A stretch of DNA of 64,000 nucleotides from Macrostomum lignano (GCA_002269645.1 NIVC01003547.1:1-64000); one strand, 5' to 3'; positions 1-64,000 are shown, numbered from the stretch's first letter. The notes: generated from the letters alone by a model not told the origin. Numbers and translations are program-made.

Positions 1-334
1 TAGCTTACTATAGAGAATCTTTAGTAAGGCTGCACATTTTCAGAGTGCTACAACCGTCCGAGAATATCAAATTTACATGTAGCTTGTAGACTTAAACGGG
101 CAGGCAGCCTGAATACTAGCTGGGGCCCAGATCTAATTTCCTTGGCTGCTATGTATCGAGGCTATACTCAAGTGTAAATATTGTGCTCGGGGGCGCTGTC
201 TGTAAATTGAGGGTGTGACTGTCGTAAAAAGTCAATGGGGCGCCGCCCCCCTCAAATTATACTCAACTGCAATCGAGGACCGGATGTACTATAGGTCAGG
301 TGGCCAATTAAAAACCCAGGAAAAGAATATTGTT

Positions 335-1697
335 GTGGCACTGAAATCTTGTCTGTAGCACTGAAATCTTGTCTGTAGCACTGAAATCTTGTCTGTGGCA
401 CTGAAATCTTGTCTGTGGCACTGAAATCTTGTCTGTGGCACTGAAATCTTGTCTGTAGCACTGAAATATTGTCTGTAGCACTGAACTCTTGTCTGTGGCA
501 CTGAAATCTTGTCTGTGTCACTGAAATCTTGTCTGTGCACTGAAATCTTGTCTGTGGCACTGAAATCTTGTCTGTGGCACTGAATATTGTCTGTAGCACT
601 GAAATATTGTCTGTAGCACTGAAATCTTGTCTGTGGCACTGAAATCTTGTCTGTGGAACTGAAATCTTGTCTGTAGCACTCAAATCTTGTCTATGGCACT
701 GAAATCTTGTCTGTGGCACTGAAATCTTGTCTGTAGCACTGAAATCTTGTCTGTGGCACTGAAATCTTGTCTGTGGCACTGAAATCTTGTCTGTGGCACT
801 GAAATCTTGTCTGTGGCACTGAAATCTTGTCTGTGTCACTGAAATCTTGTCTGTGTCACTGAAATCTTGTCTGTGGCACTGAAATCTTGTCTGTGGCACT
901 GAAATCTTGTCTGTAGCACTGAAATATTGTCTGTAGCACTGAAATCTTGTCTGTGGCACTGAAATCTTGTCTGTGGAACTGAAATCTTGTCTGTGTCACT
1001 GAAATCTTGTCTGTGGCACTGAAATCTTGTCTGTGGCACTGAAATCTTGTCTGTAGCACTGAAATATTGTCTGTAGCACTGAAATCTTGTCTGTGGCACT
1101 GAAATCTTGTCCATAGCATTAAAATCTTGTCCATAGCATTAAAATCTTGTCCATAGCATTAGAATCTTGTCCATAGCATTAGAATCTTGTCCATAGCATT
1201 AAAATCTTGTCCATAGCATTAAAATCTTGTCCATAGCATTAAAATCTTGTCCATAGCATTAAAATCTTGTCCATAGCATTAAAATCTTGTCCATAGCATT
1301 AAAATCTTGTCCATAGCATTAAAATCTTGTCCATAGCATTAGAATCTTGTCCATAGCATTAAAATCTTGTCCATAGCATTAAATCTTGTCCATAGCATTA
1401 AAATCTTGTCCATAGCATTAAAATCTTGTCCATAGCATTAGAATCTTGTCCATAGCATTAAAATCTTGTCCATAGCATTAAAATCTTGTCCATAGCATTA
1501 AAATCTTGTCCATAGCATTAAAATCTTGTCCATAGCATTAGAATCTTGTCCATAGCATTAAAATCTTGTCCATAGCATTAAAATCTTGTCCATAGCATTA
1601 AAATCTTGTCTATAGCATTAAAATCTTGTCCATAGCATTAAAATCTTGTCCATAGCATTAAAATCTTGTCCATAGCATTAAAATCTTGTCCATAGCA
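335..1697. repeat. 20-bp minisatellite with two sequence domains
   Basis: Unit GCACTGAAATCTTGTCTGTG/A runs to ~1110, then switches to CCATAGCATTAAAATCTTGT to ~1697. The overlapping ORFs cycle every 20 aa, as expected for a 20-bp unit. Confidence 0.97.
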
Positions 1698-2911
1698 AAA
1701 AGTTTTTCTTGACTTTTGTTAATAACGGAATTTAAGCGATCTGGTGTGCCCGCCACAGTTCTTATCAGGTGCTTATGAACTCTGATAAGATTTGTTTACA
1801 AACGTATTTTTTAAATAGCAGCCGAACCGATCCTGTCGTCTGCATTCCTCGAGTCAGCAGATGTTTGATGACGAGAGCAATATGAAAGTAGGCTTTTACA
1901 TTAGCATTTTCACGAGTATGCAGCAGCACGTTCGTTCACAACAAGACGAGCTGACAGTTAATGGGTAATAATTAATCAGCTCTTATTGATAGAAATTTTC
2001 ATTGCGCAAAGTTGAGTTGGATTTTGCTAGTTGAGTACAGGCTCCGTGTTCCTGATGTTATCCAATGACTTCCGGTCGCATATTTTGGATCTTGTTTGTT
2101 AATTTCCTTGACTAAAATCTCACTTTCTCACGTGTGTCAGAATTCAAGCCATGAGCAATGCAATAAATACACTGCGGAACAAACAGACAAAGAAGTTGCA
2201 TCTTCGCAGCGAGGAGATCGTGTTGTGTGTAATTGAGAATGGCGACGAAGACACGTCAAGTTACCAATATCCAATCATGCGATATTATATTGAGCCGAGC
2301 GAGTTGTTAATGCGCCAGCCAGTCCCGCCCGGGGCGCGATGTCAGCGAGGAATTAATCGGTGGGAATGAATTCATGCTAAATAAGCCGCGGTAATTAGGG
2401 GGGAGGTGCATGGGCGCATTTGGAAGGCGCAGGCACGCGAGGCGTGTCGAGGGCGACTGGGAGCCGGGGAAACCCGAGCCCCGACGTCCCCCCACCCCGC
2501 CCAAAGCTGGTGCCGAGTATCGCATTACAGCACATTCGCCCGGGCGGGCCCTGCGCAGGACCAGAGCAGGTTTGCAGCTTTATTTGCGCCTTCGTTAAAT
2601 GCCTGCAGCTCCGCGTCAAGTGAGAGCTGCCCGCGTCTCCACAAGCAGTTCCAACACAGGCCACCATGGCGGCCGATTGCCATGAAGAGTGTGCAGCCGG
2701 AGCCCAAGCGGTCATGCTTCCAATCTTTTAAAATGATATTCAATTCAACTTGCGAGCAATCTGTTCTATTCTAAAGCTATCTACTTTTCTTCTGCATTTA
2801 CTCAGTAGGAAGTTTGTACATATTGAAACGCTTTTAGATGTGTGAGATCCCTTTTAGTGTTTCAATTCTAGGAGTAGATGTTGGCTTTTGAGTCCTGACT
2901 AATTTTTCTTA

Positions 2912-3179
2912 TTACACCTGTCCTAATGGCCAGATGTGCAACCGACAGCTCAGCCGCAGCTATTGCGCAGCGCATCTGAAGGCTGCTTACGGCTGTTCAG
3001 TCCAAGGACTGGGGGTCACCACACACCCTCAATTACCCCAGCTAATGCTGGCACCTATTTTACAGCTGGGTGAACTGAAGCATGGCAGAGTTAAGTGTCT
3101 TGCTCAAGGGCACAAATTGTTTCGAGTGGATCGAGAATCGAACCCCCGACCTTTTGAGTCGTGAGTCCTCTAACCACTA
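2912..3179 (-). mobile_element. tRNA-derived SINE with CORE-like domain (family 1, copy 1)
   Basis: The minus strand has an A box (TAGTGGTTAG) and a B box (GGTTCGATTC), followed by TGTGCCCTTGAGCAAGACACTTAACTCTG...CTGTAAAATAGG, which resembles the MIR/CORE domain. A second copy lies at 60044-60325. Confidence 0.85.
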
Positions 3180-4235
3180 TCGAATCTACTATTATCTAGG
3201 ATTGAAGTCCCAAGGCTCCACTGCCCCATGAATAGCGTGCAGGAAATAATAATTGATAGAGAAATGCAAATTCTGACTTCCATGCCCCCCAGGCCGGAAG
3301 CTGGCCCTACTCTGAAGAAGCCGGAAGGTCGAGCAGTGGGGGCATCGAAGATCCTTAGATTGAGATAGCCATGATGGATCTCATGGCCCGGATTGAACGG
3401 AGGAACTTCTTTCAAACCGCTAACGACCAGAACGCGTGCTCATGAGCTGTGCATGCATAGTTTTGGAGGAGTATCGCTGCTGGGGGGGGCGAATGCTTGG
3501 TCTCCCCCTGACAGAGGCAGCAGGAGAAAGGAGGCCAGTGCAAGGGATAAGGAATCGGGGGCAGAGGGAATCGGGGTGGGTTTAAGCCGGGGTGCGGCCG
3601 GGATGGGCCGCCAAGGGGTGGGATCAGGCGGGGCCCGGATGTTGCCGGGGAAAAAGGCGCACACAGCGCATCTCTGTCCGGCTGGCTGCTCAAAAATTGG
3701 CCAATTCAGCTGGAAGTCGATAGCCACAGCCAGCACGCCGCATCTACCGATCCCTTGACCGTCCTTGCGTCAGTCTACATCAATTCATCGCGGCTACTCC
3801 TCCGAAACCTTCTGGCGACAAAGGATTCACTCCCTGATTCGAGCTAATGCTTACTGTTTCTCCCCACCCCCCCCACATAACCTGCGTTTTTGTTGGTACG
3901 TCCTACTGCCTGCTCCGTCTCACCATTGGCTGGGCGGTGGGTCGCACGGCCAGAGCTCATGGTCTCGAGTGAAGATAAAAGTTGACACGCCTGCACTGCC
4001 AGGCTTCATATTATAGCTTTCAACTTTGCAATTTCTATTCATGCAGGGCAGCTTGAGGGTAAGTTTCCTTTGCTTCTGTTGCTCAATGCTCAGTCGCTAA
4101 GGAGAGAATTGTAGTAAGCGAAACCGCCTTCATCCTTAACCGCTGTCCGGACCAAACTGCTATGCGCGACCGCTCCCACGCTTTGGACGGAGGACTGTTA
4201 AGGGCGAGGCTCGCTTGGTTCGGCTGGACTCTCTC

Positions 4236-4870
4236 TCCCCAGACTCTCACTCAGACTCTCACCCCAGACTCTCACGTACCCCAGACTCTCACCCAAGATT
4301 CTCACCTCAGACTCTCATCCCAGACTCTCACCCCAGACTCTCACCCCAGACTCTCACCCCAGACTCTCACCCCAGACTCTCACCCCAGACTCTCACGTAC
4401 CCCAGACTCTCACCCAAGACTCTCACCCCAGACTCTCACCCCAGACTCTCACCCCAGACTCTCTCTCCCCAGACTCTCACCCCAGACTCTCACCCCAGAC
4501 TCTCACCCCAGACTCTCACCCCAGACTCTCACCCCAGACTCTCACCCCAGACTCTCACGTACCCCAGACTCTCACGTACCCCAGACTCTCACGTACCCCA
4601 GACTCTCACCAAGACTCTCACCTCAGACTCTCACCCCAGACTCTCACCCCAGACTCTCACCCCAGACTCTCACGTACCTCAGACTCTCACCCCAGACTCT
4701 CACGTACCTCAGACTCTCACCCCAGACTCTCACCCCAGACTCTCGCCCAAGACTCTCACCTCAGACTCTCACCCCAGACTCTCACCTCAGACTCTCACCC
4801 CAGACTCTCACCTCAGACTCTCACCCCAAACTCCCACTCCAGACTCTCACCCAGACTCTCACCCTAACTC
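4236..4870. repeat. 14-bp minisatellite (CAGACTCTCACCCC)n with variants
   Basis: Directly visible; the ORFs cycle every 14 aa. Confidence 0.97.
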
Positions 4871-6325
4871 AAAGATGGGTAAAATTTCCTGATTCAAAGA
4901 TAGTGAGCGGGTAGCTAAAGAAACTGGTGCCCTTGAACATATCTCCATGTCAATAATCACTTGATAGATATCCAGGTAGTCTGGCCATCGACTATGCCTA
5001 TGAACTCTGGGTTACTTTCCTGCCTAGTTCATGATGCGGTCTGTGCCCCTTAACTCACTTGATTCTTTGCTTTTACTGGCTCAGCTTCAGCTTCAGTTTC
5101 AGCTCCTTCATTAACTCTATTATTTATTAGTCATGAGTCAGTCATTTCACAAGAAGTATAGTAGAGGCATCTAAAATATCTATTTAAAAGCATCGTCAAA
5201 CTACTACTAGTAGACAGTCGCCAATGAAATAAAAAATGCACCGTTGATTCAAAAAAGTTAATAAAAAACAATGATTTATCCTACGACACGAATCAGAATA
5301 GGGAGGAGAGATTTACTGGGAGGCTTTAAGGGAATTTGACAGGCGATGCACGGCCCGTTAGACATGCGAGAGTGGAGGCTCGCTCAGTCAGTGGAAGTCT
5401 TCAATTTAGTAGCGTTTGGGAAAACAGTATGGAAAATGTCTATAGCAGCTATTCACGCAGATCGAAGGACTCAAATTGAGGCGGGGGTGGGTCAGCCGTG
5501 GGGGTCTGTTGGCCATCGATCGGGCCAAAATCAAACTGGAGCGCTTGAACTGCTTGCCAGCGATCGAGTGCCTCTGTCTGCACGGGGTAGCAACATGGAA
5601 ACGACCTCTCTACTCGATAAATTCCAGTGCTCAACTACTGTTCTGCAGCTCGCATTCTGCGTTCTCTCTCTCTGTCTCTCTATCTTTAGCCGGTGCTTTT
5701 TGTGTTGCAGAAATTTTACAAAAAACAAACGTCTGCATTTTGTTAATTCGATTTCGAGTTAAGGCAAGCTCTGGTGAGAAATCAATACATCTATGTTTTA
5801 CATTTGTTTCCAAATTTTGAGCTCCTTTTACCTCCAGTGCCAGATAAAGAATTCATTGTATGACTGCAGGCCAGAACAGGGGAGAGAAGATAGTCAAAGG
5901 GAATAGAGAAAAGGGAAGAGCGATAGAAGAGATGAGAAGCGGAGAAACAAAATAGAAGAGGAGGGGAGAGAAAGGAGAAGGGAAAAGAGAAGACGTTATT
6001 AGAGACACAAGACACATAGCTACTGCGAAGTTATCAAATATGCAGTGTAGTGAAGCAACCCACTTTCACTTTAGGAGCATTGGGTGCGGCACAATGAACC
6101 GAATGCGACCGGACACCCCGAAGCCAGGGTTGGTGAGTAAAATCTTCACATATTTTCAATTCTATAATATCGATCATATGGAATGTTCAACTACTTCTGT
6201 TTCACTCTCATTGTATACCAGAAGTGAAAGTTTTTACACCATTTTTGTTGCTTTTCAAATTGTCTTCAATGTGGTACTACGAGTAGTATGCAACGCAAAA
6301 TGTAAAAGTTGATGATTTTGACTGC

Positions 6326-6761
6326 AAGCACAGCAGTGCTGCACACACTGGCACAGCAGTGCTGCACACACTGGCACAGCAGCGCTGCACACACTGGCAC
6401 AGCAGTGCTGCACACACTGGCACAGCAGTGCTGCACACACTGGCACAGCAGTGCTGCACACACTGGCACAGCAGTGCTGCACACACTGGCACAGCAGTGC
6501 TGCACACACTGGCACAGCAGTGCTGCACACACTGGCACAGCAGTGCTGCACACACTGGCACAGCAGTGCTGCACACACTGGCACAGCAGTGCTGCACACA
6601 CTGGCACAGCAGTGCTGCACACACTGGCACAGCAGTGCTGCACACACTGGCACAGCAGCGCTGCACACACTGGCACAGCAGTGCTGCACACACTGGCACA
6701 GCAGTGCTGCACACACTGGCACAGCAGTGCTGCACACACTGGCACAGCAGTGCTGCACACT
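6326..6761. repeat. 23-bp minisatellite (CACAGCAGTGCTGCACACACTGG)n, ~19 copies
   Basis: Near-perfect copies; the ORFs cycle every 23 aa. Confidence 0.97.
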
Positions 6762-7337
6762 AGACTTTTGAGACGATAATAATTGTACCTAAAAAATATT
6801 TCCACAATTTTTGTTGCTGAATCAATGCGTCAGAAAATAAAGCACTAATATTGCCTCTCTGCAGCCAGCAAGAAAGCAGTTGCAGAACTACCAAAGTAAT
6901 TCAAACTTGTTTCCAACCCCGCTGCTGCTTCCTTTGCAAGCCTGGCATGCAGTGAGCTGGCGTGATTAGGTGCGATTGAGCTGCTCGGCTGAGCCACCTG
7001 TCGAGACCCTCGCCGGTGACACGCAAGAGATCCCTACAAATATTCCACAAGCGGTCAATTTATTACCTTATATTCCCGCCGATTCCGGCACGGAACTACT
7101 CGAGTAAACTGTAATAAAGCCCATTTGCCATGCAACATGCCATGAAGCTCGCCTTTGCACTGACCCACTGTAGCATTCGAACTGCTCGACTCAGTCTCAA
7201 ATCTCGCGTAAATATTTTTTCGTTTAACTTTAAAAAGGTTTGATAACTGACGAAAATAGTTCAGAAAAATATCGCAGAGATGAGAGAGTGCAATGGGAAA
7301 GCAATGTTTATTGGCTAGCTGGAATATCTGTCCGTGT

Positions 7338-7593
<256 letters not shown>

Positions 7594-7899
7594 GTCTATT
7601 CGTTAGGAGTATTTCATTATTACTTCTCTGTGTCGGTTCAGTTTTCCAGGAATCCAGGCTTGGAGTTGGAGCCACTTCAGTCCCTTGAGAATCGGGAGTC
7701 GCATGAAACATAATCTTGCTTCTTGTAGGTCAAGGCACCAAGGCAATCGAGAGTGCAAGTGCTGTGTTGCGTGAATCCAAGCCTCTAGCTCTAGTCTGTG
7801 TGAAATAAAGGCGGTCTGCCCTTGTCAGTGGAAAGTGTCAAATGAAATGAGACACAAATTTAGTCTCTATTTCTTAGAGTACTTCGTTTTTTCGACCAA

Positions 7900-8000
7900 T
7901 AATCGCCCTAAACAGTTTGTGGGAGTCGCCCTAAACAGTCTGTGGGAATCTCCCTAAACAGTCTGTGGGAATCGCCCTAAACAGTCTGTGGGAATCGCCC
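7900..8000. repeat. 23-bp repeat, ~4 copies (CGCCCTAAACAGTCTGTGGGAAT)
   Basis: Directly visible. Confidence 0.9.
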
Positions 8001-9467
8001 TCCGCTGTCGCAAAGAATCGCTTTAAACAGTTCCTGGAATCTGTAGTCGTGAAAACTCATACGTGTACGATTGCAAAAACCTAAGGAAGAATTCGAAACT
8101 TGCCGAACCAACTGCCTGATGTTTCGTGTGCTTCTTCTCTCTTCTTCCCTGCTGTGTAAAGTAGCTAATTTGACACCGGCAGCAACTCAGTAGCGTTCTT
8201 ACTCTTGTTTGCACAGCCAGGAACAACACACCGCCCATAGTAACTAGTTCAGGCTAAAATTGCTTCTCCTAAAAGGAGGTGATTCAAGGTGAGAAAAACA
8301 GGAATTTACCCTTCTAGATTTCCCAATTTTCTTCCGCACACAACTCAAGCAGAGCCATCAGCGGGGTGGAATGAATTCCGCTCTGCAACACGATGGGAAA
8401 TGACAAAATCTTGTTGATGCGCTGGTCCGTTCTGAGGCCATCGCTTCTCTATAGGCCTTGCACATTGCTCCGCGTCAAAGCAAATAGGGGGGGGACTCGC
8501 TCGCTTCTTGGGAAAACTGCAGTTGTGTGTGCGGTTCCTGACTCCAATGCGGATGACGCTAGTTAGCGCTAACAGCTTCCCACTTGCATCCAGCAGCCCA
8601 TCTAAGTATACATACTGTCTCCATGTACCCTGCCATCCATCTGCTCATTTCTCTGACCTATTTGCCAACTTATCTTTCTTGATTCTTCTATCTTCGGTCA
8701 GCTTCTTTATCGCTACTTTTACTCGGTTGAATTTTTAGTCAAGGTTAAATCTTTACTTTGCAGAAGCTTCTCTCTGCTTTGACTATGGCTACTTGGGCCA
8801 GATTTGTCTAGCAATATCCTGTCCATCTTACTTGGCCACGCCGCCATTCCATCCTCTGTTGAGCCCTCTTTGCGGCCAGATCCCATGAGGATCGCGGGTA
8901 TTTTCTCCAGGAGTCAGAGATGCAGCGGCGGTTGCTAGCGACTCACAATTGGCTACAGATCCCGCCTGCCTATAGTCACCGCCTCTCTCCCTCTCACTCT
9001 GTGTCTCCCGCCCTCCCGCTTGTCTTTTCCTCTCAAATAACCCCCATTGAAAGTCGCTACAGCGGCAGATCGCATCTGATTTCCTGTGTCCCCGAAGTCA
9101 GCTGCAGCAGAGTCCGTCACTGTGTATAGAATTAAAGACCAGGACAGGTCTGAGCTCTTGTCTCTAAATCTCTCTCGGTGAGTCTGTGGGATTCTAATCA
9201 ATTCTTGCTTTTTACAGTTGATCGGACAGATCAATAGAGTTTTGAGCAGCTTGAGGGAGGCTCGAATATTTGTGCTGGCTTGATCCTAATGTTCTGTTTT
9301 TTTAGTATGAACTTTACAGATTTATTCTAGACTGTCGGTTCTTGACAGTTTAAATTCGAACCAAATCTCATTGTTAAACACATGAATCACTTTGTAGCTG
9401 AAATCATTTTCATTGCGTATATCATTTTTCCGCAATGTCTAGCTGCTTTCTTTTTGGCTCGCGTGGG

Positions 9468-9950
9468 TTCAGAGATTGAGCACTCGCTCTGTGCTCAGTT
9501 CAGAGATTGAGCACTCGCTCTGTGCTCAGTTTAGAGATTGAGCACTCTCTCTGTGCTCAGTTCAGAGATTGAGCACTCGCTCTGTGCTCAGTTCAGTGAT
9601 TGAGCACTCGCTCTGTGCTCAGTTCAGTGATTGACCACTCGCTCTGTGCTCAGTTTAGAGATTGAGCACTCTCTCTGTGCTCAGTTCAGAGATTGAGCAC
9701 TCTCTCTGTGCTCAGTTCAGAGATTGAGCACTCTCTCTGTGCTCAGTTCAGTGATTGACCACTCGCTCTGTGCTCAGTTTAGAGATTGAGCACTCTCTCT
9801 GTGCTCAGTTCAGAGATTGAGCACTCTCTCTGTGCTCAGTTCAGAGATTGAGCACTCTCTCTGTGCTCAGTTCAGAGATTGAGCACTCTCTCTGTGCTCA
9901 GTTCAGAGATTGAGCACTCACTCTGTGCTCAGTTTAGTGATTGAGCACTC
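9468..9950. repeat. 31-bp minisatellite with an internal hairpin, ~15 copies
   Basis: Unit GAGATTGAGCACTCGCTCTGTGCTCAGTTCA; TGAGCAC and GTGCTCA form a 7-bp inverted repeat. Confidence 0.95.
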
Positions 9951-11654
9951 GCCCAACAAGTTTTAGTGGCAAGCAAATTTTGAGCTCAGCTGTCAGTTAG
10001 TGCAGCGAATTCTCATCTCGTAGTGACATTTTGGTCTTTTGGTGCGTCAGTCTGGGAGTGGCTTTGCTCAGACAAGGCTAGACAAATCCCTTTGCACTAA
10101 TATCACTAATTAAGTTGGAAGACGTTGGCCAGTCTGATTTTTGCCGTCCTTCGCAACTTGTAAGAAAATTTCTTGACAAAAAATCAACCATATGCATGCA
10201 AATCTTCTTGGCCAATTCTAGGAAAGTTAACCCCGCCGCTCTCGTGAGCAAACAAGCGGCTGTTAGAGCCGGCTAAACAGGCAGCTTAGCCATGCGGTAG
10301 TTTAAACTTTGAACAGGGAATTTGCGTGACAGAAGTTTGCAATGCTAGGAGATATTTGCTTTTTGGTTTCCTTTTTGAAGCAGTGGCTCAGCCCGCCTGT
10401 GCCGCTCTTTTGTTACCACTGTGTTGTGGAGACACTTTCGCTTTTTCTGGCCCCTTGACTCCATCTGTATGGGGTCTTACTCACGGGGCCTTGGCTGTGT
10501 GGCGGACCTGGAGCTGCTTCTTACAGAAAATTTAAGCCGTGAGTTCCAAGCGTAGAAATGGCGCATGCAGAAAATGAATGGTTTTGAGCTTTGTAAGCTT
10601 GGAGGTAACCACGACAGACAGGCTTGCTCTGCGCTCCCCCCCCGCCACTCATCGATTGAATTCTGGCGGAACTCCCGGCCAAGAGGTGAGTCTGGAGGGG
10701 TGGCTCCTTGGTGTAGTTTTGGACGGGGACTATAGATGAAGATGCTGCCCCCGGGGGGACAGACATGGAAAACTTTCTGTCTACTTGTTGTGGCGTGGCC
10801 CTCCGAAGAATGGCGGAGAGTTGAAATGGCGGAAGGGCGAACAGAACAGACAGTGCTGCTGCTAATTAAGTGGGTGAAGAAACTCTTTCGTTGCAATGAA
10901 GCATGAGATGAGATTTAGATGAACCGGGAGCAACCATGATAAAAATGAAGCTGGGGCCCTGATTCCTCTGCCGTCCTTAGCTCTTGTTTTGACTATCAGG
11001 TCATCCATCTCGGAAACCAGAAGCATATAATCATGCGCGATTCTGCCTCAGATCTAACTTCTCCCAACGTGTTTGCGACTCTATTCAATTCAGTCATGTC
11101 TTGAGTCGCAGCTGTCTAGAACCCGATGCATCCTGGATACGACACTATTGCGGATGAGTTGACTAGCACGATTTGATAAAGAGGTGCAGAGCGCGAGGCT
11201 TCCACCGGATGTTTCTTTTCTGGCGGTCGCTATCACACACGGTGGGAATAAGTTCTGGCCTGATCTTCTGCATGCGAAGAAATGCTGCAGGCAAGCCGCT
11301 TCAAGTCTGCTGGATTCTGGGAGCGATAGACTACGAAGAGGCGTGAGGTATAGAGAAACGATGAGACGGATGAGGAAGCACTTGAGCACGAAGAACTCAA
11401 GGTTGAAGCACACCAGTACTGAAGCAGTTGCTAGTAAAAAATATCTCTAAATTTTTCGCACGCAAATTATCCGACACTGACTCAAAAAAACACTTTTCTT
11501 GAGAGTGCTGCTTTCGCTGCCCTTTACTTTTTATTGCGCTAACAATTTTGTTTGATTAAATCGAACCAAGTTACTGTAATTCGTATTGTTCAGCTGTATG
11601 GGTCCTGCAGTTCAGTCTTTTTAAGTAGGGAGCGGACTGTAGAGATACCAGTAC

Positions 11655-12790
11655 TAAGAGATACTAGCAATAAGAGATACTAGCAATAAGAGATACTAAA
11701 GCAATGAGAGATACTAGCAATAAGAGATACTAAAGCAATGAGAGATACTAGCAATAAGAGATACTAAAGCAATAAAAGATACTAGCAATAAGAGATACTA
11801 AAGCAATGAGAGATACTAGCAATAAGAGATACTAAAGCAATAAAAGATACTAGCAATAAGAGATACTAGCAATAAGAGATACTAAAGCAATGAGAGATAC
11901 TAGCAATAAGAGATACTAAAGCAATGAGAGATACTAGCAATAAGAGATACTAAACCAATGAGAGATACTAGCAATAAGAGATACTAAACCAATGAGAGAT
12001 ACTAGCAATAAGAGATACTAAAGCAATGAGAGATACTAGCAATAAGAGATACTAGCACCAAGAGATACTAGCACCAAGAGATACTAGCACCAAGAGATAC
12101 TAGCACCAAGAGATACTAGCACCAAGAGATGCTAGCACCATGAGATACTAGCACCAAGAGATACTAGCACCATGAGATACTAGCACCAAGAGATAATAGC
12201 ACCAAGAGATGCTAGCACCATGAGATACTAGCATCAAGAGATACTAGCATCAAGAGATACTAGCACCAAGAGATACTAGCATCAAGAGATACTAGCACCA
12301 AGAGATGCTAGCACCAAGAGATACTAGCATCAAGAGATACTAGCACCATGAGATACTAGCACTAAGAGATACTAGCACCATGAGATACTAGCACCATGAT
12401 ATACTAGCACCAAGAGATACTAGCACCAAGAGATACTAGCACCAAGAGATACTAGCACTAAGAGATACTAGCACCAAGAGATACTAGCACCATGATATAC
12501 TAGCACCAAGAGATACTAGCACTAAGAGATACTAGCACTAAGAGATACTAGCACCAAGAGATACTAGCACCAAGAGATACTAGCACTAAGAGATACTAGC
12601 ACCATGAGATACTAGCACCAAGAGATACTAGCACCAAGAGATACTAGCACTAAGAGATACTAGCACCATGAGATACTAGCACCAAGAGATACTAGCACCA
12701 AGAGATACTAGCACTAAGAGATACTAGCACCAAGAGATACTAGCACTAAGAGATACTAGCACCAAGAGATACTAGCACCAAGAGATACTA
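11655..12790. repeat. 16/18-bp minisatellite with two domains
   Basis: AGAGATACTAGCAATA and AGAGATACTAAAGCAATG alternate to ~12050, followed by AGAGATACTAGCACCA-type units. Confidence 0.95.
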
Positions 12791-13084
12791 GTTCTAACGG
12801 ATTCTAGTACGTCACTTGTACAAGTGAGGCAGAACCCTATGTGCGGCATCTACATGCATATTCGCTTCAATTTTTACCATGACTTTACAGGCGTAGTTGA
12901 TTTTGGAGTCTGCTCTCAAATAAAACAAATAATTTTGCAAATTTGGGGAATAAAAATATCTTCAAAACTCGTGACCGGCTCAAATTATAACCACCCTCTC
13001 CAGCTGCAGTGTTGCGTCACCCTATTCAGCTGGTACTACCGCCTCAAACAGAACGACAGCGCATTCCAGAGCATCACAGGCACC

Positions 13085-14518
13085 ATGGCCGCCAGCGGAA
13101 ATGCCAGCATTGCTGGCCTCAACCTTACCAATCCGCTCGGAGAAGACCTCTTGCAGATCTACCAGTGCACACTCACCGAGGAACTCGCCCGCAAAAACCT
13201 GGCCTTCTGTCAGGACTTTCTCACCAACCAGATGCTTGGCCGCAGTTTGCATGTCAAAGTGCCACTGGTGCTGCTGTTCTGTCTCCTATTCAGTGTCGGG
13301 TTTGTCGGCAATTGCCTGGTCATTCTCAGCGTGGCTCTGTTCCCGGCAATGCGATCCAGAACAAACATGTTCCTGCTGAACCTGGCCATCAGCGATGTGC
13401 TCGTCTTCGTAGTCTGCCTACCGCTCACTGCCTACAACATCGTCAACTCGCGCTGGATATTCGGGGCTGCGCTGTGCAAACTGGCTCCGTTTGTGCAGGG
13501 CGTCTCTGTGTCTGTTTCAATCTGCTCTCTGGCCTCCATGTCGATTAAACGCTACGTACTCATCCGTTTCCCCATGACGGCCAAGGGGGCGCTTACGAAC
13601 CGCGCCATGTGCCTGTGGCTGGCCGGCATCTGGCTGCTCTCCATGCTGCTGTGCAGTCCGACACCAATGGCCTACGTGCAAAAGGAGCAGAAAGTCTTCT
13701 GGCTGCTTACTGTACACTCTTGCGTCGAGGACTGGCAGTCGTCGCAAAGTCGCAGAACCGGATACACGCTCTTTCTTTTGTTCGCCCTCTACGTGATCCC
13801 GTTGAGCGCCATGACTGTGTTCTACTGCAAACTCGGCCGTTCTCTGATCGTGTCCACCGCCCGCCTGGCCGAGGGCAGCGCGGCTGCCGCCACCAATCAG
13901 CGAAGCGCCAGAGCGGCCCGACAGAGCCGCATCCGCGCCAGCCGCATGATGGTGGCTCTGCTGGTGTCATTCGCCATCTGCTGGCTGCCCTACCATATCG
14001 TCAATCTGCTCATTGACCTGCGCTATCCTGGAAAGCAGCCCGATCTCATCGATGGGACTGGCATCGCTAATGACACATCGGCGGCGGCCGCCGCGGCCAG
14101 TGCTATTAACAGTCCCAACGATGGCGACGGCTTCCTTGTGACGGCCCTGCTGCCTCTGGCAACGCTGCTCGGCTTTGCTAACAGTGCCATCAATCCCATC
14201 TGCCTAGTGCTGGTGAGCTCAAAGTTCAAGACGTACTTTCGCCTGATAGTGACGCTCCGCTGCTCCGCCGATGATCAGTCAACCCGCGCCAGGGCCGAGC
14301 GGGCCCAGATGTATTCGCTGCATTCGCGCACCCACCCAGCCTCGCTGCGCTATCGGGAGCCGGGCTCGCCAACGGCAGCCAAATCCGAAGCCGCCTCCGT
14401 CTCTGCCATCGCCACCGAAGCGCTGGTGGCAGCCACTGTCTACGAGGAACCGATTGAGAAAGAAGCCGAACTTCAGGCCCAGCACACGCTTCTGCGTCAC
14501 GAGAGCGATGAGGACTAA
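13085..14518 (+). CDS. Intronless class A (rhodopsin-like) GPCR, neuropeptide-receptor type, 477 aa
   Basis: Likely start is ACCATGG at 13085, in frame with track ORF 12824..14518; the upstream part is AT-rich and not protein-like. Seven hydrophobic segments carry GN (TM1), NLAISD (TM2), WIFG..LCK, KRY, CVEDW (ECL2), YVIPL (TM5), FAICWLP (TM6) and NSAINP (TM7). Confidence 0.93.
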   Translation: MAASGNASIAGLNLTNPLGEDLLQIYQCTLTEELARKNLAFCQDFLTNQMLGRSLHVKVPLVLLFCLLFSVGFVGNCLVILSVALFPAMRSRTNMFLLNLAISDVLVFVVCLPLTAYNIVNSRWIFGAALCKLAPFVQGVSVSVSICSLASMSIKRYVLIRFPMTAKGALTNRAMCLWLAGIWLLSMLLCSPTPMAYVQKEQKVFWLLTVHSCVEDWQSSQSRRTGYTLFLLFALYVIPLSAMTVFYCKLGRSLIVSTARLAEGSAAAATNQRSARAARQSRIRASRMMVALLVSFAICWLPYHIVNLLIDLRYPGKQPDLIDGTGIANDTSAAAAAASAINSPNDGDGFLVTALLPLATLLGFANSAINPICLVLVSSKFKTYFRLIVTLRCSADDQSTRARAERAQMYSLHSRTHPASLRYREPGSPTAAKSEAASVSAIATEALVAATVYEEPIEKEAELQAQHTLLRHESDED

Positions 14519-15176
14519 TGGGAGGAGAAGGACTAATAAGCACAGCTAGGTGGATAAAATGACCCGGAGGAATTGACGATGGAACCGACCAAATTCGCTA
14601 CCATTTTTACCTGTACAGTTTGTTGTTCTTACAGGTGTTCTTATACTATAGAAGCATGTGTACCCATTATGCTGTGATATACGTATTTTTAAGTAACCAT
14701 TCGCAAGAAACTGATATTCTATAGGCTAAATCAGAATAAGCATCTCATTGGCTCAGGCAGCAGCATGCGGATCTATTTCCTTCGGCCCTGCATCTCCAGG
14801 AAGGAACCTAATTACCGAAGCCTATCTCTGGCCCTGCGCTAGCAGACTCGTTAGGGCCTGAGCTGCAATCCTAATTTTTCTTTAGAGCCAAGCCTCGGAG
14901 CTCAACTCCGTACAGATTTCTGAAGCAAGCTCGCTGCTTGCCAATGAAATGCAAATTCACTCAAACTGAGCAGATATGCTCTGCGAGGCGAATCTTTTTT
15001 GCATTGCCCGCGCCTCATCCGCAGAGGTGATCAATTGTGTATCAGCGATTTCTGCTCAGCAGATGTCTCATGCTGCATGCAATATAATTTTGTTTTCAAT
15101 TAGAAGCTGTATGAAGTGAATTTGACAATAATATTACTCAATTTCAATATGCATAATGTAGAAAACTGAACGTTTT

Positions 15177-18172
15177 ATGTTGTATGTTTCTGTTTTTCTG
15201 TTTGTGAAGTCATGCTGATCTCCCAGACTCTGGGTGACACTGAGGTAAATGTTGTATGTTTCTGTTTTTCTGTTTGTGAAGTCATGCTGATCTCCCAGAC
15301 TCTGGCTGGGTGACACTGAGGTAAATGTTGTATGTTTCTGTTTTTCTGTTTGTGAAGTCATGCTGATCTCCCAGACTCTGGGTGACACTGAGGTAAATGT
15401 TGTATGTTTCTGTTTTTCTGTTTGTGAAGTCATGCTGATCTCCCAGACTCTGGGTGACACTGAGGTAAATGTTGTATGTTTCTGTTTTTCTGTTTGTGAA
15501 GTCATGCTGATCTCCCAGACTCTGGGTGACACTGAGGTAAATGTTGTATGTTTCTGTTTTTCTGTTTGTGAAGTCATGCTGATCTCCCAGACTCTGGGTG
15601 ACACTGAGGTAAATGTTGTATGTTTCTGTTTTTCTGTTTGTGAAGTCATGCTGATCTCCCAGACTCTGGGTGACACTGAGGTAAATGTTGTATGTTTCTG
15701 TTTTTCTGTTTGTGAAGTCATGCTGATCTCCCAGACTCTGGGTGACACTGAGGTAAATGTTGTATGTTTCTGTTTTTCTGTTTGTGAAGTCATGCTGATC
15801 TCCCAGACTCTGGGTGACACTGAGGTAAATGTTGTATGTTTCTGTTTTTCTGTTTGTGAAGTCATGCTGATCTCCCAGACTCTGGGTGACACTGAGGTAA
15901 ATGTTGTATGTTTCTGTTTTTCTGTTTGTGAAGTCATGCTGATCTCCCAGACTCTGGGTGACACTGAGGTAAATGTTGTATGTTTCTGTTTTTCTGTTTG
16001 TGAAGTCATGCTGATCTCCCAGACTCTGGGTGACACTGAGGTAAATGTTGTATGTTTCTGTTTTTCTGTTTGTGAAGTCATGCTGATCTCCCAGACTCTG
16101 GGTGACACTGAGGTAAATGTTGTATGTTTCTGTTTTTCTGTTTGTGAAGTCATGCTGATCTCCCAGACTCTGGGTGACACTGAGGTAAATGTTGTATGTT
16201 TCTGTTTTTCTGTTTGTGAAGTCATGCTGATCTCCCAGACTCTGGGTGACACTGAGGTAAATGTTGTATGTTTCTGTTTTTCTGTTTGTGAAGTCATGCT
16301 GATCTCCCAGACTCTGGCTGGGTGACACTGAGGTAAATGTTGTATGTTTCTGTTTTTCTGTTTGTGAAGTCATGCTGATCTCCCAGACTCTGGGTGACAC
16401 TGAGGTAAATGTTGTATGTTTCTGTTTTTCTGTTTGTGAAGTCATGCTGATCTCCCAGACTCTGGGTGACACTGAGGTAAATGTTGTATGTTTCTGTTTT
16501 TCTGTTTGTGAAGTCATGCTGATCTCCCAGACTCTGGGTGACACTGAGGTAAATGTTGTATGTTTCTGTTTTTCTGTTTGTGAAGTCATGCTGATCTCCC
16601 AGACTCTGGCTGGGTGACACTGAGGTAAATGTTGTATGTTTCTGTTTTTCTGTTTGTGAAGTCATGCTGATCTCCCAGACTCTGGGTGACACTGAGGTAA
16701 ATGTTGTATGTTTCTGTTTTTCTGTTTGTGAAGTCATGCTGATCTCCCAGACTCTGGCTGGGTGACACTGAGGTAAATGTTGTATGTTTCTGTTTTTCTG
16801 TTTGTGAAGTCATGCTGATCTCCCAGACTCTGGGTGACACTGAGGTAAATGTTGTATGTTTCTGTTTTTCTGTTTGTGAAGTCATGCTGATCTCCCAGAC
16901 TCTGGGTGACACTGAGGTAAATGTTGTATGTTTCTGTTTTTCTGTTTGTGAAGTCATGCTGATCTCCCAGACTCTGGGTGACACTGAGGTAAATGTTGTA
17001 TGTTTCTGTTTTTCTGTTTGTGAAGTCATGCTGATCTCCCAGACTCTGGGTGACACTGAGGTAAATGTTGTATGTTTCTGTTTTTCTGTTTGTGAAGTCA
17101 TGCTGATCTCCCAGACTCTGGGTGACACTGAGGTAAATGTTGTATGTTTCTGTTTTTCTGTTTGTGAAGTCATGCTGATCTCCCAGACTCTGGGTGACAC
17201 TGAGGTAAATGTTGTATGTTTCTGTTTTTCTGTTTGTGAAGTCATGCTGATCTCCCAGACTCTGGGTGACACTGAGGTAAATGTTGTATGTTTCTGTTTT
17301 TCTGTTTGTGAAGTCATGCTGATCTCCCAGACTCTGGGTGACACTGAGGTAAATGTTGTATGTTTCTGTTTTTCTGTTTGTGAAGTCATGCTGATCTCCC
17401 AGACTCTGGGTGACACTGAGGTAAATGTTGTATGTTTCTGTTTTTCTGTTTGTGAAGTCATGCTGATCTCCCAGACTCTGGGTGACACTGAGGTAAATGT
17501 TGTATGTTTCTGTTTTTCTGTTTGTGAAGTCATGCTGATCTCCCAGACTCTGGCTGGGTGACACTGAGGTAAATGTTGTATGTTTCTGTTTTTCTGTTTG
17601 TGAAGTCATGCTGATCTCCCAGACTCTGGGTGACACTGAGGTAAATGTTGTATGTTTCTGTTTTTCTGTTTGTGAAGTCATGCTGATCTCCCAGACTCTG
17701 GGTGACACTGAGGTAAATGTTGTATGTTTCTGTTTTTCTGTTTGTGAAGTCATGCTGATCTCCCAGACTCTGGGTGACACTGAGGTAAATGTTGTATGTT
17801 TCTGTTTTTCTGTTTGTGAAGTCATGCTGATCTCCCAGACTCTGGCTGGGTGACACTGAGGTAAATGTTGTATGTTTCTGTTTTTCTGTTTGTGAAGTCA
17901 TGCTGATCTCCCAGACTCTGGGTGACACTGAGGTAAATGTTGTATGTTTCTGTTTTTCTGTTTGTGAAGTCATGCTGATCTCCCAGACTCTGGCTGGGTG
18001 ACACTGAGGTAAATGTTGTATGTTTCTGTTTTTCTGTTTGTGAAGTCATGCTGATCTCCCAGACTCTGGCTGGGTGACACTGAGGTAAATGTTGTATGTT
18101 TCTGTTTTTCTGTTTGTGAAGTCATGCTGATCTCCCAGACTCTGGCTGGGTGACACTGAGGTAAATGTTGTT
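15177..18172. repeat. 72-bp satellite array (~41 units) with a 76-bp variant unit
   Basis: Unit TGTTGTATGTTTCTGTTTTTCTGTTTGTGAAGTCATGCTGATCTCCCAGACTCTGGGTGACACTGAGGTAAA. Nine units carry a 4-bp insertion (CTCTGGCTGGGTG). Confidence 0.98.
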
Positions 18173-18985
18173 GTTTGATTTCAAAAATAGCCATTTTTCA
18201 AGAATAATAGCGGCAGAACTGTTATTGCAATACTCGATGCCGTGAGCAGTTCTCATTTTGTAATCCAGTGTCTAATTCTGTATCTGCGTAACTCAAAGTA
18301 AGACGTCTGTTTGGAAGGGGCGACTGATGACACACGGCCTGCTCTCCTCAGACCAGGCTTGAGTCCGGATTGCGATCCTTGGGGACATAATGGCTATCGT
18401 GCTCGGCCTGATGTCGGCCCCGGCATTCCCACGTCAGCGTCTCGTCATTTTGCGTCATATAAAAATTCATATTTTCATCTCATGGCTATTCTTTGTCATT
18501 TGCATGCAACAGACTGCCCTTTCCCGCCTCTGAATTATCCCAACTGTACTTTTCGAATGTGGATGCAACCCAGCTGTTACGATAATTCATAATTAAGACA
18601 AAGTGACTAAACATTCAATATATCGTAATTCTCTTTATTTTCACTTGTAAATTTTCGTCCGTCATTTTTCGCAAACGAAGTAGTTCTTAGTTTAACTTCT
18701 GTATTTTATTTATCAACTAAAGTCCCTTCTATAATTAAATAAACCACCTACTCGATCTGCAGATATTTTAAGAGTTCATTTTTGTTAATATCGCTCCAGA
18801 GACCTTGAGTTGTCTAGCGCACAATCCAACAAACACACGCATTTATTTAATTATCAAACAAGGACTCCTTAAACCTTAAACCTTAAACCAAGCCGATTTG
18901 AGCATCATCCAGACTTACTGAATGTCCAGAGTTATTGCCATAAATTAACTGCCACTAATTTCGCTGTGGTTGCTTCAAGAATGCT

Positions 18986-20352
18986 TCAGTCAGCCTCCAT
19001 ATGCATGGCTTCGACAGCCTGGCACGCCTTGTTATCCAACATCAACTGGAGGGGCATAAGAAACAGGACGGTAGACTGCTTCTCCACCGCGATGGCGCCC
19101 AGAGTCTGCAGGTAGCGAAGCCGCGCGCCCATCGGCGTGCGCCCGATGACCGCAGCGGCTTCGCGTAACGTCAGGGCGGCCGTCAGCTCGCCCTCCGCTG
19201 CGATCACGCTGGCGTTCGCTTCGCGCTGCGCCTCCGCCTCTACAGCCATGGCGCGCTGCATCAGCACGGGCAGGCGAGCGTCCCGGACTTCGACTCGCTC
19301 TACCTGACATGCAAGAGGCATTGAAGAGGATGAAAATGCATGCTAGATTGCTAACAGTAATACAGAGTGATAAATACACTTGTAAGCTCCTAAACTCAAA
19401 GAAGTCTATTAATGAGGGATCAGGGTTATAAGTCTATTAATTTTTCAAGCCAAATTATACTCCCATAAAATTGTTACAGTTAATGTATAACTCGTACAGT
19501 ATATTACATAGTTTGGCAAGAGATTTCAAAGCCAACACAAGATTTTACTGACAACTTTCTGCTGCTTAGACTGCTCATCAGACTCTAGGGAAAGGCATTG
19601 TGCTCCCCAACTCGCCTTGACTCCCCACGGGTCGGTGGCAGCATCCAGGCTGTCCTGCATAGCCAGCGCGATGGCACCCTTCTCGCTGAGAATCTCGTGC
19701 AGTGACTTGGTGCCCAGCGTGTTGCGCAGCGTTGTCTGCGCCATCAGCCTTGTGGCCCGATGGACGTCGCACACTACAACGCTGGATTTCACCGGGTCGA
19801 ATATTCGGTAGTAGACAACTGCGTCTACCGAGATGGTGACGGAGTCGCGAGTGAGAATCTCCTGCGGTGGAATGTTGAACGTCACTGTGCGCAGGTCCAT
19901 CACGTGAACGCTGTCGATCAGCGCGTGGACGAAATACAAGCCCGGGCCTTGCAAGGTGGCGTTTTATAGCTGTTGTTATCCAGATTTATCAATTACTCAC
20001 CAATGAGCTCACCTCTGGCTCCGCGAACGCGTCCAAACCGGTAAATTACGGCCCGCTCATACTGCTGCACAACTCGAACGCAGAGCCATACGGACAGAGG
20101 AAATGTGAGTACAATGAGTACAGTGCTGCCGGCTACTAGTGCCAGCTGGCATAGCCGGACACCCAGGCTGTTGCTGTCATCACTGACGCCGTCGCGATAC
20201 CCGATGCTCTCACTGCCGTTCTCAATCCAATCACTGGGGAGCTGGTCTGGAAGGTGGAACTAATAGCTGTCGATGTTCTTTTCTGAATATTCTAGCTTGC
20301 ATTCAGCTCTTCCCGACTTTGGAATAAGTGCACACTGTACTTCACTGTCCAT
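18986..20352 (-). CDS. STOM: Stomatin (SPFH/band 7 family), spliced; 5' end unresolved because of an in-frame TAG
   Basis: Exons 20352-20013, 19947-19616 and 19303-18986 total 990 nt and join in frame. The product reads FPLSVWLCVRVVQQYERAVIYRFGR..GPGLYF..DLRTVTFNIPPQEILTRDSVTISVDAVVYYRI..QTTLRNTLGTK..WGVK|VERVEVRD..QRAMAVEAEA..LRYLQTL, collinear with stomatin. The TAG is at 20262-20260. Confidence 0.9.
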
Positions 20353-20614
20353 AACAGGCTCTCAGAATCCTGACCGGACATAGGAACAAGCGCGCATTTC
20401 CATGTTGCATTGCATTTCATTCTTGAGAACTAGACTTCCATGGGAAGCTCGCTCTCTCACTCACCCGGCGCGTTCTGAGCAAGAGCTGAATTGCTATTGC
20501 TTTTGACGATCTAAATGAGAATTCGCCCAATTCAATGTGTTTTTATATCTCAGGGCCACTGGAATATTTAAAAGCAAACAAAGTGTCCGATGGCGGAAAC
20601 AAAACAAAAGTAAC

Positions 20615-20879
20615 TCAGAACTCCTTGAGCGTCAGGAAAGGATTTTCATCGAGTTTCTCAACCAAGAATTCTCTCATTTCCTGATCGGCCTTGCAAAAAT
20701 CCTTTCCGACCACCGCGAGGAAGGGATTCCACTCTGCCATCGAGTCGAAAGTTGGCAGCGATTCGGAATGCGGTTGTTTTCTTGATTTGCAAGATTCTTG
20801 CAGCTCCTGCGATGGATGACCCTTGTTCAATCGCATCAATTAGCCGCTGGCGATCTGCTACAGGAATTGGTGGCACCAT
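20615..20879 (-). pseudogene. IS630/Tc1-mariner-like transposase N-terminal HTH remnant
   Basis: DRQRLIDAIEQGSSIAGAARILQIKKTTAFRIAANFRLDGRVESLPRGG continues after a frameshift as EMREFLVEKLDENPFLTLKEF*. This fits the bipartite HTH pattern recalled for the superfamily. No DDE domain is visible. Confidence 0.55.
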
Positions 20880-21924
20880 TGAATGGGGTCGCTTTCAGGC
20901 TATAAAATCTCAGTCTCATATTTTTCCCATATTGAATGTCCAAAGTTATAGTCTATGGCCAAGCCTCCCTCAGTGGACTTTGCTAAACTGATCAAGTCCA
21001 TGACTAGGGTTGGGATCTGTGGCCTGGCTTGAATGCTATTGTCCAAATTCCCATTCAGATCGTCAAAGCGATACTAAAGCTATGTACGTTTAGCTACAGC
21101 CTGTAATCTTTGCCTCTTGCAGCAAATAAGACTTCACCGTGAAACAATTCCTAGAGCTCACTGAGTAGAAAAGTGGAATATCGCTCACCATTGGAAGCTG
21201 TGGTCAGCAAGGCTGGAATGCCGGCGGCGGAGTCGGTGCCCCGGCTGCTGATCGCTGGTCTCTCCTGCATCGCTTTTCCCAAGTGTGCGCGGGGCAACCT
21301 AAAGAAGCTGGAAATGGCCGGGACAGGCGATGGACAACTTTTCCGACCTGCAGAAGCGCCACCATCAATTTCTTTTGTCGAGCGCATTATATATAGCAGT
21401 GCTGTTGCCCGGTTCAACCTAAACTGTCCGCACTTAACGGAGGAGAAAGTGACGGCTTATGGATGCGGGCACGCTGGCTCCCCCACCTATTCAGGCCTTC
21501 AATCTGTTTTCGCGCTTCCTCCCGGGCGCGTCCGGCCTCGCTATTTTTGCAAAGACTCCCTTTTTCATCATCTTTTGCCCTCAGCTCAATGCCAGGATTT
21601 GGGCCGCCACTCGAGCGAACAAAGCGTTCAGGGCTGCGGAAAATGGGGAAGGGCTGCGACTGCGCCATTCCATCCCCGATGTTTTGCAGGCTGTTGAGAA
21701 AACCTCTGAGCCACTCGCTGCTTGCCTCAAATATTTCTCTAGGGGTTCTGCAGTGTAGTCGTAACCACTGAGCAGTGCTCCCTTATAGTTTTTTGCCTCT
21801 ATTTGGTTCATATTTGCCAGCCAAATTCAGTGCTTTACTGAATTTATATTCAATAAACCAACAAAAGCTACATTGGGTCGCTAGTCTCTTGTGCTCTTTG
21901 ACAGATGGCCCGTGTGAGCTTTTT

Positions 21925-22180
21925 TGCCTGTGACGATTCCGTGCGCACGGCTACAGGCACGAAAAATGACCGCATAAGGAGGTTGTGATGCGATTCAAAG
22001 CCATGAGGGCCAACCCCCAAGGCACAGAGAGTGCTCATGCCTGGCGATTAGAAATTCAAAGGGCCGCTGTACACCCTGTGTGAGCGTGTGTGTGAGTGCG
22101 TGCCTGAGTACAGTATTGGCGCGCTTGTGCCTGTACATGTATGTGCTCAGGGGTCAGCGGAACGGGCTGTTTGCCTCAGC
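21925..22180 (+). mobile_element. SINE family 2, decayed copy
   Basis: Body CCCCAAGGCACAGAG..GGGCCGCTGTACACCCTGTGTGAGCGTGTG..CAGCGGAACGGGCTG is shared with copies at ~30.3, ~43.1 and ~51.6 kb. Confidence 0.75.
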
Positions 22181-22714
22181 GCCAGCCTTCCAGCAAAAAT
22201 TAAAATTTTTAGCTTTAAACGTGTTATTCGATCCCCTTGCTGCCTGTGAAGCTTGCGAACGAATACACAGAGATCTCGAATCAAGTCTTGAGCCTGGAGA
22301 TTGAATTCCTGCGTTGCAGAACAAAAATTCAAGCGTTTCTACTCCCCTCTGATTATATAAGTAGTATAAGTAGCTCTGTCAGGAGCAATCGATGGTGGGT
22401 GCAAATACAAATCGCATATGTCCTGGCTGAATTTGGCCGAGGCCTATCTATTAGCACAGAGGCACTTATAAGTGCAAGAGATATCTTCGAGAAGTATACG
22501 GACGAACAAAATATGAAATATTCTGATATTTTGAAATTGTTATAAACTCCTTTGCAATTGTTGCTGCTTTAGCTCAATTGTTTAAGTGTCATTAATAATC
22601 AATAAAATCTAATTTATTCTGGAGTCGGGTTCTTTCTTCCAAACCTTATCCAGTTTGAAATGGTCTGATTCCGTTTGCATTCACTGACTCCCCCAGGGAC
22701 ACCGAATTTTTTTA

Positions 22715-23095
22715 GTTAGTCATTTTGTAGTTGCTTAAAAGTATCTCAAACTCTGAGCTGGGGGGGGGTCAAGGGGGTCGGCTGACCCACCCAGATAATT
22801 AGGGGGGGTCATGATCCTACGAGAAACAGAATTATTTCGTTCGCTTGCCCTTTCGTAGTTACATTGCTTGAAAGTATCTCAAGCTTAGAGTTTGAACTCA
22901 CTGCCGGAACCATGGGGGTCAAGGGGTCAACTGACCCCCCCCCACCCTGAGAAAATTAAAGGGGGCTGTTGTGACCCCCGGGACAAAAAATTATTTTTCG
23001 TTAGTCTTTTCGTAGTTAAATTGCTTAAAAGTATCTCAAACTCGGAGCTCGAGGGGACTGACCCCCCCCCCCCGGCAAAATCTTGGATCCGGCAC
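22715..23095. repeat. Composite interspersed element with three TTGCTTAAAAGTATCTCAAACTC sub-repeats and G/C runs
   Basis: Sub-repeats at ~22732, ~22866 and ~23019, separated by GGGGGTCA..TGACCCCC motifs. Probably a non-autonomous DNA element; termini are not defined. Confidence 0.55.
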
Positions 23096-23891
23096 TTGCG
23101 CAGGGCAAAGAAGCGCCCCTTGACTAGGATGAAGGCTGTGCTGCTGCTATTTCAGTCAGGCTCGCAATAGCAGCTCTTGCATCTGTCGAGGTAAGCCAAG
23201 CTGCAATCGCTATTCTTAGCAATTTGTGACGAAATCACGAAAAGTTCTAGCAAACCCATGTGTGGAACGGGTTGACTGTACAGCGGGGTGAGGGCGAGGC
23301 TGTACACACAGCTCTTCAAGTGCGCAAGGGGCAGGAATGAGAACTGAGTCAGAAGGGGGGCAACGCAGGCAAAAACAGGCAAATAGCGACGCGGGGGCTT
23401 TGGCAGGAAATCGTTGGGTGTCCTCTGCCCCCTGCCACGCTTCTGAATCTACGAGCGTAGCACCGCCCACACAGAGAGAGGCATGCACAGTACACAAATT
23501 CATATTTCCCATCGCCTCAGTTCCAGTATAGATAGAGTGCAGAGGGTAGCAGCGGAGGGGGTTGAACAGGTTGGCAATGGTGACGGAGGTGGGCGCCTTG
23601 GCAGCTGACTCCCCCTCAGTACACAGGCAGTCTTTCCTCGGACACGCCAAACATTGCAGGACTGAAACTAGCAAGAACCGGTTTCACCCCTGCTGATTCA
23701 GTGCAGGGCAGAGCGCTTTCATTTGAGGGGTTGGCTAGCTGTCTATTTTTAGTATCAGCCTCTGCAGCCAACCAGAACCGAGGCCCGGATTCCCTTATAG
23801 GGTCAGGAGGGGTGGCTGAGCCAGCAAGCCTCACCAGGGGAAGGGGTTGGCCTCATTTCCAACGTGCAGTCCACGAGCAAGGCGAGGTCGA

Positions 23892-23970
23892 TGACTCAGT
23901 GCAGTTGGCTTGAGCTAAATTTAGCATCTGTGCCGCACATCAAGCCAAAGCTCCGCGTCAGAGATATAAA
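23892..23970 (+). promoter_or_regulatory. Putative promoter of the IER-like gene: AP-1 site and TATA box
   Basis: TGACTCA at 23892-23898 and TATAAA at 23965-23970, 82 bp before the ATG at 24052. Confidence 0.55.
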
Positions 23971-24051
23971 GCTAGCCGATTAAGGGAACTGGCCACAAGG
24001 CCTTTCAAAGTTTGCGCTACGCTTGCGACAGGACCTAAAAGATTAGCAGCA

Positions 24052-24780
24052 ATGCAGCAGCAGTCGGAGCAGCAGACGGCCCTTTCAGCTGGCCAAAACA
24101 ACTCGGAGGTAGAGCCTGAGTTTGCCTACAAGATCTTGCAATGGTCAGTCGCAAAAATCGGTGATTCTCGCAGACGGAAAGGTGGAGTTGATCTTAGACA
24201 GAATCTTCTTCTAGCCAACACGCTGTGTAAAGCGCGAGACAGTCTGCTGGCTGCTAAGATGCAGCAACAGCAGGCTAGACAGCTTGAGCAGCAGCAGATG
24301 CAGCAGCTGGAGCAGCAAAAGCTGGAGCAGCAGCAGATGGAGCAACAGAAGCTGGAGCAGCAGCAGATGGAGCAACAGAAGCTGGAGCAGCAGAAGCTGG
24401 AGCAGCAAAATCTGGAGCAGCATCAGCAGCGGCAGCAGCGGCAGCGGCAACAGCAGCAACTACGAAGGCAAAAACTGAAGCGGTCTGCTTCAATTGCGAT
24501 CGACAACGAAGCTGCAGGATCGGAACCCGGCAAGCGGCCTTACCTGGAACACGGAACTCAACAGCAGCAGCAGCAGCAACAGGTGACGGACCAAGCATCG
24601 AGCATCGGCATCTCCATCATTCCCCTGTCCCCGGCAGAGGCTGCCCGGCTGAGCCGCAGTCAGCCGGTGGTGTCGCTGAGCCTGAGCCTCGGCGGCCAGC
24701 AGCAGCAGCAGCAGCCGCTTATCTCGTGGACAGCACTGAGCGAGCCGGTTCACGGAGGCTGTGTGCTGACCTGCGCGTGA
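24052..24780 (+). CDS. Immediate early response (IER2/IER5-like) family protein with polyQ coiled coil, 242 aa, intronless
   Basis: The N-terminal AYKILQWSVAKIGDSRRRKGGVDLRQNLLLANTLCKAR matches the IER family motif (IER5: [38 protein letters not shown]). A 30-bp/10-aa LEQQQMEQQK repeat follows. Confidence 0.8.
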   Translation: MQQQSEQQTALSAGQNNSEVEPEFAYKILQWSVAKIGDSRRRKGGVDLRQNLLLANTLCKARDSLLAAKMQQQQARQLEQQQMQQLEQQKLEQQQMEQQKLEQQQMEQQKLEQQKLEQQNLEQHQQRQQRQRQQQQLRRQKLKRSASIAIDNEAAGSEPGKRPYLEHGTQQQQQQQQVTDQASSIGISIIPLSPAEAARLSRSQPVVSLSLSLGGQQQQQQPLISWTALSEPVHGGCVLTCA

Positions 24781-26129
24781 CACGGCTGAACCCCCTATAT
24801 GACCTATTTTTATAAAGCTCTTCTAAAACTCACCGCTGCACTTGTATTAAGGATCTACAATATTTGCATACTATTTGCCTATGACTTCTGTGTAATAATT
24901 TCTGTACATAAAGTAGTACATGAAGAACTTAACATCCTCTCTGCGATAATCTTCCCGTGTCTTTGCTATACCAGATGGCATTCAGCATTGCATGCTCCAC
25001 TGCTCCTACTATGTGGCAATAGTTTGTAAGAAATGTTCAATTTGCATGTATTTACTAGTCGTATGTTAATTATGCTAATACAGGCTTGAATTGTTTGCAA
25101 ATCAAACCAGCATTCCCACAAATAAATCTGCGACGGACTCGACCGCTGCCTTCCTGCGATATCTGTGATACGCTCAATAAAAACGCATTGCCCGTAATTT
25201 TATGGTATTGGGGAACCATGGATGGTTTGTCACTGCTGACGTCGATTTTACATGCACTAAAGAATTGATGAAGATGATTTTGAAGCAGAACAACTCTGGT
25301 TGTAGCTCTGCTCTAGAGCATACTAGTATTTCGAACTCAGTTGAAATGGCGCAACCCCACAGCATTGCGCTCCGAGCTGAATCGATGCGTAATTTCAACG
25401 TCACTCGCTCGGCCTCCAGCTCTCTCTTATCCAGAGTAGCTCGTATCGCGTGACTCAAGCATAAAGCGTATGTACAGTTGGGTAGCTGTGTTGCACAGGA
25501 AACGTTTATTTTTCCAAGAACGGCTGACGAACAAGTTTAAGCTGTGCGTTATAGGCACGGGTTGCGCAGTGGAACACTGCCAATTTTAGCTTAGCCGATC
25601 TGTTCACTAGTGTCCTGGGCGGAGTTTTTGGTTCGTTCCCATGAAAAGCAGCAGGTGCAGTGGAAGTGACTGTACGAAATCAGAGAAAACAATAAAGCCT
25701 TTCCCAGCACACAAAGGAATTATACGCTAGTACGCTTGTAAACTCGAAAGCATTTCCTTTTAGGGGCTTCACATGCACATGTGCAGCTGAGTTCTAGCCG
25801 GTTTAACCTCGATTTAGATAAAGTTTTATTCAGAAATAAATGCACTTTCACATCAAATTCAAATTAAAGTTACAGAATTAATACGCACGAACGGCCCATT
25901 AATGGTTGCCCCCAGGACCCGGGTCCGGCACACAATAGCGGAATGAACTATTTGTCACACTTGCCTCCTCTGGAGGGATGATAGCTCAAGAGACTCTGTC
26001 TCCTGTTTTTCACCTTGCAATGCGCACTTCGAAGGGTACTCGTCCCGTGGGTGTTAAGGTGCCGAGCTGATTCGTTGGCGCCGAGGTCCTGATGTAACCA
26101 TAAACTCACTTTCTAAGGTCCCAGTGTAA

Positions 26130-27020
26130 CTCCCCCAGCACACTCCCAGCACACTGGACGCAATTCCAGACGTGTTTTTTCAAATGTGACGACCATCAGC
26201 TACATCACAGACAGCTCAGCGGTCGGAAATTTTTTGCTCGGACAGCCAAGCAGCCTTTCAGGCCCTCTGGTGCAGCACCAATAACTCCACCTGGACTGCA
26301 ACGCCCAGCTCAATGGGCTCGCCATGGGCAATCAGGTAAAGTTCAAGTGGATCCCGGGCCAGGTTGGTTTCCTCGGACGAGTGTGCTGACCTGCTGGCCA
26401 AGGCTGGTTCCGCAGGCGCACTGTTAGAGCCCGGGCCAGGGGCCCCTATCCCCGCCTCGGTGATCAACTGGTTTAACTGGGCTGATTCCGAGCATCTCCG
26501 CAGGTGGCACGACACTCAGAATTGCAGGCAATCCCGTGATAATGTCCCCTTCCTGCCCTCCCTTCCTGTTCCCATGTTTCTCCCCAAATACGTAGAGCCC
26601 TCCTAGACTCAACCGCAGCGACCTTAGAGCAGTCAGCATTGCCCTCTCTGGGCATGGCTGCTGCTCTTGCCATCGCTTCCTTCAGGGCGAGGTACCTGAG
26701 AAGCGGTGCCCCTTCTGTCGCTCAGCCAGTAAAAACGCTGAGCACTTTATCTTCCTTATCTTCATCAGGGCCAGACTCACTCACTTCGGGCCAAAACCCG
26801 GTTCTTTTCGACGTTACCTCAGAGAGACGGGACGAGCTGATTTCTTCCCAACCGCCGGTGAGGAGGACCGCACTGCAGGAGAGACTGACGGATCCCCCTG
26901 AGTGACATCACTTTGACGGAAGTCATTGGTCGCCATGGGCTAGCGAAATGGGCGGTCTCCTCCGCCTCCTCGCTGCATCCGCTGGTCAATGCTCCCTGTA
27001 GCAAAGTCTAGTAAGTCAAG
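26130..27020 (+). pseudogene. Decayed 3' end of a LINE (RNase H plus C-terminal Cys/His knuckle)
   Basis: Frameshifted segments read FCSDSQAAFQAL, KFKWIPGQVGFLG/ECADLLAKAGS and LNRSDLRAVSIALSGHG..RCPFC..AEHF. They are homologous to the ORF2 C-terminus of the LINE at 32.9-37.7 kb. Confidence 0.85.
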
Positions 27021-29854
27021 GCCGGCCTATTGGTTGCTTGGAATTTAAGGAACTAATTTCCTATATTTGGCATAAACGACGCAACATCCTTGCCAGTTGC
27101 AAGTACTACTCGTACCAAGTAGCGAGTAAAGAATTTACTGCGTTTCTTTTAATGTATGCACAACAGATTATTTAGATCTTCGGAGATGAGATCGGTTTAG
27201 CCGTTTTTTTCTGAGATAGATCACACACATTTATTCTGAGATAGACAAACCATTTTTAGTACGAGCGTACATTATTGCTGAACCAATAAGCAAGCTGTTT
27301 ATGCCAACAAGCTTGAGATTATAAACTTATCAAAGTCATTTCAGCTGGCTTTATTTTTATAAAATAGCTTATGTATTCTTCTTTGCTACTGAACTGAAAG
27401 TAGAAAGCTGATTTACTAAGTGTATGCCTGAGTGGCCCATCTAGTTATTCTAGTATCTATCAATTGGACGCAGTAAAAACCATATAGGAAGAAAATGGTA
27501 AATTAGCATTTAATACGCGCTTTATAAGGAATTTGTAAAATTCTAGCCAACAGTGCACACTGTGACTGAAGGGCCTTGGCTGTTGTCTTGGCTAGTCTAT
27601 GGGCCATAGACTGCAAAGGCTAAGCAAAGTAACAAAAAAGACATTCACAATGCAGTCATGGTATACTACGAGTATAATTGTCTTCTCTCAAATAATCAAT
27701 ACGCATCTGATTTTGCCACCTGAATTTGATGCTCCTATTAGAATGAAATGTCTCGCCGAGGTTTTCACGCAGGGTTTTTCCATTCGGAATTTCGAGTCTA
27801 GACATTAAGTATAGACTAGATAAAAAAACTAGACTAGATTAGAACTAGAATAGACTAGATTTCAAATTCAAACCCGATTGGATTTGACTTGAAACTCCGA
27901 CTGGACATCCTTTGGCCCAGATGCGCTTCTTTTGGGATCTGGGAAAATCAGAGAGAAGCCGCTGAATAAGATTTAGAATGGGAAATTAAACACATGTTGT
28001 TTTACGAGTATTTAAGCATCTGCACGGGCTTAAGGTTCGAAGCAGAAAGCATTGTAGTTGGAAGTTTATTATAATTCTTGTTAGTTAAAGTTTCTTGGCT
28101 AAATTGAAGATTTTTCTGTCTAGCAAATATCTTTCTGCCAGTTAATTCTGCTTTGCTGGGAGGCTTTCCCGGATATGCAACTTACACCCAGACAGGGCAG
28201 CGGCATCCGCAAGCGGTACCCCCCCCCCCCCCTGGCGCGATGCCAATAGCAAATGCAAGGTGAGGATTCTGCCTCTTTATTTGGCTCTCCTACCTAATCC
28301 ATTGGCATTGCGCCAGAAAATTTGGTGATGCCACCGCCCGAACATGCGACGTAAAGATAAATTGTTTGCACGTCGCATTCGCAAAATGTATTCAACGGGT
28401 AACAATACAAATCCTAGATCAGATCAATGTCATAACACATACAACTTGAAGATTTCATCAAAATGCGACAGGGCAATTCAGTTTTCAAATTTAAAGTCGA
28501 TCACAAGCAAGAAAAATTGGAGAATATGTAGTAACTTTTTTTAGTAAGAGCATCATTATTACGCTAGTATGTATATTATTTAGCTAAACAAATTATTTTA
28601 TTCCGAGGCCAGCTCCGAAACATTAATTGAGTTAATTTATGAGACGAGTCAAAATGTTTTTATGAAAAGTATGCTTTCGCTATTCTGAAAATAATATTTT
28701 CCTTTTTTTCTACGACTTTTTTAAAAAAACTTAAATTTGTTGCAATGTTATTCCAACTTACCTGGCTTCTAGAAGTTTCCTTTTCCCCTTCGCGCATTCT
28801 AGCTCGTACGAGTAAAATTTCCAAATTAAGTATAAGATATTTCCCCATTTTTCCGCGAATTTTTATAGCAAAATATTTCTACGTTTAAACTTTACATAAC
28901 TTTACTTTAATTATTAGCCATATTATTATTTAACGCATTTACCCTTATTAATTACAGTACGTATTATAATAACCGTATCTTTGTTATAATCTAAAGAAAG
29001 TTCCAGAACACCGTTAATTTTCTAAAAACCAAGAAAACCCAGCTAATAATCAAGTTTTTCCGAAATCTCGATTATCAATAACGAAACAAAATAAAGAACC
29101 ATCGCCTTTACGCCTCATTACTTTAATATTGCTACAAATTAAAAACATTTTAAGGACAATTTTTGTGCAACAATACGGGTAGAAAATGGTGAAAAGATAT
29201 ATCATCGAAATAAGAAGATAATTATCGCATAGTTCTTGCCTGTTTTTGATACTTTAAATTACAAAAATGTTCATTTTCACAAATAATTCAACGTTTTCGT
29301 CGCTGCTCATGCCGCAGCAGTAATATTTGAGTGCCAGCGACATTGGAGTGCCAGTGACATCTGACTGTCAGATTTAAGTTTTGGTTAGGGATTTGGTTAG
29401 GGTCTTCAGTCCAGTTCAGGTGGTCAAATTGATGACAGTCAAATGCCAGAAACCCAAAATTGTCATCAGGAATAATTTGCCTGATTATAGTTAACAGAAT
29501 TGCATGTACTGACTAAACAGTGCTGACGACCCAGTCATTGTAAAATATAAGTTAAAAAATCTCAGGTATTTACTATTTAGACACCTGAGAACTCGTCACC
29601 CAAGGCCGAGGTTACGACAATATTTACCGATGGCTATCGATATTTACCGATAATATTTACCGATCGATTATATTTTGAGTAGGCACACAGAAAAATAAAA
29701 GAACCCTGCCAATACGAGTACCTAAACCCAGAGTTTACCCTCAGTTCTTGACGAAGATCCGATAAGCAAGTGACTGCGGACTTTGCAAACTTTTTATTTA
29801 GTGCGAATCTCGTATCTAGCTGCTGCGCACTAATCAATAGGTCTATTTTCGTTT

Positions 29855-30603
29855 CTATCTGCATGGTCTCAGGGCCGAAGCTTCCATTGGCTGTTCTTGG
29901 TTGGCTTCGGCGTCTTTCAACGATCCAAGACCGCGTCGACGGCTGCTAAAAACCAGCATCACGATGACGGCAAAGAGCTGGGCAAGCAGCATTGCCGTCA
30001 CCACCAGACAGATGAGCCAGCCGAAGCCAAGTCCGGTTTCGCTATTCATAGTCCGCGCCGAGCTCGCGCCCACCATGGGCACGTAGTCCGGCTCGTCGCA
30101 GACGTCTCCGGTCCAGCCCGAGGGGCACTGGCAGAAGACTCTCACTTTTGTCAGCGCCTGGCCGATTATGCAAAATTGTTGCGAGTGAAATTGATCAATT
30201 GGTGATGGAGTAATCAGATAAATAGCACTAATTAAGGAGGTAAACGCATCTGACTCTCTTGACTTGGGTCTTTGAGCTCGAATAATTTGGCTGGTGGGTT
30301 TTTGTTCGATTCACACCCATCAGTGACAACCCCCAAGGCACAGAGGGTGTACATGCCTGACGATTAGAGAGTCAGGGCCGCTGTACACCCTGTGTGAGCG
30401 TGTGTATGGGTGCGTGCCTGCGTACAGAAATGGCGCGCTTGTATGTTCTCAGGAGTCAGCGGAATGGGCTGTTTGCGGGACGATGCTACCAAGGTAACTT
30501 TCACCTGACAGAAACCGCCCTCCAGACAGACGCTGCCGTACATGTCCCGGAGGATTTGCAGTTGGCTTTCGGTGCAATTCTTCAGCAGCGTAAATGAACT
30601 CAT
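29855..30603 (-). CDS. Single-EGF-domain membrane protein, paralog A (133 aa from first Met)
   Basis: Exons 30603-30505 (CAG|gtgaaa) and 30157-29855 (ccag|GCG), phase 0. Product MSSFTLLKNCTESQLQILRDMYGSVCLEGGFCQ|ALTKVRVFCQCPSGWTGDVCDEPDYVPM..TM..SRRRG. Six Cys; AATAAA ~57 nt after the stop. Confidence 0.85.
30235..30480 (+). mobile_element. SINE family 2 copy in the intron of EGF-TM paralog A
   Basis: Family 2 body with a partial head (GGAGGTAAACGCATCTGACT), antisense to the gene. Confidence 0.75.
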
Positions 30604-31310
30604 GACTTGCGCTTGTTAGCTTTCACTTGTTAGTCCATCAACAGGTGGCGACACGAAGTTTAAGTAATGCTCTCGCTTTTAGCAGGATGGAGGATTGCAT
30701 GACAGAGTGACATATTTGCCAGTGAAACTTTCCCGCCCCAATTGAAGTAACAGAGTTGACACTGTGCTAATTAAGCGTGGGCGAGGGCTAGACAGACAGA
30801 TTTTCCACAAAGTAAAAGCCGCCAGTCCGCGTTCTTCGCCCTACCCCCGGTGCGAATGCCCACGCAACTATATGCGAATGATTAGAGATATGCTTGTCAG
30901 TAATTTACTTTACAAGCTGTGTTGTACAAAGTAGCCCAAAAAAACTCGAATAAGGTTGCTTGTTGTTAAACGGGGGTGGGAGGAGAAGCGCTGCCCGCGG
31001 ATCAGCCCTAGGGGGCTCTGCCGCATGGATCTAGCTGTGGGCCATACTACCAGGGGGCTTTAAGCCCGAGAGGCCACTATTGGAACCAGAGCTCAGGACT
31101 CTGGGGAGAGCATGGAGCATTGGAGCTACTAACCCAAGCCTATGGACTAAAGACACCGCCAACCCAAAAGTGGAATCAGGCACGGTGCTAGGACAGAGTC
31201 CACTCAGGCCACCACCCAGCAGATAAAAGAATTGGAATGAAAAATGCTTGGGTTACTACTGATAAGCGGTCCGAGAGCGGGGAGACCCTGAAGTCTCGGA
31301 AATGGCTTAA

Positions 31311-31635
31311 TATTGGAGTGAGTCTGGAAGGCTTGTATCCGAGGGCGAGACTCCTATCAGGCAGTGACCATGATACCTATAGGGCTGCAAGCCACAAGGG
31401 TGTCACCTAATCAGCTCTATATTGGAATGAGTCTGGAAGGCTCCGAGGGCGAGTCTCCTATCAGGCAGTGACCATGATACCTTATAGGGCTGCAAGCCAC
31501 AAGGGTGTCACCTAACCAGCTCTATATTGGAATGAGTCTGGAAGGCTCCGAGGGCGAGTCTCCTATCAGGCAGTGACCATGATACCTATAGGGCTGCAAG
31601 CCACAAGGGTGTCACCTATACCAGCTCTATATTGG
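31311..31635. repeat. ~105-bp direct repeat, 3 copies
   Basis: TATTGGAATGAGTCTGGAAGGCTCCGAGGGCGAG..GCCACAAGGGTGTCACCTAA occurs at ~31311, ~31420 and ~31525. Confidence 0.9.
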
Positions 31636-32664
31636 AGGCCAGGCCAAGGGGGCGGAGAGGGGCACAAGGGGCAAGAGGAAACCGGACTCAGCCGGTTTTC
31701 CCCGATTCGGGACGAACATCTGCACATCAAAAAGGGTTTGGTGCTAATTTTTGTTTTCTTTCTCTCAACCGCGTCAGTACTTCAGCGTTTAGCGTTTGGA
31801 GTTCAGGGTCTCAACTCTGAAACGCAAAAGTACAAGTCACATTCGCATCACAATGGTGATTCAGGTTAAGTAATCGAAAAAGAACTAACATCAGATGAGG
31901 ATTTATGTGCGAGTAAGTGTCGCACTTTTGACTGGTAGCTCGAAATTGGAACTCTCCCTGTTGTGAGCGCGGAAACTAAGGGACGAGATTCAGTGTGGAC
32001 GTAATGGGTCTGCAGATTTTTTGCTCCTAGTTTATTTTTTTCAACTGCCATCTCGTCAACCAACTCGTCCACAAATGGAAAGGAACCACTCGTTTGGTCA
32101 CTTCATCAACCCAGTTAACAAAACGGCAGTGGTGGTGGTGGTGGTGGTGGTGGTGGTTCCCGGCCAGAGCTAGTCCGGGAGACGCGCCTCTGGAGGTACT
32201 CGAGCACGCGGCAGCCGTCTACGATGACGGACAGTGACGGGTTTGGTCCGAGGACCTCCGCCCGGATGTCTGCTTGTGTCGGGCATTGGATTATGAGGTA
32301 TTCGTTGACATTTTGACATGCAATCAACCAATCAACCATCTAACAATGCTCTCCTACTTTCGAAAAAAGTGTTCCATTCACCTTCAACAGCAATTTTTTA
32401 ATGTTTAAAAAGATTGCGAAAATGAATTTGACGAGTTCTGATCGATTGCTTGAACGAATGAATATTTGGGTGAAATAAAAGTAAAGTAGAAATTAAAGTT
32501 AACTCAAGCAATGTCAATGTTTCAAAAAGATCAAAGAAAAACTGCATTCAATGAGTATTCACTTCACCATAAAATTCTGGTGGGGCACGGGCCCTCTCAC
32601 TTCGACACAATTCAGGCTGTTCTGAATGCGCTTGAACATTAGCAGGGGCGCCGACTGGGGCGCC

Positions 32665-32937
32665 GTCAAATCTCAGGTCGTCCTCGTCAGAGTTGTGCGG
32701 TTGCGCCGCTGGCTGCAATTGAGGGGCTGCAGGCGATTAAAATGCACGACCCTTTGCTTTCGTGCATTGGCCTCGGGCTGAATGCGGTAGGTGACATCCG
32801 AGATCTGCTTTTTAACGCGCCAAGGCCCAGTCCAACATCGATGAAATTTGCGACTCTCGCCTCGCTTCAGCGCCTGATTGTGCTGCCAGACCAGATCGTC
32901 CTCCCTGAATGCCTCGCCGTGGCACCTCCAGTCTTAC
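32665..32937 (-). pseudogene. Ty3/Gypsy integrase C-terminal (GPY/F) remnant, 3' half of the LINE target
   Basis: Reads DWRCHGEAFREDDLVWQHNQALKRGESRKFHRCWTGPWRVKKQISDVTYRIQ..VVHFNRLQP. Confidence 0.85.
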
Positions 32938-33029
32938 TTACTTACTTACTTACTACTGACGGGGGGCGCAGGCGCCGCGAATAGGCCGCGAGGCCCCTAT
33001 CGCAACCCCAAGGTAAAAGAGCACAAGGA

Positions 33030-38240
<5,211 letters not shown>

Positions 38241-39260
38241 CCCTGCCCAAGTAGCGCATCGAGACCGAAGACTGCTAAAATCGCATCGAGGCTCTCTAAG
38301 ACTATTCCGCTGATGCTGTCCTTCAAAATTTTGAACACTTAGACTGCTGACAGCTTTTCGAGCCACGGTAGAGCTTGTGGCGAGCTTCACTGCTATCGCC
38401 TTCCAGAGGAAGCTTTACGACTTACGCCAACCTGTCTTTAATTCTCAGGGTGTTAAACCTTAGGCTTTATTGTTAGTATCGGTCCCGCAGTCTGAAGCAC
38501 TGCTTGAGTAAGCCATGAATGCAGGCAATGGACAGAGCCATTCGACGACGTCTGTAACAGACGAGCTTGGAGCCTGTGCCCACGTCTGAGGTTCATAAAT
38601 TTACAGTTTGTAGGGCACAAGGTATGAGACCGTAAGTCAAAGCCAATTTCGATTTTACTTGAATGCTATCATCAAGCTCCATATTACTCAATGCAGTCGA
38701 GTTTAGTAAAGTAAAGGCAGTATGCAGAAAGAGAATCAAAATTCAGAGATACTCGAGTAAGTGCGAATATTTCGTGAAGAAGTTACAGTAAGCCAGGGAC
38801 CTCACTAGAAAAACAAAGTCGATGTTACTTTTAAAGTCGATGAATTGCTCTCAAAGAGCAAACACATGGGATATTAATAGGTCTTCTGAATTAGGAGAAA
38901 TTCTAACTGGAAAACTTTTTTGCAGCACCCTAAACTGCAATACAGAAAAAAGTTTGCCCGTAGTAAAAGATAAACGGGCAAGATAGCAGCACTTGCATAG
39001 CTGTGTACCGCAGTGAACTCAAACATGGAGGCCGCCTAAGTGAAATCAAGCAACTCGGGGCTTACATACTCGTAGAAAAGTCACGGTAAAAAGAAACTTC
39101 AGTAAAATATGAGTTCCAAAGTCAAAAAAGAGCCAGAAGATAATATAAATACAAACTGTCAAATCAGTACAGAATCTTGCAAAAATAACATCTAAAAGCG
39201 ATGAGATAAATATTGTAGACTGCCATAGGATAGATCGATTGTACATTAATAAAAATTAGG

Positions 39261-40058
39261 TCAGGTGTCATTCTCCTCTACGGGCAGGACGGCGACACTC
39301 TCGGCTTTATCGGCCCTCTGAGGCTCGTGGCGTCGGCGACGGAGGTGACGATTGAGACTGCGCCGGTAAAGGACCACCCCGGCAACTATGAACAGTACGA
39401 TAGCTAGCAGGAAGGCCGCAACAAGGACTATTGAGAACAGGCCGCTCAGGCCGGCTCCGGAGCTGGCCATGGGTACGTAGTCCGGCTCGTCGCAGAGGTC
39501 ACCCGTCCATCCGGTGGGGCACTGGCAGAAAAGTCGTCCCGGAGGAATCGACTTGAATAAAGATAGGGTTGGAATCGGTTATAATGGTTGCTTTGGTTAT
39601 CTAGTTGGCTTACAAATGACTGTAGCTAGCCCCTCAGCTAGCGAGGAGATGAGCAGAATGTCAATTCCACTGATTTGTTCACGGATTCATTAGGGTGTGT
39701 AGCATAGTAGTACACTTTGATCCAGACTTTCAAATCTTCAGGTACTGCACATGTCTTTGTAACTCCTCGAGGGGTTGAACTGCCCGGAAATCTCCACGCC
39801 AATATTTGTGTGATAAACCCAAATTAAAGGTGGCCGAGCAAAAAAGTCAGATGCATTTACCATTGAGCTACTCTGCCTCCAGGGTCGTACTTGTACTCGT
39901 AGATTGCCTTCAACTCCCAGTTTACAGGGACCCTAAGGCAGCTGCGCAGTCCTTACCCGACAATGTCCGCCTTCCTGACACAAGCCGCCATACAGCTCGA
40001 CGAGTATCGTCAGCTCCCGGTCTGTGCAGTTCGTGATCGGTGGCACCGTCATTCGCAT
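39261..40058 (-). CDS. Single-EGF-domain membrane protein, paralog B (130 aa from first Met)
   Basis: Exons 40058-39957 (CGG|gtaagg) and 39551-39261 (ttcaag|TCG), phase 0. Product MRMTVPPITNCTDRELTILVELYGGLCQEGGHCR|SIPPGRLFCQCPTGWTGDLCDEPDYVPM..TM..YRRS. Confidence 0.85.
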
Positions 40059-40419
40059 TGTTGGCACCGTTTCTTGTTTATTGATTCTTTCTTGATTGAG
40101 CAGGGCTTAATTACCCGGTATTGTGGTTCATCAAGTTTATTGTCGTGTCAAGGGTATAGATGGAAGTAACTTGACGCGCGGAGGAGAGGCGCAAAATGAC
40201 AGTTGTTTTAGTTGTAAATCTTAGAATAGAATAGGGCATAGAATGGACGGCAGGCTCAGGAGCGCTGCTTTAATACGTGTATGCGCTAATGCGGGGGTGG
40301 CTGAGCAGGTGGGTAATGAGTGAGAGAAGTACTGCAAGCTGGACACGCTATGTATTTACTGCTGGCTGTGAGCCGACGCACAATCATAAGTTTCGGTTTT
40401 GATAGTTTTTCATTTGTAG

Positions 40420-40771
40420 CAAGGGGTCGGCAAAATGTTTCACCTCAAGGCCAGATGGAGAATCCAGCGTATGACTGCGGACCAGGTAGAGGAGAGAGGA
40501 AGTGGGAATACAGATAGGAGAAAGGAGAGGAGGCGACGGAATAAATGAGAAGAGAGAAGACAAGAGGAGAGGAGAGAGGAGAGAAAGGAGAAGAGTAGAG
40601 AGGAAGAGAATAGAGAAAGAGAGGAGAGAGGAGACAAGAAGAGAGGAGAGATGAGAGAAGGGAGCTTGAGCAGACTGGATTGCTATTGTGAAGCTTCAGA
40701 GGATCCGAGGGCTGGATAAAGAGGCTTTGCTGGCTGCATGTGGCCCGCGGGCCGGATTTCACTGACCCCTG
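40420..40771. mobile_element. hAT (Charlie-like) MITE with internal GA-rich low-complexity tract
   Basis: Termini CAAGGGGTCGGCAA and CTGACCCCTG; flanks ATTTGTAG and ATTTTTAG match at 7 of 8 positions as a TSD. Confidence 0.65.
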
Positions 40772-40837
40772 ATTTTTAGCATTGATTTTATTGGCCACGG
40801 TACGCTCGTATTGCTACAGAGTCATAGAGATTTTTCA

Positions 40838-41340
40838 TGCAGACACTCCCTGACACCACAGACACTCCCTGACACCACAGACACTCCCTGACACCACAGA
40901 CACTCCCTGACACCACAGACACTCCCTGACACCACAGAAACTCCCTGACACCACAGACACTCCCTGACACCACAGAAACTCCCTGGCACCACCGACACTC
41001 CCTGACACCACAGATACTCCCTGACACCACAGACACTCCCTGACACCACAGACACTCCCTGACACCACAGATACTCCCTGACACCACAGACACTCCCTGA
41101 CACTACAGACACTCCCTGACACCACAGACACTCCCTGACGCCACAGACACTCCCTGACACTACAGAAACTCCCTGACACCACAGACACTCCCTGACACCA
41201 CAGATACTCCCTGACACCACAGACACTCCCTGACACCACAGACACTCCCTGACACTAAAAACAGACACTCCCTGACACCACAGACACTCCCTGACACCAC
41301 AGACACTCCCTGACACAACAGATACTCCCTGACACCACAT
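40838..41340. repeat. 20-bp minisatellite (CAGACACTCCCTGACACCAC)n
   Basis: About 25 copies; the ORFs cycle every 20 aa. Confidence 0.96.
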
Positions 41341-42539
41341 CGGGGCGCCCAAAATTAAGTTATTTTTGACTAAAGCTGCCGTGCGCTGATTGACGTCTGT
41401 GCGATGTAAGCTCCTCTTTTATGCATCACAATAGCATCGCCTGTTTAACTGCACAAGGGCAAAGCATTACTTGCTACCGGCTCAAGGGCTTTTCGAATCT
41501 GCCGGGACTAAAAATAGCATTTGAGTTACAGATCATCAAAATTGAGCAAGCACCCCCACCGTGTTTACACCTTTGGCTGAGGCTATGAAAGTGGTCCCTT
41601 GGTTACGCATGGCGTGTATGAGCAGAATTAAGACACCGAGTAAGTAGTCTTAAGCATTCTAGCATATTAGGGCTATGCGGCATGCATTAAACGCGCATTG
41701 CAATAAGCTAATAACAAAAAATATTTAACTACTGGCAGTAGGGCATATAGAACATAGTCTGCTACAAAGCAAAAAAGTTATTTTTCTAATTAAGACGTCA
41801 GTTTCCACATGAACAGTTACAGTCTGAGGTGGGTTGACAAGGTTGTTAAGGTCAATTTTTTTATGCTGCTGGAAGCTTTGAAATTTTAATTTGATAATTA
41901 TTTCAGCCTGTTATCCACGTTGTCAGTTTGTTTTACCGCGTGTGTTTCTAAGAAATACCGTACTGTTTGAAATGTATTTTAATCGCCAGTCGCAAGTGCA
42001 GCAACGCCCAACCCACCAGTGAACCGAGCTTCTATCTTATTATCTACTTCTAACACCACCATGGACACAATTTACCATTGTATGATTTTGGAGGGGTATT
42101 TTGGAGTCTACCGATAATATGAACAATTGATGCACGCCTTTTCGAATGTCAGCAGGCAGTAGTGTATGTCGATTGGCCGAATCCCGATTGCATGGCCTCT
42201 TGTCTGGAAAAACCTGCCTTCGCACGCAAAAAGTAGATGCATTCGATTCGCAGTTCCGTGCTGCCGAAACCAATTGCATAGAAAGGAATCCGCACACTTT
42301 GCAATGTTTTATTTTTCAAGAGTGCATAATTATATTCGTTGCAAGTTCGAGATATGCTAAGTCGAAAAAATATTGTTAAATGAACGTCTGGTATCATGGC
42401 TCAATTTGTCGAAATGGGATGTTTGATTTGAAACACACATTGATCTGTTATTATCTTAAAGGGAATCCATAAATATCAACATACATCAATATATACATAT
42501 ATTGTATATCAATGCATCAGTAAAAAGCAAAGAAAAAGT

Positions 42540-43391
42540 TCAGGACTTCAACTGAGCGCCTTCAGCGCCGATAATGAGCTGATCGAATTGCAGATTGTGG
42601 CTGCCCGCATTCTCCAGGCTGCTGGTTGAGCTGGCTACCAGCAGTTCGATGTGCCGCCGGCGTCGCTTAGTTGCCATAGAAACAGCTACGAAGGAAGCCA
42701 CTGCCAGCAGGGCCAGCAGCACAGCAGCAGCGGCCAGGATGAGCAGAACCGGCCAGCCGCTCGGGGTCGGTTGAGACAGGCTGGCGCCCACCATGGGCAC
42801 GTAGTCGGGCTCGTCACAGACGTCCCCGGTCCAGCCCGACGGGCACTGGCAGAAGACTCTCACTTTTGTCAGAGCCTAAAGGCGATTATGCAAGTGAAAT
42901 TGGACAATTATATGATAGTTACCGTTAGCAGATAAAAAACACTAATTTTTGGTGCCGGAGCAGCTCAGAGGTAAAGGCATTTGCTAGCTGCCTCTCGTAC
43001 CACGACCCCTGGTTCGATTCCGCGGTGCACACTCATCTTAATTTGAGGCTTTGAGTACGAAAAATTGGCCAGGGGTTTTGAGCGATTCACAAGCATGAGG
43101 GCCAACCTCCAAAGGCACAGAGTGTACATGCCTGCATGACGATTAGAAAGGCAGGGCCGTGGTGCATCCTGTGTGAGCGTGTGTGCATGTATGACGTGTT
43201 CAGGAGTCAGCAGAAAGGGCCAGGGTTCTTACAACTCCCCTGCGAGTAATAATTATTAGATTATCACTAATTATTCAAGCTTTAATTGTCACCTGACAGA
43301 AACCGCCCTCCAGACAGACGCTGCCGTACATGTCCCGGAGGATTTGCAGTTGGCTTTCGGTGCAATTCTTCAGCAACGGAAATGAACTCAT
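42540..43391 (-). CDS. Single-EGF-domain membrane protein, paralog C (144 aa from first Met)
   Basis: Exons 43391-43293 (CAG|gtgaca) and 42875-42540 (tttag|GCT), phase 0. The EGF region is nearly identical to paralog A; the TM and tail differ (..TKRRRRH..). Confidence 0.87.
42955..43225 (+). mobile_element. SINE family 2, copy with tRNA-like head, in the intron of paralog C
   Basis: A-box-like AGCTCAGAGGTAAAG, B box GGTTCGATTCC, then the family 2 body. Confidence 0.8.
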
Positions 43392-43499
43392 GACTGTATT
43401 TGATATGGCTGTAATTCTTAGTCTATCGACAGGTAGCAGCACGAATTTTGGGTAATACTCTCGTTTTTAGCGGGATGGAGGATTGATTGCAGAGCGGTA

Positions 43500-43507
43500 T
43501 ATTTATA
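43500..43507 (-). promoter_or_regulatory. Putative TATA box of EGF-TM paralog C
   Basis: TATAAATA on the minus strand ~110 bp upstream of the ATG at 43391. Confidence 0.4.
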
Positions 43508-44102
43508 GCCAAGCAAGTGTGGCATTGCCCCTCCCCCAATTGAAGTAATAGTTGACATGCTATTAAGCGTGGGCGAGGGCTAGACAGACAGGCCTGCCAC
43601 AAAGTAAAAGATGGTCCGCGTTCTTCGCTCTACCCCCCAAAAACAAGCAAGAATGCGAATGCCCTCGAAACTGTATGCCAATGATGAGAGATGATACGCT
43701 TGTCGGCAATTCATTTTACAAGGTTGTTACTTAGAGAAATTCCGTTTTTTGGTTGTTTGAAATAACGTCCAAAAAATAGGTGTGTTTTGCTTCAGGTTGT
43801 AAACACAATGAAATTAAAAAGTAGAACGGCGAGAATTTATGAGTAATGTGTCGCACTCTGGACTGTAGCTCGAAAAGGAACATTCGAACTCACGCTGTTG
43901 TCCTTTAGCGCAGAAACCTAAAAGACAAGATTTAGTCAAGGTCCTTGGATTCAGTGTAGACGTAATGGATCCTAGACAGATTTTTTCGGATCCTAGTCAT
44001 TGCGTCGACTGCCATTTCGTCAACTCATCCACAAATGGAGGGGACACTCGCTTGGTCACTTTGTCAAACAGTCTATAATAAGATAAGCACCGTCGGTCAC
44101 TG

Positions 44103-44240
44103 TGTCAACTGCCACTAGGATAACCCCAAATCTTTGGCCACGTCGTCAACTGCCACTAGGGTAACCCAGAATCTTTGGCCACGTCATCAACTACCACTAG
44201 GGTAACCCTAAATCTTTGGTCACTTCGTCAACCCAGTTGA
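44103..44240. repeat. ~40-bp repeat, 3 copies (TCAACTGCCACTAGGGTAACCC..ATCTTTGGCCACG)
   Basis: Directly visible. Confidence 0.85.
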
Positions 44241-44739
44241 TGAAACGGCAGTTAACGAAGTCACGGACTTCTTAAGGGCTTTTATATGCTTATGTGCAAG
44301 TATTAGTTAGTTCGAAAGTGTTGTGGTGACTCTGAAAGTTTCAGGAGTCAAATGACAGAGTCAAATGAAGTCAAATGAAGAGTCAAGTGACATGACAGGA
44401 AGAATGAACAGTAGGCCGTGACCAGAGGACAAAGCATTGTGGTATTGAGAGATAATGTACACAGGGAGGGATATAGGGGATATCAAGAGATTGTGAGAGA
44501 AAGAATCTAGGACAGCGGATGAGGGGACAGCCAGCTCTCATTAAAAATGGGTTCGTACTCTTTTTGACCCAGCTTTCGTCTATGTACTGTAGATCTAACT
44601 CATTGACTTGATGCGAGGCTTTATCTCTTGAGTTCTATCGATCTCTCAGTTTCTCCAACCACTCTTGCTTCTCTCGATCCCAGTCTGTCACGAGATAGCA
44701 TCTGTAGTGCTCACGCGAGCTCAATTTATATGTACATCG

Positions 44740-47700
44740 GCCTTGCCCTCAGGAAGCAGCCAGGTGGGTCAGCCCGCGAGCCGCCAAAGACTAACAGCAA
44801 ATGCATCCGCTGCGGAGAGTCTGGACACCGAAGCTGCAACAAGGCCCAGGGCAAGAAGTGCGATAGCTGTGGCAAGATGAACCCCTCGCTAAGGCTTGTC
44901 TCAGTAGCCGTTCGCGCATCAACGCACTTGGCCACAACTCGGACGAACCGACCGACCAGTCATACGAGGAAGTGTTCTGCACGCTGGAAGACAAGAACGG
45001 GAGCGCAAAGTTCGTCATCAGCATCAACGGCCACGCAGTCAGGGCGCTCATCGACAGCGGAGCGAGCTGCAACGTGCTCGACCTGTGCACCTTCAGGCGG
45101 ATCAGCAACCCGGGCACCAGGATCGAGCCCTGCAGCACAAGGGTTTTCCCACTTGGCGCAAGCCAACCGCTGCATGGCCGTTGAGGGACAAGCCAGGCTG
45201 ATCGTGTCGGCAAACGGGCACAAGCTGCAGCCGAACTTCATCATCATAAAAAGCAGCTGCACCCCATCATCGGAAGACAGACCAGCACCGAGCTCGGCAT
45301 GCTACAGGTCGACCCGCTACAAGCAACCCGTATTAGTGGCAGGTCTCACCGGGTCACGAAGCATCAACGACCAGCACCCGACCGACAACCCGCAGCTGCA
45401 AAGCGTCCTGACCGAATTCGAGGATAGGTTTCACGGCATCGGCTGCGTCAAAGGCGTCCGCGTTACCATCAAGCTGCGTCCCGAAGCCACGCCAACATGC
45501 CAAGCACCATCACGCGTGCCAGTGCACCTCAGAGACGCCGTCAGAAAAGAGCTGGAAGAGCAGCTTGCTCAGGGCATCATCGAGCGTGTCCACGGACCTA
45601 CAGCATGGTGCTCAAGAATGGTGGCTGTTCCAAAAGACGACAAGGGACAAGGGAATCCGTATCACCCAGGATCTCCGCGAGGTCAACAAATTCGTGATTC
45701 CCGAGAAGCAACCGATTCCCACATTTGAGGAGGTTACGGACGAGATTTTTCTCAGAGTTAGATGTCGCCAAGGCCTTTCATCAAATCGAGGTGGCCGAAG
45801 ATTCGAGGGAGCTCCTGACCTTCTCAACGCCACTAGGCCTTATGCGACTGAGGCGCCTCTGCATGGGCTATACGTCAGCCTCCGAAATACTGCAGCGACT
45901 GTTCTGAGCGGACTCCCAGCGTGCGCTGGGTACACGACGACATCCTCATCTACGCCAAGTGTATCGAAGAGCACAACCAGCGACTGCGCGACTGTCTGCA
46001 GCGGCTGTGAGACCACAATATCACTCTCAACAGGGCGAAGTGCAGGTTCGCGCAGCAAGAAGTCGACTTCCTCGCCATGCGCCTCACAGCAGCCGGAATC
46101 CATCCCAGCACAGAGAAGGTGGCGGCCATTAACTGCTTCTAAAGACCGACCAACGCTACCGAGGTCAGCCTCGTCACCTTTGTCGCTCGCTTCATTAGCA
46201 ACCTGTCCGACAGGGCACGGCCGCTCCGAGATCTGACAAAGCACGGGGCAGAGTGGACGTGGGGCGACCATCAAGAAGCAGCTTTCATCGACATCAAGCG
46301 CACGATAGCCAGTTGCCAGGCGCTGGCATTCTTCAGCAAAGACCTGCAGTCCCAGCTGATTGTCGATGCCAGTCCAACCGGAGCCGGCGTCATCCTAGCC
46401 CAAGTGCAGCCTGATGGTTCGATTCGACCGGTGGCCTACGCGAGCCGCAGCCTCAGCGCCACCGAGCAGCGGTACTCGCAGACCGAGCGCGAGGCACTCG
46501 CAGTAAAGTATGGCTGCCTAAAATTTCATCATTATCTCAGCGGCTGTGAGCACTTTAAAGTCATAACTGACCACAGACCGCTCGTCTCGATGTTCAGCCC
46601 AGGATCTCGGCCGCATGGGTCTCGGCCGCAGAATTGAACACATGGCTCTCCGACTGCAGGACCTTGCCTTCAGCGTCGTTTACCAGCCCGGAGCCGGAAA
46701 CCCGTCCGACGTGCTCAGCCGGCAACCGCTACCGCAGCCGCCAAACAACGGAGGCGAGCGGGCCGACGCAGCGTTCGTTACCATGGTCATCCAGGCGGCG
46801 ACTCCGGTGTCTCTCAGCATATCAGCGATCAAGGCGGCTTCGGAGCAGGACCCGACAGTGCAGGCTGCATGCCGCGCCATTCGCACTGGCAGCGGATCTA
46901 AAAGACATCCGAGGCGTCAGGCACGAGCTGTCGGAACACGATGGCCTCCTATTGCGCGGCAGCCAGCTGTTCGTGCCTGGGGTGCTGCGGTTCCGGTGCC
47001 TTCAACTGCCCTATCAAGGACACCAAGGCATGCGGAAGACACTAGACCGCCTGCAGTCAAAGGTGTGGTGGCCCGGCATGCGCTCGGCAGTGGAGACTCA
47101 TGTGGCCACCTGCATCAGCTGCGCGGCATGCAACAGCGAGGCGACTACGAAGGCAACGCCCTTGAAGCCGACGGATCTGCCGGATGGGCCATGGCTCGAT
47201 CTCGGCCTTGACTTCCTGGGGCCCGTCAAAGGAAAGTCGTTACTCGTCTGCACCGATCACTTTTCTCGATTTCCGCTGGTTGAAGTTATGGCAGACACAA
47301 CGGCCGCCGCCACCATACGCGTGCTCAGACGGTGGTTTAGCATCTTCGGCCAGCCGCTCAAGGTGTCAACCGACAACGGGCCGCCTTTCTCATCATCGGA
47401 TTTCACCAGCTTCCTGAAAGACCAAGGAGTCCACCATCGTCGGATCACGCCGCTCTACCCGCAGGCTAACGGAGCCACCGAGCGCTGCAACAAGGGGCCT
47501 CAACAAAGCCATACGCTCAGATGTCACCGAAGGCAAAGACTGGACGGCAGCTGTCGACGAATACCTGGCCGCGTACCGGCGCACGCCGCACAGCTCGACA
47601 GGAGTCGCCCCAGCTAACCTGCTCTTCGGACGCCAGGTCAATGAGACAATCCCCAGTCTTCACCACTCGCGACCTGTGAAAGCGACGCTTGTACATCGGC
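44740..47700 (+). mobile_element. Decayed Ty3/Gypsy gag-pol (gag knuckles, PR, RT, RH, IN); no LTRs found
   Basis: Motifs CIRCGESGH..CDSCGK, LIDSGASCN, QDLREVN, LDVAKAFHQ, DDILIY, IVDASPTG, AYASRSLS..YSQTEREAL, TDHRPL, GHQG..CISC, LDFLGP and TDNGPPF..PLYPQANGATER. In-frame stops at 46008 and 46140 plus several frameshifts. The Mag-like affinity is inference. Confidence 0.93.
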
Positions 47701-49075
47701 TTTGCGTACAATTCATGCACTTCAAGTGCGGCGATTCTCCACCCCCTCACTCTGGTGGCGTGATTTTATTTCATACGGTAGTCTGAAAATAAATAAATAT
47801 CGATCAGCCCACCTAGCAGGGCTCCACCTTTCGTCTCAGCAAACTCTGGCCTTTCTTACTATAGCCATTACAAGGACAGAAGAGACGAGACGAGTCGAGA
47901 AAGCCAATTGTCAAGTCAAGTCAAGTCAAGTCAAGTCCATGGACCTACAGCATGGTGCTCAAGAATGGTGGCTGGTTAATTAGCAACGGCAGAGGAGCAA
48001 GCAATGAAACCACTTGGGTCGCAGTTCTTCTAATTGTGCATGCGAATCGTCAGATGTAATATGTTGCTATGGGGGGGGGCGAGGCTAGGCTAGTTGAGGG
48101 TGGTTGGTTGCCGTTTTTTTTTCATAATTGTAGCCATTGAGGAGGACTCAGGCCCGGATGAGGCTAATCTATTGAGTTTCGCCGTCTCAAGTGGCGTCAG
48201 CACCAGCACGTGTCGATCCACCCCCTTAGATACATGTAGCTTAATTAATTGGCTTTCAAATTGAAGCGTTCTTTATTAATTCCTTCTGGGGAGGACCCTT
48301 TGCTGGAGGAATTTCAGTGAAGGCCTTTTTCTGTTTAGGGTCTGAACAAAAACAATTTTTTTGCGCTGGTTTTCTGTTAACTTATCGCTAAAAAATGAAC
48401 CGACAATCAAAGGCACCAAAGTTCCTTATTTTATTTCCAAATTGCTTAAGACTAACTAGTAAGTATTAAAACAAAGAAATAACTCTGCGTTGTAATAAAA
48501 ATAAGAAAGGACTAAAATTGACTAGTGATGTACAGAAACTAGTTTATTTACAATACGATTTGATTTTGAAGCAATTTCTTAAATTTTTCTTTGGCAGAAT
48601 TTTCTAGAATATTCACCAGTGACGACTGCAAATTGGAAAACAAACGTGTATATAGATAGACGTTATTAATAGTTATCGTTCGTCGAAAAAAGTGTCGTTT
48701 ATTCTAGAACGTCTTGAAGTTTTTTGTGTAGGCCCTAGTCAACAAGCAAACAATTATGCGATTACTCACTGAGATAGCTCATTTATTTTGTATAAAATGA
48801 ATAAAACGAGATCAGTCTATTCAGTTAGGCCCTAGGCGGCAGGGCAGGCCAGTTAAGCCTATACTACAGCCTACAGCTACAGGTACAGCATATGTGAGCC
48901 TAGGCCTAATAAAGAATAGAAAAGCAAGATGTTAGTAGACCTAATGCTTTGTATATGACAACGAAGTAGGCTGAAGGGGGCCTGAAGCCTGAAAGCCATA
49001 TTGACTAATGACTATAGGCCTATGTCAGTCTACATATTTTTAAAAGCCTTAGGACTAAGGACTTGAGTGTGGCAC

Positions 49076-49530
49076 CTGGTAAAATGAGGAATCTGCAGCA
49101 GAATCAGAATGAAATAGCTTGCTAAAATGCGGAAACTGTAGTGGAATGGTAAAATGCAGAATGAGCAATGGAATCTATTAACTTTAACTAAAATGCACAC
49201 GCAAAGTAGCTAAAGTGCATTATGATCTATTATATATAATCTTATAACAATAAAGCTTTCAAAATTTTACTAGACTTCTAGAAAGGAAATTGATAATAAT
49301 TTTCAACACCCATTAGCCATATTATTCACAAGAGAACCTATAATATCTTTTTTATACAGTTAAAATGCTATAGGCAAAACTATATATTTTGCATTTTACT
49401 TCAAGTTAGGCCCAGTGGATTATGCAGTTGATTTTACATTTTACCATTTTGCTAGGCCCTACAGATTCTGCATTTTACTGTGCTATTCTATTCTATTCCA
49501 ATTCCATTAAAGATTCTGCATTTTACTGGG
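49076..49530. mobile_element. Possible decayed MITE with GTAAAATGCAGAAT-type inverted ends
   Basis: GGTAAAATG..GAATC repeats on the left, GATTCTGCATTTTAC repeats on the right; no TSD found. Confidence 0.4.
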
Positions 49531-49777
49531 GAGGGTAGGCTACTCATAAGTGTAACATTGGCATGGTACACATTTTTGTCTAAAAATGTTCTGGAGCATA
49601 GTGGACATAATCCTGATTATGGTCTATATCCATATCTATCTGTGACCCTGGTTGTCTAAATTTTTATAGCCTAATTATATCATTGCTAATTAATGAATAA
49701 TTTCCTGTTTTACTCTTCCTATAACTTTTAATAATTTAAAATCAAATGGCAATCACTCTCTATTGTTTACTATAGAG

Positions 49778-50511
49778 CAGGGGTCGGCAAACTTTTTTCA
49801 GTGCGGGCTGGATTGGACGACTGGCTGAGGTGGTGGGCCAAAAAAATGCACAACAAATTGAGGCTATAAATGACAATTTGGTATCCTATAGAATCGTTTG
49901 TTAAATTATTTTTTCGCTTGAATTTAATTCATTTCTAATTTTAGAGTAAAAATGTAAACAAGTGAACAATCCAACAGTTTAACATGTACTGGCAGCTAAA
50001 TTGTTTGTTATAGTTAATTGCCAAATCAAATTAAAAAATTGTGGAAAAATGTGTCCTGGATAAAATTACCCAGTGACACTATTACCCCTATTACCCAACG
50101 TTAAAATAGTACCCTCGTGTCGTGATGTGGCAATTGACTATAACAAACAATTTAGCTGCCAGTATATTTAATTGTAAACTGTTAGATTGTTCACTTGTTT
50201 CATATTTTTGGACTCTAAAAATAGAAAGAAATCGAATTCAAATAAAAATTAATTTAACGAACGATTCTACTAAAGGATAGCCGACAATTTTATATGATAG
50301 ACCAAATGCCACCAACAACACGACAATTGAAATTGACACAGTATTGTGATAGGAATGCCGAGGTGAAAGCTAATTTTGCTTGAAAAGTTGAATGTTTCAA
50401 CACAAAATTGGTTCGCGGGCCACTTTTACATTGTCAGATAGTAAGAGTGCTGCGGGCCGGACTTGAAGATGACGCGGGCTGGATCTGCGGGCCGCAGTTT
50501 GCTGACCCCTG
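49778..50511. mobile_element. hAT (Charlie-like) MITE, 734 bp, with perfect 8-bp TSD
   Basis: TIRs CAGGGGTCGGCAAAC and GTTTGCTGACCCCTG; TSD CTATAGAG at 49770-49777 and 50512-50519. Confidence 0.93.
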
Positions 50512-50547
50512 CTATAGAGTAACTCTATTATTTTATTTATTTAGGGG

Positions 50548-51690
50548 GGCCATAGCCTAGCAGTAGCGCAGCTGCTCTGGTGTGCCAGCGACCTAGGCTC
50601 GATTCCAAGTGCAGTCACATTAATTTAGGGCTGAATTAGAATCTCAGCTTGGCTCTGCTTGTGCAATTAATGGCCTTGAGAGACGGTTCCTGGACACTTC
50701 GTCATCTTACTACTTCGTCATCCACTCATATTTCTAGACACTTCGTCATCTTACCACTTCGTCATCTACGATACTATTGTGGACACATCGTCATCTACTC
50801 CCTGGACACTTCGTCATCCACTTTGTCTGAAAAACTTATTGAATGAATAGCTATATGTAACTTTGTCAGCTAAGTTGTATTGAGTAGTCATAAATATAGG
50901 TGGCTACACTGAGTATTAACTAACTGATTAACTAACTGATAATTAATGTGGATTAACTATGACAGGGGAAGAGCTGGAGAAGAGAAGATATCGTGATCAG
51001 TACAAAATTAAATTCTACTCGCGGTTTTGAATACATACAAAATCTTGTAATCATACAGTGAAACAAAAATAATAATGAATTGTAAATTTGCATACCTGAA
51101 TAGCAAAATTAAATACAATTTAAAAAATAAATAATAATAAATACTAAAAAATACACTATTCATAAACATAATTAAATCTACATTGTTACAACTCCACACA
51201 TGGTTATGGAAGCGAAGCTATAATAAAATTACAATCAACACTTGTACACATATAGCGTGCATTTAGATGCCAATTATAGCGAGAAGTTAAATCCCTAAAC
51301 ATGTATTTAATCCTATATTTTACATACTATTGATTGAGAAACAATTTACATATATAAAAAACAATCGAATAACAATTTTACAGCTTTGCAAAATCTTGCG
51401 ATGACGAAGTGTCCTCAAAATTTGGTCACTTCGTCATCTAGATTTCTAACAATTTTTTTGTATGATGAAGTGTCCAAAAACCATGGTCACTTCGTCATCT
51501 GGATGACAAACTGGTAAGATGACGAAGTGTCTAGGAACCTGAGAGACAACCCCCCAAGGCGCAGTAAAGTGTACATGCCTAACAATAAAATAAAGTTAGG
51601 GCCACTGTGGATTCCTGTGTGATTGTGTGCCTGCATATGTATCCGCGCGCTTGTATGCCTGCTCAGTGGAGTTGGCGGAATGGGCAGTAA
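50548..51690 (+). mobile_element. SINE family 2 copy split by a MITE
   Basis: The tRNA-like head (TAGCCTAGCAGTAGCG..GGCTCGATTCC) at 50548-50684 resumes as the body CCCCCAAGGCGCAG.. after 51540. Confidence 0.7.
50685..51539. mobile_element. 855-bp MITE with 26-bp TIRs and 8-bp TSD (Merlin-like)
   Basis: TIR GGTTCCT(G/A)GACACTTCGTCATCTTAC at 50685-50710 and 51514-51539; TSD TGAGAGAC at 50677-50684 and 51540-51547; subterminal CACTTCGTCATC repeats. Confidence 0.9.
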
Positions 51691-52276
51691 TGCCTCGCCA
51701 GTTGTGCAACAATGTTGCTTAAAGTGCGCCAGGGTGCACACAACCCCCTGCCTCTAATAAAAAAACTATTATTTACTATACTATTGTTTACTCTATATTG
51801 TTTTATTATTAGGCCTATATTAAAATGAGTGAAGTAAAGAATGCAAGCAACAGTTTAACTTTTCATTCAATAATGGTATTTCATTTATTTATTATACAAA
51901 AATGGCTGGGACTGCATTTTTCTTAACTTTAGCTCCTAGCTACCATTCCAATTTCAAAATGTGATTGCTTGATATATAAAAAATATAAAAAATATATTGC
52001 TTGAGTCGTAACCTTAGAGAGTTAAAACTTCTTCTAGGCTCACAAATTATAAAAAACTAGCAACATTTATTCATTTCTATTGTTTTATCTCTCTACTATT
52101 TTGCCTGAAATCAAGGATTTCAATAACATTTAAGCTTAAGTCTAATATTGAGTGGCTAATATTTAGCCATATCTATGTATTCTACCTAAAAAACCTTTGT
52201 CATAGCCCATAGCCATAACAATTGCAATAAACTTGTCTTAGAGTTAGTTCTTAGAGCCCAAGTGCTTAAGTTAAAA

Positions 52277-52617
52277 GGCATGTCAACTCAAGCTCTTATA
52301 GTGGAGCTCAAGTAACCTATATACACAAATGATTGTTATTCTGTTCAAATGACACCAGAAAATAGTTTGGCAAAAAAGCAACAAGAATTAGACTTAGGAG
52401 AACAAGCAAGGGGATAATTAGGTACTATTATGTTAACTTGAGCTCATATAGTAGAGTCTCTATAATTATCCCCCTTGCTTGTTCTCATTTATCCCAAGTC
52501 AATTTTTGTCACTTTTTGCAAAACCTAGCTATTAGTGTCATTGTGAGCAAAAATCACAAATCATTTTGTATAGATAGGTTACTCAGACTCCACTTTATGA
52601 GCTCAAGTTGACAGGCC
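52277..52617. mobile_element. ~340-bp palindromic (hairpin) MITE-like element
   Basis: Outer arms GGCATGTCAACTCAAGCTCTTATAGTGGAG.. and ..CTCCACTTTATGAGCTCAAGTTGACAGGCC; inner arms GAGAACAAGCAAGGGATAATTA and TAATTATCCCCCTTGCTTGTTCTC. Confidence 0.75.
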
Positions 52618-52748
52618 ATTTGATTCCTGGGTTGACGAGGTTGTGGTCCAATATTGACCTTGTGCATGACTGTTTGCCTCCTTGCTTGCTGTCATTGCCT
52701 TAATTTTTGCCATTGCCAATAACTCACTTGGTCTTGCAGCTTGCATAA

Positions 52749-54530
52749 ATGTCAAAGGGTATCAACTACAGCAAGTGGGACCACATCGAGGTCTCCGATG
52801 ACGAGGACGACACTCACCCGAATATTGACACGCCCTCGCTGTTCCGCTGGCGCCACGAGGCCCGAGTCAAGCGCATGGAGGAGCTGGCCAAGGAGAAGTC
52901 GGACTTCGAAGCCGAATGGAAGCAGGTCACCAGCCAGATTGATGAGGCCCAGCGTCAGGCAGATGCTGGAGACTCAGCGGCTGCCAGTAGGCTGGCCCAG
53001 CTCAAGGACCGGCTGAGCAAGCTGGAGGCCCATCGCCAGGAGCTGGCCAAGAAGGAGAAGTCTCAGCCGCTGAACATCGACACCATCTGCAAGGAGGGCA
53101 AGACCAGGACAATTATTAATAAGGCGGCCGCCCAGCCGCCGAAGCCTCGCACCGATGAGGAGACTTGGAAAAATCTCGAAGAATTTAAACAAAAATACGA
53201 CAAAGAGATTAAAAAGTTTGGCATGTTCTCCAAATTTGATGACGCCCAGCAATTTCTTGAGGAGCATCCGCATCTGGTTTGCGAAGCCGCCTGCGACCGA
53301 TTGGTGCTGTGGTGCGTCGATCTGGCAGTTGAAGAGAAAGCCAGCCTGCTTGAATACGTTACCAAGCAGTGCATCTGCCTTCAGTTCCTGCTGAAACTCG
53401 GCGCCGAGCTGGGCACCGATCCGCGCAACTGTCTGCGCCAGTTCTACGCCCGCCTGCGCGATCCCCAGCCCGAGTACATGCGGGCATTTGAAGAGGAGCT
53501 GGCCGCGTTCAGGTGAGACATTGTCAATTTTTCCTATTGTTGCAGATTTATTAGCAGGACAGGAACTGGTTAAACCTAATTTTATTGCCCTCATTATGCC
53601 AGATTCTCAGGATGACCAGCCTCACAGATCCTCAGGTTCATGGCAGCACACCTCACAGATCCTCAGGTTGATGACAGCACACCTACCAGATCCTCAGGTT
53701 GATGGCAGCACACCTCCCAGATCCTCAGGTTCATGGCAGCACACCTACCAGATCCTCAGGTTGATGGCAGCACACATCCCAGATCCTCAGGTTGATGGCA
53801 GCGCACCTCACAGATCCTCAGGTTGATGGCAGCATGCTGCACACCTACCAGATCCTCAGGTTGATGGCAGCATGCTGCACACCTACCAGATCCTCAGGTT
53901 GATGGCGGCCACCCTCGCTGATCCTTAAGAGGCTCAGGTCATCATTCTTCCAGCTCTTTACAGCTGCTCGCAGAGGGATGTCTGTCGATAAGATAGTCAG
54001 GCCCGTTGTTCAACATGTGTGATTGCGTGCCTGCTAACAGTACCTGTGTTGCGCGCTCACAAATTTAAATTTCAATCCAAATACTCCTAGCTAATTAGCA
54101 CTAACTGCTCTTCCCATCTACTCAATTCCCTTGCAGACAGCGGGTCCAGGATCGGGCCAAAGCTCGCCTAGAAGACGCCATGCGCGAATATGAGGAGGAA
54201 CAGCGCCAGGCCCGGCTGGGCCCCGGCGGCCTGGACCCGGTTGAAGTGTTCGACAGCCTGCCCGACTCGCTTAAGGCCTGCTTCGAGTCCAAAGACATTG
54301 CTCTGCTGCAGAAGACCCTAGCCGAGATGCCCATAGATGAGGCGCGCTACCATATGAAACGCTGCGTCGATAGCGGCATGTGGGTGCCCGACGCTTCGTC
54401 TAAAAAGCTTCTGGAAGGCGATGAAGCCGGCGCGGAGGCTGCGGCAGAGGCCGAGGAGGAGGCGGAGGGAGAGGCTGCGAGTGAGGGCAGAGATAAGAGC
54501 GAAGGCGATTACGCTGATCCAACCGCCTAA
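52749..54530 (+). CDS. CDC37: Hsp90 co-chaperone Cdc37, 385 aa, 2 exons
   Basis: Exons 52749-53512 (AG|gtgaga) and 54137-54530 (ttgcag|A) total 1158 nt in frame. Motifs YSKWDHIEVSDDEDDTHPNIDTPSLFRWRH (CK2-site Ser conserved), LGPGGLDPVEVFDSLP and HMKRCVDSGMWVP. Confidence 0.97.
53600..53912. repeat. 31-bp minisatellite in the Cdc37 intron
   Basis: Unit CAGATCCTCAGGTTGATGGCAGCACACCTAC, ~9-10 copies. Confidence 0.92.
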
Positions 54531-55618
54531 CTCACTGTCTGTTGTCTGTAATTCCTTTCTTACAGGACTGTTTGATGAATAATGAACCGGTCAAGTAGAA
54601 GTATAAAGCACAACATTAGGAAGCAGCCTCATCTTTGTCGCATTGCTTCAACCCGTATCCTATGAGAAATCGTATTATATATAAATTAATTTTTGTGTTC
54701 ATAATAGAATGGCGCAGTTTCTTTGTTTTCATGTGTAACGCCTTTCTGGATCATTAATTATTAAATGTCAAACATCCCAGAGCCCCCCTCAGCGCTTGTT
54801 GGTGAATTTTTTTGTGCACTCAAAAATGCGAATGAAATTCTGTTTAATTTAACAAACTTGAAGAGCTCAGATTAGCTGGCCAATTCATATTTGACATTAT
54901 TGTTTATTATGTATTGTTTGGGTAAAATTATTACAGATATTATCCCAGACTGTAACCATCTTTACCACACTTGCGCTCATTATATCTATATATTGAAGTC
55001 ATGCTAACACAAATTGCTATGGCAACCAATTTATAATGAATAAAATCGTTAGAAGTGTAGCGATATCTATATATAATTAAGTGTGTATGGGGATTTTGTA
55101 CTCCGGCTTAACCACAGTTGCCATTTAAATTGTGTTTGTGTTCTGTGGCACTTGAATTTATGGTATGGCAACAAGCTCAGCCAATCAGAATCGACGTGTT
55201 TCACTATAACAAATTTAGGGTCAGTTGGCTCCTATTTAAACCGCTGAGTTTTCCTGCTGGACGTCAACCTTTGAGCAGCTAAGCTGTAGGTGAGACTTAC
55301 AGTTGATTTTGATTGAGTAAACTCAGTCGATCAATTTATCAATCATTTTTAAGAATCAAATTTGAAACCATGTCATGCACTTCAGGGCTGACGATCCGGT
55401 ATCAATTCAAAGTGGCTTTAATTATGTAATGTAAGAATTCACCAGCTAAGAGCGCCATGACTGCTGTGCACAGCGCTAATTTAAGAGACGTACTTTTCTG
55501 TAGCCGAAGCTTCAATATAGGATCTTGCATGATAATGTAATAGTAGAATACATTCTCCGACCCTAATATCCATATGCTAAAAATATATACAGTAGTCTCA
55601 CCTTTCAAAAATCCCCTC

Positions 55619-57699
55619 GGGTCTACGACAATTGACTGCCACAATTTGACTGCCACAATTTGACTGCGGACAAAATGACTGCCGACAATTTGACTGCCAA
55701 CTAAATGACTGCCGACAAAATGACTGCGGAAATTTGACTGCCGACAATATGACTGCCGACAAAATGACTGCCGATAAAATGACTGCCGAAAATTTGACTG
55801 CCGACAAAATGACTGCGGAAATTTGACTGCCGACAATATGACTGCCGACTAAATGACTGCCGACAAAATGACTGCCGACAATTTGACTGCCGGCAAAATG
55901 ACTGCCGATAAAATGACTGCCGACAATTTGACTGCCAACTAAATGACTGCCGACAAAATGACTGCGGAAATTTGACTGCCGACAATATGACTGCCGACAA
56001 AATGACTGCCGATAAAATGACTGCCGAAAATTTGACTGCCGACAAAATGACTGCGGAAATTTGACTGCCGACAATATGACTGCCGACTAAATGACTGCCG
56101 ACAAAATGACTGCCGACAATTTGACTGCCGACAAAATGACTGCCGATAAAATGACTGCCGACAATTTGACTGCCGACAAAATGACTGCCAACTAAATGAC
56201 TGTCGAAAAAATGACTGCGGAAATTTGACTGCCGACAATTTCACTGCGGACAAAATGACTGCCGATAAAATGACTGCCGACAATTTGACTGCCGACAAAA
56301 TGACTGCCGATAAAATGACTGCGGAAATTTGACTGCCGACAATATGACTGCCAACAAAATGACTGCCGATAAAATGACTGCCGACAATTTGACTGCCAAC
56401 AAAATGACTGCCGATAAAATGACTGCCGACAATTTGACTGCCGACAAAATGACTGCCAACAAAATGACTGCCGACAAAATGACTGCCAACAAAATGACTG
56501 CCGACAAAATGACTGCGGCAATTTGACTGCCGACAAAATGACTGCGGCAATTTGACTGCCGAGCAATTTGACTGCCAGCGAAATGACTGCCGGAAAAATG
56601 ATGCTCCTAAAGTTTCGCACTCTGTCAACCCTTTTAAGTCTATGCATGTAGTGAAACATTGTATTTACGAGCTAGAATGATGCAGAACAGAACACTACCT
56701 TTATACAACAAGCTGTAACAGCTGTTGAAACCTGCGGATTTTGAACAGTGGGAAATGGGAACTCCAATCTTAGGAACTATTTTGCATATATTCTAAAATC
56801 TGAAGTTAAACTCAATCAAAAACTTTTATTATTAGAGTTAAACATAACATATATTACATTCGTGTAAAATTAGGATTGGAGGCAAACTATTGATATTGTT
56901 GACTGGGGTGCGGCGCAGAATGTCAGAAAAACTCTGGCCTCTACTTCTGCCTCTCGATCCCTATGTTCCTTGCATCCTTTGAAACTTCTATCTTCTCTTC
57001 TGTTTTCTCACTTCTCTCTCATCTCCCCTCTCTCATCTGTCATCTTTACTCTCTTATACTGGTATGTTCTCTCACCTCTCTCCTCTGTACTCAATTCTCT
57101 TTCCCCTCTTTCGACTCCTCTCTTTCCTTTCTCCTTTCTTGCCTTTTCTTTTCTTCTCTTCTTTCTTCTATACTCTCTCCCTCTCTTGTCTTTTCTCTTC
57201 TCTCTCTGCGCTCTCCTCTCTCCTCTCATATATCGTGTTCACTCTCTGACTCTCATCTTTGCTCTCTCACCCCCCTCTCATCTTTACTCTTCACTCCTGT
57301 GTACCTGTCACTTCACTCTTCCCCTCTTCTGACTCCTCTCTTTCCTTAGTCCTCTTCTTTCCCCTCTTCTATACTCTCTCCCTCTCTCTCCCCTTTATTC
57401 ACTTCTCTCGTCTCTCTGCACTCTGCTCTCTCCGCCTTCATCTCTCATCTCTCATCTCTCCTTTCATCTCTCTCACCTCTACAATCTCTCCTTTCCCCTG
57501 TCTTCTTTTTCAACTTCTCTCTCATCTCTCTCTCCTCTTTTGCATAACGAGAATGCGCCTAGCAAGCTTTGCCTCAGTCATTTTGTCGGCAGTCATTTTG
57601 TCGGCAGTCATTTTGTCCGCAGTCATTTTGTTTGCAGTCATTTTGTCGGCAGTCAAATTGCTCGGCAGTCAAATTGTGGCAGTCAATTGTCGTGCACCC
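55619..57699. mobile_element. Asymmetric foldback-type element whose arms are built from 15-bp TGACTGCCGACAAAA repeats
   Basis: Left arm 55619-~56590; inverted right arm ~57575-57699. The termini GGGTCTACGACAATTGACTGCC and GGCAGTCAATTGTCGTGCACCC are reverse complements, and both flanks read CTC. A CT-rich tract lies at 56960-57540. Confidence 0.8.
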
Positions 57700-59751
57700 C
57701 TCCAAAAGCTATCACATTGCTATTTTTGCACTATCTTCTCATCGGCAATTTTCGATGCTCTGTGAAAAAATGTAAGCGGAAATTGGAGATGAAACCACAG
57801 ATACTATAAACTATTTTTATACTATATACTGTGTGTTATGGTATCTGTGGATGAAACCTCGTGGCGAATATTAATAATAAAGTTTATTTACCAGACATAT
57901 TTTTGCGATGGCGAATTGTTTTTTTAAAAAATGGTGTGATACTGATTCGCTAGTGAAACGTGAGTGCAGTGAGCCAGTTCTCACGGTGGTTGCTGGCGGT
58001 GGATAAACTGGCTTACCTTTTCAGTCATGTCTTTGGGAAAGATCAAATTATCTAATGCTGCTGTCAAATGAGAAGCCTTGACTGAATGGCTCACAAATGC
58101 AAAATATTAAATATTAATATCACCGGTTAATTTTTAGCGATGCAGTGCAGCGCAACTACTTTTTTATTCGCGATTCTAGCTATAGGCATCGCTCATTTGG
58201 TCTTGACGTACTAATATAGTCGGCCTCAAGGGGTGAGGAAGGGGGGAGCGGTTTGGAAGATCGACAGCAGGAGAGGTCAGGGCAAGCATATATATATATA
58301 TTAGACCGGCAACCGGCAACAATTGGCAACAATAGGACAACCGGCAACAATTGGACCAGCCATTCCGGTTGTTGCTCTGCAAGAACCTATTCTACTGTAA
58401 TTCTATTCTACTGTCAATATACTCTATTTAGTACCTACAAAAGTGCACTAGCAGCTTATATATGATAGTATTCATATCACAATGCAATTCAATATGTGCT
58501 AAAGCATTCATAACAACGATTTATTAGTTGTAAATTGTCCTGCCATTTTTTTCTTAGATTTTTGCATACATACTTTTGCAGTAAATCATAGTTTTAATGC
58601 TTGAAAAAACAACATTTAACTGTATCTTTTTCTAAGAAACGTAAGTTCATTTTCCTGTAGTAGTACCATCAGTCGTTTATAAGTATGAAGTTTAGTACGA
58701 AGTTTATATCTGCTGTTGCAAAATGGGAATGTCTTTCAGTCAGCTTCAGCCTGAAGCTCAAAAAATTGATTGAAACCAACGTTAGTTTTAATATTGTGAA
58801 AACAATATAGGCCTAAGTAAAGTATCAATAGTTTGATGGAATACATGACTATATTGGTCTTATTTTGGATGCTTATATCTTTTTAAAATTGTTTTGTATT
58901 TTACTTTATTTGTGGTAATACTCTTTCAGTATTTTATCTTTTTGAAAATTGAACATAATAATTAGCAAAAGCATTCTTTACTTTATTATTAATATAGTTT
59001 TTAGATTCCTATAAAATGATGCCCAACTAGCTATTGTGCAACTACAAAACATTTTTGACATTACATCTTCTATTGTCAATGCCTTAGATTTCCAATTCAA
59101 TTAGCAATTCAATTGTATTCGATTGTTGTTTCATTGGTGATGCAATGATAATGATGAGTTAATTTTACTTAATTTTGTATTACTCTGTAATTTATTACTA
59201 ATAATATTTCTAAATAGTTATTATTGCTATTAGAATATAAAAATGCAAGATTTTAGGGTGTGAATTAATTTTTGGTTGTTATATTGTACTATTTTTACTT
59301 TTTAGATATTATTAATTATTGTTAATTGTACAATAATATAAAATGAAAAGACATCAATTTTTTGCATATTACAAATTTGTTATTTGAAAATTTCTGATTT
59401 TTGTCATATCAACTCAATGTATTCATCTATATTGTTGTTCCTAATTAAGATATTATATATTTATATTTTAAGAAAAGTATAATATAATATAATATAATAT
59501 AATATTTAGATTTATAAAATATAGATATTTCTATAAAAGTAATATAAAAATATAAATTATAAATATATTTATTATATTACAATACTATACAATTGACAAC
59601 TCATATTCAATGTGATATGATTATTATACAATGGAATATGAATATTGTTATAGCAAGATTGTAGTACCATATTTTAGTATAGTCTTAAACTATTAATATT
59701 TATTATAATATTCATTCATTTCAGTTTCCTTTATCTAATAGTTGAGCAACA

Positions 59752-61047
59752 ATGGAGAAGCTTGAAGCACTTGGTAAGTTTTTTATTTGCTAAAAAATTG
59801 GAAAACTAAGCTAGCCATTGCAGCTCATTGTCAATATACTCTATATAGTACCTACAAAAGTGCACTAGCAGAACCAGATTCCATCTTGTAAGATGACCCT
59901 TAGCTAAAGTAGGCCTTTTGGCATTTATTTCATGGGTAGATGAGCCCTTCTCATAATGTTTGAAGTTATTCAATTGGTTTTTTATACCCATACTTACCTA
60001 TGTTTCTCTCTCTAATATACGAGCTATCCTCAATCTAAGCGTAAGTTGTAGCCTAGTGGTTAGAGCAGTGGACTCACAACTTGAAGGTCGGGGGTTCGAT
60101 TCTCGACCCACTCGTAACAATTTGTGTCCTTGAGCAAGACACTTTAAAACTCTGCATTGCTTCAGCTCACCCAACTGTAAAATGGGTGCCAGCATTGGTT
60201 GGGGTAATTGAGGATGTGTGGCGACCCCCCAGTCCTTGGACTGAAAAGCTGTACGCAGCCTTCAGATGCGCCGCGCAATAGCTGCGGCTGAGCTGTCGGT
60301 TGCACATCTGGCCATTGAGGCAGGTACAATCAATCTAAAAATAAATAACAAATTTTGACCTTCAATTTTGCAGCCGCCGAGCCGCAGAACCAGGCGCTGA
60401 TCAAGCGAGTCGAGGACGCTTTCGGCTCGGCCGGCGCCCCGCTGCAGAAGCCCGGCCGGCTGCTGCTAGGCGAGGGCACGCTGTCCAAGGTGTGCAGAAA
60501 AAGCGAACAGCTCCGACAGTTCTTTCTGTTTAATGACATCCTCATCTACGGGATGCCGCAGTTCCGCGGCTCCTACACCAAGCAGCGGGTGCTGGAGCTG
60601 ATCAGCCTCAGCGTGCAGCCTGTACCCGGCCAGCCCCGCGCTCTCGACCTGCACTCGCCGCAGAAGAGCTTCCGGGTGGTGTGCAACACGGCCGCCGAGG
60701 CCGAGCAGTGGGCCCAGCGCATCCGACTCTGCTCCGAGGACTGCCGCAGGCGGCTCGGCCTGTCAGCCGGCATTTCGCCGGCCGCCGAGACTTCGCCAAT
60801 CTGGGTGCCGGACAGCGCCGCCTCGGTGTGCATGCACTGCAAGACTGCCCAGTTTGGCGTTGTTAATCGGCGCCATCATTGCCGGCGCTGCGGCGCCGTT
60901 GTCTGCGCGCCCTGCTCAAATCGTACCTGGCTGTTTCCCAGCATCAGCGCCACTCCGCAGCGGGTGTGCCTGACCTGCTACAACAAGTTGAGCAGCCACT
61001 CGACTGCCGGTGCCTCCAGCTCGGCCAATGCTGACCAAAGCGAGTGA
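59752..61047 (+). CDS. PLEKHF2: PH and FYVE domain protein (Phafin, PLEKHF1/2 family), 231 aa, 2 coding exons
   Basis: Exons 59752-59773 (G|gtaagt) and 60374-61047 (ttgcag|CC), phase 1. PH region GRLLLGEGTLSKVCRK..FFLFNDILIYG; FYVE motifs WVPD, CMHC, RRHHCRRCG, CAPC and RVCLTC. Confidence 0.93.
60044..60325 (+). mobile_element. tRNA-derived CORE-like SINE (family 1, copy 2), intronic
   Basis: TAGCCTAGTGGTTAG (A box), GGTTCGATTC (B box), TGTGTCCTTGAGCAAGACACT..CTGTAAAATGGG; collinear with 2912-3179. Confidence 0.87.
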
Positions 61048-61100
61048 TTGATATCTTGTTGTGGCTTTTCTGTGTGCTTGATGGGTTTTGTCTGAATCAC

Positions 61101-61490
61101 AGATACTAAAATAACCTAAATGGGCCACTCAGGCATAGACTTGGTAAAACCGCTTTCTACTTTCAGTTCAGTAGCAAAGAAGAATACATAAGCTATTTTA
61201 TAAAAATAAAGCCAGCTGAAATGACTTTGATAAGTTTAGAAGCCCAAGCTTGCAGGCGTAAACAACTTGCTAATTGGTTCAGCAATAATGTACATTAGCC
61301 AGTCCACTGAAATGTACATGGCAGGGCGTAGTGTGGAAAGGCGCGTTTGGAGGTTTAAGTGGGGGTAAGAGCCAATAAATGAGCCTTGGCTTTAAAAAGA
61401 CATTAAAATGCTTCTGTTTAACTTGCTACTGAACTGAAAGTAGCTTGCACCCAAATGTGCTGAGTGGTCTATCTAGTTATTCTAGTATCT
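61101..61490. mobile_element. MITE with ~70-bp imperfect TIRs, 3' of PLEKHF; partial inverted copy at ~27290-27460
   Basis: Left AGATACTAAAATAACC..CTACTTTCAGTTCAGTAGCAA and right TTGCTACTGAACTGAAAGTAG..AGTTATTCTAGTATCT. Confidence 0.7.
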
Positions 61491-61574
61491 GATTTTGTCT
61501 AAACTGGAACTCAAGCCACACAAAACCCAAACCACATGAAACCCAAGCTATTTGTATCATAACCCATGTCAGTG

Positions 61575-62022
61575 GAACCCAAGCAATCTGGAACCCAAGC
61601 CACGTGGAACCCAAGCCACGTGGAATCCAAGCCACCTGAAATCCAAACCACGTGGAACCGAAGCCACCTGGAACCGAAGCCACCTGGAACCCAAGCCACC
61701 TGGAACCCAAGCCACCTGGAACCGAAGCCACCTGGAACCGAAGCCACCTGGATCGGAAGCCACGTGGAACCCAAGCCACCTGGAACCCAAGCCACCTGGA
61801 ACCCAAGCCACCTGGAACCCAAGCCACCTGGAACCCAAGCCATCTGGAACCGAAGCCACCTGGAACCGAAGCCACCTGGAACCGAAGCCACCTGGAACCG
61901 AAGCCACCTGGAACGGAAGCCACCTGGAACGGAAGCCACGTGGAACCCAAGCCACCTGGAACCCAAGCCACCTGGAACCCAAGCCACCTGGAACCCAAGC
62001 CACCTGGAACCCAAGCCACATG
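61575..62022. repeat. 16-bp minisatellite (TGGAACCCAAGCCACC)n
   Basis: Directly visible; the ORFs cycle every 16 aa. Confidence 0.96.
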
Positions 62023-62504
62023 AAAATCAAGTTAGCTAAAACCCATGGAACTTAATGCTACCTAAAACCCAAGCCCTATGTGCCCCATATGCAACTCTAC
62101 ATATTGATTAAATTTAGCTCGTAATGGATATTTTTCAACCTGTGTTAATGCCCAAATGCAGTAAGTAAGCAAGGACATTCTCCACTAGTATTAAAACGAT
62201 TCCTCAGTAAAAAGCTAAACAATGAAAAAGCTCTATTGGACGTGTTTTACAAAATGTTTTTAACTGTCTCTGTGATTTTAATATTGCGGTCAAAAAATCT
62301 TTTTTATTTGCATGCTTAACTATCTCTATCTGGATGCCAAATACATGTACTGCTTGAAGTGATTGCTGCAGGCACAACTCACTAGCACTATTGAATACGA
62401 AGTACTTCCATTTGATCGGATTAATAGTTGTATGCATGTACTGCCTGCTTTGTTACTGCTCCCGAGACGAATGGGAAAAGTGAAGGAAGCTCCTATTTGG
62501 TTGT

Positions 62505-62596
62505 CAGGTCTGTGTCTGTCTGCCTGCCTGTCTGTCTGTCTGTCTGCCTGCCTGTCTGTCTGTCTGTCTGCCTGCCTGTCTTAGCATCTGTCCGTC

Positions 62597-62661
<65 letters not shown>

Positions 62662-62713
62662 TAGTGTCTGTCTGTCTTACCTGTCTGACTGTCTTAGTGT
62701 CTGTCTGTCTTAG

Positions 62714-62759
<46 letters not shown>

Positions 62760-62841
62760 CCTGTCTGTCTGTCTTAGTGTCTGTCTGTCTTAGTGTCTGT
62801 CTGTCTGTCTGTCTGTCTGAGCATCTGTCTGTCTGTCTGCC

Positions 62842-62934
<93 letters not shown>

Positions 62935-62965
62935 GAGCATCTGTCTGTCTGTTTGTCTGCCTGTC
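62505..62965. repeat. Degenerate (TGTC)n/(TG)n microsatellite
   Basis: Directly visible. Confidence 0.95.
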
Positions 62966-64000
62966 TTAGTGTCTGTTTGTCACAGTGTCAGTCTATGGAC
63001 TTATCTTTTCATCTTCCCTGTATTTGAGTGTCTCCCCAGCTGTCTTCAATCCTATACCATATGATTCATCAAGATTTTCGGCACTTCGTCATAAAAATAT
63101 TTTATTTCCTAATTTTTTACGCGGCTTTGCTTTTCTGTTTCCTGCGCTTCAAAAAATGGTGCTTTTTGCTGGATTTTGCCGCCTCCTTGCACACACGAAA
63201 CCAAGCCAGTCGGATCCGGGTTGTTTTCAGCCATGTTCGACTGTCCCGCTATGATTTACTGCGACAATAATATTTATTGTAATTTTTATTGCACTATGGC
63301 GGCTGCCTGGCATTTTTATATTGCATACAAAAACTAATGGCTGACAATAAAGATTGTAATTTTTTCTCGCTATGAAGACTCGGTTTTCTGATGTTTACCT
63401 GACAATAATTCCTTGGATTGCCCGTTCGCCTTTGCCAGCTGTCCGCAATATATAATTCGGTCTGGTTGCTGCAATGCTGACAGCTCACACTTTTGTTTTA
63501 ATTTGAGGAAAAGTTAGCTATTAACTTTTTTAATGAATTGGTTTTTAATTTAAAAAGTGATTACTGTTCTGAACGTAATAAAATAAAGGTGCACGAATTC
63601 TGGGTAATATTATATTACTTGTGTTTTTACGGATATTTTTACTATCATAAAATATTAGAAAAATGTTGATGCTTAAAAGTCCCAGTGTCAAGAATATTAG
63701 TGATATCTAAATATCGTTTTCATCCATTTTCCGGCATTGCAGTTTATGGCCAGGCTGACTATGATATTGTAGAAAATATTTGACTTCCTTATTTCAACCG
63801 ATCGGCAGCTTGAAAGCTCGGATAGCGATGTCTGGCCTTAGTCGGTTTCGCATGTGTAAGATAATTCTGCTTTTGACCTTTATCGTTCATCTGACGCATG
63901 CTTCATACACCCACCTCACTCCTTTTCCTTTGCTGTCCAATCAGCCCGCGTCGCCCACCTCACTCCTTTCCCTTTGTTGTCCAATCAGCCCGCATCGCAC

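Follow-up and report, generated by a model that had tools for sequence, protein, structure and literature searches.

On the minus strand of the analysed Macrostomum lignano DNA (64 kb, the window) lie three two-exon genes, here called A, B and C, which encode proteins of 133, 130 (from the first ATG) and 144 aa. We read them, with a probability of roughly 0.55, as intact, constrained and unannotated paralogs of one family, which in macrostomids would correspond to the putative EGFR ligands Smed-egf-3/4/5 of planarians and have the layout of neuregulin-4 (NRG4). That they are real genes of the PAA62311/PAA62310 family of M. lignano is highly probable, and that they are EGFR ligands is a tentative proposal from sequence to which we assign somewhat less than even odds. 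The family products consist of a 6-9 residue N-terminus, one EGF domain with an N-glycosylatable site, a short stalk, a TM helix and a basic tail, the glycosylation and the cytoplasmic location of the tail being predicted.

Gene models

Exon 1 of gene A (CDS 30505-30603; this and all features below are on the minus strand) encodes Met1-Gln33 with the N-terminus, the NCT sequon and Cys1-Cys3, and exon 2 (29855-30157, stop included) encodes Cys4-Cys6, CDEPDYVPM, the TM helix, RRR and the tail; an AATAAA is located at about 29793-29798, 57 nt 3' of the stop. The intervening intron (30158-30504) has 347 nt and the borders CAG/GTGAAA...GGCCAG/GCG. In gene B, exon 1 (39957-40058, Met1-Arg34) is separated by a 405-nt intron (39552-39956, CGG/GTAAGG...TTCAAG/TCG) from exon 2 with its stop (39261-39551), and gene C comprises exon 1 (43293-43391, Met1-Gln33), a 417-nt intron (42876-43292, CAG/GTGACA...CTTTAG/GCT) and exon 2 with its stop (42540-42875), the second exons of both genes being assigned from sequence and hydropathy. 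All introns are GT..AG introns in phase 0 between Cys3 and Cys4, and the models of three minus-strand genes proposed in the earlier note, with products of 130-144 aa, thus hold. The cis-donor consensus of M. lignano is GT[G/A]AG (PMC8629364), with which the gene B donor agrees and the donors of A (GTGAAA) and C (GTGACA) fit only partially. The spliced junction of gene B, CR/SIPPGRLFC, aligns without gaps to CRKIPPGKLYC of the intronless paralog PAA62311 (P0008), and the predicted splice junction is validated by this gapless alignment. Part of the gene A intron matches a repeat at 21991-22174, and the gene C intron carries a tRNA-like, SINE-like insertion that gene A does not have.

Protein architecture

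The cysteine spacing C-x15-C-x5-C-x9-C-x-C-x8-C is common to A, B and C, and the N-C-T sequon at Cys1 and the CDEPDYVPM segment are invariant. Each protein contains a single hydrophobic segment (Kyte-Doolittle 19-residue maximum 2.8-3.3), which is followed by a basic cluster (RRR, RRSLNRHLRRRRH or KRRRRH); no hydrophobic N-terminus or signal peptide is found in any of them (Kyte-Doolittle maximum 0.25-0.43). The shared spacing, sequon, stalk, helix and post-TM basic cluster that had been described beforehand are therefore present in 3/3, and the minimal EGF-TM layout lacking a signal peptide is borne out by hydropathy. The precursor of human NRG4 is likewise reduced to a single EGF domain plus a TM segment and lacks a signal peptide, and the analogy drawn to it previously is apt, as the minimal layout is the same.

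Six cysteines in EGF order, together with Pfam scores at or just above the gathering cut-offs (PF00008, EGF: 22.0-22.4 bits, cut-off 21.5; PF07974, EGF_2: 21.9-24.0 bits, cut-off 22.1), assign the predicted proteins to the EGF-like domains, the Pfam EGF match spanning Cys2-Cys6 only, with Cys1 15 residues upstream. C[LQ]EGG[FH]C and G-W-T-G occur in all three and provide the conserved C2-C3 loop Gly and the aromatic-x-Gly before Cys6 that are typical of ErbB/EGFR ligands; these positions align to NRG1 and to an EGF/TGFalpha chimera. The EGF fold is defined by a two-stranded major sheet and disulfides C1-C3, C2-C4 and C5-C6; AF2 models, which are of low confidence (pLDDT 53 and 62), place a hairpin at residues 32-36/40-44 and a helix in the C1-C2 loop, and a Foldseek search with the ectodomain model gave the NRG1beta-ErbB4 complex 3u7u as the best match (E 0.04, probability 0.96).

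Annotated paralogs and 5' ends

As the description of the genes as hidden had implied, no protein matching A, B or C is held in the searched collections, including the transcript-based M. lignano protein set. An exhaustive profile search over 1.84 billion proteins, which also returned many unrelated small EGF-TM proteins, yielded P0008 (E 2e-14, profile positions 7-108, identical Cys spacing) and P0033/P0124 (P0033: E 3.5e-6, positions 8-116) as the best matches of the same architecture. P0008/P0123 correspond to PAA62311.1/PAA55319.1 (BOX15_Mlig002914g1, Mlig030020g1) and P0124 to PAA62310.1/PAA55318.1 (Mlig022086g1/g2), all annotated as hypothetical EGF-like proteins of M. lignano, unlike the unannotated A, B and C. 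Like A, B and C, PAA62311 and PAA62310 are encoded in tandem; a distance of 8.4 kb separates these two, which share one strand. The ectodomains of A, B and C are 41-49% identical to those of P0008/P0124 (tblastn), and full-length similarity, domain order and the N-C-T motif place the three predicted proteins in this EGF-TM family. Shared features are NCT at Cys1, the EGF domain, the TM segment, the basic cluster and the lack of a signal peptide, and P0008 also has the same C-x15-C-x5-C-x9-C-x-C-x8-C pattern. In contrast to A, B and C, the coding region of P0008/P0124 is unbroken between Cys3 and Cys4 (the P0008 CDS being intronless), DTPDFLGA or TETCYMPS takes the place of DEPDYVPM in the stalk, and the cytoplasmic tails are unrelated.

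The M. lignano annotation was built from transcripts (PMC5730564), and the signal-peptide-less start of these paralogs therefore has RNA support. The AGs for which the earlier note had entered a caveat are all present (30612, 30606, 40106 and 43394), and the models might be incomplete, with the ATG exons being internal and joined via such an AG to an unseen 5' exon, for instance one encoding a signal peptide, or to further EGF exons of a larger protein. This would suit the AG that A and C have 2 nt before the ATG, the gene C TACAG, which agrees in part with the [T/C]TNCAG motif of trans-splice acceptors (PMC8629364), and the reading frame of gene C, which has no stop in the 26 codons preceding its ATG. 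However, in-frame stops precede the ATG by 5 codons in A and by 18 in B, the window, the stretches between the three genes included, contains no further EGF-like module in any frame, and no ATG-initiated hydrophobic ORF is present in the conserved upstream sequence that A and C share. Moreover, a putative TATAAATA (TATA) box, read from the sequence, lies about 110 nt 5' of the gene C ATG (43500-43507), and an SL added at these AGs would, given its sequence (PMC8629364), end in an ATG that is not in frame with the gene (ATG TCA TGA). Since the transcript-based models of P0008 and P0124 as well as the Smed-egf-3/4/5 cDNAs begin at the equivalent Met, without a signal peptide, we regard an unseen signal-peptide exon as unlikely, and incomplete models of either kind as quite improbable. 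SL trans-splicing at the AG just 5' of the ATG, adding no coding sequence, is possible.

Resemblance to planarian EGF-type ligands

Smed-egf-3/4/5 were described earlier as putative EGFR ligands (Barberán, Martín-Durán & Cebrià 2016, PMC4914847); they have about 110-125 aa, lack a signal peptide and start with MERNCTADE.., MYKNCSITE.. and MEVDCNPQE.., respectively (PMC4914847). Like A, B and C, they comprise one EGF domain with a long acidic C1-C2 loop (of 13 residues in the planarian proteins), followed there by C6-x-Y-[YF]-D-P, then a stalk that is short, a TM segment and a short basic tail, and Smed-egf-3 and -4 also carry N-C-T/S at Cys1, where Smed-egf-5 has D-C-N and no sequon. They differ in C3-C4 (14 residues vs 9 in A, B and C) and in retaining the Arg before Cys6 (GKRC, HGRC). 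With an HMM built from all five M. lignano family members, Smed-egf-3, -4 and -5 scored 18.9, 15.5 and 10.7 bits, so that the likeness is one of architecture and in sequence not statistically significant, and other spiralian EGF ligands and NRG4, whose sequence was entered by hand in the scoring and alignment, reached 29-33.

Judged by a single EGF domain that precedes a TM segment, Cys1 at most 10 residues after Met within N-C-[ST], a long acidic C1-C2 loop and no signal peptide, the predicted A, B and C proteins fit the layout of the flatworm signal-peptide-less putative EGF-type ligands (the Smed-egf-1..5 group). A new family, as had been suggested for A, B and C, is contradicted by the two annotated M. 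lignano paralog types and by the Smed-egf-3/4/5 layout; it was rejected in view of the identical Cys spacing of P0008 and the matching layout of Smed-egf-3/4/5 and NRG4. Of the earlier interpretation as a whole, the gene models, the layout, the tandem expansion and the NRG4 analogy stand and the new family does not: the genes have no entry in public protein sets, yet candidate growth-factor ligands of their type were known before from planarians. Smed-egf-3/4/5 are expressed in the pharynx and CNS, and silencing Smed-egf-1 to -5 one at a time by RNAi produced no visible phenotype (PMC4914847).

Candidate ligand function

The best per-domain PDB matches were the EGF/TGFalpha chimera (29.8 bits), NRG1 (29) and mouse EGF (27.8), compared with about 21-22 for the best single Notch1 repeats; for gene B alone, NRG1 scored 21.9 bits and the best Notch repeat 18.7, and ErbB ligands are thus preferred over Notch-type repeats by only 3-8 bits. 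The motif CP..[FW]TGD.C is common to NRG1 and A, B and C, and the NRG likeness is one of layout, fold match and sequence match. ErbB/EGFR ligands follow the spacing CX7CX4-5CX10-13CXCX8C, with about 7 residues in C1-C2 and 10-13 in C3-C4; A, B and C fit it in C2-C3, C4-C5 and C5-C6, but not in C1-C2 (15, vs 7 in NRG) or C3-C4 (9, vs 13 in NRG). Every known EGFR ligand listed in the Barberán supplement has an Arg directly before Cys6 (EGF Arg41) (PMC4914847), as does NRG, whereas this Arg is absent in 5/5 M. lignano family members, being replaced by a hydrophobic residue (GDVC in A and C, GDLC in B, NDIC in P0008 and GDIC in P0124).

The missing Arg and the atypical C1-C2 and C3-C4 loops speak for genes that are real but encode membrane-displayed EGF proteins other than EGFR ligands, acting in adhesion, as partners of another receptor, or as EGFR decoys or antagonists. 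In the same direction point CxCxxGWTGxxC combined with a loop of 9 residues, as Notch- or teneurin-type repeats typically have, sub-threshold Pfam matches to EGF_Teneurin and Delta/Jagged, Notch1 and factor XII repeats that score within a few bits of NRG1, and the many unrelated small EGF-TM proteins from the exhaustive search. Nevertheless, ErbB ligands are the best matches both per domain and in fold, the precursors of A, B and C have the single EGF domain and TM segment that serve as the criterion for flatworm EGFR ligands (PMC4914847), and the invariant post-Cys6 segment is what would be expected of a binding tail; we consider a non-ligand role unlikely, though a serious contender. For the EGFR ligand reading, eight EGFRs but only two ligands have been reported for M. 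lignano, which makes a ligand function of the predicted proteins plausible.

In such a ligand, the TM helix would act as a reverse signal-anchor, there being no cleavable signal peptide, with the basic cluster kept in the cytosol (positive-inside rule) and the N-terminal EGF domain of about 65 residues translocated, disulfide-bonded and glycosylated at N-C-T. The tethered ligand displayed in this way would consist of the EGF domain and the invariant C6-DEPDYVPM tail; it might be shed at the small-residue stalk and would bind one or more of the eight EGFRs. We also speculate, at longer odds than for a non-ligand role, that A, B and C with P0008 and P0124 make up a Macrostomum-specific EGF-type ligand subfamily with a long C1-C2 loop and no canonical Arg, which would engage the receptor via the invariant C6-DEPDYVPM tail in a manner unlike that of canonical ligands or act as a membrane-tethered antagonist; if true, the "missing" ligands of the expanded set of eight EGFRs would be found in this subfamily.

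Paralogy and selection within the window

Similarity among A, B and C is far above chance (tblastn E-values between 1e-14 and 1e-23 for exon 2, while exon 1 of B vs A/C gives about 1e-6), and local tandem expansion, as suggested before, is confirmed by three paralogs in a row. The homology of A and C extends over 30062-30916 and 42780-43722, respectively, with 70.6% identity in 977 columns (blastn); it covers the upstream region, exon 1, the intron and the EGF half of exon 2 and ends abruptly past ...VPMVGAS. Within it, identity falls exactly at the predicted exon borders, at both ends of the gene A intron, from 94-98% in the exons (98% in exon 1) to 66% in the intron and 76% upstream. Over the EGF and stalk region, A and C differ by 0 nonsynonymous and 5 synonymous changes, an outcome with a neutral probability of about 5e-4 (hand calculation, the neutral chance per change being the synonymous share of sites, 35.7 of 165), and dN/dS vs B is 0.21 for A and 0.12 for C. 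The exons are under purifying selection.

These figures weigh against A, B and C being silent or decaying duplicates, i.e. untranscribed pseudogenes, as do the exon conservation far above that of the intron and flanks and the intact state of 3/3 ORFs and 6/6 splice sites. Silent duplicates would explain the absence from the transcript-based annotation, and the want of a matching protein in the searched collections, the LINE, gypsy and minisatellite sequence around the loci and the lack of the TATA box in gene A, where an 8-nt deletion at the position homologous to the gene C box leaves GGCAAATATG, are in keeping with them; we nonetheless hold decay to be very improbable. That the window is M. 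lignano DNA is shown by its Cdc37, 99% identical to the protein of this species, and by an identity of about 97% between its DNA and contig NIVC01000352.1.

Gene models and constraint

Short ORFs lie in three pairs on the minus strand between positions 29855 and 43391, and in silico splicing joins them into three two-exon genes, in agreement with what the earlier note had read from the DNA. Gene A (exon 1 at 30505-30603, exon 2 at 29855-30157, intron of 347 nt) encodes 133 aa, gene B (39957-40058 and 39261-39551, intron of 405 nt) encodes 130 aa, and gene C (43293-43391 and 42540-42875, intron of 417 nt) encodes 144 aa. The three introns are GT..AG introns in phase 0, each located between Cys3 and Cys4, as had been proposed. 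The Cys spacing C-x15-C-x5-C-x9-C-x-C-x8-C, the NCT sequon at Cys1 and the segment CDEPDYVPM claimed for the family are indeed invariant in all three spliced proteins. Hydropathy analysis revealed one strongly hydrophobic segment per protein, followed by a basic cluster, and no hydrophobic N-terminus in any of the three, which bears out the predicted single helix, Arg cluster and lack of a signal peptide. A larger multi-EGF gene with these as its last exons, named beforehand as a refuting case, is rejected, as tblastn and a six-frame pattern scan of the 64-kb window detected neither a fourth copy nor any further EGF-like module.

Genes A and C share 98% identity over exon 1 and 94% over the EGF-coding half of exon 2, against 66% in the intron and 76% upstream, with the shifts falling exactly at the predicted splice sites. 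Within the 55-codon EGF and stalk region there are no nonsynonymous and five synonymous changes, and dN/dS relative to gene B is 0.21 for A and 0.12 for C. These analyses show the gene structure, the domain content, the paralogy and the constraint of A, B and C, and we consider the three to be most probably real genes of the EGF-TM family of the annotated Macrostomum lignano paralogs P0008 and P0124 (probability about 0.85). That the loci are silent copies is highly improbable beside these figures, even with their proteins missing from the searched collections (see below). Uniform recent gene conversion as the source of the A/C identity is also out, since intron and flanks are far more diverged than the exons.

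Paralogs and absence from protein collections

When 1.84 billion representative proteins were searched exhaustively with a profile, P0008 (151 aa, E 2e-14) was the best match of the same architecture, with Cys spacing identical to that of A, B and C, NCT at Cys1, no signal peptide, and a TM segment followed by RRHRQHR; P0033 and P0124 (117 and 118 aa) came next. P0008 and P0124 are M. lignano proteins annotated as "hypothetical, EGF-like domain-containing", with neighbouring accession numbers, and their genes sit on a single contig in the same orientation, separated by 8.4 kb. The P0008 CDS is intronless (456 nt, equal to 151 codons plus stop) and its alignment with gene B runs through the predicted junction without a gap (CR/SIPPGRLFC in B, with the junction at the slash, and CRKIPPGKLYC in P0008), thus providing an independent validation of the gene B splice prediction. 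No DNA similarity between the P0008/P0124 locus and the window was found by blastn.

In a word-index search protein C had no match at E <= 1, a profile of eight family sequences matched only the two known M. lignano clusters, and exact look-up in the protein collection found none of A, B, C or the LINE ORF of the window. The genes were rightly called hidden, as neither their proteins nor close relatives were found in the collections searched by word index, exact look-up and exhaustive profile. The claim of a new family, on the other hand, does not hold in view of the two annotated paralog types and the already described layout of the planarian putative EGFR ligands Smed-egf-3/4/5: A, B and C are new, unannotated members of a kind already known. 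They also illustrate that the transcript-based M. lignano annotation misses short two-exon genes.

The 5' ends

The AG dinucleotides that the earlier note had pointed out upstream of the ATGs are present, and with them it had allowed for an unseen signal-peptide exon. In-frame stops lie 5 codons upstream of the ATG in gene A and 18 codons upstream in gene B, and in gene C a TATAAATA box can be read about 110 nt before the ATG. The M. lignano annotation rests on RNA-seq transcripts, together with trans-splice and poly(A) data (PMC5730564); the P0008 and P0124 models, which start at the equivalent Met, thus have transcript support. The planarian Smed-egf-3/4/5 cDNAs also begin at the equivalent Met. 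Taken together, the paralog starts, in-frame stops, TATAAATA box and planarian cDNA starts make an additional signal-peptide exon unlikely, and that the gene models are incomplete is very doubtful.

Between 30 and 39% of M. lignano genes are trans-spliced, with the acceptor motif [T/C]TNCAG (PMC5730564, PMC8629364). Spliced-leader (SL) trans-splicing of A, B and C at the AG adjoining the ATG is possible, and would add no coding sequence, since the ATG that ends the SL would not be in frame. The first mini-exon annotated for P0124 (18825-18846 of locus L001 on contig NIVC01001952.1, upstream of the P0124 gene) ends in ...GGTCCTTTAGCGAGACTCAATG followed by GTGAGT. It is similar to the spliced leader of 35 nt, ...GGTCTCTTACTGCGAAGACTCAAT..GCATG followed by GTAAG (local score 25, with the 99th percentile of random windows at 23). 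Given this likeness, the annotated initial Met of P0124 (MNMTENCT) may stem from an SL-like exon or from the ATG of the SL itself.

Type of EGF domain and putative function

Pfam EGF and EGF_2 match A, B and C at or just above threshold, from Cys2 onward. In PDB matches counted domain by domain, the family profile scored highest with an EGF/TGFalpha chimera (29.8 bits), NRG1 (29.0), mouse EGF (27.8) and heregulin (27.4), compared with about 21-22 bits for the best single Notch1 repeats; with gene B alone, ErbB ligands were still ahead of Notch-type repeats, by a margin of only about 3 bits. AlphaFold2 gave an unusable model of full-length C from three sequences (pLDDT 53) and a low-confidence ectodomain model from five (pLDDT 62), whose only notable Foldseek match, to be taken as a hint, was NRG1beta in complex with ErbB4 (E 0.04). 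A Gly in the C2-C3 loop and an aromatic-x-Gly before Cys6 are present in A, B and C, as in ErbB ligands. The 15 residues between C1 and C2 and the 9 between C3 and C4 count against a canonical ErbB ligand, and all five M. lignano family members have V, L or I directly ahead of Cys6, at the position where the known ligands listed by Barberán et al. (2016) carry Arg. The consistent loss of this Arg offers a natural test of how strict the requirement is.

Barberán et al. (2016; PMC4914847) defined the EGF-type putative ligands of flatworms by a single EGF domain together with a TM. Their Smed-egf-3 (MERNCTADELLYEKDKTFC...), Smed-egf-4 (MYKNCSITESLDEFGEKLC...) and Smed-egf-5 (MEVDCNPQESLYIDGGKYC...) resemble A, B and C in lacking a signal peptide, in having Cys1 within the first few residues, and in the succession of a long acidic C1-C2 loop, EGF domain, short stalk, TM and short tail; the N-C-T/S sequon around Cys1 is shared by Smed-egf-3 and -4, but not by Smed-egf-5. 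The score of the M. lignano family HMM against these three proteins was not significant on its own, so the link to the planarian group is architectural, resting on layout and N-terminal motifs. P0008-like strings were not found in the legible part of the supplement to Barberán et al. (2016). The likeness to human neuregulin-4 drawn in the earlier note is sound, as NRG4 has the same minimal plan.

A, B and C would be membrane proteins of type III (N-out) topology that use a reverse signal-anchor for insertion, and the EGF domain, presumably carrying a glycan at NCT, would be exposed at the cell surface. There it could serve as a tethered or shed ligand for at least one M. lignano EGFR, and the invariant segment after Cys6 might contribute to the binding surface. 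The ligand role proposed in the earlier note is reasonable, and we tentatively regard the three proteins as putative EGFR ligands, at somewhat less than even odds. A non-ligand EGF-TM protein or an antagonist, for which the unusual loop lengths and the missing Arg could speak, is a somewhat less likely alternative, against which the PDB ranking counts. M. lignano serves as a transgenic model for stem cells and regeneration, and neoblast behaviour is under EGFR signalling in planarians, acoels and cestodes. Eight EGFRs and only two ligands were reported for M. lignano, and no gross phenotype resulted when Smed-egf-1 to -5 were knocked down singly by RNAi (PMC4914847); flatworm small EGF-like ligands are known to act via EGFRs, as in planarian nrg-7/egfr-3 and Echinococcus EmNRG/EmER1 (PMC12963305). 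A, B and C, together with the two annotated "hypothetical" paralog types, would increase the number of candidate M. lignano ligands several-fold and provide specific genes to study by in situ hybridisation, RNAi and receptor-binding assays.

History of the cluster

Homology between A and C extends over 30062-30916 and 42780-43722, with patches further upstream, and breaks off inside exon 2 directly after ...VPMVGAS (30062 and 42780, respectively). Beyond this point the TM and tail DNA is 38% identical, no better than random sequence, and despite this unrelated DNA both genes specify a TM helix with an Arg cluster behind it. Such a pattern is suggestive of genes of chimeric origin, or of conversion between older paralogs that was limited to their 5' parts. 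Read most simply, A and C are older paralogs with diverged tails, whose 5' parts, from promoter to mid-exon 2, were later replaced by duplication or conversion at a dS of about 0.15, the exons since having been kept by selection. Gene B is old (dS >1). It is 58% identical to A in the first half of the EGF domain, yet 89% identical in the 63-64 nt of the FCQC...DEPDYVPM stretch (39467-39530 in B, 30073-30136 in A), and, counting synonymous sites, the two genes differ only once over the 27 nt of CDEPDYVPM. The likeness suggests that a tract was converted locally or that the nucleotides themselves are constrained.

Other features of the window

Further genes comprise a rhodopsin-family GPCR in a single ORF (12824-14518, plus strand), a Band-7/stomatin exon (19526-19954, minus), the first exon of Cdc37 (about 52749-53516, plus; 99% identical to M. 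lignano BOX15_Mlig015904g1, next best about 50%) and a FYVE protein (60355-61047, plus). Positions 47509-63998, the only part spanned by the alignment, match contig NIVC01000352.1 at about 97%, and two FYVE genes are called near the homologous Cdc37 there. That contig carries an insertion of about 6.3 kb (897-7232 of locus L002, around Cdc37) relative to window position 48410/48411, and is about 97% identical elsewhere; window and contig represent distinct copies or haplotypes of this locus. GCA_002269645.1 is known for large duplicated blocks (>=95% identity; PMC5730564), and the window is either such a block or from another assembly or line relative to NIVC01000352.1.

A nearly full-length non-LTR retrotransposon (33155-37685, minus) lies between A and B, with ORF1 (36846-37685), an endonuclease-like ORF without a Pfam match (36274-36846) and a 961-aa RT and RNase H ORF (33155-36040), all on the minus strand. 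LTR-retrotransposon pol remnants were located at 44628-47617 (plus; Integrase_H2C2 and rve domains) and 37675-38259 (minus; a 194-aa integrase-like ORF without a Pfam match at 1e-5). The intron of gene C contains an inserted tRNA-like, SINE-like repeat (about 42957-43040) with a GGTTCGATTCC T-loop motif on the plus strand, and related copies occur in the gene A intron (30307-30476) and near 22 kb (21981-22174). ARAGORN called no tRNA in these repeats, and Rfam and ARAGORN found nothing in the window.

Tandem repeats comprise a 19-nt minisatellite of 26 copies between B and C (40840-41339) and two three-copy arrays, one with a 105-nt unit upstream of gene A (31310-31636), the other with a 41-nt unit upstream of gene C (44104-44232). 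Long minisatellite arrays at 252-959, 4162-4914, 6255-6805, 7055-7713, 15134-17973, 55402-56659 and 61477-62055 give rise to spurious long ORFs in several frames. The richness of the window in LINE, gypsy and minisatellite sequence fits M. lignano, and the minisatellite arrays agree with the reported 15% of simple and tandem repeats in this species.
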